Numbered from the stretch's first letter, positions 1 to 64,000 are shown. The stretch: DNA of 64,000 bases from an uncultured Pseudobdellovibrionaceae bacterium (GCA_964502735.1 CAZCYD010000007.1:24295-88294), one strand, 5' to 3'. Notes: generated by a model from the letters alone, not told the origin. Numbers and translations: made by a program.

Positions 1-474
1 GATCCTGTTGGCATTGAATTTAATGCAGTCATAGACCGTGTAGATGGAGATAGCTCCGGGAATGTGATTGTTTTAGATTACAAAAGTTCTGGCAGTCAGT
101 TAACGAGTTTTACAGCATGGATTGATAATAATAAATTTCAACTGCCAATTTACTCGTATCTCTTACAGAAAGGTTTTGGAGATATAAATGTTAAAGAAGT
201 TATGGGAATGGGTTATTACATTTTAAAGGATTTAACTAGAAGTAAAGGGCTATGGTGTGAGGAGGGGGATGGTGTTTTATTTCCTGTGAATAAACGTTCA
301 AGAAATTCTATGACTAAGTATGAATTGAATCAGTTTTGGGATGACATAAAAAACCAACTACACAGAGTTATAAGTGAGATTCAATCTGGAAAATTTGTGG
401 CTAATCCTAGAGATGTAAGTAAATGTGACAAGTGTAGCTGGAGGAAAATATGTCGAGCCCCACATCTCATGTAA
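1..474 (+). CDS. addB: AddB/RecB-family PD-(D/E)XK nuclease subunit, C-terminal fragment (5' end lies outside the window)
   Basis: Frame 1 is open from base 1. The translation contains IDRVDG...VLDYKSS (nuclease D...D-x-K motif) and a terminal CDKCSWRKIC cysteine cluster like AddB Fe-S nuclease domains. It overlaps the downstream helicase gene by 25 nt. Confidence 0.7.
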   Translation, partial: DPVGIEFNAVIDRVDGDSSGNVIVLDYKSSGSQLTSFTAWIDNNKFQLPIYSYLLQKGFGDINVKEVMGMGYYILKDLTRSKGLWCEEGDGVLFPVNKRSRNSMTKYELNQFWDDIKNQLHRVISEIQSGKFVANPRDVSKCDKCSWRKICRAPHLM

Positions 475-3461
475 ATATGTCGCTGACTTCTAAGTTTAAG
501 ATCAATTCTAAAATTGTAAGAGCGGGTGCCGGGGCTGGTAAAACCACAAGATTGACTGAGAATATTTATTTAACAGCTAGAGAATTTTATTCTGTAAATA
601 AAAGATGGCCAAACCTTATTGTTACAACGTTTACCAAGAAAGCAACTAAAGAATTAAGAGAACGATTGGTAATAAAGGCTTGTAGCAAAGATGATTTTGA
701 ATTTTTAGAATTTCTTAATAGTACAAATAAAATATACATATCGACGATTCATGGAGTGTTAAATCTTTTTTTAAGGAGTTATGGGCATTTGATGGGGTGG
801 GATAACTCCTTCCAAATTATGTCAAATACAGAAACCAATAAGCTTGTAAAAGCTGTAATTAAAGAGTTAGACGACCTGCCAGAGTGGGAAACTATTCTAA
901 ACTCTTTTACCTATTCTGAGTTAATATCATTATTATCTAGTTATGTAGAAGTAAAACTTATTCACCCAGAAGCAACAGGTGCAGGCTTTGGAAATCTAGA
1001 AAATTTCAGAATACAGTATTTAAGGACTCAGCAGCTTAAAATTAAGCAGTTAGCAGGATTCATATATGAGAGTTTTACTCATGAAAAGTGGTTGGAGTAT
1101 GGAAAAAAATTGAATTCCGCACCTTGCGAGAGTTTATCAGACTATTTGTCTGGAATAGGCCAGCGTCCGAGAAAGACGAAAGAGGATGACGAACAGGCCA
1201 TTCTGTATGTAAAAAGCACTTTGGACAACGTTAAAAAATCCTTAGAAAAATCGGGGCTAACAAATAAAGACTTAATGCGGGCAGAAAGCCTTTTCTCCAA
1301 TTTTGAAGTCATAGCAGATAAATTTTTAGATCAGCTGCTAATCCGAAAACAAAAATTGGCAAAAGTAGAATTGAAGGACTTAGAGTTGGTGACTTTAAAA
1401 ATTATCAGAGAGGAGCCCTCTTTAGCTCAAGCTTTTTCTAGAGAGTGGGATTATTGGTTAATTGATGAATATCAAGATACAAGCCCTCTGCAAGAGTTTT
1501 TACTTAGTTCGTTGATTGGCGAAAGACCAGTCTATATTGTTGGCGATCCACAGCAGAGTATTTATCTTTTTAGGGGAGCAAGGAGTGAAGTTTTTGCTAA
1601 AAAAGAAGCTCAGCTCTGCGAATTTAAAGAAACTCTTGTTAAAAACTACAGGTCCAGACCTGAAGTTTTGTCTTTTATAAATGATATGTTTTCAGGATTC
1701 GAACAAAAATTTTTATCTATGGAATACGGAGAAAAATTTGGTCCCGCTGAACAAGACTATTGCGCTGCGGAGTTTTATGAAGGGGAAGAAGAGGGTTTTG
1801 TCGCGACAAGAATATTGGAGTTGTTAGAGCAAGGCCACTCCCCAGAAAAAATTTGTATTTTATCTCGAAAAAATAAATCTCTTTTAGCAATGGCAAGGGC
1901 TTTGAGTCAGTATCAAATACCAACTCATGTGCATGCCTCTTCTGGTTTTTATTCTCGACGAGAAGTTTTAGATATTGTTTTCTTAGTTCGCTTTTTGGCT
2001 AATCCTCATGATAATGAAAATTTTATTGGTTTGTTGCGTACTCCTTGGATTGGCATTCGAGATGAAGTTCTAATAGATTTGGCCAAAGGGTGGAAGCCCA
2101 GCAAAGAAAGTCTTTGGAGCTTTTGTTTACAGCAAAAACCTAATTTTTTGGCAAAATTTGTTGAAATTGTAGATTTAAGTGAGACTCATGGAGTCTTTTA
2201 TGCAACGGAGTCTTTTTTACTGTTCTCAGGTGTTGTGGACTATTCTCACTACCAAGACTCAACGGGTCGCAAAGAGTCAAATATTTGGAAGTTTTTGGTA
2301 AATTGGAAAGAGCAAGAAAAAAAACCAGGATTCAATATTTTCAGCTTCTTAAATCAATCTGAATTAGATTTATCTGATTCAGATGGGGCTTCAGAATCTG
2401 ATGCGGTTGCAGCACTTGAACCTAACAGCGTGAATCTGATGACAATTCACGCTTCAAAGGGGCTCCAATTCGATTACGTATTTGTTATTGACTGTGGGAG
2501 CTCACCCTTAAAAAGAGGGGGGGCAACTGAGGATCAAAGGCTTCACTATATAGAGAGTGAAAACTGTTGGGGTTTTGCCATACCAAACGAAGAGGGATCT
2601 GGTCGTGAAAAGACTCTAGTTGACCATCTCTATATCGAAGAAATGCAAAAAAGAGAGCTTGAGGAGTCTGATCGTTTGTTCTATGTGGCTCTCACAAGGA
2701 CTATACAAAAAGTATTTTTGAGTTGGAAGGGGTCCTTAGCCAAAGATTCTTGGTTGGCAAGATCTCATTTTACTGTGCAACCAGGGATACATCAGCGGAA
2801 GTCTTACTCTTACAAAATGACCCAAGATAAATTTGAGGGGTATAAAAAATGGAGAGGCTCAAAAAGGGAAATAGAAGTGATTGGTGATCTTTCACAAAAG
2901 GTAGCCCTGTCTCCGGTATATTTTGATAAAATTTCTGTTACTCAATTTCTAGAGAATCAACAAAAAAACATATCAAAACCTAAAGAGTTTGAAAATAACA
3001 ATATAAGCGCTAGTCAACAGATATTTAAAATGAGTCAAAAAGCAAAACTAGGTACAGATTTTCATAAACTTTTTGAGTCGTATAGGTACAACCCGAATTT
3101 AGATGTTGAAAAGTTCTTAATGAATAACTTTGATCACAAAAATGTTCCAGATTTATTTAAGGCATTTGAGTGGGTGTTAGCTTTGAAAGAGCCTCCTATG
3201 CGGGAATTACTCAGAACGGGGCATGTGGAGTGGGGATTTCAGCGCCTTGTAGACGACTTTATTGTTGAAGGTCAGATTGACTTATGGGGAGAAATCCAAG
3301 GTGTAACCTGGTTAGTCGACTACAAGTCTGGATCTACACAGTATAAGGATAGGGCAGTAAAGCAGTTGGATTTATATGCAGAGGCTTTGGGTGAAATTGG
3401 CAAAAAGCATATTCGCAAGGTTATTATTTATCCACTTGAGCCCACAGTGTTTTTTATTTAA
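450..3461 (+). CDS. addA: UvrD/AddA-family ATP-dependent helicase-nuclease
   Basis: Walker A GAGAGKTT is present, with helicase motifs DEYQDTSP, VGDPQQSIYLFRGA and NYRSRPEV. The C-terminal nuclease motif is GQIDLW...WLVDYKSG...QLDLYAEAL. An alternative ATG lies at 477. Confidence 0.85.
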   Translation: MSSPTSHVNMSLTSKFKINSKIVRAGAGAGKTTRLTENIYLTAREFYSVNKRWPNLIVTTFTKKATKELRERLVIKACSKDDFEFLEFLNSTNKIYISTIHGVLNLFLRSYGHLMGWDNSFQIMSNTETNKLVKAVIKELDDLPEWETILNSFTYSELISLLSSYVEVKLIHPEATGAGFGNLENFRIQYLRTQQLKIKQLAGFIYESFTHEKWLEYGKKLNSAPCESLSDYLSGIGQRPRKTKEDDEQAILYVKSTLDNVKKSLEKSGLTNKDLMRAESLFSNFEVIADKFLDQLLIRKQKLAKVELKDLELVTLKIIREEPSLAQAFSREWDYWLIDEYQDTSPLQEFLLSSLIGERPVYIVGDPQQSIYLFRGARSEVFAKKEAQLCEFKETLVKNYRSRPEVLSFINDMFSGFEQKFLSMEYGEKFGPAEQDYCAAEFYEGEEEGFVATRILELLEQGHSPEKICILSRKNKSLLAMARALSQYQIPTHVHASSGFYSRREVLDIVFLVRFLANPHDNENFIGLLRTPWIGIRDEVLIDLAKGWKPSKESLWSFCLQQKPNFLAKFVEIVDLSETHGVFYATESFLLFSGVVDYSHYQDSTGRKESNIWKFLVNWKEQEKKPGFNIFSFLNQSELDLSDSDGASESDAVAALEPNSVNLMTIHASKGLQFDYVFVIDCGSSPLKRGGATEDQRLHYIESENCWGFAIPNEEGSGREKTLVDHLYIEEMQKRELEESDRLFYVALTRTIQKVFLSWKGSLAKDSWLARSHFTVQPGIHQRKSYSYKMTQDKFEGYKKWRGSKREIEVIGDLSQKVALSPVYFDKISVTQFLENQQKNISKPKEFENNNISASQQIFKMSQKAKLGTDFHKLFESYRYNPNLDVEKFLMNNFDHKNVPDLFKAFEWVLALKEPPMRELLRTGHVEWGFQRLVDDFIVEGQIDLWGEIQGVTWLVDYKSGSTQYKDRAVKQLDLYAEALGEIGKKHIRKVIIYPLEPTVFFI

Positions 3462-3517
3462 TTCATTTTTCTATTTGATTCATTTTAACATGATTTATGG
3501 AACTAAATGGTGATCTT

Positions 3518-3546
3518 TTGACACCAATAATTTGATAGTCTTAAAT
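3518..3546 (+). promoter_or_regulatory. Candidate sigma70-type promoter (TTGACA-17 nt-TTAAAT) in the leader of the TonB-dependent receptor gene
   Basis: TTGACA lies at 3518-3523, followed by a 17-nt spacer and TTAAAT at 3541-3546. This rests on sequence pattern only. Confidence 0.25.
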
Positions 3547-3820
3547 AAATAAAATCCTTTTGACACCTAAATAGACGGTTTTGGTTAAAAAACATTCAAC
3601 ATTTTGTGGCATAGGCTTTGCTTTGTGAATAGGATTGTGTTCTGGGGGGTGACTTGGCTGAGTGGCCCTTAAAGTTGTCATGTGCAGTTGTCACGTGAGC
3701 TTATACATATGATAACGTTAGGGGGGGGAGTTGCTCCATTTTATACAATTAAAAAAAAAATTTTCTGACCTATACGACCCAATTCAACTATTAATTGCCG
3801 AAATTCCTGGCAGAGTCACA

Positions 3821-6415
3821 GTGAAAATTCACTTCCCATGGAAATGTGTTGCGTGGACTTTGATATTCAGTCTTATTAATCTCAATGCACAATTTGCAAA
3901 GTCAGATATAGACCTTGATGAATTTACGTCCGACCTCTCTGGTGGGATTAAAAAAGAAAAAGAAAAGGAAAAGAAAACCGAACCTGATCAAAGTGGTGCT
4001 GAGGAGTTTGAAAGAATTCAAGTGACAGGTTCACATGTCAAGCGTATGAGTTTAGAGGGAGCCTCACCAGTTCAAGTCTTAGATCGCCAAGCTATGGAAA
4101 AATCTGGTTACAACTCAGTGTCAGATGTTTTGAGGGATCTCTCAGCTAACTCATTTGGCTCAACTCGAGAACAGTCTGGTAGTGGAGCGGCTGGAGTGGC
4201 CACAGTTTCTTTAAGGGGAATGGGATCAAATAAAACCCTAGTTTTATTAAACGGAAAGCGATTGCCCATGGATGCTATGATAGGATCTGTGGACCTCAAT
4301 TTAATACCAATGGCAGCTGTTCAGAGAATTGAGGTTCTAAAAGATGGAGCTTCGGCAACCTACGGCTCTGACGCGCTTGGCGGAGTTGTCAACATCATCA
4401 CTTATAAAGACTACAATGGTTCAGAGTTCAGTTTTCAACAAAACATGGTTTCTCAATTTGAAGGAGGTAGCTCCAATCAGATGGCTTTTATAACGGGATC
4501 TTCGACCTCCAAAAGCTCTATTGTTTCTGTACTGAACTACCGCAAGAACGAGACCTTTTTTTCAAAAGATAGACCTTGGACAAAAGATGGTATTTCTCCA
4601 ATTGGCAGTCCTGGAGCTTATAGAGTTTCAGGTGGAAAGTGGCAGCCGGCCTCAAATTGCACAACACCTTTAGATCAAGGCGATGGCGATGTCACCTGTG
4701 CCTACAATTTTGCTCAGTTTTCAACAGAACTTCCTGAGATAAAACAACTGTCGGGGATGACGCTATTTGAGTATGAAACGGATTACAACGTGACTTTATT
4801 TGGTCGGCTAAACGCTTCTAGAAAACTGGTAAACTGGCAGTATGCTCCAGCTCCAGGAGTTTTCAGTGTTGACGCGGGATCATCGATTGCGGAGTTGGGT
4901 GGTCAAGCTGGCCAAATTCGTTATCGCACGGTAGATTTAGGCAATCGTGAACAAGATATAGAAACAACAGCTATGGGTTTTCAAGTTGGCGCTAAAGGAA
5001 ACCTCTCTAGCAAATGGGACTGGGAGTTGACCCTTGATCAAAATCGTATTCGCGATATGCAGATAGGAGTTTCTGGATACGCCCTTTCCTCTGTTTTGAG
5101 ACAGCTTATTCAATCGGGAGAGTTTAATCCCTTAAGTGGGCAGGGGGTAGATAAGCTTAACCAAGCTTTTTATCAACCGTGGTCCTCAACAACTTCTGAC
5201 AACTTGATGTATGAGCTCAAGTTAACAGGGGAGCTTTTTAATATGCCTGGCGGAGTGGCGGGGGCTGCCGTAGGGGTTGTATATGCCGAAGACGCTTATA
5301 CAAATAAAACAGATCATTTGTCTGAAACTGGTCAGGTTTTTAGCAATGCAGGAAGCAGTGGGGCCGGTAGCCGTGAGGCCAGCTCTGCTTATATGGAATT
5401 TATTTTGCCTGTAACAAAGAACTTTGAAGTGCAACTTGCCGGGCGCTATGACAAGTTCAGCGATTTTGGCGATACGACTAACCCTAAATTAGGATTAAGA
5501 TATGATATTAATCCACAACTCATGCTCAGGGCTTCTGGGGGAACAGGTTTTATGGCTCCACGACTTGTTCAGCTTTATGCCGCTAGAAGTTTTGGCTTTC
5601 CAACATTTACCGACGCTGTTGCCTGTCAGCATCAAAAAGACACTGGTGTTGCAGGAACTCCGGCTTGCCGTCCTCAGCAGTACTTTGTAGAGTCCGGCGG
5701 TAACCCAAATTTAAAAGAAGAAAAATCTTTAAGTGTCAATATTGGAGCTGTATATCAGCCATCGAGAAGGTTAAAAACAAGTTTAGATATCTGGAGCACA
5801 CAGCTTAGCAATGTTGTAGGCATCGACTACAACCAGTTGATGATAGCTGAAAAAAATGGAGTTAATTTGGCCCAACACGGAGTTATTGTCGACAGGGACC
5901 CCGTTACAAAAAGAATTACAGACGACAAGGGAATCACGGCTCCTATGCTTAATCTTTCTCGTCAAGAAATTAGCGGCTTAGACTTCCAAGCCATGTTCAG
6001 GCTCGACATGGGACTATACTTTTCTGTTGATCATTCTATTCTGTTTTTCTTTCGAGAAGAAGGATTTCCTGGAACGGGATTTCGTAATAGTTTGGGAGAG
6101 AATGGCCAGCCCGCTTGGAGAAATAGCTTTAACGTAGGCTACTCCAAAGATAAAAATAATATGAATCTACTTCTTCGAACCGTAGGGTCCCACAGTAAGT
6201 TTGTTCCCGAAGATGGTAAGCTTCCGGCTTATACAGAGATCGATCTAAGTTACAATCGCGAGATTTTTAGTAAGACGACATTAACTTTGGGTGTGCAGAA
6301 TCTACTGAGTACGATTCCTCCTTTGGACGAATCTAATGCAAACAGCAAACTTTCAACGAGTTTGTACAATCCGCGCGGGCAGGTGATTTTTGCCGCAATT
6401 AAACAAGGATTTTAA
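3821..6415 (+). CDS. TonB-dependent outer-membrane receptor
   Basis: Plug-domain motifs are present (IQVTGSH, LRGMGSNKTLVLLNGKR, VLKDGASATYGSDALGGVVNIITY), followed by a long beta-barrel region and a C-terminal ...AAIKQGF. The ORF is open from TTG 3731, but GTG 3821 gives a plausible signal peptide MKIHFPWKCVAWTLIFSLINLNAQFA. The start is uncertain. Confidence 0.9.
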   Translation: MKIHFPWKCVAWTLIFSLINLNAQFAKSDIDLDEFTSDLSGGIKKEKEKEKKTEPDQSGAEEFERIQVTGSHVKRMSLEGASPVQVLDRQAMEKSGYNSVSDVLRDLSANSFGSTREQSGSGAAGVATVSLRGMGSNKTLVLLNGKRLPMDAMIGSVDLNLIPMAAVQRIEVLKDGASATYGSDALGGVVNIITYKDYNGSEFSFQQNMVSQFEGGSSNQMAFITGSSTSKSSIVSVLNYRKNETFFSKDRPWTKDGISPIGSPGAYRVSGGKWQPASNCTTPLDQGDGDVTCAYNFAQFSTELPEIKQLSGMTLFEYETDYNVTLFGRLNASRKLVNWQYAPAPGVFSVDAGSSIAELGGQAGQIRYRTVDLGNREQDIETTAMGFQVGAKGNLSSKWDWELTLDQNRIRDMQIGVSGYALSSVLRQLIQSGEFNPLSGQGVDKLNQAFYQPWSSTTSDNLMYELKLTGELFNMPGGVAGAAVGVVYAEDAYTNKTDHLSETGQVFSNAGSSGAGSREASSAYMEFILPVTKNFEVQLAGRYDKFSDFGDTTNPKLGLRYDINPQLMLRASGGTGFMAPRLVQLYAARSFGFPTFTDAVACQHQKDTGVAGTPACRPQQYFVESGGNPNLKEEKSLSVNIGAVYQPSRRLKTSLDIWSTQLSNVVGIDYNQLMIAEKNGVNLAQHGVIVDRDPVTKRITDDKGITAPMLNLSRQEISGLDFQAMFRLDMGLYFSVDHSILFFFREEGFPGTGFRNSLGENGQPAWRNSFNVGYSKDKNNMNLLLRTVGSHSKFVPEDGKLPAYTEIDLSYNREIFSKTTLTLGVQNLLSTIPPLDESNANSKLSTSLYNPRGQVIFAAIKQGF

Positions 6416-6495
6416 AGTGAGAGTTGATATAAAAATAAGACGATAAATGAGATTAAAAATAAAATACAACACAAGATGGAGAAAAAATAGAGATT

Positions 6496-7302
6496 ATGGA
6501 GAAAAGCAAAATAAGAAACAATAAGAAAAATAGATTAAAAAGCATAAGAGCCATTACCATTATGATGTTGTTTATGTTGTCAAGTGCGCCGACATTCTCT
6601 CAACAGCGGGGTCGACTTGGTGAAAATATAAAAGAACAATTAAAGACATTTGAAATTTTAGAAGATGGTCAAAAGAAAGTTATTGAGATTGATGAAAAAA
6701 CTCAAGAGCTTCTTCGCGAATACCGTTTAACTTTAAGAAAAATTGAAAATACAAAGCTTTATAATGAACAGCTAGTCAAGCTTATTGCCAGTCAAGGGCA
6801 AGAAAAAGAGTCCGTCACAAAACAAATTGAAGAAATTCAAGTGACTAATCAAGAGATAGTCCCTCTTATGGTATTCATGGTAGACACTCTTGACAAAATA
6901 ATCGGTGAGGATTCGCCTTTTTTAAAAGAAGAAAGAGTCAAGCGAGTTGAAGAGTTAAAGCTGATGATGAGCCGAGCTGATGTTTCCAATTCAGAAAAAT
7001 ACCGTCGCATCTTAGAAGCCTATATGATTGAAAATGATTATGGACGTACACTTGAAGCTTATAGAGGGTTATTGGCTTACGAAGGGCAAGAGCTAACCGT
7101 AGACTATTTAAGAGTGGGACGGGTGTCCTTTCTTTACCAAACTCTTGATGGGCGAAAACAAGCAATTTGGAATCAACAAAAAAAGCAGTGGCTGGAATTA
7201 GGCAGTGAATATCGAAAGCCCATCCGTGAGGCTCTTAAAATTGCCCGAAAGCAGTTAGCTCCAGATCTTATTAAACTCCCTTTACTATTGACAGGAAGAT
7301 AA
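6496..7302 (+). CDS. DUF3450-family periplasmic coiled-coil protein (TtpB-like component of TonB2-type systems)
   Basis: It has a signal peptide and a coiled-coil N-terminal half. The C-terminal region EAYMIENDYGRTLEAYRG...VDYLRVGRVSFLYQTLDG...APDLIKLPL matches my recollection of DUF3450. It sits immediately 5' of the MotA/ExbB-ExbD-TonB genes. Confidence 0.75.
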   Translation: MEKSKIRNNKKNRLKSIRAITIMMLFMLSSAPTFSQQRGRLGENIKEQLKTFEILEDGQKKVIEIDEKTQELLREYRLTLRKIENTKLYNEQLVKLIASQGQEKESVTKQIEEIQVTNQEIVPLMVFMVDTLDKIIGEDSPFLKEERVKRVEELKLMMSRADVSNSEKYRRILEAYMIENDYGRTLEAYRGLLAYEGQELTVDYLRVGRVSFLYQTLDGRKQAIWNQQKKQWLELGSEYRKPIREALKIARKQLAPDLIKLPLLLTGR

Positions 7303-7303
7303 T

Positions 7304-8635
7304 ATGAAAATGATAAGCATTATAATTTTAGTATTGTTCAGTTTAAATGTTCACTCTCAATCTTCAGGAGTATTGGAAGATCTCTTTGAGAAAGTTAAAA
7401 AAGATCAAGAAGTACAAGCCTTAAAAGAACGGGAAAGAGAAGTTCAATTTATAAAGTCCAAAGAAAAGCAAAAAGAATTGTTGGCGCAGGCTAAAGAAGA
7501 GTTAAAAAAATTAGAGGCGGTCTCAGCAAAATTGACTACAGAATTTGACAAAAATGAAAAAGAGCTAACAGTTCTTGAGGAAAAATTAAATCAGGCGTCT
7601 GGAACTTTAGGAGAAATGTTTGGTGTTGTTAAGCAAATCTCTGGCGATTTAAGTTCGCAATTAGAAAATTCAGTAGTTTCAGCAGAGTTAAAGGACAGAG
7701 AAAAGTTTGTTAGAACATTAGCTGGTAGAAAGGAGTTGCCTAATTCAGCTGAATTAAAAAAACTTTGGCATGAAATCCTGACAGAAATGATAGAGTCCGG
7801 CAAGATCACTCAATTTAATGCTGAGGTTGTTCAGTCAAATGGACAATCAAAAAATATGAAAATTAATCGAGTAGGGGCTTTTAATTTATTTTCCGAGGGG
7901 AAGTACTTAAACTATCAAGCGGAAACCGGTCAGATTGTGGAGTTGGCTCGCCAACCCAAGGGACAATATTTAGGGTATTTGCGCGATATAGAAAACAATA
8001 AAAAAGAGAGCGCTCTTCCCTTTGCCTTAGACCCTTCTAAAGGAGTTCTGTTGGGCATGTTGGTCAATGCTCCCAGTTTGCTGGAAAGGTTTCACCAGGG
8101 TGGATTTGTAGGTTATGTCATTGCACTTTTATTGCTGATTGGTGTTTTAATTGTTGCAGAGAGGTACATCTTTTTAGCAAAAGAGAAAAAGAAAATCCTA
8201 GCTCAGCTAGAAAATTCCAAGCCAGATGAAGATAATGCTCTAGGGCGTCTGTTTAAAGTTTTTGAACAGTACAAAAATGAGAGTGTTGAAACCCTAGAGT
8301 TAAAATTAGATGAATCCATAATGAAGTCTTTACCTTCAATTGAAAAAGGTATTGGTGCACTAAAAATGTTGGCCGCTATCGGGCCATTGATGGGGCTATT
8401 GGGGACAGTAACGGGTATGATCGCGACGTTTCAAAGTATCACAATGTTTGGAACTGGCGATCCCAAGCTTATGGCTGGTGGTATTTCAAGCGCACTTGTG
8501 ACCACGGTGTTGGGATTAATATGTGCTATACCTATGCTTCTCTTACACAGCTGTATATCTTCACGTTCAAAAGAAATTGTTCAGATATTAAGTGAGCAGA
8601 GTGTAGGGCTTATAGCCGAGAAAGTGGGGAAATAA
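7304..8635 (+). CDS. Large MotA/TolQ/ExbB-family proton-channel protein with periplasmic coiled-coil N-domain (TtpC-like)
   Basis: A signal peptide and a roughly 250-aa coiled-coil region precede a C-terminal 3-TM channel domain (GPLMGLLGTVTGMIATF ... GGISSALVTTVLGL). The start lies 1 nt after the upstream stop. Confidence 0.8.
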   Translation: MKMISIIILVLFSLNVHSQSSGVLEDLFEKVKKDQEVQALKEREREVQFIKSKEKQKELLAQAKEELKKLEAVSAKLTTEFDKNEKELTVLEEKLNQASGTLGEMFGVVKQISGDLSSQLENSVVSAELKDREKFVRTLAGRKELPNSAELKKLWHEILTEMIESGKITQFNAEVVQSNGQSKNMKINRVGAFNLFSEGKYLNYQAETGQIVELARQPKGQYLGYLRDIENNKKESALPFALDPSKGVLLGMLVNAPSLLERFHQGGFVGYVIALLLLIGVLIVAERYIFLAKEKKKILAQLENSKPDEDNALGRLFKVFEQYKNESVETLELKLDESIMKSLPSIEKGIGALKMLAAIGPLMGLLGTVTGMIATFQSITMFGTGDPKLMAGGISSALVTTVLGLICAIPMLLLHSCISSRSKEIVQILSEQSVGLIAEKVGK

Positions 8636-9166
8636 ATGGCAAACCCTTTTGAAGCCATTAGTGATTTTCTTGCCGCTGGTGGTACGGTTTTGTGGATTAT
8701 TTTATTTACGACATTGGTTATGTGGGTACTTATTATCGAGAGGATATTGTTTTTTAAATATGTCTGTCCGGAGATTATGTCTGATTTAAAAAACCAGTGG
8801 TTAAAACGCCGAGATAAAAATTCTTGGTTTGCCTCTCAGGTGCGTCAAACTTTAATTTCGAGGGGTGAACAACAGATTAATTCTTATATAGGTACAATCA
8901 AAACCTTTGTGGCTCTTTGTCCTTTATTGGGATTGTTGGGAACTGTGACGGGTATGATTTCAGTTTTTGATATCATGGCGATTACAGGCACTGGAAATGC
9001 GCGATTAATGGCTTCGGGAATTTCAATGGCTACCATACCTACATTGGCAGGTATGGTAGCTGCATTGTCGGGCCTTTATTTTGGAAGTTTATTTGAGAAA
9101 AAAGCGGCACGGGCAACTGAAGCTTTGACGGATGAGTTAACAGACGATTTGCTACTAAAACTGTGA
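8636..9166 (+). CDS. exbB: ExbB/TolQ-family proton channel
   Basis: A 176-aa, 3-TM protein with CPLLGLLGTVTGMISVF and SGISMATIPTLAGM. It starts directly after the upstream stop. Confidence 0.85.
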   Translation: MANPFEAISDFLAAGGTVLWIILFTTLVMWVLIIERILFFKYVCPEIMSDLKNQWLKRRDKNSWFASQVRQTLISRGEQQINSYIGTIKTFVALCPLLGLLGTVTGMISVFDIMAITGTGNARLMASGISMATIPTLAGMVAALSGLYFGSLFEKKAARATEALTDELTDDLLLKL

Positions 9167-9173
9167 GGAATTT

Positions 9174-9584
9174 ATGAGAAAAAAATGGAGACGAGTGCAA
9201 GAGGAAGAAGCAGGCATTGATCTTACATCAATGTTAGATGTGACTTTTATCATGCTCATTTTCTTTATTGTAACGACGTCTTTTGTTAAAGAGTCAGGGG
9301 TAGATGTTAATAGACCTACGGCTTCGACAGCTGAGTCAAAGGAAAAGACCAGCATTCTCATTGCTATAACTGAGACAGGAGAAGTCTGGTTAGACAAACG
9401 AAAAGTCGACATTCGAAGTGTTCGCGCAAATATAGAAAGAATGCGAGCCGAAGCCCCCGACGGTGGAGTGGTTATTCAGGCCGATAAGCTGAGTAAAACA
9501 GGTATTTTAGTTGAAGTGATGGATCAGGTCCGATTAGCGGGCATGTTAAATATCTCAATCGCAGGTACAGTGGGCGGTAATTAA
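9174..9584 (+). CDS. exbD: ExbD/TolR-family biopolymer transport protein
   Basis: A 136-aa protein with a single N-terminal TM (IDLTSMLDVTFIMLIFFIV) and a periplasmic domain. It lies between exbB and tonB. Confidence 0.85.
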   Translation: MRKKWRRVQEEEAGIDLTSMLDVTFIMLIFFIVTTSFVKESGVDVNRPTASTAESKEKTSILIAITETGEVWLDKRKVDIRSVRANIERMRAEAPDGGVVIQADKLSKTGILVEVMDQVRLAGMLNISIAGTVGGN

Positions 9585-10237
9585 TGAGCAATTTTTGGAA
9601 AAGACTTGTCTATTCCATCGCGGGTGGTGCAGCTGCAACTTTTTTGCTTTTTTACCTGATGCAAAGTTTAATTTCGGGGGGAAAGGACTTAAAAAAGCCA
9701 GATGCTACGGAAAATTTTATAGAATTTGTACGTCTAAAGCGGCCCACCAATCTGGAAACAAAAAAGCGAGAGTTGCCTAAAAAGCCAGAAGTCAAAGACG
9801 AAGAAATGCCAAAACAAAATGTGAATGTGGCGAAGAACGAGCACAAACCCAGTCGGCCAGAGTTAAAGTTTGAGACCCCTAAACTTGATATTCCCTTAGC
9901 TCCAGGTGATGGAGGAATGGCTATGTCTGGTGCAGGAGGAGGTGCAAGTGCGAACAGTGATGAGGTTCCTTTGGTTCGTGTCGAGCCACAGTTTCCTCAA
10001 GAGGCAGCGATGAAAGGGATCAGCAAGGGTTGGGTTCGGCTGGTTGTTGACATTGGCACAGACGGAAGTGTGTCTCAAGCCCACGTGATTGAGGCCCGTC
10101 CAAGAAATATTTTCGAGCAAGCTGCCGTAAAGGCGGTGTTGAAATGGAAGTACCGACCAAAAATGATCGAAGGCAAAGCCGTTGTTAGAAAGGGTATAAA
10201 AATTCAGTTGGATTTTGAGATGGAACCAGAATCATAA
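9584..10237 (+). CDS. tonB: TonB energy transducer
   Basis: It has an N-terminal TM, a Lys/Pro/Glu-rich linker and a C-terminal TonB_C domain (PLVRVEPQFPQEAAMKGISKGWVRLVVDIGTDGSV...LKWKYRP). Its ATG overlaps the exbD stop (TAATG). Confidence 0.85.
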   Translation: MSNFWKRLVYSIAGGAAATFLLFYLMQSLISGGKDLKKPDATENFIEFVRLKRPTNLETKKRELPKKPEVKDEEMPKQNVNVAKNEHKPSRPELKFETPKLDIPLAPGDGGMAMSGAGGGASANSDEVPLVRVEPQFPQEAAMKGISKGWVRLVVDIGTDGSVSQAHVIEARPRNIFEQAAVKAVLKWKYRPKMIEGKAVVRKGIKIQLDFEMEPES

Positions 10238-10410
10238 TTCAGCCGTTAATCTTTTAGTCACCTCTATATAATTTACAAGTACCATGTACAAAAATTTATA
10301 ATCGATTTATTTTGGAGATCTTCATCTTTAGAAGTGAGTCTTTTATCTGGTAGGTAGCTTCCGGCTTAGAAATTAGGACGACGATAAACAAGAAGCAAAA
10401 GTAATATAAA

Positions 10411-11646
10411 GTGAGAATAATGCTTAACCCTTCTAAACTCTTTTTTAAATTTGTATTCTTAATTATTTTTGCTTTAGCTTGTCATTTAACTGCAAAAGCT
10501 ACAACTGATGCCAAGGGCATCGAGACTTTATGTGAAAATCTATTGCGAGAAGGGTCTTCTTTAGCCAGTCGGGGAGATGAAGCAAGTATAGAGACCAATT
10601 TTAACAAGTACCTTAAATATTACTCAGAAGCCCTAAATGGTAAAGGCAAAGATTACACTTCAGATCTAATCTTTAAGAGTTTTCAGGTTTGGAGTTCTCA
10701 TTGGCAAGTCATGCAGGATGTGTTCGGATTTAAAATTGGAAATGAAGTCGAAGTTCCTCCTGTAGATCAAATAATCGAAAGTTATAAAAATAAAATGTTA
10801 ATTTATGCTAGAGAAGGAATTATTAATAGTGAAGATATCTTGTTGCCGGCATTTCTTGTTGATGTTGCCGGTGAAAAAATAATTATTCTTTCTCTGCAAG
10901 CTATCCCCAGAGGTGGCACTATTATTTCTGATATTTCAACTGATGATTATAATTTGATGATTTATCAAGGGTATTTTCCAGTTACAGAAACTTTATTTGC
11001 TCATGATTTAGCTCATTTGACGGCTTTTTTGGAAGTTCCTTTGTATATGGCAAATATTAAAAAATTGGCAAGGCAAGCTATTTTAGGAGGACACTTAGAG
11101 TATCCTGCGAGGGCGGCAAGGATTTTTGCAGTGAATGAAAATTTAATTCTTGTTCGTCAAGAGGCAAAACAGCAATTGTTAGCGGATTTGGATTTAGATG
11201 AGAAAATGAGACAGGACTTAGCCCAAGTAAATTTAGAACAAATGATCCAGCACTTAAGCCAAAGGTCTAATTTAGAAATAGAAAAAATTGTGAATCGGCT
11301 GCGCTCAAAATTTTACGAGTATATGCTTCCTCTTGGTGGTGCCTCTCGGGATGGTTATTCTAGTTATTTTGAGGGCTATCATCACAATGGCCCTGTTTTT
11401 AGAATGATTAATGAGTTTGGCAGTTACTCAAGTCGTGACCCTTATCTTCTTCAACTCGCTCGCATACAAGTTGTACTGATTCGTTTGTCGCAAGTGAGCT
11501 TAAATGATTGGTTTGAGGCCATAGATGCCCCGTTTTTAGACAAGAAGTCTCCCCTTGGCAGGCTCTTTTTGGATTATGAGCTTTGGAAAGAATATCCAAG
11601 GTATTTTGAGGTTTTTTCAAATCCTTACTATCAATCAAATTTTTAA
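10411..11646 (+). CDS. Hypothetical secreted protein (no recognisable domain)
   Basis: A long ORF with a signal-peptide-like N-terminus (FKFVFLIIFALACHLTAKA). An alternative ATG lies at 10420. I found no motif I can assign. Confidence 0.6.
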   Translation: MRIMLNPSKLFFKFVFLIIFALACHLTAKATTDAKGIETLCENLLREGSSLASRGDEASIETNFNKYLKYYSEALNGKGKDYTSDLIFKSFQVWSSHWQVMQDVFGFKIGNEVEVPPVDQIIESYKNKMLIYAREGIINSEDILLPAFLVDVAGEKIIILSLQAIPRGGTIISDISTDDYNLMIYQGYFPVTETLFAHDLAHLTAFLEVPLYMANIKKLARQAILGGHLEYPARAARIFAVNENLILVRQEAKQQLLADLDLDEKMRQDLAQVNLEQMIQHLSQRSNLEIEKIVNRLRSKFYEYMLPLGGASRDGYSSYFEGYHHNGPVFRMINEFGSYSSRDPYLLQLARIQVVLIRLSQVSLNDWFEAIDAPFLDKKSPLGRLFLDYELWKEYPRYFEVFSNPYYQSNF

Positions 11647-11745
11647 TTAGCCAATAAATAAATAGGTAATTTACTGCTATTAACTGTTTTCAGCTATTAG
11701 CCATACATCAACTTTATGGCATATGTTTTGCTAGTTTAAACCATC

Positions 11746-13581
11746 ATGATGAATAAAAAACTTGCGAATACAATACTTCTCCTTTCAATGACCATTTTTA
11801 CAATTTCTTCTCCTTTTAAAGCACTGGGCAACAAAAATATTTGTTCAGAACTCCTTGAGGGTGGAAATGATATTAAGATTGTAGCTGATTCGTTGGAGCA
11901 TCTACCTCCAGATTTGTTGAGAATACTGAAGTCGACAATTGTATTACAACTTAGATATCTTTTAGTTAATAGAGATCCTACGCATGATTTTTTGAATTTG
12001 ATAAGTGACACCATAAAATTTTTTCCAGAGTTGAAGCCTGAGATTCAAGACCTAATTAGGGATTACTTTGATAAGAGCACAAAGGTCGAATTCACAAATG
12101 GTGTCTTTGATAGTGTAGGTGAAGATTACTTAACTACGATTCTCAGCGGAAAAGAAATTCCATTAAATAATTTAGAGCCAAAGGAACTAAGATCAGTAAG
12201 AGATTTTTTCGAGCACTATTCATTTGGGGACATTTATACTAGATACTTAGTTTCTGCAAAGAGCTCTCTTCCGGGCCTACAAAAAATAAAGCAGGATTTA
12301 GAAGATAGAGAGGCTCTAGCCCCCAATTTGATAGGATTTCACAAGGATTCTTCTCCTAGTCTAAGATTAAACGATGGATCAGACAATAGGGCGACTAGGG
12401 AATATATATATCAGATGAGAGATTATTCACTGGCTGCGGTTGAACTCGGTCTAGAAGAATTGTCTAGGACCGGAATCGCTCTTTTGTTGCAATATAGGGA
12501 ATATGGTCCCTCTTTGGAGGTGGCCTTAAAGCTAAAAGACGATGTTTTGGTTTTTAACATAGCAAAAATTATCTTATCTGAAGTTTTTAATCATAATAGT
12601 TCTAAAAGTAGAGTCACGGCTAATATGAACTTGGCCCTTTCTGCTCTAGCCTTTGTTAAAGGAGACCAGGGAAACATCGCAAAATCTTTATTAAGGGAAA
12701 TTTCTACGGTCTTGATGAGGACTAAAGAAGAAATGTGGCAAGAACTTGATAGGGTATACAATTGGTCTGTAGCAGCTCTTTTGCTATCAGCTCCAGAGTT
12801 AAAGATAAGGAACACTTCGCCTCCGAGTAAAAGAATTACATCAGGAATCAATATTGGAAAATTGATTGTAAATAACCTGTCTGAATCAGATTTTTCGCAG
12901 ATAGAAAAATACCTGTCGAGAAATAATATTATAGACTATCCATTGTATGTGGTTTTGGCTAGATCGGGTTTGAAAAGGAAGATTGTCTTGAGTTGGATTA
13001 AAAATATTTCGAGGGAGGATTTAGATAGATATGGAGCTAATATAGCCATCTTTAAACTGGCTGCTGCGATTGGAGATATAGATTTAGGATATAATAGGCT
13101 ACATGATATAATGACAAACACATCATTAAGTAAAGCTCAAACCTTTGAGTTTCTAAGAGCTCTAAACTCAACTGATAATGTAAGTGTTAGGTCATTGTTG
13201 GGTACGTTTCTGAAATGGTGCGATGTAAGAGGTAAAAGTCTTCCTGTGGCTGCCGTTCAACTTTATGAAGAATCTTTTCCAGATAAATATCTGGTGGAGT
13301 TTAGCCCAGAATATGATTTTTCAATTGAACCTGAATTGAACTACTCCTATTTTCAGCCCTATTTACTCTGGGGGAAAAAATTAGCACAGTCCATTAGCCG
13401 AAGTCGAAGCCATAACCAAGAAGATCAATACTTCACGCCTGAGGAAATTCACTTACTCAAAACGCCTTCTGAATTTCGGTCCTATATTTCAGGTTTATAC
13501 GCTAAAGAAAAATACAGAGAAGCCATCAATCTTATTATTGCAAGAAGTGGTTTTGAACAAATTAAGCTATCTGTCCATTAG
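11746..13581 (+). CDS. Hypothetical secreted, probably helical-repeat protein (no recognisable domain)
   Basis: A 611-aa ORF with a signal-peptide-like N-terminus (LLLSMTIFTISSPFKALG). I recognised no catalytic motif. Confidence 0.6.
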   Translation: MMNKKLANTILLLSMTIFTISSPFKALGNKNICSELLEGGNDIKIVADSLEHLPPDLLRILKSTIVLQLRYLLVNRDPTHDFLNLISDTIKFFPELKPEIQDLIRDYFDKSTKVEFTNGVFDSVGEDYLTTILSGKEIPLNNLEPKELRSVRDFFEHYSFGDIYTRYLVSAKSSLPGLQKIKQDLEDREALAPNLIGFHKDSSPSLRLNDGSDNRATREYIYQMRDYSLAAVELGLEELSRTGIALLLQYREYGPSLEVALKLKDDVLVFNIAKIILSEVFNHNSSKSRVTANMNLALSALAFVKGDQGNIAKSLLREISTVLMRTKEEMWQELDRVYNWSVAALLLSAPELKIRNTSPPSKRITSGINIGKLIVNNLSESDFSQIEKYLSRNNIIDYPLYVVLARSGLKRKIVLSWIKNISREDLDRYGANIAIFKLAAAIGDIDLGYNRLHDIMTNTSLSKAQTFEFLRALNSTDNVSVRSLLGTFLKWCDVRGKSLPVAAVQLYEESFPDKYLVEFSPEYDFSIEPELNYSYFQPYLLWGKKLAQSISRSRSHNQEDQYFTPEEIHLLKTPSEFRSYISGLYAKEKYREAINLIIARSGFEQIKLSVH

Positions 13582-13849
13582 GTTTTATCCGCAGATTTGG
13601 GTTTTAATAAACTGGTCTTTTCAGGCCAGTTTCACTTTCTACATTTAAATTTGAGCCTCCAGACGTCTCGATAGTTGGCTTGTTATTTGCTACTTATATA
13701 AGTTTGAGAGGGCTCTTAGTGCTATGTATGGGCTCATCTGGGGATAAGAGTGGGGAAAATGTGTGTTATTGAGCTAAAACGACTCCATTTTTTCTAACTA
13801 ATAATAGGGAGTGGTGCCCGAATGACACCGGGACTTGGAGAACGTAAGC

Positions 13850-15232
13850 ATGTATCATAAAGGATCTTTAATAAGAATTGTGAGTCTAGGCTTGTTCATT
13901 ATTTACATATTGATCTCCTCTTTGTCAGCTGTGGCTTTGAGTGTTTCTGATATTAAAAGTTCAAAGGAATCTTCGAAATCTCTAGATCGAGTAAAAGAAG
14001 CAGAACAAAAAAAGATTCCACCGATCGTGCAAATCAAAACATCAAAAAAGAAACTGATGTCGAGAAAAATGGGACTCACTTCAAAAATTACTCACAAAAG
14101 ACTAGAGCGAGCCTATAGTTATGTGCGCCGTGAACAGTACAATCCTGCTATTGAAATCTTTGTAGAGCTATTAAAATCAACTCAAGATAGAGTTGAAGAA
14201 AATGCTCAGATTTGGCAGCAGCTGGGTTTTACTCTAGCTCAAAAAGGAGACTACCAAAAAGCGATTGCAGCTTTAAATAAAGCCCTTGATCTCGATGTTC
14301 TTCCTTATGTTCAAACACTCTCATCGCTTTATACTTTGGCTCAAATTCAGAATGCTCAGGAGAACTATTCTAAAGCTTACAAGAATATGTCTTTGTGGTT
14401 TCACTATGCTGATGATCCTTCAGCTGAAGCTTACATACTTATGGGTAATCTTTTGGCTCAACTTGACTATAAAGAGTTGGCTTTAAAATATGTTAACCAG
14501 GCCTTAATTGAGGCTAAAAATCCTCAAGAAAAGTGGTTGCAATTTGCTCTTGCTCTTAATCACGAACTCAACCAACATGAAAACGCTTTAAAAATACTCG
14601 CTGTTTTAACGGCAACATTTCCGAACAATCCCAAGTATTGGAAACAGCTGACATCGACTTACTTAAGTTTAAACGAAGACAAAAAAGCTCTAGCCACTAT
14701 GGAATTAGCTTATAAGCAAGGTTTTTTAGTTGAAGAGGCAGATCTTTTAAACTTGGTGAGTCTTTATGTTTACTTAGATATGCCACAGGCTGCCGTTGAA
14801 ACTCTAGAAAATGAAATGAAAAACTTGAGAATTTCAGACAGTGCGAAAAACTTGGAGTTGTTGTCTCAAGCCTATTACCAATCACGCGATCGGGCCAATT
14901 CTATGGTGGCATTAAATCGTGCTGCACAAAAATCTGCAAATGGTGACTATTTCGCTCGCATAGGTATGATGCACTTAGAGGGTGAAGAATGGACATCTGC
15001 TGTTGATGCGTTTAGTCGCAGTCTAGTCAAAGGAGTAAAAACGCCAGCTAAGGCTTATTGGGGGCTTGCTGTTGCTAAGTATCAGCAAAAAGATCTTCCT
15101 GGAGCTCTCAATACACTGTTAAAGGCAAGGGCACAAAGCATCGAAGATAAAAATGTCGAGCAGCTAATAGACCAAGTTAAAAACGAGTTAGTTCTGGTCA
15201 GTAGGAACGAACTAGTAAAAATAAATCAATAA
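13850..15232 (+). CDS. TPR-repeat protein (TtpD-like accessory protein of TonB2-type systems, tentative)
   Basis: An N-terminal TM/signal segment is followed by multiple TPR-like repeats (e.g. WQQLGFTLAQKGDYQKAIAALNKALDLD). ATG 13850 is preferred over TTG 13835. Confidence 0.7.
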   Translation: MYHKGSLIRIVSLGLFIIYILISSLSAVALSVSDIKSSKESSKSLDRVKEAEQKKIPPIVQIKTSKKKLMSRKMGLTSKITHKRLERAYSYVRREQYNPAIEIFVELLKSTQDRVEENAQIWQQLGFTLAQKGDYQKAIAALNKALDLDVLPYVQTLSSLYTLAQIQNAQENYSKAYKNMSLWFHYADDPSAEAYILMGNLLAQLDYKELALKYVNQALIEAKNPQEKWLQFALALNHELNQHENALKILAVLTATFPNNPKYWKQLTSTYLSLNEDKKALATMELAYKQGFLVEEADLLNLVSLYVYLDMPQAAVETLENEMKNLRISDSAKNLELLSQAYYQSRDRANSMVALNRAAQKSANGDYFARIGMMHLEGEEWTSAVDAFSRSLVKGVKTPAKAYWGLAVAKYQQKDLPGALNTLLKARAQSIEDKNVEQLIDQVKNELVLVSRNELVKINQ

Positions 15233-15267
15233 GTCTCAAGTGGCCACCTTATTTCATTTCTAAAATT

Positions 15268-15696
15268 CTATTGAAGAAGAGCATTACATAGATTTAGATC
15301 TTTGCCTTTATGGATAGCATCAAAAAAGCTAGCTCTAGAAGTATTTAAATTATTTATGACCCTGATATAAGAAGATAAAAAGAGTTTTCGCCTCTGGACG
15401 TTCTCTAACAGTGATATGTAGTATTCTTTTGATTTATAATAGTTGGAGCCCACTTGTGAGGGGTATGTTTGGTCCCAAATCTCTGCAGTTTCGATTTTAT
15501 CTTTGTAATCAGACTCTTGTTGTTGAGCTAGGCTCATTTGCTCATTTATTAATTCAATATTTAATAAATCACTAATTTTTCTACCATCGTGGCCACTATT
15601 TAAAAATTCTTCCACGCTATACACTCGTCCATAGAGGCCTGGGTCAGTAGGGTCAGGAGCCCGAAAATTCGGTTGAACCATGACCCTTAAGGCCAT
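15268..15696 (-). CDS. Hypothetical protein
   Basis: A 142-aa ORF downstream of, and co-oriented with, the hydrolase/lipoprotein pair. It has no recognisable motif. Confidence 0.45.
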   Translation of the reverse strand: MALRVMVQPNFRAPDPTDPGLYGRVYSVEEFLNSGHDGRKISDLLNIELINEQMSLAQQQESDYKDKIETAEIWDQTYPSQVGSNYYKSKEYYISLLENVQRRKLFLSSYIRVINNLNTSRASFFDAIHKGKDLNLCNALLQ

Positions 15697-15776
15697 TTAA
15701 AAATAGATCATAAGGCATGATTTCAATACTTTCTACAAGCGGGTGTCCACACCGAGTTTATTATTGTGCAAAACCA

Positions 15777-16382
15777 TTAGAATTTAAAAGTCGATGTGCC
15801 GAGAGTGCTGGTTAATATAAACACCGATTTCTGATTTTCTACCTGGCTTAAGGGTATTGCGAAATTCACTATGTAACCCCGGTTAAATCGAGAGTGATGG
15901 GGAAAAAGATTTTTAATTTGTTCTAGATTTTTGGGAAATCTCTCGACCTTTCCTTGGTAGCGAATGCCATCTACCTCAAGGAAGACTTTCCACATGGAGG
16001 CTAGTTTATGTAGATCGTTGTGCTGATTTTTGGGCGTAAACAAGCTTAGGTAAAATTGAGTAGAAGTGGATCTTTTCTGAATAGATCTTTCTCTTTCAGT
16101 TTGGGCTTTTGTCATATCCCATTGCATATAATAACCCTCTCTTTGCAAGAGAGCCTCCTGAGTTTCAGCATTCAAAAGAGTAGCATAGGCTTCGTATATA
16201 TTGTAAAGGCCTTCATATTGTTTATCATTTTGAGTATTTTGAGCTATAAGTTTTTTGTACTTGTTGTCCGGGATGCGCTTAAAAACGAGTTCGAGGTCGG
16301 TTGCCGGCGGAGTTGATGCGCAGGAAATAAGAGTCAAGGCGAGTCCGATTGTCGTTAAAAAAAACAGATATTTTTTTTTCAA
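15777..16382 (-). CDS. Hypothetical lipoprotein
   Basis: It has a lipobox signal peptide MKKKYLFFLTTIGLALTLISC and a 4-nt overlap with the upstream hydrolase gene. Confidence 0.65.
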   Translation of the reverse strand: MKKKYLFFLTTIGLALTLISCASTPPATDLELVFKRIPDNKYKKLIAQNTQNDKQYEGLYNIYEAYATLLNAETQEALLQREGYYMQWDMTKAQTERERSIQKRSTSTQFYLSLFTPKNQHNDLHKLASMWKVFLEVDGIRYQGKVERFPKNLEQIKNLFPHHSRFNRGYIVNFAIPLSQVENQKSVFILTSTLGTSTFKF

Positions 16383-17248
16383 AGCGTATTCTCCTTCTTT
16401 AGTTTTTCAAATTTCTTTAAAAACTGTATTAAGTCTCGTAGGGCCTCATCACGATCAAGATCGTTATAGACTTCGTGTAGGCTTTCATCGTAAATAAATA
16501 TCTTTTTAAGTTTGCTAGAACAGTTTTCATAAAAGCGAATTCCTTGGCTTGTGTCACAAATTTTATCCTGTCCGGCCAATTGAACGAGCAGAGGGAGGGA
16601 AAAGTTCTTTTCATTCTTTTTGATATATTCAATAGATTCGATCATGCCCAGGAATAATCGGGGCGAAATTTTTTCGTGTCGAAGAGGATCTGAAGCATAG
16701 GATTTTGCCTTGTCAATATCTCGAACTAAATCTTCGTAGCGAATTTCATTCCACAGGGTTACGTTGGGTAGCCAATCGGAACCAAACTGTGCGAGACGTT
16801 CTTTCCACTTAGGGACTTGGATTTTAAGCCCAAAACATGGTGAGCTTAAAATAACCCCATCGATGCCACTAATTTCTTTGGAAAGTAAAGTTTTGACAGT
16901 GATCAGTCCCCCCATTGAGTGACCAAACAAGAAAAAAGGCAATGAATTCTTGTAGTGATCTACACAATGTTCGGTAAACTTTATGAGATCCTCGCAGTAG
17001 TCGTCAAATTTTTCTACTACGCCTCGGCGTCCTTCAGACCGTCCATGTCCGTGAAGGTCATAAACAATTACGTTGTAGCTGTACTTGTTGAGGTCTTCGG
17101 CAAAGGCCTTGTAGCATTCCGAATGTTCAGCAATACCATGAGTGACGAGTATAGTCCCTTTAGGCTGTGAGCAACTCCAAATATGATAAAATATTTCTTC
17201 GTTTTTATGACCATTAAAAATGGCCTCAAATTGTTCGCTCATAGGCAA
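16379..17248 (-). CDS. Alpha/beta hydrolase, lysophospholipase / monoacylglycerol-lipase-like
   Basis: It carries the HGIAEHSECY motif and the GHSMGG nucleophile elbow. The length is 289 aa. Confidence 0.85.
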   Translation of the reverse strand: MPMSEQFEAIFNGHKNEEIFYHIWSCSQPKGTILVTHGIAEHSECYKAFAEDLNKYSYNVIVYDLHGHGRSEGRRGVVEKFDDYCEDLIKFTEHCVDHYKNSLPFFLFGHSMGGLITVKTLLSKEISGIDGVILSSPCFGLKIQVPKWKERLAQFGSDWLPNVTLWNEIRYEDLVRDIDKAKSYASDPLRHEKISPRLFLGMIESIEYIKKNEKNFSLPLLVQLAGQDKICDTSQGIRFYENCSSKLKKIFIYDESLHEVYNDLDRDEALRDLIQFLKKFEKLKKENTL

Positions 17249-17399
17249 GTACCTCGCATTCTCACTCTTGACCCGGGCAGTTTAGCATACTTTAATGTTC
17301 CCTATAATGAAAAGGCTTTTAAAAGTGAATACCCAAAAATATACAAAGTGCATCTCGCATTTTCAAAGTCAACTTGTTCAATCTTTCTACATTAGGCCT

Positions 17400-17933
17400 T
17401 TGTTCCTAAAAAATAGAGCTATAGTTGTTCTCTTCTTATTCGTTTGTATAGCAACGAAGTCTACAGCTCAGGACGGAGATCAAGAAGGGGCTCTGTTCAA
17501 TGCCTTATACGAATTTGGGGCTCACGTGGGCAACATATTACCTAATCAAGTAGAGGGAGCGACAGAGATACAGCCCCAGTGGGGTTTGAGGGCCGGATTT
17601 GGGTTGGGGGGAGCGGGAACCTCTGAGTTTACTTTTAACGCCGGAAAAGATCAGGGTGTTGATTGGAAACAGATGAGCGCAAGCGTGCGCATGGATATGC
17701 CGATTGAAGAGTTGGTGGGCCACGTTTATGTAGGTTTAGATCTGACAATGTATGAGAGCGAGATCAAACCCCGTGTAGTTTTAGGAGGGGGGCATATCGG
17801 AGGGGGCGTTATGGCCTTGCTGTCCAAGGACCTTTGGTTTCGGGCCGACATGAAGTTTAATATTAACCCCGGCACATCACTTTTTATTGGAGGGGGTTTT
17901 CTATTTAGGTTTGGCTCGGGACAGGGCTCATAA
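17400..17933 (+). CDS. Small glycine-rich outer-membrane beta-barrel-like protein
   Basis: It has a signal peptide ...AIVVLFLFVCIATKSTAQD, alternating Gly/aromatic beta-strand-like segments and a C-terminal FLFRFGSGQGS. The ORF is open from ATG 17295. TTG 17400 is suggested only because it leaves room for the divergent promoter, so the start is uncertain. Confidence 0.5.
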   Translation: MFLKNRAIVVLFLFVCIATKSTAQDGDQEGALFNALYEFGAHVGNILPNQVEGATEIQPQWGLRAGFGLGGAGTSEFTFNAGKDQGVDWKQMSASVRMDMPIEELVGHVYVGLDLTMYESEIKPRVVLGGGHIGGGVMALLSKDLWFRADMKFNINPGTSLFIGGGFLFRFGSGQGS

Positions 17934-18100
17934 TGCGGGTGGCAAAATATGCTGAAAAATTGAAAATAGTGGAGCTGATGGTCGCAAATTCTTGATCCTA
18001 TGAGTCGAATAAAATTATACTAACGAATGGGTGGGTCTGTAACAGCTTTGAGGTGTATTTTTAAAACTAAGTTTTTCTGCAATAAGGTCCAAGATTCGTT

Positions 18101-20533
18101 GTGTTAAGAATAAACCGGATTTTTCCATGGAAGGTAAATGTGAAATTAAGACTTAAACTTTTATTGCCGGTGGTTCTCTACACTCTCTTGGCTATTGGGG
18201 TAACTTCGTTTATTCTGCTATCTGCAGTTAGTAAAAAAGAGGGGCTCCAGTCCGAGAGCTTAGCTTTGAGTGAAGTGGGGGCTTTAAGCCACAGTCTACA
18301 GCTTTATAGTCTTGAGATAAAAAAAGCCTTATTACATGCGCATCTCAATCAGAATGTTATGGAATTCGGTCCATTTCTGGCCCTAGCCAAGTTGGATAAC
18401 ACCGATTTAACATACAGAGTGTCAAAGTTTTATTCGAGAACTAATAAAATAAAGGAGTCTGTATTTAAGAGTAAAATTCAAGATATGCCTTTAGCTATGG
18501 CTGGAATTAAAAACCAGCTGTCATTTCATATGATGTCTTACTCCCAAAAGAGTCCCTATCTACTGGCTTTTTTAAATGCCAACAATACTATTTTAGTGGG
18601 TTTCCTAAAGCCGCATGATCTTTCAAGTCTGCTGGACTCTAGGCAATCTCCGAAGCATCAGATCTATGTTCTGGCCAACAAGGTCTACGCCATAGCTCAC
18701 CCAGATAAAAAGTATTTGGGCGTCAATATGGACAACCATCCTTTGAGCCGACTAGCACTTGCCTCTAAGCACCAGTCAGGCGTGAAAACATACCAAACGG
18801 AGTTAGGGCATAAAGATATTGTGAGTTTTGACTATGTTGAAGGGACAAATTTAACTGTAGGGGTGAGTCACAGTTTGGCCGGAGGTTTGGTTCTACCATA
18901 TTTGAGCTTCACAGAAACTCTTGTCGCCTTAATTTTATTGCTTGCGGCGGGATGGGCCTCATTCACCATGGCCAGGATTCCCTTGGAGACAAAAATCAGA
19001 GAAATTAAATCATTACTGCAAAAAATAATCAAAGGTGAGCCTTTTGATAATACAGTCTATTTTGCGAACGACGGAGGAGGCTTTGCTCCAATTTTTGATT
19101 TACTTGAGGAGAGGTTAAACTCCCAGAATGAATTTTTATCGACCGATAGCCGATTGGGGAACATGAATAAACAGGATATCGGCGAACAGGACAAAAAAGA
19201 CATCTTCAGAAACTTAAGCTTAACACTAGCTAGCTCGTTTCAAAGGCCGTTAGGAGTCGTCCTCGGGCATCTTCAGATGGCCAAGGTGGAGTCCGAAAAA
19301 GCACTTATTGACGAAAAGATTGATTTGGCCCAGATGGACGTCAGAAAGTTGAGAGCAAAACTAGACGATCTCAACAAAGCCGTTAGTGATCAAAAGCCAA
19401 CATTGAGTCCCCTTTTGTTAATGGATTGTCTGAGCGATTTGATTAGAGAAAAGGTAGATATATTTAATCAAAAGGGAGTCAAGATAACTAAAAATCTGAA
19501 TGTTAAAAAGTACGTACGTACTCATCAGCTGAATCTTGAGAAGAGTTTATCGCTAATAATTGATTTTTTTATTTCTACATTTGCTGAACAGATTCACAGA
19601 GAAATGCAATTTGATCTAATTGATGGGCGAAATGAGCTAATCTTCAAGATAACTTCTAATGCCGCGGAGCTTGAAGTTGAGGATATTGAGAGATGTTTGG
19701 ATCCATTTCGTGAACAAACATCTCATTTTGGAGATAATTTGTCGTTAGCAATTGCAAACTCTATAATTAAGAATTTAGACGGTGTGATTAAAGTTGAAAG
19801 CCTATCTGACTTCGAAGATCCAAGGGGCATTGTTTTTAAAATTTTTATACCGCTGGCTTCCGAGAGAGAAATTGAGGATTACTTTGCTTCAAGGGAATTT
19901 TCTGAGAATAATTCTTTGAAAGCCTCAGATGAGCAAGTTGCTGCGAATTTTGTGGCCGAAACTTTAGGAGAGGATGAGACTTTCGATCAAAAGGCTTCAA
20001 ACCAAGAGGATATAACCAATGATGTTTCACTAAAAACCGATAGCTTCTCGGGTTTTCACTATCAAGAAGATTTAGCGGCAACTCACGTGAAGGTTTCATC
20101 GGAGAGGAGCTTGGAGGAGGATTGCCATGAAAATTATGAGGGAGTGGATTTGTCCAGCGCACAAGAGACTCGAGCTTATGAAACTGATGATCCGAAGTTA
20201 AATAGTTCATCTCCAGAACAAGTAGAAGCTTGTGATGAAGAGTATGATAATGGTGATAGAGATGATGATGATAGAGATGATTTTGTGATGTTAAAACCAC
20301 CAAGGGCTTCAGATATTCCACCTCCGCACATGGAGGTTACAGACCCTTTTCAATCAGTGACTCTAAAAAAACTAAAGGATCAAAATCCTATTCTGAATGA
20401 AGAAATTGTTTTTCCGACCCCTCCAGTTTCAACATCAATAACGTCATTGCAGTCGGCAGAGGCTCAGGGGGAGATAGCTGCAGCAGATTTGAAAGTTAAG
20501 ATTCGCAAACCTAAAGTTAGGGGGGGACATTGA
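18101..20533 (+). CDS. Membrane sensor histidine-kinase-like protein with degenerate catalytic motifs and an acidic low-complexity tail
   Basis: Two TM segments flank a roughly 230-aa periplasmic domain. The HisKA-like helix is SSFQRPLGVVLGHLQMA, with Ser where the H-box His is expected. The HATPase-like region has ITSNAAEL in place of DxGxG and GDNLSLAIA in place of GxGLGL. The C-terminal 250 aa are Asp/Glu/Pro-rich. An alternative GTG lies at 18140. Confidence 0.7.
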   Translation: MLRINRIFPWKVNVKLRLKLLLPVVLYTLLAIGVTSFILLSAVSKKEGLQSESLALSEVGALSHSLQLYSLEIKKALLHAHLNQNVMEFGPFLALAKLDNTDLTYRVSKFYSRTNKIKESVFKSKIQDMPLAMAGIKNQLSFHMMSYSQKSPYLLAFLNANNTILVGFLKPHDLSSLLDSRQSPKHQIYVLANKVYAIAHPDKKYLGVNMDNHPLSRLALASKHQSGVKTYQTELGHKDIVSFDYVEGTNLTVGVSHSLAGGLVLPYLSFTETLVALILLLAAGWASFTMARIPLETKIREIKSLLQKIIKGEPFDNTVYFANDGGGFAPIFDLLEERLNSQNEFLSTDSRLGNMNKQDIGEQDKKDIFRNLSLTLASSFQRPLGVVLGHLQMAKVESEKALIDEKIDLAQMDVRKLRAKLDDLNKAVSDQKPTLSPLLLMDCLSDLIREKVDIFNQKGVKITKNLNVKKYVRTHQLNLEKSLSLIIDFFISTFAEQIHREMQFDLIDGRNELIFKITSNAAELEVEDIERCLDPFREQTSHFGDNLSLAIANSIIKNLDGVIKVESLSDFEDPRGIVFKIFIPLASEREIEDYFASREFSENNSLKASDEQVAANFVAETLGEDETFDQKASNQEDITNDVSLKTDSFSGFHYQEDLAATHVKVSSERSLEEDCHENYEGVDLSSAQETRAYETDDPKLNSSSPEQVEACDEEYDNGDRDDDDRDDFVMLKPPRASDIPPPHMEVTDPFQSVTLKKLKDQNPILNEEIVFPTPPVSTSITSLQSAEAQGEIAAADLKVKIRKPKVRGGH

Positions 20534-22056
20534 ATATAGCAAGATATCGATCCTCTTTTACAATTGCGATAATAGATGCAGACTCTTATAGAGGCCAGAA
20601 AATTTATCAGGCGCTGAAAACGGCAGGTTATATATCACATCAATATATTTCTGCAGAAGTTTTTTTTGAGAAAGTGGAGAGTTCTCCTCCTCACATTTTA
20701 TTTCTAGAGCAAGATACCCTAATAATATTGGGGGAGTCTTTTATTGACGATGTCCTCAATTATTTGCCTGAAGTTCACATCATCATTTACGCGAAACAAG
20801 AAGATCTCTACTCCACAAGTCAGTTTATCTCACGTGGTGTTTATGATTGCGTGGCCTATCACGAAGAGAACTTGAATTTTCTTGTATTGTCTGCAGATAG
20901 GGCTGCAGAGCGTGATTATTTTATGTATATGAATGAGCAACTTCAAGTGGAAGGGGGTGCCCTTGGCATTGAAGATAAGGCTGAGCCAGTAGAAGCGAAT
21001 CCGCCGGCGTTTGAAAATCGTGAGCAGAATAATTCAGACCACTACCTGCGAGACTATGGTTTGTGGTTTTCTTATCTGCAGGAAAAGAAAACCCTTAGGG
21101 AGACGGTCGAAGCCTTTTTGCTTGAAGCCACGCGAATTCTTGAGAATAAAGAAATCATTTATTTTAAATATGTTCCTTCTCACAGCTCATTAATAGTGGC
21201 GCAAAGTGTTGTCAGGAGTTTTGATAAAATTCGAGGTTTGGGCTTGGACCTCTCTAAAGAAGAAATAGCTTTTAGCTTAGATCTCCTCTATGCACCAGAA
21301 AAAATTAGAGGATTTAAAGAACTGGTTAATAAAGAGCTTAATGCAAACTCTTTTGTGAGTTTGCCCCTAATTGTTCAGGGTGTGCCTGAAGGTGTATTCG
21401 TTTTTCTGAACGTAGACGCAGATCAAATTAAGAACACATATTTAGAGCTATTGCTAAAGGGATTGGCTCTCAAAATAAGTCAAATTAATTTAATAAAAAA
21501 ACTTCAGGCCTTGTCTATTCACGATGATAAAACACGAGTCCTCAATCGTGAAAACTTTATTGTTTCAGTAAAAAAAGAGATCTCACGTGCTCAGAGAATC
21601 ACTTTACCGTTAAGTCTTGTTGTACTCACTGTTGATCAGGCTGAAGAAATTGAAGAAGATCTTAACTCTTATGAGCAAGACATATTATTAAAAATGTGTG
21701 CAACCATTTTGAGAAGACACAGTCGAGTTAATGACATGATTGGGCGACTCGACAAATTCACTTTTGGCATCATTCTACCACATACGGGTAAATTAGGTGG
21801 GGCAATCAAGGCGGAAAGACTAAGAAGAATATTTGAGTCTGCAGATTTTTCTAAAGTCACACCAGCTTTTAGGAGCATAACTATTTCGGTGGGGGTAAGT
21901 GAATACCCTTCTCACTGTTTAAATCATGAAGATATATTGAAATTAGCTGATGAAGCCCTTAACGAAGTGAAAAAAACAGGGCGCAATAAGGTTTGCCTAG
22001 CTTCGCCACCAAGGGGTTTTGTACCAGACTTTATCGTTGACAGTGCAAAGTTGTAA
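20530..22056 (+). CDS. Atypical receiver - central domain - degenerate GGDEF protein (A-site lost, RxxD I-site retained)
   Basis: The N-terminus is REC-like (IAIIDADS ... HILFLEQD). The C-terminal GGDEF fold has VLNRENF, RVNDMIGRLDKFTFGIIL (GGDEF replaced by DKFTF; RVND lies 5 residues upstream) and ITISVGVSEYP...ADEALNEVKKTGRNKV. The TTG start overlaps the upstream stop. Confidence 0.75.
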   Translation: MNIARYRSSFTIAIIDADSYRGQKIYQALKTAGYISHQYISAEVFFEKVESSPPHILFLEQDTLIILGESFIDDVLNYLPEVHIIIYAKQEDLYSTSQFISRGVYDCVAYHEENLNFLVLSADRAAERDYFMYMNEQLQVEGGALGIEDKAEPVEANPPAFENREQNNSDHYLRDYGLWFSYLQEKKTLRETVEAFLLEATRILENKEIIYFKYVPSHSSLIVAQSVVRSFDKIRGLGLDLSKEEIAFSLDLLYAPEKIRGFKELVNKELNANSFVSLPLIVQGVPEGVFVFLNVDADQIKNTYLELLLKGLALKISQINLIKKLQALSIHDDKTRVLNRENFIVSVKKEISRAQRITLPLSLVVLTVDQAEEIEEDLNSYEQDILLKMCATILRRHSRVNDMIGRLDKFTFGIILPHTGKLGGAIKAERLRRIFESADFSKVTPAFRSITISVGVSEYPSHCLNHEDILKLADEALNEVKKTGRNKVCLASPPRGFVPDFIVDSAKL

Positions 22057-22057
22057 G

Positions 22058-23200
22058 ATGGTGAGACCAACCGTTGCTGAAATCAATACCCAGTACCTTC
22101 GAGATAATGTCAGAATTCTAAAGAACATGGCATCAGAAGGGAGTTTCTTTTGTCCAATGATAAAATCATTGGCTTATGGCCATGGAGATTCCAATGTTGC
22201 CAGTACCCTAGTGAAGGAGGGAGTCACCACATTAGGAGTGGCTCTAATAGAAGAGGGAGTCACCTTAAGGGAGCAGGGTGTTCGCGATGTGGGTCTTTTA
22301 ATTTTTGGTCCCTTCGATGGAGAGGGCGCTAAGATTGCTCATGAGTACGGGTTAACTCCGGTGGTATCAGGTTGGAAACAGCTGGAGAGTTTGATTGACA
22401 CAAAAAAAGAGATTCAAATTCATATAAAAGTGAATACGGGAATGAATCGTCTGGGTTTTGAAGAGGAAAAACTGTGCAAACTTATAGAAGTATTGAAATC
22501 TTATCCTCATCTGAGAATTGTAGGACTCTGCTCACACCTTTCTTCGAGTGAAGATTTTTTTCAACCCAATTCGTTTACTCAATATCAAATCCAAAAATTA
22601 TTAAATGTATCAAAACTGTTTAGTCTGGACCCTAACAAGGTTCATTTATTTAATAGTGCAGGTCTTATTTCTAATTATCTATCTGGTGGAATGCATAGTT
22701 TTGGGGCGCGACCAGGAATTTCTCTGTACGGTGTAAAACCTCCTATCGACAATCTCAACGCCGCTCAGCAGGAGGCTTGGAATGAAATAAATCTGAGGCC
22801 CGTTATGACTCTTAAAACCCGAATTATTGCTGTTCATCATCTGCAAAGAGGGGCTCGAGTTTCCTACGGTGAAGGGTGGATTGCGCAGCGCGATTCTGTT
22901 ATTGGCGTACTACCTGTAGGCTACGCTGATGGCTACCATAGACTCTTTTCAAATCGAGGAGAGGTTTTGGCTTTGGGCCACAGGGTGCCCGTTGTAGGTA
23001 CGGTTTGCATGGATTACACGATGGTGGACTTAACTGAAGTTTTTGAACAAAAAAAGAGTCTAATGGGACAAGAAGTTGTACTTTTTGGCGAGCAAGGTAA
23101 CTCCACGTTGTGGGTCGACGAGGTTGCTGATAAGGTGGGCACGATCTCTTACGAGATATTGACGGGGATTGGTCAGAGAGTACCGAGAAGCTACATATGA
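22058..23200 (+). CDS. alr: Alanine racemase
   Basis: It has the PLP-lysine motif MIKSLAYGHG, plus VNTGMNRLGF and VGYADGYHR. ATG 22058 lies 1 nt after the upstream stop. Confidence 0.9.
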   Translation: MVRPTVAEINTQYLRDNVRILKNMASEGSFFCPMIKSLAYGHGDSNVASTLVKEGVTTLGVALIEEGVTLREQGVRDVGLLIFGPFDGEGAKIAHEYGLTPVVSGWKQLESLIDTKKEIQIHIKVNTGMNRLGFEEEKLCKLIEVLKSYPHLRIVGLCSHLSSSEDFFQPNSFTQYQIQKLLNVSKLFSLDPNKVHLFNSAGLISNYLSGGMHSFGARPGISLYGVKPPIDNLNAAQQEAWNEINLRPVMTLKTRIIAVHHLQRGARVSYGEGWIAQRDSVIGVLPVGYADGYHRLFSNRGEVLALGHRVPVVGTVCMDYTMVDLTEVFEQKKSLMGQEVVLFGEQGNSTLWVDEVADKVGTISYEILTGIGQRVPRSYI

Positions 23201-24030
23201 AATTCTGGTTAGAAAAAAGAGAAAAATTTAATCAATATTTAGATAATCTCGCTTTGTCGACATGGAGTCGTGTTTACAGCTTTTTTGTAGAGTGTGGTTC
23301 TGTAACGCTTTTTTTATACGATTCGGTAAAGCTTGTAGGCACTCCGCCTCGGCGCACAGACGAGATTATTCGACATATGGAGTTTATTGGCAACAAATCG
23401 GTACTTATTATCATGTTAACTGGCAGTTTTACGGGCATGGCTCTTTCTTATCAAATTTTTTTGGGATTCCAGCTTGTGAATGCCACAAATCTCGTAGGGC
23501 CAACTGTAGCCTTAGGTATTACTCGTGAACTAGGACCCGTTTTGACGGGGTTGATTGTAGCCGCAAGAGCTGGGGGAGCTATGGCCGCTCGCTTGGGCAC
23601 TATGAGAGTGAGTGAACAAATTGATGCCCTCGAAGTGATGGGGGTTGACCCGAAGCAATATTTAGTTATGCCAAGGCTCGTTGCCGCTGTAATCACAATG
23701 CCTCTTTTGTGCGGCATATTTGATTTTATAGCCATGGTAGGGTCTCATTTTCTTTGCGTGAGTGTGTTGGGCTTAGATGAGGCTATTTTTTGGGACAAGA
23801 TTCAAGATTGGATTAATCCAAGCGATATTAATGAAGGGTTAATTAAATCAGCCATTTTTGGAGTTACCTTTTCAGGCATTTGCACTTATAAAGGCTTTCA
23901 TACTCAAGGGGGAGCTAAGGGCGTTGGGGAAGCTACAAATGGTGGCGTTGTAAACAGCATGGTTTTAGTTATTATCCTCAACTTTATTCTTACAAACCTT
24001 ATACGTTTTTATTACACAATAACTGGGTAA
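23197..24030 (+). CDS. mlaE: MlaE-family ABC transporter permease (lipid asymmetry maintenance)
   Basis: A multi-TM protein with the signature GPVLTGLIVAARAGGAMAARLGTMRVSEQIDALEVMGVDP. It has a 4-nt overlap with alr. Confidence 0.9.
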   Translation: MKFWLEKREKFNQYLDNLALSTWSRVYSFFVECGSVTLFLYDSVKLVGTPPRRTDEIIRHMEFIGNKSVLIIMLTGSFTGMALSYQIFLGFQLVNATNLVGPTVALGITRELGPVLTGLIVAARAGGAMAARLGTMRVSEQIDALEVMGVDPKQYLVMPRLVAAVITMPLLCGIFDFIAMVGSHFLCVSVLGLDEAIFWDKIQDWINPSDINEGLIKSAIFGVTFSGICTYKGFHTQGGAKGVGEATNGGVVNSMVLVIILNFILTNLIRFYYTITG

Positions 24031-24795
24031 GTGGTGGATTTAGCAGCGATTGAACTTAGAAATCTTCGAAAGTCTTTTGATGGTGGCAAAGAGTTTATCT
24101 TAAATGGTATAAACCTCGTTATTCCAAAGGGATCATTGACGGTAATCATTGGCTATTCAGGGACGGGAAAAAGTGTTTTGTTAAAACATATGCTTGGTCT
24201 ACTTCAGCCCACATATGGTGAAGTTTATGTTATGGGCCAAAATATCTGGGAGCTTTCTCCTGAGGAGCTGATAAAAACGAGATGTAACTTTGGAGTTTTA
24301 TTTCAGCACGCTGCACTATTTGACGATATGACGGTTATTGAGAACGTAGCCTTTCCGTTGCAAGAGCACAGAAGATATTTATCGGCAAAGGAAATCATAG
24401 AAATTGCTGAGAAAAAATTACATATGTCAGGATTAGACTCCAAACATTATAATAAATTACCTGGTGAACTGAGTGGGGGTATGAGAAAAAGAGCGGGTTT
24501 AGCGAGAGCTCTGGCCCTTGATCCAGATATTTTGCTTTATGATGAGCCGACAACAGGATTAGATCCAATTTTAACGGAAATGGTAGATAATCTTATTTTG
24601 GACACTCATCACAAGCGCAGTGGCACGACTTCAATAGTGGTGTCTCATGATTTGATGGCGGCATTTAGAATTGGTCAGAATGTAGTGATGTTAGACAAGG
24701 GGAATGTATTGTTGCAGGGTACTCCTAATGACTTTTTAAAGTCAGATCTAGATTTAGTGAAGCGCTTTGTAGACAAGGGATTGAGAAAAAACTGA
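24031..24795 (+). CDS. mlaF: MlaF-family ABC transporter ATPase
   Basis: It has Walker A GYSGTGKS, ABC signature LSGGMRKR and Walker B ILLYDEPTTGLD. The GTG start follows directly after the mlaE stop. Confidence 0.9.
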   Translation: MVDLAAIELRNLRKSFDGGKEFILNGINLVIPKGSLTVIIGYSGTGKSVLLKHMLGLLQPTYGEVYVMGQNIWELSPEELIKTRCNFGVLFQHAALFDDMTVIENVAFPLQEHRRYLSAKEIIEIAEKKLHMSGLDSKHYNKLPGELSGGMRKRAGLARALALDPDILLYDEPTTGLDPILTEMVDNLILDTHHKRSGTTSIVVSHDLMAAFRIGQNVVMLDKGNVLLQGTPNDFLKSDLDLVKRFVDKGLRKN

Positions 24796-26156
24796 TGATA
24801 GCAACACCTGAATTTAAAGTAGGAATATTAGTTGTCGTTGTTTCGGCACTCATTGGTGGAATGTCCTTAAAGGTAGCCGAGAGCCCAAATCTTTTATCAA
24901 GAAGTAAAAAATATTGGTTTGAAGTTGATGATGCGGGCGGACTGGTCAAAAACTCAGCTGTCAAAATGGCGGGGATCAAGGTTGGAGTCATTGACGATAT
25001 CAAGTTGTCTGATGGCCGTGCGCGAGTGCATGTGATGGTGGACAAGGATGTACCCATTACTTCCTCAGCACAAGTTGAGCTGCGAGCCGATGGTATTTTG
25101 GGTGATAAGCATGTTGAGTTAATACCTGGCAAAGTTGGGGACTCTCCTTTAGAGACGGGGGAGATCTCTTCTGTGGCTAATAAGGCCTCACTTGATAAAG
25201 TTATGGAGCAGATTGGGGATATTGCGAGCTCCCTAAAAGAGGTATCTGAGGTCATTGCTGATGCGGCAAAAGAGGGAAATAAACAGACGGCCATTGGCCG
25301 TATTGTACTTAATATTGAGAAGTTAACAGAAGATTTGGCTAATATAACAGACGGAAACAAAAATAAGATCAACGTCATTATTGATCAAGTTCATGGAATA
25401 ACTCAAACATTAGATGAGCTAATTAATGACGACTCACCTGAAGGATTTAGAACGGCATGGTCTAGTGCTGTTGAGGGCTTAAAAAACTTTGATAAAACTT
25501 TACAAAATACACGGGAAATCACAGATAAGCTCAATAGCGGTGAGGGAACACTAGGCAAGCTTATCAACGATGATGATACCGCCGATAACTTAAATAATAC
25601 GATGGAAAGTATTAATGCCTTTTTGGGTGGCATTGGCTCCATGGAGATGAGTATAGACTTTCGCAACGAGTTTTTAACTACTGTCGACCAGTCAAAATCA
25701 TTTTTTAATGTTAGGATACAACCAGGCCTCGACAGGTATTACGAGCTGGGAATTGTTGACAGCCCTACTGGTGTTACGACTGTAGTGGACAGTACTGTTA
25801 ACGATGGGCCTACAACAACCACGACTACAACAAACAGAAATAAAACCAAGTTTAACTTATTATTTGCAAAGAATTTTTGGGATTTTACTATTAAGGGTGG
25901 GCTTATCGAGAGCGCAGGAGGAGTTGGTGTTGACTACTTTATGTTCGATAAAAAGCTGAGGTTATCAATAGAATCCTTCGATTTTCAAGATTTAAAACTG
26001 CGGGCGTTCTTTCGATATCAGGTTCTCAGAGGTATTTATATCGTGGGCGGTGGAGATGAATTGGCTGACAGTGATCGTCGATCAGCTTTCATTGGAGCTG
26101 GAGTTTTCATCACGAATGATGATTTAAGAACATTAGCGGCTGCAATATCTCTTTAA
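24795..26156 (+). CDS. mlaD: MlaD/MCE-family substrate-binding protein with long C-terminal extension
   Basis: An N-terminal TM anchor and an MCE domain (FEVDDAGGLVKNSAVKMAGIKVGVIDDIKL) are followed by helical and beta-rich C-terminal regions. There is a 1-nt overlap with mlaF. Confidence 0.85.
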   Translation: MIATPEFKVGILVVVVSALIGGMSLKVAESPNLLSRSKKYWFEVDDAGGLVKNSAVKMAGIKVGVIDDIKLSDGRARVHVMVDKDVPITSSAQVELRADGILGDKHVELIPGKVGDSPLETGEISSVANKASLDKVMEQIGDIASSLKEVSEVIADAAKEGNKQTAIGRIVLNIEKLTEDLANITDGNKNKINVIIDQVHGITQTLDELINDDSPEGFRTAWSSAVEGLKNFDKTLQNTREITDKLNSGEGTLGKLINDDDTADNLNNTMESINAFLGGIGSMEMSIDFRNEFLTTVDQSKSFFNVRIQPGLDRYYELGIVDSPTGVTTVVDSTVNDGPTTTTTTTNRNKTKFNLLFAKNFWDFTIKGGLIESAGGVGVDYFMFDKKLRLSIESFDFQDLKLRAFFRYQVLRGIYIVGGGDELADSDRRSAFIGAGVFITNDDLRTLAAAISL

Positions 26157-26322
26157 CCAAATTATCTTGACCTGTCCCTCTCCCAAAGTTATCCCCAATA
26201 CAGGCCTGCGAGGGAGATCTTCGAGAAAAATCTGACGCATTTTATCCGCAGGTTTGGGTAATTGGTGTAAAAATAATAGAAAGCAAGTTTCGTTATTGCG
26301 CTAAATCGAAAGGGAGAAGGCT

Positions 26323-27858
26323 GTGTTTAGAAATGCTCTTATAAGTGTGGCAGATAAAGAAGGGATTGTAGAATTTGTAAAAGCTTTAGAGCAAATGGGC
26401 ACTCGAATTGTTTCCACTGGTGGAACGGCAAATCTATTAGAAAAAAATGGTATTCATGTCGTAAAAGTCTCAGAGCAAACGGGTTTTCCCGAGGTTATGG
26501 ATGGAAGAGTGAAAACACTTCACCCAAAAATTCACATGGCCTTGTTGGCTCGAGACTACATAGAGACAGACATGACAGAATTAAAGGCCCAAGAGTTGGA
26601 GCCGTTCGACCTAGTTGTGGGGAATCTTTACGCCTTTGAAGAGGCCCTAAAAAAAGGGCTTGAAGACCGAGATCTACAAGAATTTATTGATATTGGTGGT
26701 CCTTCTTTTTTGAGAGCGGCAGCTAAAAACTTTTCACGTATCACAACGGTGTGCAATCCTCAAGATTACAGCTTTATTTTGAAGAAAAAGAGCTTAAGTC
26801 TTGAAGATAGAAAGCAGCTGGCGTCCAAAGTCTTTTATCATGTTTCAGCTTACGACAGTATGGTTGCTCGAGCATTGAATACAAAAAAAAATATGGAGTC
26901 AGAATTGAGTTCCCTAGAGTTTTTTTCTGTGGGGGGGGGACTGAAAAGTCAACTCCGTTACGGCGAAAATCCTCAGCAGGAGGCTACATGGTACAGGTCC
27001 TTTGCTGACTCTGGTCTTCATGATGCAGAAATTATTCAAGGAAAGGCTTTGTCCTATAATAACTTGTTAGACTTAGATGCCGCGATATCTACTCTTAATG
27101 AATTTGAAGCTCCTTGTTGCGTAGCAATTAAACACAACAATCCCTGTGGTGTTGGCTTATCCAATCATTTAACTTTGGCTGTTAGTAAGGGCTTGAGCGC
27201 AGATCCTGTGAGCGTATTTGGTGGTGTTATTGCGTTAAATAGGAGAGTGGATAAAGTTGTTGCTGAGCAGTTAGGTCATATTTTTTTAGAGTGTATAATC
27301 GCTCCTGATTACACGGCCGAAGCCTTAGACATTTTTTCTTCCAAAAAAAACTTGAGAGTTTTAAAGTCAGAAAAAGTTACAAATTGGAAAAATGCATATG
27401 ATATTCGAAAAATATTAGGTGGCTTTTTAGTTCAGGAGTCTGATGTGGTACAACCCACCTATCAAGATACGTGGGAAATTGTTGGAAAATCACCAGACCA
27501 GGAAGTTAAAGAGGAAATGGTTTTTGCTATGAAAGTTTGCGCACATCTAAAAAGTAATGCGATAGCCATCTGCTCAAAGGGACAAACATTGGGATTGGGA
27601 ATGGGGCAGGTCAATAGAGTCGATGCCGTTCAACAGGCAATTTTACGAATGCAAAATCATCATCCTCGAGCTGGCCTTAAAGTTTTGGCAAGTGATGCCT
27701 TTTTTCCATTTGCTGACTCAGTGGAGTTGGCTGCAAAAGCAGGAATAGAGTGGATAATTCAGCCGGGTGGTTCTGTTAAGGACCAAGATGTGTTTGCTGC
27801 TGTTGAAAGATTTAATATTGGAATGGTACTGACAGGCCGTCGTCACTTTAAGCACTAG
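26323..27858 (+). CDS. purH: Bifunctional AICAR transformylase / IMP cyclohydrolase
   Basis: Motifs are ALISVADKEGIVEF, STGGTA, GRVKTLHPKIH, KHNNPCG and IQPGGSVKD. The GTG start follows an AGGGAGAAGG ribosome-binding site. Confidence 0.95.
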   Translation: MFRNALISVADKEGIVEFVKALEQMGTRIVSTGGTANLLEKNGIHVVKVSEQTGFPEVMDGRVKTLHPKIHMALLARDYIETDMTELKAQELEPFDLVVGNLYAFEEALKKGLEDRDLQEFIDIGGPSFLRAAAKNFSRITTVCNPQDYSFILKKKSLSLEDRKQLASKVFYHVSAYDSMVARALNTKKNMESELSSLEFFSVGGGLKSQLRYGENPQQEATWYRSFADSGLHDAEIIQGKALSYNNLLDLDAAISTLNEFEAPCCVAIKHNNPCGVGLSNHLTLAVSKGLSADPVSVFGGVIALNRRVDKVVAEQLGHIFLECIIAPDYTAEALDIFSSKKNLRVLKSEKVTNWKNAYDIRKILGGFLVQESDVVQPTYQDTWEIVGKSPDQEVKEEMVFAMKVCAHLKSNAIAICSKGQTLGLGMGQVNRVDAVQQAILRMQNHHPRAGLKVLASDAFFPFADSVELAAKAGIEWIIQPGGSVKDQDVFAAVERFNIGMVLTGRRHFKH

Positions 27859-27876
27859 ACCGCAAAAATGACAAAT

Positions 27877-28030
27877 ACACATGTTATACCAATTCAAAAA
27901 AATAATTGTCTAAAATTTAGTGAATACCCCTCATGCTCACACAGCCGCAGCCTTGAGGCTGCGGAACTGCGCGTGAAGGGTATTCACTAAATTTTAGACA
28001 ATTATTTTTTTGAATTGGTATAACATGTGT
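27877..28030 (+). repeat. Long hairpin element, copy 1 (53-nt arms, asymmetric 40-nt core in + orientation)
   Basis: Left arm 27877-27929 is the exact reverse complement of right arm 27978-28030. After one C/A mismatch, tca/tga also pair. The core at 27934-27973 is TGCTCACACAGCCGCAGCCTTGAGGCTGCGGAACTGCGCG. Confidence 0.9.
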
Positions 28031-28199
28031 GGATTTTGTTTCACGGGAACCAGACTTATAGCTGGGAGTTGAGTTTGTGTTTGTCTGGCAGATTATCCAG
28101 TAGATTAGCTGTGGAAATCACCTTGTAAAAAGTACTCTTAATTGTGATAATCAGAGAATATTTGATAAATCAATACAAAGACTCTAGAGGATTTAACAG

Positions 28200-30002
28200 G
28201 TGTCAGATCAGGATCAAGCATTTTGGTTGGTAAAAAGTAGTGGTCGTATTCTCGGGCCCTACACGAAAAATAGAATCCGTGATCTACTTCGAGAAAAAGA
28301 AGTTGTTGCTCTTGATGAGGTGGGGCTCCCTAAAAGAAAGTGGAACTACATACGAGATCAAAAAGAGTTCTCAGGTGTTTTGGAAGAGCTTAGAATACAG
28401 CAAATTAAAAGTGGATCGGATAAAACACAAACTGTTGGTAGTCATATTGATGATATTACAGGTAGTGTAACTGAAGCTATAATTGAAGATAGTGCAGATG
28501 AATTAACCAGTGATGTAGAACCACTAAATTTCGAACTTACTCAAGAAATTCCTATACAAGGCGATCTTGAGATAACAGCAGCTAGAGATGTTACCAAAAC
28601 TGGTAGAGTCGTAGAAACCAATGAACCATCTAGTAAGAGATATGGTACCGAGGAGCAAGCAAAAAAAAATGTGAGTTCCTTTGCTCAAAGGTTGTGGCGG
28701 ACAACTCTTTATATTTTAGCCTTTTCAGCAATACTTCTTGTTGTTAATCACTATGTTTTAAGTCCCAAGTCGAAAAGTACCAAGAATTATAGTGAGCTAA
28801 CAATAGCTGATGCTTTTTATACAAATGGCATGTATGAGAGGGCTCTTAAATATTACAAAAAAGCTTATGAGTCCGGTCACGAAAATAAAGAGCCATTACT
28901 CCGTTACGGTACGCTCTTGATTCAATTGGATAGAAATACCGTAGAAGGCGTTAACCTATTACAGGAGTCATTGAACTTTGATCCACGAAATAGGGTTTAT
29001 GTCTATGCAGGCATAGGTCTAGCAAATATTTTTGACGGAAACCACATCTTCGCCAATAAACATTTGAGAGAAGCCTTGAATATAGAACCGAATCTAACCT
29101 CTGCAATTGTTAATCTCGGATGGTTGCGTCAACGAGAAGGAGCTATAGATGAGGCTATTGACCTTTATTCCTCTTCGATTATTAAAGGAGCTGGTCGGGT
29201 TGATAACTCTCCCTACATTTATTTATCTAAAGCGTTAATAGAGAAGTGGAAAAAGTCCGGAAATCAAAAGTATCTAGATGAAGCAAAAAACACATTGCTT
29301 TCCATTGTGGATAATAAAACAGATTACAGGCAAGAGGCTCTGTTATTATTGACTTATATTTACAGTCAAGCGTCTAAATCAGAAGATTATTTTTCTACTC
29401 TTGAGAGGACGTTAGATACAGATCCACTTCTTACCAGTGAGCATTCTCACGACTTAAATATATACCACGATGGTATATCTTGGGGTTCATTCATACGAAT
29501 GTGTGATGAAATTTATGAAAAGAATAAGCAAGATTCTTCAGCTGTTGCGTTGAGTGGTTATTGCTTGTTAAAGGGGAAAGACCTGGTTAGGGCAGAACAA
29601 AGATTTAAAGAATTGGCAAACAAAAGAACTCAAAGTCCTCTGCTACTGGCAGTACATGCTTTTTATCATCAAGTCGTAGGGAATGAGAGTCATGCTGCAA
29701 TCACTTTGGGAAAGGCTATTGAGGGAAACAAAAGTGGTAGAAAGTACAGCTTGCCTTTGATTCTAGAAGCGAGAACTTGTCAAGAAATCGGTGATGATGA
29801 GTGTGCACTTAAAAAATGGAAAGAATTACTGCAAAAAGAGGAAAAAAATATTCAGGCTCTTTCGAATATTGTAATTTTGCAAACCAAGAAAGGAAACATT
29901 CAAGGCTTAGACACCTACGTTAGAGATGCCAGGCTTATTTCAGACAACTACGCGCCAGCAAGATACGCTGAGACATTTTTGTATGATACTAAGAATAAGT
30001 AA
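28200..30002 (+). CDS. GYF_2 (DUF4339)-domain - TM - TPR-repeat protein
   Basis: The N-terminus WLVKSSGRILGPYTKNRIRDLLREKEVVALDEVGLPKRKWNYI resembles a GYF_2 domain. One TM (LYILAFSAILLVVNHYVL) is followed by TPR-like repeats. The start is GTG. Confidence 0.65.
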   Translation: MSDQDQAFWLVKSSGRILGPYTKNRIRDLLREKEVVALDEVGLPKRKWNYIRDQKEFSGVLEELRIQQIKSGSDKTQTVGSHIDDITGSVTEAIIEDSADELTSDVEPLNFELTQEIPIQGDLEITAARDVTKTGRVVETNEPSSKRYGTEEQAKKNVSSFAQRLWRTTLYILAFSAILLVVNHYVLSPKSKSTKNYSELTIADAFYTNGMYERALKYYKKAYESGHENKEPLLRYGTLLIQLDRNTVEGVNLLQESLNFDPRNRVYVYAGIGLANIFDGNHIFANKHLREALNIEPNLTSAIVNLGWLRQREGAIDEAIDLYSSSIIKGAGRVDNSPYIYLSKALIEKWKKSGNQKYLDEAKNTLLSIVDNKTDYRQEALLLLTYIYSQASKSEDYFSTLERTLDTDPLLTSEHSHDLNIYHDGISWGSFIRMCDEIYEKNKQDSSAVALSGYCLLKGKDLVRAEQRFKELANKRTQSPLLLAVHAFYHQVVGNESHAAITLGKAIEGNKSGRKYSLPLILEARTCQEIGDDECALKKWKELLQKEEKNIQALSNIVILQTKKGNIQGLDTYVRDARLISDNYAPARYAETFLYDTKNK

Positions 30003-30720
30003 TAGGATTTTTCGAACAAAAATTCATAAGCTTTTATGGATCTTTGTATTTGGCTTAAATGGCTGTAGCCCAGATTATTCACCTGTACAGAATTTAAGCT
30101 CAATTAAAGTTGGATCACCTGAAGTTTCTGATAAGGATGTGGAAGTTCCCCAGAAGTTAATTAAAGACATTGAGTCGATGTATCTCCAGAGTTTAAAAAA
30201 ACAAGATAAAAATTTAGATACACCTGATTTAAAAATATTAATGTCTATTCCTAGAAAATTTCTATCATTTAAAGTCTACTTTTCACCATTAGAAAATAAG
30301 TTGGCTTTTAATCAACCCGTAGAGATAATTTTCTCCAGAGGGGGTGGAAGTATAGACCTGTCAAAGATTGTAACTGGAGAGTCAGGTAGTTTCTACCTCA
30401 ATACGCTTATTGATTGGGATGAACTTGGCTTTAAGAAAAATGAAATAAACGAATTTCAAGCCTATTTTATTAGCAATTCCAAAAAGAGAAAAATCAAAAA
30501 TGAGGTTTGGGGAGCGGGTTGTAATAGTTATTATAATGTTACAGATATGTTTGATAACGTACTATCCCGACAGGGGTTGCTCCTTAATGCAACAGATGCA
30601 AGATATATGGGATTAATAGCAGGAACTTTTGTATTCGTGATTATTAAAAGCAAGGATTTATATTTAGCTACAGTAACTTTTTTAGATTCAAGATATCCGG
30701 ATCTAACTTGTAGGAGCTAG
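29983..30720 (+). CDS. Hypothetical lipoprotein
   Basis: The internal ATG 29983 gives MILRISNRIFRTKIHKLLWIFVFGLNGC, which is lipobox-like. It overlaps the upstream gene by 20 nt. Confidence 0.55.
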   Translation: MILRISNRIFRTKIHKLLWIFVFGLNGCSPDYSPVQNLSSIKVGSPEVSDKDVEVPQKLIKDIESMYLQSLKKQDKNLDTPDLKILMSIPRKFLSFKVYFSPLENKLAFNQPVEIIFSRGGGSIDLSKIVTGESGSFYLNTLIDWDELGFKKNEINEFQAYFISNSKKRKIKNEVWGAGCNSYYNVTDMFDNVLSRQGLLLNATDARYMGLIAGTFVFVIIKSKDLYLATVTFLDSRYPDLTCRS

Positions 30721-30721
30721 A

Positions 30722-31690
30722 ATGTCAAAACAGTTTATTAAAGATTTAAGCAATCAAGAACAAATCAGCTCAGAATTTTTGGTGGTAGACAAGCAAGTTC
30801 TTAAAGATAAAAAGGGTCGTAATTATTTAAATATGAGTTTGTCCGACAAGTCAGGAAGTCTTAATGCAAGAATGTGGGAAAAAATTGACGATGTAGCTAA
30901 TAAGTTCGATTCGGGTGATTTTGTTCAAGTTAAGGGGCATGTTCAGATTTATCAAAATAAAAAGCAAATTGTCATCCACGATATTAAAAGAGTCGGAGCT
31001 GAGACTGTTGCCATTGAAGATTTTGTTTCTTCCAGTGCAAATCCTCCAGCTGAAACATTTGAGCAAATATTAAAAATAGTTTCTTCAATTAAAAATAAAA
31101 AAATTAAGGACATTTTATATCATACTTTGGAGAATGAAAATTATAAGCCAAATCTTCTTAAATCCGCCGCAGCGAGATCCATTCACCATGCCTATGTTGG
31201 TGGGTTGCTTGACCATATACTCTCAATTAGTAAGTTGATGGTATTAATTGGGAATCATTACCCCATTTTAGATCTGGATCTACTTATTTTCGGTGCTATT
31301 TATCACGATATTGGAAAAATTAGGGAGCTTAATCTAGACAATGGAATTCAGTACTCTACAGAGGGACGACTTGTCGGTCACATGGGGATTGGACTAGAGA
31401 TGTTGGATGAGACGTTCAGAGCCCTTTCTATAGATGACTTGGAATTAAAAAGTATTTTAAAACATATTATTTTAAGTCACCATGGTCGATTAGAATATGG
31501 GTCTCCAAAGCGTCCAAAGTTTTTAGAAGCCATAGTTGTCTCAATGATAGATGAGTTAGACAGTCGAATAAACTCTGTTGAAAACTTCATGAAATCAGAG
31601 ATAGATTCACATCAGAGTTGGAGTAGTTTTAATAACCAATACGATCGTTACTTCTATCTAGATATATTGAGAAGTAAGTTATCTGAATAA
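30722..31690 (+). CDS. OB-fold + HD-domain 3'-5' exoribonuclease, YhaM-like
   Basis: An N-terminal OB fold (NARMWEK...GDFVQVKGHVQIYQNKKQIVI) is followed by HD motifs HHAYVGGLLDH, IYHDIGK and SHHGRLEYGSPKRPKFLEA. Confidence 0.8.
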   Translation: MSKQFIKDLSNQEQISSEFLVVDKQVLKDKKGRNYLNMSLSDKSGSLNARMWEKIDDVANKFDSGDFVQVKGHVQIYQNKKQIVIHDIKRVGAETVAIEDFVSSSANPPAETFEQILKIVSSIKNKKIKDILYHTLENENYKPNLLKSAAARSIHHAYVGGLLDHILSISKLMVLIGNHYPILDLDLLIFGAIYHDIGKIRELNLDNGIQYSTEGRLVGHMGIGLEMLDETFRALSIDDLELKSILKHIILSHHGRLEYGSPKRPKFLEAIVVSMIDELDSRINSVENFMKSEIDSHQSWSSFNNQYDRYFYLDILRSKLSE

Positions 31691-31702
31691 AACGCGTTTT
31701 TG

Positions 31703-31837
31703 TACCAATTCCAAAGAAATAATTGTCTAAAATTTAGTAAATGCCCCTCATGCTCACACATCCGCAGCCTTGAGGCTGCGGAACTGCGCGTGAGGGGCAT
31801 TTACTAAATTTTAGACATTATTTCTTTGGAATTGGTA
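31703..31837 (+). repeat. Long hairpin element, copy 2 (48/47-nt arms with a 1-nt bulge, core in + orientation)
   Basis: Arms 31703-31750 and 31791-31837 are reverse complements except for one extra T in the left arm. The core at 31751-31790 is 39/40 identical to copy 1. Confidence 0.9.
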
Positions 31838-32491
31838 TTAGTAGATGGCTAAAATGAATTCTTTTTTCTGATGACTATACTTTTCTTGTAGTTGTTTTGC
31901 TGATCCTATGTCAAAAGACTCATCGGATTGAGTCAGAGAAGTCGCGAGGATAATTTTTTTAGTAGGTAAATATATTGACAACTCATTTAATGTCTTTTCG
32001 AGTCTGTAGGGTGTATCCATTAAAATAACAGGAATTTTTGTAGCTTTTAACTTTTCAAATTCCTTTTTTCGCAATTCAGAATTAGCGGGAAGAAACCCTT
32101 TAAAGTAAAATTCTGTCAATTTGAGACCTGAGCCACTGAGAAATGCCATTAAGCTTGAAGCACCTGGCACAATAGTAATTTCAATTCCGTGGGATCGGCA
32201 TAAATTAACTAATTCAGCTCCCGGGTCACAAAAGCCTGGCGTTCCGCAATCTGACACGAGAGCTACGGCTTTGGTTTTGCACTCTCCTAGTAGGTACTCC
32301 AGATCTTTCTGATCGGAGTGTTCGTTTAATAGCTCTATAACTTTATATCCGATCTCAAGATCTCTGATGAGACGGCCAACAATTTTTCGTTCCTCGCCAA
32401 TTATTAAGTCAGCTTGTTTTAAGAGTTTTAGGGCCCTGAGGCTAATATCTTCGATGTTTCCTATGGGAGTTGCGATTACGCTTAAAGACAT
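31838..32491 (-). CDS. rsmI: Tetrapyrrole-methylase-fold SAM methyltransferase, RsmI-like (16S rRNA C1402 2'-O-methyltransferase)
   Basis: The N-terminus is VIATPIGNIEDISLRALKLLKQADLIIGEE, and SDCGTPGFCDPG is also present. At 217 aa it is shorter than typical RsmI. Confidence 0.7.
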   Translation of the reverse strand: MSLSVIATPIGNIEDISLRALKLLKQADLIIGEERKIVGRLIRDLEIGYKVIELLNEHSDQKDLEYLLGECKTKAVALVSDCGTPGFCDPGAELVNLCRSHGIEITIVPGASSLMAFLSGSGLKLTEFYFKGFLPANSELRKKEFEKLKATKIPVILMDTPYRLEKTLNELSIYLPTKKIILATSLTQSDESFDIGSAKQLQEKYSHQKKEFILAIY

Positions 32492-32505
32492 GATAGTCTG
32501 CTACC

Positions 32506-33048
32506 ATGTCTTTAAAGCGCTGGGAAGTCATAAATAGTGAAAATCTCTTTCAGGGTCCATTTTTTCGGTTAAGATCTGATAACTGCAGGTTGCCTGATGG
32601 GAAAATTATGCCCAAATACTACGTAATAGATATATTGGATTGGGTGAATATTGTAGCTGTAACACAGAATCAATTGATAATGATCAGGCAGTATAGACAT
32701 GCCTATGGAGATAGTTTTTTTGAAATCCCAGGGGGGACTCTCGACAGTGTAGACGAATCCCCTTTAGTTGCTGCCAAACGAGAACTACTAGAAGAAACTG
32801 GTTTTGTAAGTGAAAATTGGGAATATAGAGGTTTTCACTGTCCGAATCCAGCCCTGCAAAGCAATCGGATGCACACCTATTTAGCGAAAGATTGTAGAAA
32901 AGAGTTTGATCAAAAATTAGATGAGTTTGAAAATATTGAAGTTATTCTTTGTGAAAAAAAAGAAGTTGCTTCTATGTTGAAAAGTGGGAAAATACAACAC
33001 TCTCTCATCGCAGCTTCACTGACTCGCTGTATAGATATTTTAGTCTAA
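32506..33048 (+). CDS. NUDIX hydrolase (ADP-ribose pyrophosphatase-like)
   Basis: The Nudix box is GGTLDSVDESPLVAAKRELLEETGF. Confidence 0.85.
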   Translation: MSLKRWEVINSENLFQGPFFRLRSDNCRLPDGKIMPKYYVIDILDWVNIVAVTQNQLIMIRQYRHAYGDSFFEIPGGTLDSVDESPLVAAKRELLEETGFVSENWEYRGFHCPNPALQSNRMHTYLAKDCRKEFDQKLDEFENIEVILCEKKEVASMLKSGKIQHSLIAASLTRCIDILV

Positions 33049-33060
33049 AGTTCATAAGGT

Positions 33061-33197
33061 TATACCAATTCCCAAAAATAATCGTTTAAGATTTTGTGAA
33101 TGCGCCTCACGCGCAGTTCCGCAGCTTCAAGGCTGCGGCTGTATGAGCATGAGGCGCATTCACAAAATCTTAAACGATTATTTTTGGGAATTGGTAT
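33061..33197 (-). repeat. Long hairpin element, copy 3 (48-nt perfect arms, core in - orientation)
   Basis: Arms 33061(33062)-33109 and 33150-33197 pair at 48/48. The core at 33110-33149 is the reverse complement of the copy-1 core (38/40). Confidence 0.9.
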
Positions 33198-33940
33198 CAT
33201 TCATTTTTTTTAAGTAAATAAGATTTTTCCAAAAAAGGCCATAGGGCAAGTGGCTCTGCCTTGCGTGAGTGAACGCTATCCATAAAAACAATCTGAACAT
33301 TTGAAAACTCAGTTTCTACTGCATGAACAATGGCGGGTTCGTTCTCAAATAAATAAATTAAATCATAGGATTTATTCATGGTTCTGATTTTTTCCACTTT
33401 AAAGTTGACGTCATCCATTTTGGGTTTTGGTTTTAATATTAACTCTACATTTTGTAATTCAATGGGAAATTTCCAATGCCTTAAGCTTTCGATTGTTCCT
33501 TGAGCCATACGTATTTGATCTCGACCAGACAAGTATTTCAAATGGGATTGAGTTGTAGAATAGAGTTGATTAACAAAAAATACGGCTCCTTCGTAGGGAA
33601 GATCATACTGCAAATACTCATTGGAAAAAAAGCGTAAAGCCCAAAAGTTCTTTGCATGTTTACTAAAATCATTATTATGAAGATCCACACGATCAAGAGC
33701 GTCCTGTAGCCCCCAGTCGCTATCAAAAACTTGGGTGCTACTAAGTTTTTCAATTTCTTTTGGGTATTTATATTGAGTTTCTGGATCAGAGATCAGTTCA
33801 GAAAAAATATACTTAGTTCTTGGACTAACGTCGTAAAGAGTCGAGTCCAAGTCGAATATACACAAAATTTTACCATCATTTTTACTGTGTATGTGAATAT
33901 CGTCTATTAATTTACTTAAGATTTTATCAAGTTTAAGCAT
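33197..33940 (-). CDS. HAD-superfamily hydrolase-like protein
   Basis: The N-terminal motif is ILCIFDLDSTLYDV (DxDxT). No further assignment is possible. Confidence 0.6.
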   Translation of the reverse strand: MLKLDKILSKLIDDIHIHSKNDGKILCIFDLDSTLYDVSPRTKYIFSELISDPETQYKYPKEIEKLSSTQVFDSDWGLQDALDRVDLHNNDFSKHAKNFWALRFFSNEYLQYDLPYEGAVFFVNQLYSTTQSHLKYLSGRDQIRMAQGTIESLRHWKFPIELQNVELILKPKPKMDDVNFKVEKIRTMNKSYDLIYLFENEPAIVHAVETEFSNVQIVFMDSVHSRKAEPLALWPFLEKSYLLKKNE

Positions 33941-34261
33941 TAAACACCTAAATTTACAGAGTTATCTTTTTTGAATATCTTTTTTTCAAAAAAAAAACAA
34001 CACATACAAAATTGATTACAAGATCTACAAAAAAAATCTCATTTCGATCTGACACGCTCAAAACAAGACAGTTATTAAAAATGTTTAAAGAAATTGAACC
34101 CATAGGGGTTAAGGATCAAGGCTCAGGTTCCGAACATTAAGCTGAGACATTGTAAGCTACAGTGGTAGTCTACAAGATTAGCTCAATAGGTATCTTAAAG
34201 GGTATCTTAACTGGAGATTAGGGTTGTTATAACGACAAAAATCAAAAAATGGGTGTAAGAG

Positions 34262-35113
34262 ATGAGTTTAGTTAAATATCGAGTATCAGTAGAGGGAAGT
34301 GAACATAGCGAACTTGATCTGAACCAGATAGTCAATAGGTTATTAGAAAAAACACTTTCTCCTACTGATTGCATTTTTGATTCTGAAAATGACGAATGGA
34401 TACCCATCGTTGAAAACGAAGAAGTTATGTCTCACTTTAAATCTGCTGTAAGAAATATGAAAAGCAGTCACAATTCAAATAAGCAGATGTCTTCATCAGA
34501 CGAAGTACAACCAACAGATTTTTCGTCTTTAAAAGATAATCCAATGTTAACTGAGTGGTACATTTTAAAGGGTGAAAATAAATTTGGACCATTTCAGTAT
34601 TCTGAGGTTATTAAAATGTTACAGGAGAAGATTGTATTTGAATTCGACTTTGCTTGGCAAAATGGTATGTCAGCTTGGACTAGGATTGCACAGATTGAAA
34701 ACTTTCGACCCGAGCATATAAAAAAGCTACAGGGCAGTCTTATGCCTGAAATAAAAAATGTTTTTTTTAGAAGAAAGCACCCGCGAATACCTTTTGAGTG
34801 TGAAGTTGTAGTTCATGACAATGTTAATGTTTGGTCGGGAAAAGCTATTGAACTCAGTGAGGGCGGGGCAGGGCTAATCATGGAAAACTCATTGATTCTA
34901 CCTGGGCAAAAGCTCTATATGCACTTTAAGTCTGGAGCTAACTTTCCTGCATTTAATGCAATTTGTGAGGTCGTTAGCAAGAAGTATATGGATGGAGTTA
35001 AGAAAAAAGAAGTTCCAGTTTGTTATGGGGTGAAGTTTACGAGTTTAAGTGAAGAGGCTTTTTCTCATCTGCAGAAGTATACAAAAAGTAATCATGAAAG
35101 GGTTTCGGCTTAG
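34262..35113 (+). CDS. Tandem GYF_2-domain protein with C-terminal PilZ domain (putative c-di-GMP receptor)
   Basis: The GYF_2-like segment is EWYILKGENKFGPFQYSEVIKMLQEKIVFEFDFAWQNGMSAWTRI, with a weaker N-terminal copy. PilZ motifs are RRKHPR (RxxxR) and ELSEGGAG ((D/N)xSxxG with E in the first position). Confidence 0.75.
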   Translation: MSLVKYRVSVEGSEHSELDLNQIVNRLLEKTLSPTDCIFDSENDEWIPIVENEEVMSHFKSAVRNMKSSHNSNKQMSSSDEVQPTDFSSLKDNPMLTEWYILKGENKFGPFQYSEVIKMLQEKIVFEFDFAWQNGMSAWTRIAQIENFRPEHIKKLQGSLMPEIKNVFFRRKHPRIPFECEVVVHDNVNVWSGKAIELSEGGAGLIMENSLILPGQKLYMHFKSGANFPAFNAICEVVSKKYMDGVKKKEVPVCYGVKFTSLSEEAFSHLQKYTKSNHERVSA

Positions 35114-35162
35114 TTAATTGATATATTTGTATTTAATGCCTTTATAAATAAGGGGGAGGCAA

Positions 35163-35882
35163 ATGGAAAATTTAGGAAAACTAATAGTGGATGGAGGCGT
35201 TCCCGCCTATCTAATAGTAACAATGGGGATTGTAGCTCTGGCTTTGATTTTTGAGAGGATCAAGGTTTTATTTTTTGATTATTCAATTAAAACAGAGGCC
35301 TTTATGAACCAGGTTAAAAGTTTGATAATGAATGATCAAGTTGACGATGCGATTACATTTTGCACAGCCAACAAAAGAGCTCCTCTGGCACATGTTGTGA
35401 AGGGAGTTCTGGAAAGATCTGATAGAGATGAGGAGTCTATAAATCAAGGTTTAGATATTTCTCTTGCAGAAATTATTCCCAACTTGGGGAAAAGACTTGG
35501 GTATCTATCTATGATAGCTAACGTCTCCACTTTGATGGGTTTGTTAGGAACAATCACGGGATTGATTATGGCCTTTCAAGCGGTAAGTTTTGCAGATCCT
35601 TCGCAAAAACAAGTTGTCCTTGCCCAGGGTATTTCTATGGCTATGAATACAACAGCCCTTGGTTTATCAGTTGCAATTCCAGTAATGGTAGCCTACGCAT
35701 TTCTTCATACGAGACAAAATAGAATATTAGAAGAAGTTTCGGAGCATTCGGCTAAAGTTGTAGACTTATTGACAACACGACATTACCAACCCTTTTCAGC
35801 TGTAAAAGCCTTTCCAAAGAACTTATCTGAGAAGAAAATGAATGAGATACAGCCGCCAGCTCCAAGCGTAAAGTCTGTTTAA
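35163..35882 (+). CDS. MotA/TolQ/ExbB-family proton channel (AglR-like)
   Basis: A 3-TM protein with STLMGLLGTITGLIMAF and QGISMAMNTTALGL. A GGGGGAGG ribosome-binding site lies upstream. Confidence 0.85.
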   Translation: MENLGKLIVDGGVPAYLIVTMGIVALALIFERIKVLFFDYSIKTEAFMNQVKSLIMNDQVDDAITFCTANKRAPLAHVVKGVLERSDRDEESINQGLDISLAEIIPNLGKRLGYLSMIANVSTLMGLLGTITGLIMAFQAVSFADPSQKQVVLAQGISMAMNTTALGLSVAIPVMVAYAFLHTRQNRILEEVSEHSAKVVDLLTTRHYQPFSAVKAFPKNLSEKKMNEIQPPAPSVKSV

Positions 35883-35895
35883 CGAAGAAGAGGAA

Positions 35896-36462
35896 ATGAG
35901 CATGAGTAAGCGTAGAAATTTAACAATAGAGTCTTCTAAGCAAGAAGAGACAAATATTGATGTGGATTTAGCGCCTATGCTTGCGCTTATGGTTACTCTT
36001 ATTCCGATTATGCTTTTGTCAACAGTATTTGTTAGGATAACTCTAATTGAAACCCCCCTGCCACAAGTCGTTGAAAAAGCTATACAAGAGGATCGTGATA
36101 AAGAACCTAAAGAGGTTCAGGTCGTTGTAACAATGTTTAATCAAGGAATTAAATTCCAAATCATGAGAGATGGGAAAGAACAAAAAGTTGTGAGACTTCC
36201 TAAGAATAATAATCAATGGGATTTAGACGGATTGTATAGTGCAGCCTATCAAACGAAAATGACATACCCCCAGGTTTTCCATGTTGATTTAAAACCTGAT
36301 GTGGATGTTAAGTATGAAGATATTGTCAAAGTGATAGATAAGCTAAGAAAGATTGAGTCTAAAGATAAGAAAGCACAAATTCTAGATAAGGACACGCTTC
36401 AGAAGATAGAAACAGATTTAATGTTTCCCGAAATTAATTTTGCAAATGTGGTGGAGGGTTAA
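35896..36462 (+). CDS. ExbD/TolR-family protein (AglQ/AglS-like), long form
   Basis: It has a single N-terminal TM with an ExbD-like signature (IDVDLAPMLALMVTLIPIMLL) and a periplasmic domain. Confidence 0.75.
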   Translation: MSMSKRRNLTIESSKQEETNIDVDLAPMLALMVTLIPIMLLSTVFVRITLIETPLPQVVEKAIQEDRDKEPKEVQVVVTMFNQGIKFQIMRDGKEQKVVRLPKNNNQWDLDGLYSAAYQTKMTYPQVFHVDLKPDVDVKYEDIVKVIDKLRKIESKDKKAQILDKDTLQKIETDLMFPEINFANVVEG

Positions 36463-36975
36463 ATGAGAAGGGCTGTTGATAAGTTTATCTCTAATAATAA
36501 GAAAACTACATTTGTCTTGCAGTTAACTGCAATGGTCGACATGTTTACAATACTGATAGTCTTTTTATTAAAAAGCTTTTCTACGAGTGCTGTCACAATA
36601 ACTCCACATAAAGATATGGTTTTACCACAATCATCAGCATACGTTGAGCCTATCGAAGCTTTAAAGTTGGTGGTAGCCCTGGATGGGATTTATGTTGATG
36701 ACAGGAAAGTTGTAGATGTGAGCGATGGTAAAATTTCAACTTTAGATCTAGATGCTAATGATAAGGATTTCATCAGAAAATTATATGAAGAATTAGATAA
36801 GCACGCTGTTAAATCAAGGGATATTGCAGGTCAAAATGAGGACATAAAGTTTGATGGTAAAATTGTGATGCAAGCAGATTCCAGATTTGATTATGGTGAA
36901 TTAAAAAAAGTGATGTATACAGCTTCACTTGCAGGATTTGCAGATATGAAATTGGCAACACTATCATTTGAGTAG
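36463..36975 (+). CDS. ExbD/TolR-family protein (AglQ/AglS-like)
   Basis: It has LQLTAMVDMFTILIVFLL and a periplasmic domain. It starts directly after the upstream stop. Confidence 0.8.
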   Translation: MRRAVDKFISNNKKTTFVLQLTAMVDMFTILIVFLLKSFSTSAVTITPHKDMVLPQSSAYVEPIEALKLVVALDGIYVDDRKVVDVSDGKISTLDLDANDKDFIRKLYEELDKHAVKSRDIAGQNEDIKFDGKIVMQADSRFDYGELKKVMYTASLAGFADMKLATLSFE

Positions 36976-39946
36976 GGTAATGGTTATTAGAGCAATTATT
37001 TTTACATTTATCTCTTTATTATTTTTCGGCAACGAAATTGCTGGTGCCCAAGCACATTCTAAAAAAACAGAGGTTTTAGACTCATTGAGACTTAAAGAGG
37101 GAGATGAAGCTCAAAATGATATGAGAGCTCTAAAAACAGAGATGCTTGTAAGTAAAAGTGAAAGTCTAGCAATTCAGCAAGTGCAAAAACTTATTAAAAA
37201 ATATAAAGGCATGGAGGTCGAAGCTGATCTTCAGTTGCGCTTGGCAGAATTGTATATGAGGAAAGCGAAAACGGATCGCTTTTTTGAATTGAATAGAGAA
37301 TCTGATGTAGTTGTAAATCTTGCGCAGAAAAAAATCAGTGGAGCTTCTTCAAAAAAAGCCATCATGGATGCAATTTCTATATATGATTACATTGAAAGAA
37401 AGTTTCCCAAGTACGACAAAATAGATGAAGTCATATTTAATAATGCTTTTGCCAGACAGCAAATAGGTCAAGATAAAGTGGCAGAGGAAAAGTATTGGAG
37501 AGTAATTAATAAATATTCTTACTCATTTTTAGTTCCAGACTCTCACTTGGCGATTGGTGAAATGACATTTAAACAGAGGCGATTTCAACATGCTTTAGAT
37601 CATTTTAATGCTATTAAAAAATATCCAATGTCTCGCGTTTATCCTTATGGCCTGTATAAGGGAGCCTGGACTCTCTACAATTTAAGACAAACTGAATTGG
37701 CAATGAAAGCGCTAGAACAGGTTGTCGAATACGGTAAAAGAGTTGAAGCCGAAGGCTTGGATGTAAGACTCGACTTAAGAAAAGAAGCTCTTACAGATAT
37801 GACTTTATTTTATAGTGAACTCTATCCAGCTAAAAAGGCTTATAGATATTTTATGAGTCAGGCTAAACGAGAGGAAGTTGGAGAACTTCTATTAAAATTA
37901 GCAAGAATTTATGACAGACATAGTCTATATGAAAACAAAGATATAGTATTAAGAGATTATATTTTAGATAATCCTAAGAATATTCTTGTGCCAACGATCT
38001 ATGACCAGCTTGTTTGGAACTACGAAAACATGAAAAATCGAGATAAGGCCATTAAGCAACTTAAAGATTTTTCTCTTATTTGTAAAAAGTCTAGCAAGTG
38101 GTCATCTCATCACCTCGCTTTAAATATGGAAAGTGAGGTTTCAAATTGTAATGAACTTTTTAGGTCAACATCTATTAAATTAGCTCAAAAGTGGTTGCAG
38201 ATATGGGAGAAAAATCTTTCATTTTTTGAATTTGCCGACTCTTCTGAGAGGGCATTTGAATTATATTTAGAGGATAATTCTGATCTAATAAAATCTGATA
38301 AGGCTAGATTCTCACTTGCTCAATTACAGTTCAAACGTGATAAATTTAGATCATCTCTTGAGAATTACGAAAAGGTGGGAAGGTCAACTCAAGATAAAGA
38401 ATTGGGCCATGACTCAAGATATGGAGCTATTGTATCCTTAGAGAAATCAATCGGCAAAGGGAGTTGGAATGATAAAGATGAAAAACACTTACACAGTTTA
38501 GTACAACTCTACATTGAGCATCATCCAGATGGGGTTTATAGGCTAGATATTGAATTCAAATTGGCATTAATTTACTACGACAAGTCAAAGTATGACCTCG
38601 CAGCCCCAATATTCTTGAATTTAGGTGAAAGATTTAAAACCAATGAGAAGGGAATAAAAGCCCAAGATTTATACTTAGATATTTTAAATACAAAAAAAGA
38701 TTTTGTAGGATTACAAAAATATTCAAAGTCGCTCATGGGTAATGGGGCAGATCAATCTCGTAAACAGAAGTTGAACCTCATATATGAGCAGGCCTACTTT
38801 TTAGAAGTCCAGAGTTTTGAGGAAAGAGGAAAGGTTTTAGAGGCGATAACAAAGTACAAAGACTTTGTTGCGGAGAATCCAAAATCAGAATTGGCAGAAA
38901 AGGCAGCTTGGAATGTAATTCAGCTTTATTTTCAGATTATGGACTTTAAAGGTGGTGCTGATGCGTCACATGAATTCGCGCAAAAGTTTCCTAAATCAAA
39001 TAATGCAATACCAGCGCTTTTAAAAGCTGCCCATGCCTACGAAGAACTGGCTGACTTAAAAAAGGTTACTGAAGTTTTATTAAAGCTAAGTCAAGTAGAT
39101 AAAGATAATCACCTAAAATGGAAAAATCTTTCTGCAGATTTCTTTTATATACAAGGAACAATTACTGTTGCTGAAAATATATATAGACAAGTCTATCAGG
39201 AGAGGGACGGTAAACATAGCCAGTATGCCCTCGTGCAAATGGAAAAAATTCAAAACAAAAGTGGATCATCGGAGCATTTAAACTTACTTCAAAAACTAAT
39301 TAAGGAAAACATTCAACCAGAAGCTAGTCATGCTCAGTTATTTTTGGTTGAAAAACTTTGGCAAGAGAAAAAGTCTCAAGAAGCTTTTTCTGAAGCCATG
39401 AAATTACTAAACATGAATAAAGAGGCCTCTCAATACGCAAAGGCTAAAGCAAGATTTATTCAAGCTCAAATTTTGGATGAAGAGTTTGACCGTCAGAGCG
39501 TTAAATCGCAAATTGACAGATTTACAACTGTATTTGCCATTAAAACAGAAAAGTTAGAGAAGGCACAGCAGGCGTATCAATCTGCCATTAGATATGGAGA
39601 TCCTAAAGTTGCCGTGCAAGCCCTGGTTCATCTTTCTAAACTGTATGAGAAATATGTAAAAACATTAAAGCAGATGCCAATTCCTGGAGGTCTGCCAGAG
39701 TCTGAGGTTGCGTCGTTTAAATTAGAAATGGAAAAGCTTGCGATGCCAATGGAAGAAAAGGGTGTGGACACAATGGCTGAAGCCTTGTCTCAAGCCAAAA
39801 GGTTAAAGTTCAGAGATGGAACAATTGCTAAAGTCCAAGTTGAACTCGATAGATTAAATATGATTAATAATAAGACTGAGGTTTTACCTCTGGTACCTCC
39901 ACGGATATTGCTGCCAAAATATTTTAAGAAGGTTGTAGGAAGATGA
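36968..39946 (+). CDS. Large TPR-repeat envelope protein (GltD-like, tentative)
   Basis: A 992-aa protein with a signal peptide (IFTFISLLFFGNEIAGAQA) and TPR/helical repeats throughout. The TTG start overlaps the upstream gene; an alternative ATG lies at 36980. Confidence 0.6.
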   Translation: MSRVMVIRAIIFTFISLLFFGNEIAGAQAHSKKTEVLDSLRLKEGDEAQNDMRALKTEMLVSKSESLAIQQVQKLIKKYKGMEVEADLQLRLAELYMRKAKTDRFFELNRESDVVVNLAQKKISGASSKKAIMDAISIYDYIERKFPKYDKIDEVIFNNAFARQQIGQDKVAEEKYWRVINKYSYSFLVPDSHLAIGEMTFKQRRFQHALDHFNAIKKYPMSRVYPYGLYKGAWTLYNLRQTELAMKALEQVVEYGKRVEAEGLDVRLDLRKEALTDMTLFYSELYPAKKAYRYFMSQAKREEVGELLLKLARIYDRHSLYENKDIVLRDYILDNPKNILVPTIYDQLVWNYENMKNRDKAIKQLKDFSLICKKSSKWSSHHLALNMESEVSNCNELFRSTSIKLAQKWLQIWEKNLSFFEFADSSERAFELYLEDNSDLIKSDKARFSLAQLQFKRDKFRSSLENYEKVGRSTQDKELGHDSRYGAIVSLEKSIGKGSWNDKDEKHLHSLVQLYIEHHPDGVYRLDIEFKLALIYYDKSKYDLAAPIFLNLGERFKTNEKGIKAQDLYLDILNTKKDFVGLQKYSKSLMGNGADQSRKQKLNLIYEQAYFLEVQSFEERGKVLEAITKYKDFVAENPKSELAEKAAWNVIQLYFQIMDFKGGADASHEFAQKFPKSNNAIPALLKAAHAYEELADLKKVTEVLLKLSQVDKDNHLKWKNLSADFFYIQGTITVAENIYRQVYQERDGKHSQYALVQMEKIQNKSGSSEHLNLLQKLIKENIQPEASHAQLFLVEKLWQEKKSQEAFSEAMKLLNMNKEASQYAKAKARFIQAQILDEEFDRQSVKSQIDRFTTVFAIKTEKLEKAQQAYQSAIRYGDPKVAVQALVHLSKLYEKYVKTLKQMPIPGGLPESEVASFKLEMEKLAMPMEEKGVDTMAEALSQAKRLKFRDGTIAKVQVELDRLNMINNKTEVLPLVPPRILLPKYFKKVVGR

Positions 39947-40752
39947 TAAGGATAGGATTGACCATTATTGTATTCTCCTCTTTGCTTGGATGTTCCTCTA
40001 AGGTTAAAAATAACAATGATCAGTTGAGATCAGATTTATCTAAGCCCTATACAGTCGATGTTGTTGCTCAACCTCAAATAGATGATAAAAATACCTTATC
40101 TGGCTCATGCCCATCTAAGTTAAAAGACATTGACGGAGTGGATTGGACAAAACTTTTGGGATTTGCCAATGCTTGCATTCGAAGAGGCAACTGGAACATG
40201 GTTGAGGCCATAGGTAATAAATTGGCTGTAGATACGAGTCACTCACCTTGGGGGCCATACTACTTGAGTCTTGTTGCGGAGAGGCATAGAAATATGCCGA
40301 AGGCCTTATGGATGATTGATTTGGCAATCAAGAGGTCCCCAAACGTAGGGATTTTGACTTATAACAAGGCGAGGCTTTTATGGAAGATGGATTTGTTTGA
40401 GGAAAGTGTTTCCTACTTTGAAAAATCAATATTGCTCAAAGTAAATGTTTTAGAAGCTCATTATTTTTTAGGTAAAATATATTTACGTGATCAAGATCTC
40501 AACTCTGCAAAGAGTCAATTTGAAATTTCGCTAAAATATAACCCCCAACATTTTGATTCTTTGTTAGAAATTGCAAAAATTTATAGCCTAAAAGGTGATG
40601 TCGGCAACGAGATGATTTTTTTAGAAAGAGCAAGAAAAGTAAAGCCAAGTGACAAATGGATAAAACAAAGGCTTTCACTTTTAATAAGTCAGAATTCTCC
40701 ACGGGACCCGGCTTCAGAAGAAGCTAACTCCAGTCAAGGAGGTAAACAATGA
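39943..40752 (+). CDS. TPR-repeat lipoprotein (GltE-like, tentative)
   Basis: It has the lipobox IVFSSLLGC, TPR repeats and a 4-nt overlap with the upstream gene. Confidence 0.55.
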   Translation: MIRIGLTIIVFSSLLGCSSKVKNNNDQLRSDLSKPYTVDVVAQPQIDDKNTLSGSCPSKLKDIDGVDWTKLLGFANACIRRGNWNMVEAIGNKLAVDTSHSPWGPYYLSLVAERHRNMPKALWMIDLAIKRSPNVGILTYNKARLLWKMDLFEESVSYFEKSILLKVNVLEAHYFLGKIYLRDQDLNSAKSQFEISLKYNPQHFDSLLEIAKIYSLKGDVGNEMIFLERARKVKPSDKWIKQRLSLLISQNSPRDPASEEANSSQGGKQ

Positions 40753-40988
40753 AGTATTTAATTATTTTATTTGGATTGCTACTAGTTGATTTTTCGTATG
40801 CAGATAAAAAGGTCATCTATAAAAAAACACAAGAAGTCAACTTTGACGAAGCTAATATTGATGGAGAGGTGAGGTCTCCAGATGGATCTTATTTACATCA
40901 AAAGAGGGGTATGAAGTTCCTTCCCTTGTACAAGGTTAGAAAAACTTTTGACAACAGCATCAAAGAATCTGTGGAGTTCTTGAGGTAA
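40749..40988 (+). CDS. Small secreted protein (GltF-like by position, tentative)
   Basis: A 79-aa protein with signal peptide MKYLIILFGLLLVDFSYA. It is translationally coupled on both sides. Confidence 0.45.
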   Translation: MKYLIILFGLLLVDFSYADKKVIYKKTQEVNFDEANIDGEVRSPDGSYLHQKRGMKFLPLYKVRKTFDNSIKESVEFLR

Positions 40989-40990
40989 GT

Positions 40991-42502
40991 ATGAAAAGAG
41001 TCGAAGTTGAAGTCGAGCATTATTTTCAGAAAAAGTTTGTTGGTCGCAAGCGAATATTGCCCAGTGAACAGATAACGATTATTGGCCAAACCAAAGAATG
41101 TGGACTTCGGCTTCTAGGCGATGGTGTTTCTAATGTACATGCTTGTATAGAATTTTATAACGACCAATGGGTTGTTGCTGATCTTGGTAGCGAGCAAGGG
41201 ACGTGGGTTAGAAAGAAGGCTATTGTCTCCCATGTTATTAATAGCTCTACCTCTGTAAATATCGGACAGCATGAGCTTAAAATATTTCCTAAAGTTATAG
41301 AATCTCATTTGTTTACTGAAGAGACGTCAGTAAATCAGAATCGTATTGATATTCAAAATGTTGGAACATTAAATAGATATCACCAAGTGATTCTGAAAAA
41401 GAATTCGTTTGTTGTGGAGTCTAAATTGTTGCCCGTAAATGAGCCTTTTGTTTATTATCAGGGCTTAAAAAAACATAATCTTCTGCCTCCCAAAGGCGAT
41501 GAGTGGAAGACTGAGAACTTTGGTGATGTTACAATTCAGCAGAGAATTGTTTGTTCATCTGTAGTTGAGGAGTCCAGTGCCGAGAAGGTGGCTGTTATAT
41601 GGGATCCAAATTTAAAAGGTCCTTTAGCGTTAGCTTTAGTCTTACTTTTAATTCTTACGAGTATATTTATTTTACACCCGGGTAGTTTTAATTCTGAAAT
41701 GGAAGAGCTTAAGCCTGAAACCGATAATAAGTATACAAGAATGATTTTTGATGCGAATGCCATTAGAAAAAAACGTGAACAGGCCAAGCAGGTTAGGAAC
41801 TCGATGTCCACTCGAAGCACTAATATGGCAGCGCCTCAAATGTCTAAGGAGCTTAAAGTTACAAAGAGCGAGAGCCAATCCAGTTCAAAAGTAGTCAATA
41901 AAATTAAGTCAGCTGAACTTAGTCAGTTAATAGGTAAAATTTCTAAACGGGCATCTCACAATGCCCAATTTATAAAAGCTGTTGGAGCTACGCCTGACGG
42001 AAACAGTACGGCAAGAGTTTTAGCTACGGTCGGAAATGAGGCTAGCAAGTTAAATGCAAATAAAAATGGTAACTTTAAAGTTGATGGAGTAAAGACGGCT
42101 GGAAAAGCTGGAGGATCAAACTCTTACAAGAAAATAGGTGGACTGGCTTTAGGCAATGTGGGGACGGCCACAGTAGGTGTATTGGATGAAGAGACAGAAG
42201 TAGAAGGAGGTCTTGATAAAGATCTTATTGCTAGAGTTATCGAGAAAAATTTAGGTCAGATACGATACTGCTACGAAAGACAGTTAAGTGCCAACCCAGA
42301 CCTTTATGGAAAGGTACTTGTTAAGTTTACAATAGGTGGAGATGGAGCTGTTAAAGCTCAAAATATAGGATCAACAACTTTAAAGAGCGCCATGGTCGAG
42401 GGATGTATTTTGCGGCGTGTATCAGGGTGGATGTTTCCGCAACCAAAAGGTGGAACGCACGTCCTGGTCACTTACCCATTTCTGTTTAAAAGCACAAACT
42501 AG
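40991..42502 (+). CDS. FHA domain - TM - AgmX/PglI (TonB_C-like) C-terminal domain protein (GltG-like)
   Basis: The N-terminal FHA-like region is ITIIGQTKECGLRLLGDGVSNVHACIEFYNDQWVVADLGSEQGTWV...IGQHELKIF. One TM follows (LALALVLLLILTSIFIL). The C-terminus is IRYCYERQLSANPDLYGKVLVKFTIGGDGAV...GCILRRVSGWMFPQPKGG. Confidence 0.7.
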   Translation: MKRVEVEVEHYFQKKFVGRKRILPSEQITIIGQTKECGLRLLGDGVSNVHACIEFYNDQWVVADLGSEQGTWVRKKAIVSHVINSSTSVNIGQHELKIFPKVIESHLFTEETSVNQNRIDIQNVGTLNRYHQVILKKNSFVVESKLLPVNEPFVYYQGLKKHNLLPPKGDEWKTENFGDVTIQQRIVCSSVVEESSAEKVAVIWDPNLKGPLALALVLLLILTSIFILHPGSFNSEMEELKPETDNKYTRMIFDANAIRKKREQAKQVRNSMSTRSTNMAAPQMSKELKVTKSESQSSSKVVNKIKSAELSQLIGKISKRASHNAQFIKAVGATPDGNSTARVLATVGNEASKLNANKNGNFKVDGVKTAGKAGGSNSYKKIGGLALGNVGTATVGVLDEETEVEGGLDKDLIARVIEKNLGQIRYCYERQLSANPDLYGKVLVKFTIGGDGAVKAQNIGSTTLKSAMVEGCILRRVSGWMFPQPKGGTHVLVTYPFLFKSTN

Positions 42503-42535
42503 TCTTGAAACAGAAGTGGCCCTGAGGGGGGCGAA

Positions 42536-43330
42536 ATGAAAAAAATTAACATCTTAGTCTATGTCGGCTTCTGTATGCTTTACACCCAATGGGGTGAAGC
42601 TCAAAGTACTCAGTACCAGCGGCCAACAAAAAATGTGGTGAACAAAGCTGCTCCTGAAAAAAAGACAGGTAAGGAAGACTACAAGGTTGATATTACCGAC
42701 ATTGAGCAAAAGTATTGGGCCCCTAAGGATACTGACTTCAGTGTAGTTCAAAGTCGAGCTTACACAAAGGCCAATAGATTCTCATTAACTGTACAGGGTG
42801 GAAGTCTAATTAATGACACTTTTAATAAGGGGAGTTTGTTTGCTGTATCTAGTAACTATTTTTTAAGTGAGAGGCATGGTTTTGGGTTGAGTTATGTTTC
42901 AGGAGATTTAGGAAACACAAAAGTCATCGACAACTTTAGATATCAAGTGGGAGGCGGAGCCGCTGGTACTGAGCCCGATCGAGGAAGATTAAAGCATTAC
43001 TATGGAATAAATTATGTATGGGTACCCATTTATGCAAAAATGAGTCTCCTAGAGAAAAAAATACTATATTTTGATATGGCTATTTCTCCAAGTATTGGAA
43101 TGACTAGCTACAACAAACTTACAGACTTCAAGGATATTCCTGAGTCTGCCTTAACCTTTGGATTAGATGTTTCTCAGTACTTCTATTTAAATAAAAATTG
43201 GGCCATTAGAGCTGATTTAAAAAATAATTGGTACAACGAAAAAAGAGTTACATTTAAAACGGGTGAATCTATTTCAACTCAATCCAATAATACGACCATG
43301 TTTTTGTTAGGTTTTATTTATTATCATTAA
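42536..43330 (+). CDS. Outer-membrane beta-barrel protein (GltA/GltB-type, tentative)
   Basis: It has a signal peptide, alternating beta-strand pattern and a C-terminal MFLLGFIYYH. Confidence 0.6.
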   Translation: MKKINILVYVGFCMLYTQWGEAQSTQYQRPTKNVVNKAAPEKKTGKEDYKVDITDIEQKYWAPKDTDFSVVQSRAYTKANRFSLTVQGGSLINDTFNKGSLFAVSSNYFLSERHGFGLSYVSGDLGNTKVIDNFRYQVGGGAAGTEPDRGRLKHYYGINYVWVPIYAKMSLLEKKILYFDMAISPSIGMTSYNKLTDFKDIPESALTFGLDVSQYFYLNKNWAIRADLKNNWYNEKRVTFKTGESISTQSNNTTMFLLGFIYYH

Positions 43331-43340
43331 GAGGTGTATT

Positions 43341-45767
43341 GTGCTTTTTAAATATACTATTGTTTTTATAATCCTCTCGATTATAGGTGTAGGGGCACAG
43401 GCTCGTCTTTTAGAAGATATTGTTGCAACCTCCGTTAGCAAGAAAGAGGTCAAAGAAGAGACTTTGCAAGATAAAGTTAAAGATGGATTTAATGATATCA
43501 AAAAAACCTTTAATACTTGGGTGCGAAAATTAAAGCCCAAGTCAGCAGAAGAGTTAGCTACAGAGAAAAGAGTTCAAGCTGAAATTAATCGACAAAAAAG
43601 AGTTCAAGAACAGTTACAAGAAAGGACAGAGGCCTTACCAGACTATAAAAGTCAGGAAAAAGGAAACTTTAAGAGTTATGTTGACTCGACTGTTGAGAAG
43701 GTTGGCAGTGCAGATCCTCTTGTCGAGGTAAGCAGAGGAATAAGCTCAGACCCAAGTCTACCAAAAACTAAAGTGGGGGTACCTTATTTTACAGTAGGTA
43801 AAATTGAAGCTTTGCCTAAGCTGAATGTGGGGTTGGAGCCAACGATTAGTTCTAAAAATTTTGATCTAGATAATTTTTTATTGGGGTTAGACAAATACAA
43901 GATGGCTAAGCCACTTAGGGGACCTGAAAAGGTTAGTATGCGAGAGATAGAAAGATGGACGAGCAAAAAAATAATTTCTATTACTGAAGAAAAGAAGTTA
44001 CAAAGAAAAGATTTTGATATTCGTGAAGTTGTAACCGAGGAAAAAATACAAAAGCTAACAATTAACCCAGTCGTCACAGTCGATGACTACAAGCCTTATA
44101 AGAAGTTTACTAAGAGAGAGCTAAAGATGATTGCTGCACTCATCCTTAATAGAAAGGGTGATAAATGCCACCTAGTTGTGGGACTTTTTGATGATTTATC
44201 TAAACATAAAAAATATCAAAAGGAGGCTGATTATCATCTTGGAGTCTGTTCCATAGAAATGGGTTTTCACTCAGAGTCGGTGAAAAGATTACTTCCTCTT
44301 GTGAAAATGGAGGATAAGGAATACGCGCAAAAATCATTGGCAGCCCTTGCAAAACAACTACCTAGAGAGTTTGAAGTTTTATTTTATGACACAATACGCG
44401 GATTAAAGGCTCCGGACTTGATTGCTTACTCCAAAAACAGTGAAGTGGCTTATTTAGCTGCGAAAGGGGCCTATAAAAAAGGTCACTATGGTGCCGCAAT
44501 TAGATATGCAGAACTTGTTAAGCTGGATTCGAAACTGTTTCCTTCATCTCAGTTTATACTGGCAACAAGTTATTATCTTCAGAAGAACGCAAAGTTGGCA
44601 GTGCAGATATACCAAAACTTAGAAAAACTTCTAGAAAACTCAAGCGATGAAAATTTAAAAACTCTTGTAGCTATAAATTTAGCAAGAATTTCATTTCAGT
44701 CTGATCAATATAAAAAGGCACTGGAATATTATAGAACAGTCAAAAAGAACCATCCATTATGGGTTCAGGGGCTTATAGAACAAGGATGGGCTCAAATTAT
44801 GATAGGTGATTATCCTGGTGCTATAGGGAATATGTATTCTCTGCATTCTCCATACTTTAAGTCTGTTTATATGCCAGACTCCTGGGCGGTGAGGACAATT
44901 GGTTATCTGAATATTTGTCAGTATGGAGACGCTTACAGTTCATTGACAAAACTTGAAAATCAATACGGGCAGTGGTTAAAAAATGTTGATGGCTACGTTA
45001 AGAAAAATAAACTGAGCAAAGATTACTACTACACTATTACAAATTACCTAAAAGGGAAATCAGATCAAGATCAATCCGGACTTCCTTATCAGGTTATTCG
45101 TGAGATGGCGAGACAACGTGAGTATTTAAATTATCAAGACTCTATCAACTTAAAGGTCGACGAACTTGCACAGTACGATTTTATTAAGGGACTGATAGAT
45201 AAGGATATTGTGGGAATGAACTGGAGGATATCAAAAGCCAAGACTCGTATAGAAAAACTATCCGGAGATATTGCAAAGGCTCAACAAGATAAATCAATGA
45301 TGAAAAATTTAACTGAGTGGAAACAACAGTTGGGCTTTGAAAGAGATTTAATTAAAAAACTTAACTTCCAATTGGCGGCTTATAAACAAGGGCAAAAAAG
45401 TTTTAAAAATTTAAATAACTATGCAAATAAACGAATTAGTAAGGAGATATATTCTCTGCGGGAGAAGGCTGGTGGTTCTCTTGTTGGGAGTTTAAAAAAT
45501 ATTCAAATTGAGATCGCAAAAGTACTCGAAAATAACGAGTTCCTACGATACGAAGTATTTGCCGGGAGCGGTGAGAATATTAGGTATCAGGTAGCTGGTG
45601 GAGAGGCTAGGCAAGGGCGGGTTATTGCAAGCACTCCTCCACCTAAGTCACTGAAATGGGAATTTGAAGGGGAGTATTGGGAAGATGAGATTGGTTCTTA
45701 TCGATCAACATTAAAAAATAATTGTCCGGACGCAAGAGCAAGTGCTTCGATCAATGGAGGAAAGTAA
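43341..45767 (+). CDS. Large secreted TPR/helical-repeat protein (GltC-like, tentative)
   Basis: An 808-aa protein whose GTG start follows a GAGG ribosome-binding site. It has signal peptide IVFIILSIIGVGAQA, a TPR-like central region and a coiled-coil C-terminal part. Confidence 0.55.
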   Translation: MLFKYTIVFIILSIIGVGAQARLLEDIVATSVSKKEVKEETLQDKVKDGFNDIKKTFNTWVRKLKPKSAEELATEKRVQAEINRQKRVQEQLQERTEALPDYKSQEKGNFKSYVDSTVEKVGSADPLVEVSRGISSDPSLPKTKVGVPYFTVGKIEALPKLNVGLEPTISSKNFDLDNFLLGLDKYKMAKPLRGPEKVSMREIERWTSKKIISITEEKKLQRKDFDIREVVTEEKIQKLTINPVVTVDDYKPYKKFTKRELKMIAALILNRKGDKCHLVVGLFDDLSKHKKYQKEADYHLGVCSIEMGFHSESVKRLLPLVKMEDKEYAQKSLAALAKQLPREFEVLFYDTIRGLKAPDLIAYSKNSEVAYLAAKGAYKKGHYGAAIRYAELVKLDSKLFPSSQFILATSYYLQKNAKLAVQIYQNLEKLLENSSDENLKTLVAINLARISFQSDQYKKALEYYRTVKKNHPLWVQGLIEQGWAQIMIGDYPGAIGNMYSLHSPYFKSVYMPDSWAVRTIGYLNICQYGDAYSSLTKLENQYGQWLKNVDGYVKKNKLSKDYYYTITNYLKGKSDQDQSGLPYQVIREMARQREYLNYQDSINLKVDELAQYDFIKGLIDKDIVGMNWRISKAKTRIEKLSGDIAKAQQDKSMMKNLTEWKQQLGFERDLIKKLNFQLAAYKQGQKSFKNLNNYANKRISKEIYSLREKAGGSLVGSLKNIQIEIAKVLENNEFLRYEVFAGSGENIRYQVAGGEARQGRVIASTPPPKSLKWEFEGEYWEDEIGSYRSTLKNNCPDARASASINGGK

Positions 45768-46396
45768 TGAGAAAGTTTAGTCTATTTTTGATTTTGTTTT
45801 TTTATGTGCAGAATGTTGGTGCAGGAACAGACGTAGATTCTCAGATGGAGATTATTAAAAAGAATGTTGAGGCAAGTCAGCATAATTATAATCAGTATAA
45901 GAAAAACTATGAAATTTCAGAAAAAAATCTGGCGGAAACAGAAAAGGCAGTTAAGGAGTTGCAGCGTTTACAGCAGGAATTAACTAAAAACAATAAGAGC
46001 GTTGATGAAAATAAAGCTATTCTGGAAAAGATGAAACAACAAGTAGTTGTTTTTAAAAATGATGAAATGAGAGAGATTGAAAACGAAAAGAAACAAATTG
46101 ATGAGCTTAAGGCAGTTCTAAAAAAACTAGAGGATAATGTTCAGCAGCGAGAGATGAATGTAGTGGCCTATGATAAAAAGGTGCAAGAGATAGACAAAGA
46201 AAAGAAGGATTGGGAGCAGCAAGACAAAAAAATGGCCCAATTACAGCAACAACTTAAGGAAAAAGAGTTGGAAACCCAAAAACAAAAGCAAGTATGGGCT
46301 AGCAAAAAATCCGAGTATCAAGCCGAAGCAAAAAAATGGGAAGCCCAAGCTGCCACATCAAAAAACAGGTACAATAAATTTAAAAGCTTAGATTAA
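45767..46396 (+). CDS. Secreted coiled-coil protein
   Basis: ATG 45767 overlaps the upstream TAA, with a GGAGG ribosome-binding site upstream. It has signal peptide MRKFSLFLILFFYVQNVGAG followed by Lys/Glu/Gln-rich heptad-like sequence. Confidence 0.5.
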   Translation: MRKFSLFLILFFYVQNVGAGTDVDSQMEIIKKNVEASQHNYNQYKKNYEISEKNLAETEKAVKELQRLQQELTKNNKSVDENKAILEKMKQQVVVFKNDEMREIENEKKQIDELKAVLKKLEDNVQQREMNVVAYDKKVQEIDKEKKDWEQQDKKMAQLQQQLKEKELETQKQKQVWASKKSEYQAEAKKWEAQAATSKNRYNKFKSLD

Positions 46397-46887
46397 TTGC
46401 AATTTTTGCATTATTAGCTCGGTTGTATTAGTTACGAGTAGTGTTTATGTCGCTCGCGGGTTTAGTGGAGTCGAGTAGGCACTAATAAATTACGTGGCCA
46501 ACAATGTGCCATATCGTGAATTATATCCAAGTTTTAGTAATGACACTGATATTTTAGATGCAGGATTTAATCTCGAGTCGCCCTGCAAACAATGACAGAG
46601 TTGTTTTCTTTACAATACACATTTTAATAAATTAAATGGGTTACGTAAATAACCCACGGCTATTTTTGTATTATGTTTTTATAATTAGATTATGGGGCTC
46701 TTAGTGTGCAAATAAGCAATGTCTTTCCCTAGAACTAAGCCGCCCAGAGATAAAGAAAATGAGGCAAAATAAACTGAGCAGAACCATAAGTCTAATCCAT
46801 AAGAAAAACAGCATAAGAAAAAATAGTCTAACAAAAACCGTATGACTGAGAGGACTCAAAATGTTTTTTTTCAAGGAGACTGTTATT

Positions 46888-47331
46888 ATGAAAATGTTGT
46901 ATTCAACTGTTTTACTACTATCATTTGCTTTCCATAACATTGCTCAAGCTGTTAATAATTGCACAGGAGCTCTTTCTCCAGCCTCTAAGATTGAATCAGA
47001 GACTTCCCGTAATTTCGAGTTGGTATCAAGTTCTAATGGGGTGTATGAGACTTTGTTGGGGAGCGATAAATTTCCAGTGGTCCTAGATACGAATCAAGGT
47101 GTAATCCGTTTGGGTGCAAACGAGGAGAGTGTTTTTATAGCTAACAAGGAAGTGCATGTTCCATTTGCAGAAGGGGACGGACTAAAGAGAATAACCTACA
47201 GTGTAGTGAGGCCGGGACCTTACTACGATACGGAAGTTAATGTTTATAAGGTGATGTTGAGAGAGAACGCTGATGGTTCACGGGAAGTCGTTGATGTTAA
47301 GCGGATGTCCGTTTTTGTAGAGCTTTGGTAA
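46888..47331 (+). CDS. Hypothetical small secreted protein
   Basis: ATG 46888 follows an AAGGAG site and gives signal peptide MKMLYSTVLLLSFAFHNIAQA. It has no recognisable motif. Confidence 0.5.
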   Translation: MKMLYSTVLLLSFAFHNIAQAVNNCTGALSPASKIESETSRNFELVSSSNGVYETLLGSDKFPVVLDTNQGVIRLGANEESVFIANKEVHVPFAEGDGLKRITYSVVRPGPYYDTEVNVYKVMLRENADGSREVVDVKRMSVFVELW

Positions 47332-47437
47332 TATGGGTCTATAGTAAAATGTGAGGATTTTTAAAATTCAATAAGAGACGAGTTCTATATATAAAGGATG
47401 TGATGAATAGGTTGTCATTACCTGTGTTATTGGCGAC

Positions 47438-48073
47438 TCAGTTTTGCAAGTAACTCTCTCTTAGTCGTTGCAGTCGGCTTCTTAAAGAATTGTCAGATTC
47501 AATTTCATCTAACTCAATTGCCGTATGTAAATGAAAATATTGCTGTGTTTGTGTTGAAGGAGAAAGGCGACTCGCCGTTTTCAAGTTTTCAGTATGGGTG
47601 TCATTATCAATTGAGAACTCGATAACTTCATTAAATTTAAGGGCAAAATCGTTAATTTGGCGCAGTATGGATAAACAATTTTTGAGAGAGTAGTTTGTGG
47701 TTTTTGGGTTGTGTTGATTTTGAATATTGGTGTTGAAAATATAGGTTTTTCGACCATGGGCGAGTACGTTTTGAGCTAAGTTATTTCCTAGTACCGGAGC
47801 CATAACAATGTTGAAATCATGGCTAGTTCGGCTTTTACACAAAATTTGTGCGGAAAAATCTTTAATCATGTGGTTGTTTTCATCTAAAAGAATAAGAAGT
47901 AAACCCATGTGTTCATCAATAAAGATAGTTTGTCCAACTTTTATGCTTGTGACATTTTTTGGCATTTCTGACCCAGGTTTTGCGATTTCTGAAGAGTTGG
48001 CAAATGCGGTCTGTAGAGTTGTGACTATCCAAAGTAGTTGAATTTTTATCAGAAATTTAAAAATCTTTTTCAT
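47438..48073 (-). CDS. Hypothetical secreted protein
   Basis: It has signal peptide MKKIFKFLIKIQLLWIVTTLQTAFA and no recognisable motif. Confidence 0.5.
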   Translation of the reverse strand: MKKIFKFLIKIQLLWIVTTLQTAFANSSEIAKPGSEMPKNVTSIKVGQTIFIDEHMGLLLILLDENNHMIKDFSAQILCKSRTSHDFNIVMAPVLGNNLAQNVLAHGRKTYIFNTNIQNQHNPKTTNYSLKNCLSILRQINDFALKFNEVIEFSIDNDTHTENLKTASRLSPSTQTQQYFHLHTAIELDEIESDNSLRSRLQRLRESYLQN

Positions 48074-48230
48074 AATCTCCTCTAGGTTTACTCCTTTCAG
48101 AGCAGTTATGATGCCAAAAAAACTGATGTGAAATCCAGAGCCTCGCGGAATTTAACCCCTTCAGCAATTTCCTAGTAGTGTTTAATCTTGGGTTGACATT
48201 TTTGTATACCCGAGGGGATTTCAAACCATT

Positions 48231-49199
48231 TCAAGAAGATAGGTTTTCACAAATAGCAATAATGTCGCGTGGAGGTGGTTGAACGGGGTTACCCTTAGAG
48301 TCTCTTTCTACGTACTTAGGGAAGAGCGCATAGCCGTTGACTGGAGATCTAAATTCTTCACCAGAGTTCAGGTGCCCAAGTAATTGTTGTTTATTTACAG
48401 GACTCAAATTTTTCCAGCCAGGCAACAGATGACAGCGAGGTCCATCAAAGGGTTGATAGTGGGTGATGTGCAACCACTCAGGTTGAAAGAAAAGACTGTC
48501 GTCTAGAGAATCTATATTCTTCGATCCTTCGAGGTTAAGGCCAATACTCATAATTTGTTCGAGAGCCTTTGAGCAAAGTTGATCCACAGAATTGCCAAAC
48601 CCCTTTTGAGAAAACTCTATTGTGATTGCGGGTTTTCCCTTTCGAAAGGCATAAGTTGTAGCTGTTGAGTAAGTATCCATTTCGATTCTTTTTAGAATCC
48701 CCTTTTTTGCCACATTTATACACCTGGCAAACTTTTTATTGATAGGAGTGTCGCTAAGAACATAAAAGGCTTCTACCGTCGGTTCTATCGTTTGGTGTAA
48801 GTCTATAAAAAGATCGCAAGAGTCGATGAGAGAGCAGAGTTCTTTAGCTCGAAGGGCTTCATCCGCTTGAATGTTGTAGTCGCCAAAATGGCGATTCATA
48901 TCGACTTCGACATATCTAACTCCTTTCTCCATAGCTTTGATGTTGCCAAGGCTGACGGTGAGCTGTCCTGGGTAGATTTTAGTTTGTAGGGCAAACGCGT
49001 CGAGCATATTAAAAAGGGCGGGCAGGCTTCCTATTTCGTCTCCATGAACGCAGGAGGAAATGTAAATATGAGGAAGATTTGAGTTGCCGCCGTTAAAAGT
49101 TACGCTGTGTGGAATAGGGCCAGGGTGAGTGAGATATAATTGTTCAAATTTCTGGATGTATTCTTTGACTCTTGCAACTTCGGTATTCATAGAGTCCAT
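48231..49199 (-). CDS. Succinylglutamate desuccinylase / aspartoacylase (AstE/AspA) family zinc hydrolase
   Basis: It has an N-terminal zinc-binding motif SSCVHGDEIGS and a later DLHQT. The length is 322 aa. Confidence 0.7.
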   Translation of the reverse strand: MDSMNTEVARVKEYIQKFEQLYLTHPGPIPHSVTFNGGNSNLPHIYISSCVHGDEIGSLPALFNMLDAFALQTKIYPGQLTVSLGNIKAMEKGVRYVEVDMNRHFGDYNIQADEALRAKELCSLIDSCDLFIDLHQTIEPTVEAFYVLSDTPINKKFARCINVAKKGILKRIEMDTYSTATTYAFRKGKPAITIEFSQKGFGNSVDQLCSKALEQIMSIGLNLEGSKNIDSLDDSLFFQPEWLHITHYQPFDGPRCHLLPGWKNLSPVNKQQLLGHLNSGEEFRSPVNGYALFPKYVERDSKGNPVQPPPRDIIAICENLSS

Positions 49200-49217
49200 A
49201 ATACGGAAAGGTGAGTG

Positions 49218-49247
49218 AAAAAATCAAGCCCGCATCCGTGCGGGCTT
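49218..49247 (-). terminator. Rho-independent terminator downstream of the S8 protease gene
   Basis: On the minus strand, a 9-bp GC-rich hairpin AAGCCCGCA-cgga-TGCGGGCTT (49226-49247) is followed by a T6 run (A6 at 49218-49223 on the plus strand). Confidence 0.8.
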
Positions 49248-49279
49248 GTTGTGGGGCAAAATAAATTATTTCGGCATTG

Positions 49280-50701
49280 TTACTGTTGCATTAGAGACTT
49301 AACGTCGAGCTTTCCACCTGAGACGAGTTTATTGCTGAGGTTGGAAACTTTGGCTGCTGAGCCAAGTATGGCATCTTTAACTTCTCTCCACGAAGCCTGG
49401 GGGTGTTTAGACCAGTACAGGGCCGCAGCTCCAGCAACGTGTGGAGTGGCCATTGAGGTGCCGTCCCAAGTGGCAAGAAAAGGCACGACGGAATCGGAAT
49501 ATTTTCCGCCAACAGTTGTAGAAAAGACTTTTACACCCGGGGCTGCAATATCTACAGTGCTACGTCCCCAATTTGAGAAGGACCCAAGTCGGTCTTGGAT
49601 GTCAATGGCAGCGACACTAATGATGCTGTCGTGGGGGTAGCTTGCTGGGTAGGCTGGACGACTGTCCTTATCGTTGTCATAGCCAACACCTTGGTGCCCA
49701 TTTCCTGCAGCGGCAATAAAAAGGCGTCCATGCTGTTCAGAATAAGTAATAGCATCACGGAGAGCTTGGTTGCCATCGGGATCATCTGGATCTTCTCCCG
49801 TTGAGCCCCATGAGTTGGAGGATATTTGGGCACCATTATCGACAGCGTACTTGATGGACTTAATTGCGTTGGCTGTAGTCCCGTAGCCCTCTGTGGAGAT
49901 GAATTTCAGAACCATAATTTTTACATTTGGAGCCACGCCAGCAATACCAATTCCATTCTCTCCTCGAGCCGCCACATTCCCAGCGCAGTGTGTTCCGTGA
50001 CCGGGATTACCTCCTTGAAAAATGTTTCCGGGAAGATCATAAGGTTTATTGTCATTATCGGCAAAATCCCAACCAATTATGTCATCGACATAGCCATTCT
50101 TATCATCATCAATTAGATTTTCAGGAATTTCGTTGGCGTTTCTCCAAAGATTAGGTGCTAGATCTTCATGGGTGTAGTCAACACCAGTATCAATAACGGC
50201 TACAATCATATCTTCACTGCCCCGAGTGGTGTTCCAAGCGTTTTTGACTCCGATATCATTCATTCCCCATTGTTTAGAGAATAAGGGGTCAGCGCCTTGG
50301 CCAATTTTGGAGCTTTCAGAGGGGATGTCGGGATTGTCTTTGGCACTGGTCCGTTCAGTTTGATTTTTACGGTTTGGAGTCAAGCGCAGAGAGGGGTTGT
50401 CAAACAGTCTAATTTTATAGTTGGGTTGCGTGGTTAGCACTCCACTCATTATTTTCATATGTCCATGGAGAGAGGCCATCTTTTCTTTTGAAGCGCGAAC
50501 TAGCATCCAGTTGTTTAGGCCGAGATCTTCAAAGGTTACATCTTCTTGGTTGGAGCCGGAGAACATTTGAACTTGATGCTGAAAGGCTTCTTTAAACTCC
50601 GGTGTTACCTTAATGAGCAGCTCGTCCATGGGCTTGGTCTGAGCCGAGGCCAAGTTGGCCAGAAAAGTAAGTGATATAAATAAACATGAAATAGGTTTCA
50701 C
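49280..50701 (-). CDS. Secreted subtilisin-family (S8) serine protease
   Basis: The catalytic triad motifs are VAVIDTGVDYTHEDL, HGTHCAGNVAA and GTSMATPHVAGAAAL. GTG 50701 is preceded by AAGGAGG and yields signal peptide MKPISCLFISLTFLANLASA. The ORF is open to 50848. Confidence 0.9.
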   Translation of the reverse strand: MKPISCLFISLTFLANLASAQTKPMDELLIKVTPEFKEAFQHQVQMFSGSNQEDVTFEDLGLNNWMLVRASKEKMASLHGHMKIMSGVLTTQPNYKIRLFDNPSLRLTPNRKNQTERTSAKDNPDIPSESSKIGQGADPLFSKQWGMNDIGVKNAWNTTRGSEDMIVAVIDTGVDYTHEDLAPNLWRNANEIPENLIDDDKNGYVDDIIGWDFADNDNKPYDLPGNIFQGGNPGHGTHCAGNVAARGENGIGIAGVAPNVKIMVLKFISTEGYGTTANAIKSIKYAVDNGAQISSNSWGSTGEDPDDPDGNQALRDAITYSEQHGRLFIAAAGNGHQGVGYDNDKDSRPAYPASYPHDSIISVAAIDIQDRLGSFSNWGRSTVDIAAPGVKVFSTTVGGKYSDSVVPFLATWDGTSMATPHVAGAAALYWSKHPQASWREVKDAILGSAAKVSNLSNKLVSGGKLDVKSLMQQ

Positions 50702-51517
50702 GGTTCCCTCCTTGGTGTGAAAAAAATCAATCAAAAAACCGGCGTCCACAACAATACTTCGTTGGGGATGGTTTTTAGCCAATTTGGCGGTGAGTTTAGC
50801 CAACTTGGAATTTGTGGAAATTGTAGCGAGACAAAGGGGTAGTTCCAAGTTGAAACCAGTTTATTTTGTCAAAAGCTGTTTATTAATAGATATTTTTATA
50901 AAAATTGCGCCAAGCATTATGCGTTTCGCCGTTAAATTGATTAATTATTCAGCAAAATTCAGCTTCGGTAGTTTTTTAAATGGGAACTTTATGTGAGTTT
51001 ATCTTCATCTCTGATCGAAGCTAAAACAATAAAAGGGAACTTTACGGCCAGCTAAGAACTTTAAGTTTGAGAATATTTTTGATGAACCTTTAGAGGAGAA
51101 ATAGGCAAAAATCTAGGTTTAAACCACGCACTTTGGGCTCTTCTAAGAGGGTTTAAGCAAGAGGGGTGTGGGAGGGTATTTTTAAAGAGAACCTTAAAAC
51201 TAACGTATGAGTTTTTCCTCTGTCTGGATGAGCTTTGCAAGAGCGACATAGGAGCGACATAGATTGACTGTGTGAGCATTTTCTGGAAATTTTAGGGGGC
51301 TGATAAAAAAAGACCAACTGGCGGAGTTGGGAGCGTAAAACCTCAATCCAATTTACCTAACAGTTTGTGCGGTTTTGTTGTAGAATTACCCGACTATCTG
51401 CGCTGGGTGTATACGCACGAGAACAATTTTATCAGCGTGTTAAAGATGTTTTAAACTGAACTCATTAGCAATGAAAACGAAAGTTTAATAAAAGTTAATG
51501 ATTGATATGGAGGCCTA

Positions 51518-52042
51518 ATGGCGCAATCCGTAGATAGGGAGCTGGTTGAAACCAGTCACTCGTTTGCATTTACAACTCAGCTGGATAAGATTGTGGCTTG
51601 GGGGCGTAAAAATTCTTTGTGGCCGATGCCTTACGGAACAGCCTGTTGTGGTATTGAAATGATGTCAATAATGGGGCCGAAGTATGATCTGGCCCGTTTT
51701 GGGGCTGAAGTGGTTAGGTTTTCTCCTCGCCAGGCAGACCTTTTGTTGGTAGCGGGAACTATTACTGAAAAGATGGCTCCTATTATCACTAGAATTTATG
51801 AGCAAATGCTAGAGCCCAAATATGTGATTGCGATGGGGGCCTGTGCAAGCTCTGGTGGTTTCTATCGAGCCTACCACGTGCTTCAAGGGGTAGACAAAGT
51901 GATTCCAACGGATGTTTATGTTCCGGGTTGCCCTCCCACGCCAGAAGCTGTTTTGGATGGAGTTATGTTGTTGCAAAAAATGATAGCTGAAAATGCTCCA
52001 AGACCTTGGAGAGACAATTGGAAGGCCGGGGTGTACAGATGA
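51518..52042 (+). CDS. nuoB: NADH-quinone oxidoreductase subunit B
   Basis: Motifs are [15 protein letters not shown] and VPGCPP (N2 cluster ligands). Confidence 0.95.
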
Positions 52043-53718
52043 GCACTTTAGAGTTGTTAAGATCGGATCTTTCGCAAAAGTTTCCCCATAAAGAATTTAT
52101 TTTTTCAAATAATTTAGGAGCAGATGTTATAGAGGCACCTAAAGAAGAAGTTCGCAATATACTTCAGCATTTTAAAGACAATCAAACTTTTGATTTTTTA
52201 ATGTGTATAGGTGGTGTGGACTACCCTGATAGAGAAAAAAGGTTTGAAGTTGTTTACGAAATGTTTGCCTGTAGAGATGCCCGTCGATTGAGAATAAAAG
52301 CTCGAGTGGGTGAGGGGGAGTCTCTCCCTTCTGTAGTCTCTGTTTGGAAGGGCGCAAATTGGTTTGAGCGCGAAATCTATGACATGTTCGGCATTAAATT
52401 TGATGGCCACCCAAATTTAACAAGGCTTTTGACTCACCATCAGTTTGTTGGACACCCACTTAGAAAAGATTACCGTTCGGATCATCAACAGCACTGTACA
52501 GAGCCAATGCCCATTCATTTTGAAGATGAATTGAATTATAAACCAGATCCAAATAAGAATTTAATACCTCTCAATATCGGCCCTTCTCACCCGGCTACTC
52601 ATGGAACACTAAGGATAATGGCGGAGTTGGACGGTGAGACCATTCGTCGTGCGAATGTAGAAATTGGTTATCTTCACCGCTGTTTTGAAAAAATGGCGGA
52701 AACACATCCTTACAACCAGGTTATTCCCTATACAGATAGGCTTAACTATTGTTCGGCTCCAATGAACAACGTGGGTTATTGCAAGGCGGTTGAAAAACTT
52801 TTGGGAGTAGAAATACCTCCTAGAGCTCAGGCAATGAGAATTATCCTTTCTGAGCTTTCTCGCGTTATTGACCATATTGTTTGTATTGCCGCAAATGCTG
52901 TAGACTTGGGAGCCTTGACTGGCTTTTTTCATCTTTTTACCTATCGTGAAAAAGTGTACAACTTATTTGAAAAGCTTTGTGGTGCAAGACTAACAGTTTC
53001 TTTGACTCGAGTTGGAGGCATGGCTCAAGAAGCCCCTGAGGGCTGGTTTGATGACGTTTTAACTTTTGTGAGCGAGATGCGAGTTGGTATTGGGGAAATT
53101 GAAAGACTTCTTTCTGGCAATAAGATTTGGATAGAAAGAACTCAAGGGGTTGGCAAAATCTCAGCTGAAGAGGCAATTCAATGGGGGTACACAGGGCCTT
53201 GTTTGCGAGCTGCAGGGGTGAGTTTAGACCTCAGAAAAACCGATCCTTATTACGGCTACGAAACATTAGACTTTGATGTTCCTGTAGGGACTAGTGGTGA
53301 TGTATTTGATCGTTATCTCGTTAGAGTCGAGGAGATGAAACAGTCTCTTAGAATAATTGAACAAGTTTGCAAAAGCGTTCCTGGCGGAGATTATACAATT
53401 CGAGATAAGAGTATTGTTCTTCCTGAGAAAAAAGATGTTTATGGAAACATAGAAGGGCTGATGAATCATTTTATGCTAATAATAAATGGTTTGCGTCCAC
53501 CTAAGGGTGAAGTCTACGATGCTACTGAGGCGGCAAATGGTGAATTGGGTTTTTATCTTGTGAGTGACGGGAGTGGCAACCCCTATAGACTAAAGGTTCG
53601 CCCCCCTTGTTTTGCGATTTACCAGTCGATGTCAACACAAATCACTGGAACATTGGTCGCCGATGTTATTGCTATTCTAGGTAGTATGAATGTTATAGCT
53701 GGTGAATTGGATAGATAG
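52039..53718 (+). CDS. nuoCD: NADH-quinone oxidoreductase fused subunit C/D
   Basis: The NuoC part is [20 protein letters not shown]. The NuoD part is [15 protein letters not shown] ... [21 protein letters not shown]. There is an ATGA overlap with nuoB. Confidence 0.95.
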
Positions 53719-53728
53719 GAGTTCTAAT

Positions 53729-54211
53729 ATGTTTAGTTTGTCAGAAGAGGGTTTAGCCTTCGTTAAAAAAGAACTTCAACGTTACGAAACCAGGCGCTCC
53801 GCAATTATTCCGTGTTTGTATAAGGTGCAGGAGGAAAACGGAGGCTGGATAAGTTCAGAGTGTATCTCCTACCTCAGCGAAGTTATGGAGCTTCCTGAAG
53901 CTTGGATCAATGAAGTCTTTCATTTTTATACAATGTTTAACAAAGAACCAGTTGGAAAGTTTCATGTACAGGTTTGCAACAACATTACTTGCTGTATGTT
54001 GGGTGCGCGTGAACTCACCGATCATATTTGCAAAACCTTTGAAGTTAAGCCAGGACAGATCAGCCATGATAAAATGGTGACGGTGACTAAGGTTGAATGT
54101 TTAGGGTCGTGTGGAACCGCGCCAATGATGCAAATTAACGACAGCTATTATGAAAATCTTAATGAAGATAAGGCCGTACAAATTATTAAGGATCTGATAA
54201 ATGGAAATTAA
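53729..54211 (+). CDS. nuoE: NADH-quinone oxidoreductase subunit E
   Basis: The 2Fe-2S ligands are VCNNITCCMLG ... ECLGSCGTAP. An AGGAG ribosome-binding site precedes ATG 53729. Confidence 0.9.
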   Translation: MFSLSEEGLAFVKKELQRYETRRSAIIPCLYKVQEENGGWISSECISYLSEVMELPEAWINEVFHFYTMFNKEPVGKFHVQVCNNITCCMLGARELTDHICKTFEVKPGQISHDKMVTVTKVECLGSCGTAPMMQINDSYYENLNEDKAVQIIKDLINGN

Positions 54212-55481
54212 GCTATTAACAGAACACTACGACAAGGAAGAGTTTCGCTCTCTTTCTGGCTACAAAAAGCATGGAGGCTACGAGCCTTTAAAGAAAGCTT
54301 TTAAAATGAAGTCAGATGAAATCATTGCTGAAGTTAAAGACTCAGGCTTACGTGGGCGAGGTGGAGCAGGATTTCCAACGGGGATGAAGTGGAGTTTTTT
54401 ACCAAAAAATGGAGAGCCTCGGTATCTTCTCTGCAATGCTGATGAGGGTGAGCCGGGCACATTTAAGGATCGTTTGATGATGGAGAGGGCTCCACATCAG
54501 CTAATTGAGGGCATGATAATTTCGGCCTATGCGATTCAGAGCCACAAAGGTTATATATATGTCCGAGGCGAGTATGACGATTCTATACGTATTTTGGGAG
54601 CGGCCATTGATGAAGCCTATGGTGCGGGGTTGCTGGGTAAAAATATTTTAGGTTCAGGTTTTGATTTTGATCTTGATGTTTATCGTGGGGCCGGAGCCTA
54701 TATCTGCGGAGAAGAGACGGGTATGATTTCTTCTTTGGAGGGCAAAAAAGGCCAACCTAAATTAAAACCTCCATTTCCTGCTGTACAGGGTTATCTAGGG
54801 AAACCGACAATTGTAAATAATGTGGAAACGCTTGCGGCTGTAAAGTATATTGTTCGAGATGGTGCCTCTGCATACAGAAAATATGGAACAGAAAAATCTG
54901 CAGGCACTAAGCTGTTCTCTGTTAGTGGAAATATAAATAAGCCAGGAACCTACGAGGTTCCTCTTGGGTATCCACTTATGGATCTCATAAACAATGAATG
55001 TGGTGGGATGAAAGGCGGAAGAAAGCTAAAAGCCGTCATACCAGGGGGATCTTCTGCGCCGATCTTAACGGCTGAAGAAGTGGCTAAGACAACTATGGAT
55101 TATGAGTGCTTGGCCCAAATGGGTTCGATGTTGGGTAGTGGTGCGGTTATCGTGATGGACGATTCTAACTGTATGGTAGATATGTTGAAAGTAACTTTAC
55201 ATTTTTATCATCATGAATCTTGTGGCCAGTGTACGCCCTGCAGAGAAGGTACAGGTTGGATTCATAAGATTGTGAGTAGTATCGTAAATGGAGAGGGGCG
55301 GTTGCAGGATATAGATTTATTAGAAAAAATATCTAAGCAAATGATGGGAAGAACTATTTGCGCCCTGTCTGATGCGGCGGCCATGCCAACTCTTGGATTT
55401 ATTTTAAAATTTAGGGATGAGTTTGAATTCTACGTGCGTGAGGGTCGATCAAGGGTTAGAGAGGTGATGGTCAATGCCTAA
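54201..55481 (+). CDS. nuoF: NADH-quinone oxidoreductase subunit F
   Basis: It has the FMN/NADH site GRGGAGFPTGMKW and GEPGTFKDR, plus the 4Fe-4S motif ESCGQCTPCREG. Confidence 0.95.
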   Translation: MEIKLLTEHYDKEEFRSLSGYKKHGGYEPLKKAFKMKSDEIIAEVKDSGLRGRGGAGFPTGMKWSFLPKNGEPRYLLCNADEGEPGTFKDRLMMERAPHQLIEGMIISAYAIQSHKGYIYVRGEYDDSIRILGAAIDEAYGAGLLGKNILGSGFDFDLDVYRGAGAYICGEETGMISSLEGKKGQPKLKPPFPAVQGYLGKPTIVNNVETLAAVKYIVRDGASAYRKYGTEKSAGTKLFSVSGNINKPGTYEVPLGYPLMDLINNECGGMKGGRKLKAVIPGGSSAPILTAEEVAKTTMDYECLAQMGSMLGSGAVIVMDDSNCMVDMLKVTLHFYHHESCGQCTPCREGTGWIHKIVSSIVNGEGRLQDIDLLEKISKQMMGRTICALSDAAAMPTLGFILKFRDEFEFYVREGRSRVREVMVNA

Positions 55482-57024
55482 AATTACAATCAATGGACAG
55501 AATATTGAAGTGGCTGAAGGAACGACAGTTATAGAAGCCTATAAAAAGCTTGAAGAACCGATTGCTCATTATTGTTGGCATCCAGGCTTATCAATTGCTG
55601 GAGTTTGTCGCTTGTGCATGATTGAAATTGATGGCAATCCACGCCTTCAAATTGCCTGTAATACAGTTGTTCAAGATGGAATGGTCATTAATAACAACTC
55701 CGAAAAGGTTAAAAACACTGTTAAGTGGGGTTTAGATTTTCATTTAATTAACCATCCCCTTGATTGTCCCATATGTGATCAGGCGGGTGAGTGTGAATTG
55801 CAGAATCAATACATGGAGTTCGGAAAGTACGACTCAGAAATGGCTGAAAAAAAGGTCAAAAAAAGAAAGGTCGTCGATCTTGGTGAGAGAATTGTTTTAG
55901 ATACGGAGAGATGTATTCTTTGTTCGCGTTGCGTACGTTTTACCAAAGAGGTCTCTCAAACTAATGAACTTGGAATTTTTGATCGCGGTGATCGAAGCGA
56001 GGTAGGAACCTTTGAGGATAAGCCTTTAAACAATAAATATTCAATTAATACTGTTGATATTTGTCCAGTTGGTGCTTTGACCTCTAAGGACTTCAGATTC
56101 AAACAAAGGGTTTGGTATTTAAAAGATAAGCCGTCCATCTGTACGGGCTGTTCAACTGGCTGTAGTGTACAAGTGTACTACAATGAAGAGGGAGTTTTTA
56201 GGATTAAACCTCGTTACAATCCTGACGTTAATGGCTATTGGATGTGCGATGAGGGGCGCGATATTTACAAGCATATGAATAAAAATACTCGTATGGTTCG
56301 AGGTCGTTTTAAATCGGGCGAGGCTTGGGCTCATCGCTCGGCCTTAGAAGTGGCAACAATGGCTGGAGAAAAGATTAAAAGTTATAAGGGTGAAGAAATT
56401 GCCGTTATTTTAACAGCACAACACACAAATGAAGAGATTGAGTCCCTAGTGAAGGTGGCCAAGGAAGAGTGGAACTGCAGTCACTTTTACCACTGGAATA
56501 ATAACCCTGAGAATATGGACGAATTTGATGGCTTATTGATACGTGGGGATAAGAATCCCAATACAAAAGGTTTATTAAATGTACTGTCTAAATATGGAGT
56601 TGAAGGGTCAGATCTAAAAAATATAGAAGGCCGGTTGAGTGCCTTTAGGGCTGTGATTGTTGCCGGGCCTGAAAATATGTCTGTATATCCTGATTTCAAA
56701 AAATGGATTGAAAAACTGGCGAATGTTGAAACAGTAGTTTGGATGACGGCAGGAGAAAATCCTCACTTTGATTCTTTTAAAAAGGGGTCCTACCTCATTC
56801 CGCAAAAGGTTTCTATAGAAAAAGCAGGACATTACACTAACTTTCAGGGGAAAACTCAAAAAATTGAGCCTGTAGCCATACTACTTAAAAACTCGTTGAC
56901 TTTGACTGAGACTGTAGAAGCTATGCGCGGTAGTATGGCTCAAGATCTTTGTAACGAGGTCGAAGAGTCAGCCGGCTATATGAAAACAAACTACTTTACT
57001 CGAGAGAGTGGGAGGTCTTTGTGA
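55474..57024 (+). CDS. nuoG: NADH-quinone oxidoreductase subunit G (short form, 516 aa)
   Basis: Cluster motifs are 2Fe-2S CWHPGLSIAGVCRLC, the His-ligated cluster HPLDCPICDQAGEC, and CILCSRCVRF...DICPVGA. The C-terminal molybdopterin-like domain is shortened. Confidence 0.9.
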   Translation: MPKITINGQNIEVAEGTTVIEAYKKLEEPIAHYCWHPGLSIAGVCRLCMIEIDGNPRLQIACNTVVQDGMVINNNSEKVKNTVKWGLDFHLINHPLDCPICDQAGECELQNQYMEFGKYDSEMAEKKVKKRKVVDLGERIVLDTERCILCSRCVRFTKEVSQTNELGIFDRGDRSEVGTFEDKPLNNKYSINTVDICPVGALTSKDFRFKQRVWYLKDKPSICTGCSTGCSVQVYYNEEGVFRIKPRYNPDVNGYWMCDEGRDIYKHMNKNTRMVRGRFKSGEAWAHRSALEVATMAGEKIKSYKGEEIAVILTAQHTNEEIESLVKVAKEEWNCSHFYHWNNNPENMDEFDGLLIRGDKNPNTKGLLNVLSKYGVEGSDLKNIEGRLSAFRAVIVAGPENMSVYPDFKKWIEKLANVETVVWMTAGENPHFDSFKKGSYLIPQKVSIEKAGHYTNFQGKTQKIEPVAILLKNSLTLTETVEAMRGSMAQDLCNEVEESAGYMKTNYFTRESGRSL

Positions 57025-57545
57025 GCATAGTTAAAAAACCCGGTGCGATTTCAAATTGGTATTTGCCGGGAATTTTGTCGGGCATGGGCCTAACCTTTAA
57101 GAAAATGATGTACAACTTATTTAATAAAAATAAGATGCCAACCCTCAACTATCCGGAGGAAATTTATGAGTACGGCCCGCGGTTTAAAGGTCAACACGTT
57201 TTAACTGTAAAAAAAGATGGTTCCATTCGCTGTACGGCTTGTATGTTGTGTGCAACCAACTGTCCTGCTCAATGTATTAAAATCGTAGCTTCAGAGCATG
57301 AGGACCCCACAGTTGAGAAATATCCAATTAATTATGAGATAGATGTTTTGAGATGTGTTTATTGTGGCTTTTGTGAGGAGGCCTGTCCAGTGGATGCTAT
57401 TCGCATGGGGCCTGAGTGGCAAAAGCCCGGTACTAATGGTTCAAATTTTACATACGATATTCAGGAGTTGGCCTACAGACCTCCGCTTAAGGGAGGTGTT
57501 GAGTCTCGCCTAGATGAGGCGGAAAGGCACAATTTCGGCATTTAA
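57021..57545 (+). CDS. nuoI: NADH-quinone oxidoreductase subunit I
   Basis: It has two ferredoxin motifs, CTACMLCATNCP and CVYCGFCEEACP. The GTG start overlaps the nuoG stop (GTGA). Confidence 0.9.
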   Translation: MSIVKKPGAISNWYLPGILSGMGLTFKKMMYNLFNKNKMPTLNYPEEIYEYGPRFKGQHVLTVKKDGSIRCTACMLCATNCPAQCIKIVASEHEDPTVEKYPINYEIDVLRCVYCGFCEEACPVDAIRMGPEWQKPGTNGSNFTYDIQELAYRPPLKGGVESRLDEAERHNFGI

Positions 57546-57556
57546 TAAACTAGATT

Positions 57557-60500
57557 CTACTCCAGAGCTGTGGTGCTAAACTGATCGTCATTTAGTCTTT
57601 TTAAATTTACACTTTTGAGTTCAAGAATAGTTCCGCGATTGTCTACAAGATTTTTTACTTTTACATGACCTGCTCGCCAAAATTTATTCTCGATCTTTTT
57701 ATATTTTGAAAAGGCCATAGTCTTTTCTATTTTTCCAGACTTATTAAAATACTCCACTTTTTCTATTCGATTGAGCTTCTTGTCGATATGAGTATGAATT
57801 TTAGCGTAACTTGTTTCGGCATTTGGTTTTGCGAGACTTTCAACAATAACCACAGATTTTTTTTGAGGTTTTTTATTTTTTAGTATTTGATTTTTAAACT
57901 GATTGTAGGTTGAGGCACTCATGTCTTCATAGCTGAGTTCAGAGTCTAGAAACTTTCCAGTTTTTCCAGACCCTACAATCCTACGTGATCTTTTTGAACT
58001 CGGTAAGTACAGCCATTGGTCATCTTTGTCTCCGTCTGAAATTGAAAGAAGTGAGACTCCTCTTAAGTCGCTGGGTTTTTGAATGCGCACAAGAGCTTTT
58101 TGGGAGTCTGAATTTTTTCTCATGATAGTTAGATTCCGAGATTTTTTTGATCCATCGGGTTCAATAATTGTCATTTCAATCTCTGCAGTCTCATTTGGCG
58201 GAGAGGTTAAAGCTTTCACTTTTTTTAAAAGGCTTTCAGCGGAGTTATCAGTTTTTGCGTTTAGAGATTGTGAGTATAAGAGAACAGATAAGGTTCCAAT
58301 TAATAATAGTCCAAGAGCCGAGCGCACAATACCTCCTCCGCTTTTAATTGGGGTTGTACTTTTTAATATCATAGCAGGTTTCTTCCTAAGAAGTAGATGG
58401 GGAAACATTTTTAGGACGATAGGCAGTAGAATTAAGTCCCCAACTAGGCCTGCAGTTATAGACAAAAGCATAAATAGACCAAAAATTTTGTTCATACTGA
58501 AATAAGAGAACAAAAATATGGAAAAACCACACAACAAAGAAACACTGGAGACAAAACAAGCTCCAGCCTCATGGGATAGCAGTTCCTTAACTGGCAGGGC
58601 GTCATAAGTCTTTTCTTTTAACATTTCTTTGAGGCGTCCCAAAATGTACACGGTATTATCAAATGCTATCCCTAATGATATAGCAAAAATAATAGCAATC
58701 CCCGGTTTAATCGGTGTTTCGGTTATAGCCAATGTTCCTAATAAAACAGCAGGAGGAATAAGGTTGGGCAAGGCTGAAACAATGGCCCATTTAAGAGATC
58801 TAAAAACTAGACTTAAAATAATCATTATTCCTATCATTGCATGAAAAAATCCAAGCATAAGATCTTTGGATAAAGATTCATTTAAAGGATGGACAGTGGC
58901 TGCTAAGCCTCCTACTAGAATTTCGTGATTAGGAAATGTTTTAATAATATTTTCTTTAATTTGGTTTACAACAATTTGCATCTGGTTGGCGGGAACATCT
59001 CTTAGTTTAAAAGAAACACGTGTCCCTTGTCTGTTGGGGGTAAGAAAATTCCTAAGAGGATTTTTGTTTGACATTCCGTAAACTAAATAAATTTCAGAAA
59101 GGCTGTTTTTGTGTTTTGGAAGTCTCAACTTAGGGTCTGCAACTTTTATAAAATCTGAAATAGATATGACGCTGCCAATTTCAGGAAGCAATCTCCATTT
59201 TTTCACTAAATTATCAAGCTTATGAAGAGCCGAAGGATTTTCCCATGTAGATTTTTTTGCAGAGATAGAGATCTCTAAAGGAATAACTCCCCCCATTTTA
59301 TTGCCAATATATTCAGTGGAAACTCGGGTTTCATGATCTTTTGGTAGATCGTCAAACATCTTACTTGTCCATTGCAGATTTTTACCTTGTAGACTGATAA
59401 ATATGAGTCCTGTGACTACAGTGATAAATAATGGGGTTTTGAACTTTACAACAAGACTTGCAAAGTGATTTTTGTTATTCATCCAGTCTCTAGCTTCAGG
59501 TACTGGGGCCCAGATCAAAAGGCAGGGAGTTAGCACAAGCGTGATGATTGCGGCTACAGGAATAACTGAGGAGACGGCCAATCCATACTCTTTAATTAAA
59601 GGAACGCTAGACAGTGTCAGAGTCGCAAATCCAACAACTGTTGTAATTGCAGTTAAGAGATGAGGTCCTATAAGATCTTTCATAATTTTAAAAATGGCAT
59701 CAAACTTCATTTCATTGGGATGGATATCTAAATTATAATCTTGCTCGTCTTTTATGTGTTCTCCTAGTCGAACCAGAGTGTGAGTGGATATTGCTGAAAC
59801 AGTTATTGTTACTAAAATGGGAATAGTTGTAGAAAGAACAGTAAAGGCTACGTCTAGGTAAGCCATTACCCCAAGTGCCATAATATTAGCTACAGATATG
59901 ATAAATAAAGTAGTAGGGAGAGCCCACCATCCCCTAAATACGAAAATAAGTACAAGGATGGCTCCTATTAGTGATAGACCAACAAAAGTGAGAATTTCTT
60001 TTGACAATAAATTTGACACATTTGTCCGAATTGCCGCTGGACCCCCAATTTTATACTTTGCATTAGGAGTGTAAACAGAGGCGAGAGTTCTAATCTGTTC
60101 TACGAGTAAAGTGTGACTCTCCATTGATATTTTTTTTGGCGTCACGATTATGATCGTACTTCTAGAGTTTTTTGTTATGAGCTGTGGAGTTAAAAGTGGG
60201 TTTTTAAGGATTTTAGATTTTTGATCTTCTTCATGGATAACTTCATGGAGCTTACCTGTGTAAAAGCTATCGTTGTCGACTACGGCTGTATCAATATTAG
60301 AAAGGGAAAGTACATCTTTGACTTTAGAGATTTCGGCAATTGCAGCTGTGAGTTTTGAAATTTGATTAAAGTGATCATTGTCTAGCCAACTTTTCCCTTT
60401 TGGCAATTGAAGCAAAACTATGTGAGGGGATAGAGAGTTTAGACCATAGATTTTGTGAATCTCAGCATCTTGTTTTAGCAGTTGGTGCTCTTTGGGTTGA

Positions 60501-60646
60501 AATTGACTGGCTGAGTATTCAGTTTGAATGTTTTTAATATTTAAAGCGGCAAAATAAGAAAAGAATAGGATCACGATGATGATAAAAATGGAGAACATTT
60601 TGATAGTAAAAGAATGTTTGTCATATTTTGTAGAACTCATTTTCAT
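57557..60646 (-). CDS. MMPL/RND-superfamily exporter fused in frame to a LolA-like (outer-membrane lipoprotein-sorting) domain
   Basis: Two large periplasmic loop + multi-TM bundle halves are typical of MMPL/RND exporters. A signal-peptide-like segment follows (MILKSTTPIKSGGGIVRSALGLLLIGTLSVLLYSQSLNA). The roughly 240-aa C-terminal domain carries WLYLPSSKRSRRI and DSELSYEDM, as in LolA_like proteins. Confidence 0.8.
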   Translation of the reverse strand: MKMSSTKYDKHSFTIKMFSIFIIIVILFFSYFAALNIKNIQTEYSASQFQPKEHQLLKQDAEIHKIYGLNSLSPHIVLLQLPKGKSWLDNDHFNQISKLTAAIAEISKVKDVLSLSNIDTAVVDNDSFYTGKLHEVIHEEDQKSKILKNPLLTPQLITKNSRSTIIIVTPKKISMESHTLLVEQIRTLASVYTPNAKYKIGGPAAIRTNVSNLLSKEILTFVGLSLIGAILVLIFVFRGWWALPTTLFIISVANIMALGVMAYLDVAFTVLSTTIPILVTITVSAISTHTLVRLGEHIKDEQDYNLDIHPNEMKFDAIFKIMKDLIGPHLLTAITTVVGFATLTLSSVPLIKEYGLAVSSVIPVAAIITLVLTPCLLIWAPVPEARDWMNNKNHFASLVVKFKTPLFITVVTGLIFISLQGKNLQWTSKMFDDLPKDHETRVSTEYIGNKMGGVIPLEISISAKKSTWENPSALHKLDNLVKKWRLLPEIGSVISISDFIKVADPKLRLPKHKNSLSEIYLVYGMSNKNPLRNFLTPNRQGTRVSFKLRDVPANQMQIVVNQIKENIIKTFPNHEILVGGLAATVHPLNESLSKDLMLGFFHAMIGIMIILSLVFRSLKWAIVSALPNLIPPAVLLGTLAITETPIKPGIAIIFAISLGIAFDNTVYILGRLKEMLKEKTYDALPVKELLSHEAGACFVSSVSLLCGFSIFLFSYFSMNKIFGLFMLLSITAGLVGDLILLPIVLKMFPHLLLRKKPAMILKSTTPIKSGGGIVRSALGLLLIGTLSVLLYSQSLNAKTDNSAESLLKKVKALTSPPNETAEIEMTIIEPDGSKKSRNLTIMRKNSDSQKALVRIQKPSDLRGVSLLSISDGDKDDQWLYLPSSKRSRRIVGSGKTGKFLDSELSYEDMSASTYNQFKNQILKNKKPQKKSVVIVESLAKPNAETSYAKIHTHIDKKLNRIEKVEYFNKSGKIEKTMAFSKYKKIENKFWRAGHVKVKNLVDNRGTILELKSVNLKRLNDDQFSTTALE

Positions 60647-60788
60647 CTGCCTGTTTGTGAAGAATTATTGTCTTGAGAGCCTTAAAACCTTTTGTGGATC
60701 CGAGTTTCAAGGGGATGCCAATTGTTACAAATATATCGGAAAGTCGAAGTATAACTTTAGTCTAGATAGAAATTTCCGATATAAAAAT

Positions 60789-62294
60789 ATGCTTAGGAAT
60801 ATTTTCTTTAGTTTTCTTGTTTTTTTAGGTAATGCTTTCTGTTCTTCGTTCTCGTTTTCTCAAGAAAAGGTGATTTCAGAGTTTGTGTTTTCATTGAGTC
60901 GTGAAGACTACAATTCCATAAATGAGAATGTTCCACTGGTATTCGAAGGAGAGTCCAAAGAACAAATTGTTATCAACACCATAGCTGAACCCTACAAAAC
61001 TGTTATTTCGCCTATTAAATTGTCACTAAATTACCAAGTTCAAACAAAATCGGCTCTAAATAAAGATGGCAGATATCCATTTTTTGCTTATATCCTCCAA
61101 CCTAAAATTGAAATTGATAACATTCACACTGAAGATGTCATTACAGAACGAATAGGTAATTTGATCGTGAATGTTAATGTCCGCGGTTATTGCCAAAATT
61201 TGGTGGCTCAATATCGGCAGGCTTATATTCCGGTAAAGGGCTATATTCAATTAAAAACTGTTAATGGTCAGGCTGAGCTTATGTTAGAAAGTTTTGATTT
61301 TTCATATAACTCATCCTTTTGGGGCTTAAATTTTTCAAGTTGTTCGGGGCCAAAGGGATATGACGAAGTTCTCAAAAATCATATCAGAAGGTTTTTGGAT
61401 GACAAAATTCGTATAGCGAATCTCTTGGAGAAGGGATTGAAGAATCAAGTATCAAGTACAACAGTAGCTATCAATGAACAAATTTTGAGAAATCAAAAGT
61501 ATGATATTTCTAAAGACCTAATGCTTGAGCTGCACCCTCATAGTCTACAAAGTAGTGAAAATCAAAGTGTTTATGTCTATGGTTGGCTGGCTCTAACATT
61601 TAAAAATCACAAAAGTGGTGGTGAAACATACGTTACGTTTAAAAATCTTGATCTGGATAAAAGTGGAGACACACGCTTAATACTTCCTTCAGGATTAAGT
61701 CAGGTTCTTATGATGGCTTCACACAATAATGATTGGCTAAAGCATACGGTGGAGTCAAATTCTATAGAAGGATTGAGTGAATTAACTAAAAGTCGTTTTA
61801 AGCAATTCTTTGCATGGCCAGACCTTATGAATTTTTCTAAAAAAACGAACTTTATTTTTGATATTTATTCCTCTGCAAAACCAAATTTACAGATAATGGG
61901 AGTTACACAGAATTATCAATTACTTTACTCGCTTGAATCGAGTGTTGTAAGTCATATGTTTTATCCTGAAAATAATAAGTGGACTCCATATGTAAATTTT
62001 TACTCAAATCTTAATTCTAGTGTTATTGTGGAAGTAACAAACGTAGGTTTGCGGGTCTCCTTTTCAGATTTGAAGGCTAAAAGTAGTTATAATTTTGACT
62101 CTTCTTATGTTTATCAAAGATCACCCAATGAGTACATTGATGTTAGAACTCTCGAGAAACATCTTATCAGTGAGGTGCAGAGTCAAAAATTAGACTTTAA
62201 CTTGGGACCTATAAACTTAAATTACTTGGGAGAGTTTTATCCTAAAAAGTTTAATATAGTGAACGATCAAATTGAACTTATTTACGCCAAATGA
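60789..62294 (+). CDS. Hypothetical secreted protein
   Basis: ATG 60789 gives signal peptide MLRNIFFSFLVFLGNAFCSSFSFS. The ORF is open from 60576, but that extension would overlap the divergent exporter gene. It has no recognisable motif. Confidence 0.55.
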   Translation: MLRNIFFSFLVFLGNAFCSSFSFSQEKVISEFVFSLSREDYNSINENVPLVFEGESKEQIVINTIAEPYKTVISPIKLSLNYQVQTKSALNKDGRYPFFAYILQPKIEIDNIHTEDVITERIGNLIVNVNVRGYCQNLVAQYRQAYIPVKGYIQLKTVNGQAELMLESFDFSYNSSFWGLNFSSCSGPKGYDEVLKNHIRRFLDDKIRIANLLEKGLKNQVSSTTVAINEQILRNQKYDISKDLMLELHPHSLQSSENQSVYVYGWLALTFKNHKSGGETYVTFKNLDLDKSGDTRLILPSGLSQVLMMASHNNDWLKHTVESNSIEGLSELTKSRFKQFFAWPDLMNFSKKTNFIFDIYSSAKPNLQIMGVTQNYQLLYSLESSVVSHMFYPENNKWTPYVNFYSNLNSSVIVEVTNVGLRVSFSDLKAKSSYNFDSSYVYQRSPNEYIDVRTLEKHLISEVQSQKLDFNLGPINLNYLGEFYPKKFNIVNDQIELIYAK

Positions 62295-62316
62295 ATTCAC
62301 TGCAAGGCAAATCCAC

Positions 62317-62456
62317 TTAACCCAAATCCAAAAAGCAATCGCCTAAATTTTTGTGAATGCGCCTCACGCGCAGTTCCACAGCCTCAAGGCTGCGGCTGTA
62401 TGAGCATGAGGCGCATTCACAAAAATTTAGGCGATTGCTTTTTGGATTTGGGTTAA
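62317..62456 (-). repeat. Long hairpin element, copy 4 (50-nt perfect arms, core in - orientation)
   Basis: Arms 62317-62366 and 62407-62456 are exact reverse complements. The core at 62367-62406 is the reverse complement of the copy-1 core (38/40). Confidence 0.9.
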
Positions 62457-63808
62457 TAATATACAGAGAGTCTTGCTTCTATGAGGTCGTTATTTTTGTA
62501 GGTTCCAGCAATACTGTTTGTGGGGCCATTTATGGATAATCCTTTGAGTTCAATTCCAATATTGTCGTGCCACTTGTAACGTGTTCCAAGTACAGTGATA
62601 AAAGATTGATTGTCAGTATCATAAATTTCGCTCAAAAAGAAGCTGCTTCTGTCGTTTATTGTTAGTAGCAAATTGCAAATTAGAGTGTTGTCAAATAAGC
62701 GATAGTTATTGCCAGTTGTATTTGTAACTCGACTTTCTTGATGAGATTTATAATATTGCACCTGAGTTAAAAGACTGTAAGAAGACCATGCCCACGTTTT
62801 TTCGATTCCGAGAGCGGTCTGAAATAAATTTCTGTCAATAAACTCATGGGTCAATTGCACTTTTGAGTATACAGTTTCAAATCGAAGAATTCCCCATTCT
62901 GGGGCCCAGACTAAGCTGTTTCCAATAGTTTGTTGTTTGAAAAAGCTTGGGATTAATGTGACATCTGGTTGGACGAGTAGTCCCAATACTTTGTTGGTTG
63001 AAGGATCAATAATAGTCGTATCAACAGTTATTTCTACATCAAGATGAGGGCGAGGGCTGACACCTTCAAAATAAAAGATTTGCCAGTCAACCTCATTAAA
63101 GTTAAGTGAAAATCGACTGCCCCAATTGTGTTTTAAGGCATCTTCAATCTCAATTGGCCGTTGATATGAGTAGTTTAGATTGTCGGGAAGAAGTATATCG
63201 GCATCAATGCCCCCTGGATTTATAATAATTTCTCGAGGTAGCCACCGGCTGTTTTCTTCTGGAAATCTAGATCCTGATCTTTTTGGCATATAAAGGATCT
63301 GAAAGACTCGACCCAATTGACTCCAAGTCAAATCAAGACTTGTAGCTCCAATCTTAATAGTGTTGAGAGGGTCAAAGAAGGTAGTTGTGTTGGTTATGTC
63401 GCCGGGGCTATAGATATCAAAAACCCCCCAGTTGTAGGTTTGGTTTCCCGCCCTTAATCGCCAATTTGAAATTTGAGTCTCTATATAAAGTTGTTGAGGG
63501 TCGAAGAAGTTTTTTTCAATAGTCGTACGAGATTCTATTTTATTGTAATAATAGGGCTCGAATACAAATTTAAAGTGCCGAGAGTTTTTTAAGCTCATGT
63601 AAGGCCTGAGCTCAATAAGGGAATAAGAGTTATTTATCTCTCGAATTGGCTCATAAGTTTCTATAAAATTTTGAAAAATAAAGTCCCCTTTAAGCAAAAG
63701 CTCATGTTGCCAATCTGATTTAGCTAAAGATGGGTAGGTTAGGAGCAAGAAAGTTAAAATAGAAGAGTAATTTTTTTTAAAAGTAATGCGCACACCTAAT
63801 TGTAGCAT
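62453..63808 (-). CDS. Putative outer-membrane beta-barrel protein
   Basis: It has a signal-peptide-like N-terminus (ILTFLLLTYPSLA), pervasive alternating aromatic/polar strands and a C-terminal ...RLSVYY. ATG 63808 is preferred over TTG 63820. Confidence 0.6.
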   Translation of the reverse strand: MLQLGVRITFKKNYSSILTFLLLTYPSLAKSDWQHELLLKGDFIFQNFIETYEPIREINNSYSLIELRPYMSLKNSRHFKFVFEPYYYNKIESRTTIEKNFFDPQQLYIETQISNWRLRAGNQTYNWGVFDIYSPGDITNTTTFFDPLNTIKIGATSLDLTWSQLGRVFQILYMPKRSGSRFPEENSRWLPREIIINPGGIDADILLPDNLNYSYQRPIEIEDALKHNWGSRFSLNFNEVDWQIFYFEGVSPRPHLDVEITVDTTIIDPSTNKVLGLLVQPDVTLIPSFFKQQTIGNSLVWAPEWGILRFETVYSKVQLTHEFIDRNLFQTALGIEKTWAWSSYSLLTQVQYYKSHQESRVTNTTGNNYRLFDNTLICNLLLTINDRSSFFLSEIYDTDNQSFITVLGTRYKWHDNIGIELKGLSINGPTNSIAGTYKNNDLIEARLSVYY

Positions 63809-64000
63809 CAAAAAAAACAAGTTACCATTAGTCTGTGGTTGAAATCACTTTAATTTTCAGACCAGAGTATAAGGTGCACAAGAGAGGGGATCGAGAAAAT
63901 CTTATGCATCTTTTACTCTGGTGCGGGGTTAGCAATAAAATGAGAGGGTATTTTGTATAAACAATTTTATTCGCGAGATAGATGGTATAATTTAAACGCA

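Follow-up and report, generated by a model that had tools for sequence, protein, structure and literature searches.

Hairpin elements in the window

The window (the whole stretch of DNA analysed, 64 kb in length) has a GC content of 38%, a uniformly positive GC skew and most of its genes on the + strand, and encodes components of Glt-type gliding, Tol/Exb and TonB systems. It contains about 50 open reading frames (ORFs) of at least 100 aa, none of which, in agreement with the initial annotation, is a transposase, integrase or RT gene. Between the genes lie four copies (c1 to c4) of a hairpin element of 135-154 nt (GC content 36-45%, compared with 38% for the window). Reading all four loci confirmed the coordinates and strands first assigned to them; the copies and their neighbours are as follows.

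Copy c1: 27877-28030, + strand; palindrome of 154 nt, in which the family-shared part with TA...TA bounds is 27886-28021
Arms of c1: 27877-28030, + strand; 53 bp perfect, then a C/A mismatch, then 3 bp
Outward palindrome extension specific to c1: 27877-27885, + strand; ACACATGTT, with its partner at 28022-28030, outside the ends common to the other copies; then GGATTTTGTTT
Conserved core of c1: 27934-27973, + strand; TGCTCACACAGCCGCAGCCTTGAGGCTGCGGAACTGCGCG; inner 8-bp GC hairpin at 27945-27964
Neighbours of c1: the copy begins 18 nt 3' of the purH stop (27858); the next gene (28200) lies 170 nt beyond c1
Copy c2: 31703-31837, + strand; 135 nt; core at 31751-31790
Arms of c2: perfect apart from a 1-nt deletion in the right arm; an extra G relative to c1 in both arms
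Neighbours of c2: convergent yhaM-like gene (stop 31690) and rsmI (stop codon 31838-31840); c2 fills the spacer
Copy c3: 33061-33197, - strand; hairpin 33062-33197; core at 33110-33149; 48/48 pairs
Neighbours of c3: convergent Nudix gene (stop 33048) and a 247-aa ORF, whose TGA stop (33197-33199) touches c3
Copy c4: 62317-62456, - strand; 140 nt; core at 62367-62406; 50/50 pairs
Neighbours of c4: convergent 572-aa ORF (stop 62294) and a 455-aa ORF, whose TAA stop (62453-62455) lies inside the hairpin's terminal TTAA

A degenerate pattern of the 40-nt core matches exactly four times in the window, against an expectation of zero (100 shuffles). A covariance model was built from the copies and applied to the window and to the contigs of relatives; within the 64 kb, neither this model nor nhmmer at maximum sensitivity nor short-word blastn found any further full or partial copy, solo arm or solo core. 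A scan of the same 64 kb for long hairpins (stems perfect over 18 bp or more, loops no longer than 90 nt) returned only the four copies, and a general inverted-repeat finder ranked them far above all else in the window. The elements are small, AT-rich, non-coding, intergenic and multi-copy (four copies in the window and one on another contig), as MITEs are. Two copies lie in each orientation along the uniformly positive GC skew, and with n = 4 an orientation test has no power.

All copies are intergenic and at gene 3' ends, as had been observed at the outset: c1 lies behind purH, and c2, c3 and c4 lie between convergent genes whose spacers they nearly fill (the elements measure 135-140 nt and the stop codons lie 147-158 nt apart). 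Each of the three meets a stop codon at one end, in the form of TAA-TA in c2, TGA-TA in c3 and a TAA inside TTAACCC in c4, and at each of the four copies a gene within 0-25 nt reads into the element in the core-sense direction. Three of the six convergent junctions in the window are occupied, which for four random placements among roughly 50 junctions (our own count) corresponds to about p = 0.006. When the element and one TA are removed, the spacer left is 14 nt at c2 and about 15 nt at c3, a scale similar to the 8 nt of the relative L010 described below. Two histories would fit this placement: the elements may have inserted at TA within short AT-rich spacers, or they may have survived only at sites without a promoter to disrupt. 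Either is typical of bacterial MITE-like repeats (PMC10969869). A promoter and terminator scan of the window gave counts not above shuffled expectation and no terminator-like site at any element, and the elements have no consistent U-tract.

Structure of the hairpins

Each copy consists of a TA dinucleotide, an arm of 46-50 bp, an apical module, the complementary arm and a second TA. The pairing of the arms is in every copy what the initial annotation had described (and is listed above); in the arms of c1, c3 and c4 taken together, 154 of the 155 pairs are Watson-Crick and none is G:T. Folding as single-stranded DNA (ssDNA) gives each copy an energy of -62 to -72 kcal/mol and a z of about -17 to -18, and none of 200 shuffles folded as well. 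The arms of all window copies are homologous over their full length, being 75-92% identical, and the arm/core junctions are identical.

The apical module is made up of an invariant CCTCA/TGAGG clamp, a 6-bp segment with two fixed mismatches, a 5-nt/3-nt internal loop (CACAG/AAC) and, enclosed by this loop, an 8-bp GC hairpin with a TTGA loop (CCGCAGCC-TTGA-GGCTGCGG). The arms run on into the core, where TGCTCA stands opposite CGCGCA with two mismatches that are identical in every copy, and the inverted-repeat finder places 28 nt between the arms so extended. The core, at first called non-palindromic, is in fact a quasi-palindrome with fixed mismatches; the whole element is a quasi-palindrome centred on the TTGA loop, and some of its fixed asymmetries are A/G transitions. 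Between copies the cores are identical at 37-39 of 40 positions, which corrects an earlier count of 38-39.

Neither strand is clearly favoured by folding: the sense strand has an invariant T.G beside the clamp and folds 2-8 kcal/mol better in three of the four copies, and on the antisense strand CGCGCAG can pair with CTGTGTG via G.T/G.U. Two changes in the inner hairpin are uncompensated, a G>A at the loop-closing pair of c3 (giving C.A) and a C>T in c4 (giving G.T). A 7-codon mini-ORF in the core was considered and rejected, its variants being non-synonymous and its ATG buried in the stem.

All five copies (the fifth is described below) are bounded by TA...TA; TA is itself palindromic, so that a target duplication is here indistinguishable from conserved termini. 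Beyond the TA the termini differ among copies (TA-CCAATTC, TA-ACCCAAATC, TA-TGCCCATTTC) and the centre hardly varies; the part under sequence constraint is the apex, and not the ends. In c1, the palindrome reaches about 10 perfectly paired bp into the flank, an extension absent in c2-c4 and with a chance probability of about 1e-6. Either c1 inserted in the loop of a pre-existing terminator-like palindrome (one followed by GGATTTTGTTT), or the inverted repeat expanded in place by template switching (PMC13100816).

Mirrored evolution of the arms

To count arm changes, left arms were aligned with reverse-complemented right arms. Recounting the 33 core-proximal positions gave again the 8 differences between c1 and c4 and the 6 between c1 and c3 that had been counted by eye, and over the family the arms of different copies diverge at up to about a quarter to a third of positions (25-35%). 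The accompanying claim, that each difference is mirrored in the partner arm, was borne out by 16 substitution columns and a 1-nt insertion (in c2), all of them mirrored, with only two one-sided changes, the C/A mismatch of c1 and the deletion of c2. Transitions and transversions each account for 8 of the 16 mirrored substitutions, A:T to T:A and C:G to G:C flips among them, and at least two indels are mirrored (the 1-nt insertion in both arms of c2 and a length difference in c4).

By RNAalifold, 16 of 61 pairs have changed on both sides; in a structure-fitted alignment, in which 99.5% of cells are paired, the count is 19 of 53 long-helix pairs, a value that none of 500 shuffles reached and for which slid-partner controls gave at most 2. 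Such an alignment is biased towards structure, and 16-19 mirrored pairs is taken as the range. Private mirrored changes number 2 in c1, 2 in c2, 3 in c3 and 8 in c4, the most diverged copy (with a mirrored length change among them), and 3 more split c1/c2 from c3/c4. On our own reading, mirrored changes fall on all five branches of a ((c1,c2),(c3,c4)) tree. Because they are private to each copy and also lie on the internal split, the process that produced them appears to have acted repeatedly, not once.

The core has evolved otherwise, with 4 of 40 columns variable versus 17 of 49 in the arms (Fisher p = 0.011) and with variants that lack compensation. Since the mismatches that break the palindrome of the core are the same in all copies and have not been erased by the process that perfects the arms, the asymmetry appears to be under constraint.

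A fifth copy on another contig

One reading frame is open across c3 and c4, and translated copies were therefore used as queries against a collection of 5.8 billion proteins. This search gave one real extra match, P0121, a 74-aa protein that is the translation of a fifth copy, from another NCBI contig (26,774 bp) that probably belongs to the same draft assembly as the window, whose own proteins are on an NCBI contig of 94,735 bp. For this copy, which is known from its peptide alone, the test was to find DNA that encodes both arm peptides while being perfectly palindromic with the geometry of c3. The arm peptides fit exactly one perfectly palindromic arm, TGCCCATTTCAAAAAAATAATCGTCTAAAATTTTGTGAATGCGCCTCA (apart from the third base of the Ser codon beside the core), and the arm so solved is bounded by TA at either side and departs from c3 through about 8 new changes, some of them close to the terminus. 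The test is indirect but demanding, and its outcome suggests that a copy beyond the window shares the mirrored-arm pattern. When 1.84 billion representatives were searched exhaustively with HMMER, no further genuine copy came up; a match to P0125 in that search was discarded as spurious, P0125 being a eukaryote-like tandem-repeat protein.

Distribution among relatives and sequence collections

The closest relatives of the RsmI protein come from MAGs labelled Bdellovibrionaceae or Bdellovibrionales and are only 64% identical, and a search with PurH yielded no confirmed relative. The relative L010 (GCA_020435005.1) is syntenic with the window, in the order mlaE, ABC, mlaD, purH, TPR, yhaM-like, rsmI, Nudix, phosphatase-like, PilZ, exbB/D. 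Comparison of orthologous intergenic regions, as the initial annotation had proposed, was possible in L010 for the sites of c1, c2 and c3, and no element is present at any of these three: a 221-aa gene follows purH at the c1 site, the yhaM-rsmI spacer holds a 156-aa gene at the c2 site, and at the c3 site 8 nt separate the convergent Nudix gene from the phosphatase-like gene. No related hairpin was found in the contigs of relatives (L005-L011, about 90 kb) by nhmmer, by the hairpin scan or by the covariance model.

Searches for sequence similarity in larger collections gave the same outcome. The 185,579 GTDB species representatives hold no exact match to the core (3' half only, variable positions set to N), the two core halves (variable positions again N) gave 0 and 0 matches in JGI metagenomes and 0 and 0 in IMG/VR viral contigs, blastn against plasmids and phages returned no match, and the core strings do not occur in the paper texts searched. 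The earlier statement that no named ncRNA family could be recognized is in line with Rfam, which at gathering thresholds gave 0 matches in the whole window; in E-value mode it returned only generic miRNA-precursor/hairpin matches, at 18-36 bits compared with gathering scores of 49-135. From the absence of the element in L010 and in the collections searched it would follow that the family, as far as visible, does not extend beyond one lineage that has been poorly sampled, and that it was acquired once this lineage had split from that of L010. Within this lineage, three SRA runs, SRR31093301, SRR9016295 and SRR15327643, carry the same strain (at least 99.9% identical) with the elements fixed, and no presence/absence or arm polymorphism is visible; single-base differences of the k-mer (Logan) contigs from the window lie in genes, none of them in the elements.

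A proposed non-autonomous mobile hairpin

We hypothesize that the copies are a lineage-specific, non-autonomous palindromic mobile repeat, of the hairpin-type MITE/REPIN-like kind, in an uncultured Bdellovibrionales-like host. This may well be the correct explanation, and we consider it the best one because the copies are dispersed, end in TA and are absent from orthologous sites. The initial annotation had held that arms that drift while keeping their pairing, around a conserved centre, do not look like decaying MITE terminal repeats, and the 16-19 mirrored pairs and the fifth copy sustain that contrast; to reject MITEs altogether would go too far, in that TA...TA ends, dispersed copies and element-free orthologous sites in a relative still describe a mobile, MITE-like element.

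According to the proposed mechanism, the element would spread, or would have spread, by insertion at TA dinucleotides. That the mismatches and internal loop of the apex were kept while the arms diverged points to constraint on the apex, and we infer that this asymmetric part may serve as the recognition module for a trans-acting protein that binds the folded single strand, giving an otherwise symmetric hairpin its direction. Such a protein would be encoded outside the window, and candidates are a transposase and a hairpin-binding enzyme of HUH/Y1 type or of another kind. The arms would need only to pair, and a process acting on DNA, with one arm serving as template for the other, would keep them perfectly complementary. 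This process would be either quasipalindrome template switching at replication, or repair or resynthesis within a hairpin intermediate whenever the element transposes. Transcripts that read through from the flanking genes would, incidentally, end in a perfect RNA hairpin of roughly 50 bp, which could act as a 3'-end barrier or an RNase III substrate by analogy with Correia and ERIC elements; effects at the RNA level on flanking genes are, on the same analogy, likely to be side effects (PMC10969869).

A DNA-level cause of the stem pattern (ssDNA structure or arm-from-arm copying) is favoured over a selected RNA, because the arms contain no G:T/G:U in about 155-200 pairs, transversions make up half of the mirrored substitutions, the indels too are mirrored, and the palindrome of c1 runs 10 bp into the flank. 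As judged from the sequences, the pattern is what would be expected if one arm were copied from the other in DNA, or if both strands had to fold, and it would be unlike the stepwise compensation of RNA via wobble pairs. Neutral homogenization of the arms by template switching can give the same stem pattern as selection for a foldable strand. Template switching homogenizes and expands the arms of inverted repeats (PMC5941160, PMC8604942, PMC13100816, PMC7202029), and in quasipalindromes it is an established process that makes imperfect inverted repeats perfect and longer and is able to invert the spacer (PMC7202029, PMC5941160, PMC8604942, PMC13100816); the 10-bp flank palindrome of c1 is the expected footprint of an expansion of this kind.

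Alternative explanations

A structured RNA selected by the host is possible but doubtful. On this explanation each copy would be a 3'-UTR hairpin (a bidirectional terminator, an insulator, a 3'-end stabiliser or an RNase III site) with an apical loop that binds protein or RNA, and the covariation would result from selection for RNA pairing. The location of all copies at gene 3' ends, each with a gene reading in the core-sense direction at close range, is as this explanation would have it, and known MITEs behave in this way when transcribed (PMC10969869). The invariant U.G beside the CCUCA clamp pairs on the sense strand only, the inner-hairpin change of c4 is G.U-compatible, and the sense strand folds better in three of the four copies, but antisense apex pairing uses G.U equally well, which makes the strand evidence ambiguous. 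The arms, for their part, lack G:U pairs altogether, transversions and indels are mirrored in them, and a perfect 50-bp stem is far beyond the needs of an RNA function. Moreover, the elements lack a consistent U-tract and the terminator scan is empty there, Rfam offers no family for them beyond generic miRNA-hairpin matches far under threshold, and the orthologous 3' ends in the syntenic relative are without the element.

Neutral palindromes without function or dedicated enzyme are quite unlikely in our view. The copies would then descend from an old repeat that was spread by unspecific duplication or recombination and whose arms were perfected by template switching, the cores being alike through recent ancestry or gene conversion. 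It is documented that inverted repeats can become perfect, grow and even flip through template switching (PMC5941160, PMC8604942, PMC13100816), the flank extension of c1 fits such a process, and the window yielded no cognate enzyme. However, the same process should have erased the two fixed mismatches and the 5/3-nt loop of the core, which are identical in all copies although the arms have diverged by up to 25-35%, and the core varies less than the arms (p = 0.011). Precise TA...TA bounds in five copies and the placement at stop codons are likewise unexpected from unspecific duplication.

Quasipalindrome correction (the Ripley model, and the quasipalindrome-associated mutations of E. coli) does explain the perfect arms, the mirrored transversions and indels, the outward growth of c1 and a possible flipping of the spacer (PMC7202029, PMC5941160, PMC8604942, PMC13100816). 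It is, however, a mutational process and not a family of elements, and taken alone it leaves the dispersal, the TA bounds and the core mismatches unexplained.

A new type of bacterial mobile hairpin, which we also rate as quite improbable, would have a transposing or replicating unit that consists, in effect, of one arm and the asymmetric apex, and its other arm would be made by fold-back, self-templated copying in each round. On the chromosome it would be the counterpart of rolling-hairpin 'flip/flop' termini, driven by a putative enzyme that reads the apical module, and, if true, would account for arms that are perfect at birth, for mirrored indels, for a conserved apex that gives direction and for the small number of post-insertion mismatches. 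The inverted terminal repeat (ITR) of parvoviruses such as AAV measures about 145 nt and folds into a hairpin whose stem is long and perfect. Its asymmetric apex contains small internal palindromes and occurs in two orientations, and during replication one arm of the hairpin is regenerated from the other. The elements resemble the AAV ITR in hairpin size, perfect stem and asymmetric apex, a likeness in manner of working only: ITRs are the ends of a linear ssDNA animal virus, with a Rep nickase and two apical hairpins, whereas the elements are chromosomal, internal and bacterial, have one apical hairpin and give no sign of replicating as termini.

It is very improbable that the 40-nt core itself is a tiny mobile unit that inserts into the centre of pre-existing palindromes, so that the arms would be target and not element. 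Such a unit would have parallels in small dispersed repeats of cyanobacteria, reportedly described by Elhai and colleagues in 2008, and in IS elements that target REP loops. The core is far more conserved than the arms, and c1 looks like an insertion into the middle of a terminator-like palindrome; against this, the arms are homologous along their whole length (75-92% identical) with the same arm/core junctions, and the window holds no palindrome made of arms alone and no copy made of the core alone.

Recombination sites of the integron attC type, which are folded single strands that mark gene cassettes and for which the R''/R' consensus is RYYYAAC/GTTRRRY, are hardly credible here: although the elements share with them a folded ssDNA substrate, a structure kept over arm sequence, a position at gene 3' ends, a compatible size (135-154 nt) and an asymmetric unpaired centre that could give strand choice, the flanking genes are housekeeping genes (purH, yhaM-like, rsmI, Nudix), syntenic with a relative and in mixed orientation, unlike the one-directional cassette arrays next to intI, the ends GTATAAC and GTTATAC by eye fail that consensus, conservation is the reverse of the conserved ends and variable centre of attC, and the window has no integrase.

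Three other candidates were rejected: retron msd, as there is no RT in the window; invertons, as the spacer is too short and Logan unitigs cross the core in one orientation; and the IS200/IS605-derived PATE, as the elements have one long inverted repeat with a single central hairpin and not differing subterminal imperfect hairpins without a long inverted repeat. PATEs also show a strand bias towards the lagging-strand template, against which the elements have the 2:2 orientation noted above, a comparison that has no power with n = 4.

Comparison with known palindromic repeats

For the preferred reading, a non-autonomous mobile hairpin, the closest known systems in logic are REPINs, which are hairpin-forming, depend on an enzyme in trans and show compensatory changes. 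Like the elements described here, REPINs (of the REPIN/RAYT system) are short and non-autonomous, lie between genes and can form a long hairpin as ssDNA or RNA, with the transposase not inside the element. In REPINs a change on one side of the hairpin is commonly compensated on the other (PMC3116915), and the present family has such changes in 19 of 53 stem pairs, as against 0 of 500 shuffles. Membership fails on the terminal REPs: the conserved parts of a REPIN are two inverted REP 16-25-mers at its ends, separated by a variable spacer, whereas here a single GC-rich palindrome forms a conserved centre and the ends are AT-rich and variable. The window contains no gene for RAYT, the Y1 HUH transposase that mobilises REPINs and whose gene usually has REPs at its flanks, and no GTAG/CGTC tag, of the kind that a passage in PMC3733652 describes, was seen by eye beside the GC hairpin of c1.

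The Correia/NEMIS and ERIC MITEs are also 100-200-bp, AT-rich, intergenic palindromic repeats that are often located at gene 3' ends. Correia elements have TA as their target duplication, and the elements here have TA at both ends as well. In contrast, Correia/NEMIS and ERIC elements have conserved terminal inverted repeats (TIRs) and imperfect overall palindromy, whereas the present elements have a stem that is near-perfect over about 50 bp, a conserved centre and termini that are the least conserved part; termini more variable than the centre are the opposite of what is found in TIR-dependent MITEs, and the conserved terminal inverted repeats of a classical TIR-type MITE are lacking. Transcripts of Correia/NEMIS and ERIC MITEs form long hairpins that are processed by RNase III or RNase E (PMC10969869). 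The family is best filed as a previously unnamed variant among bacterial palindromic intergenic repeats, outside any named family.

Implications

Bacterial palindromic repeats (REP/REPIN, ERIC, Correia) are common, and their movement and the persistence of their hairpins are understood for few of them. The signal in the present family is clean: perfect 50-bp stems have diverged at up to about a third of positions, always on both sides, around a frozen centre. This pattern separates a part that must only pair from a part that must be read, which makes the centre a candidate binding site for a putative hairpin-recognizing enzyme in Bdellovibrionota, and the family provides a naturally occurring test of arm-from-arm copying (template switching) over evolutionary time. 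The elements also break short-read assemblies exactly at the cores, which matters for the assembly of MAGs in this lineage: Logan contigs of the same strain stop inside the elements, and one contig of 29,179 bp runs exactly from c3 to c4.

Orientation and assembly of the hairpin elements

GC skew is positive in all 2-kb bins of the window (1-64000) and about 80% of its genes lie on the + strand, and the whole window therefore belongs to the leading strand of one replichore. Despite this single replication context, the cores of the four hairpin elements are oriented in both directions, two each way. Seven Logan contigs of the same strain (L001-L004 and L012-L014), which come from k-mer assembly of the short reads in three SRA runs, end inside or just past the conserved element core, or within an arm. 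The hairpin repeats fragment assemblies of their source organism, and contig ends can be used as a proxy for element positions in it.

Element-bearing spacers and neighboring DNA

In the syntenic relative GCA_020435005.1 (L010), two of the three spacers that carry an element in the window are occupied by small extra genes, neither of which has a Pfam match:
L010 10646-11116, gene for a 156-aa protein
L010 14917-15582, gene for a 221-aa protein
In both lineages, these spacers are hot spots for change. Two inverted repeats of the window that lie outside the elements are listed here:
31691-31702, perfect 12-nt palindrome AAAACGCGTTTT, between the stop codon of the yhaM-like gene and the left TA of the second element copy, directly adjoining
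63861-63922, imperfect inverted repeat with 23-nt arms (87% complementary) and a 16-nt spacer, just upstream of the start of a 455-aa ORF
The palindrome may be what is left of the 3'-end hairpin that the yhaM-like gene originally had. The imperfect repeat is the sole further match of the element covariance model, a weak one (E = 0.25), and is unrelated to the element family.

Coding potential and a rejected protein match

The core of the first copy contains a 7-codon mini-ORF (27932-27955: ATG CTC ACA CAG CCG CAG CCT TGA, MLTQPQP), with a counterpart at the matching position of the other cores; it is probably coincidental, because its differences among copies are non-synonymous and its ATG falls within the hairpin stem. 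P0125, a nominal protein of 860 aa built from about 10 tandem units, from outside the window, scored 49 bits against the profile of translated elements; it was rejected as an element copy: it is unrelated and resembles a translated tandem repeat, possibly of eukaryotic origin.

Gene cluster and gene models

Other gene features of the window are as follows:
34262-46396, cluster similar to the Bdellovibrio and myxobacterial gliding-motility/Tol-like machinery
57557-60646 (-), MMPL/RND-type transporter gene (longest ORF), divergent from the next
60576-62294 (+), gene for a 572-aa protein (longest ORF), without a Pfam match
The cluster encodes a PilZ-GYF protein, ExbB, two ExbD, a 992-aa TPR/YbgF-like protein, a GltG/AgmX-like FHA protein and a GltC-like protein, and L010 is syntenic with its upstream part, as far as the FHA protein. 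At the 5' ends, the longest ORFs of the two divergent genes share 71 nt; the true start of the transporter is probably further downstream, because the Logan gene calls give a product of 1005 aa, versus 1029 for the longest ORF.
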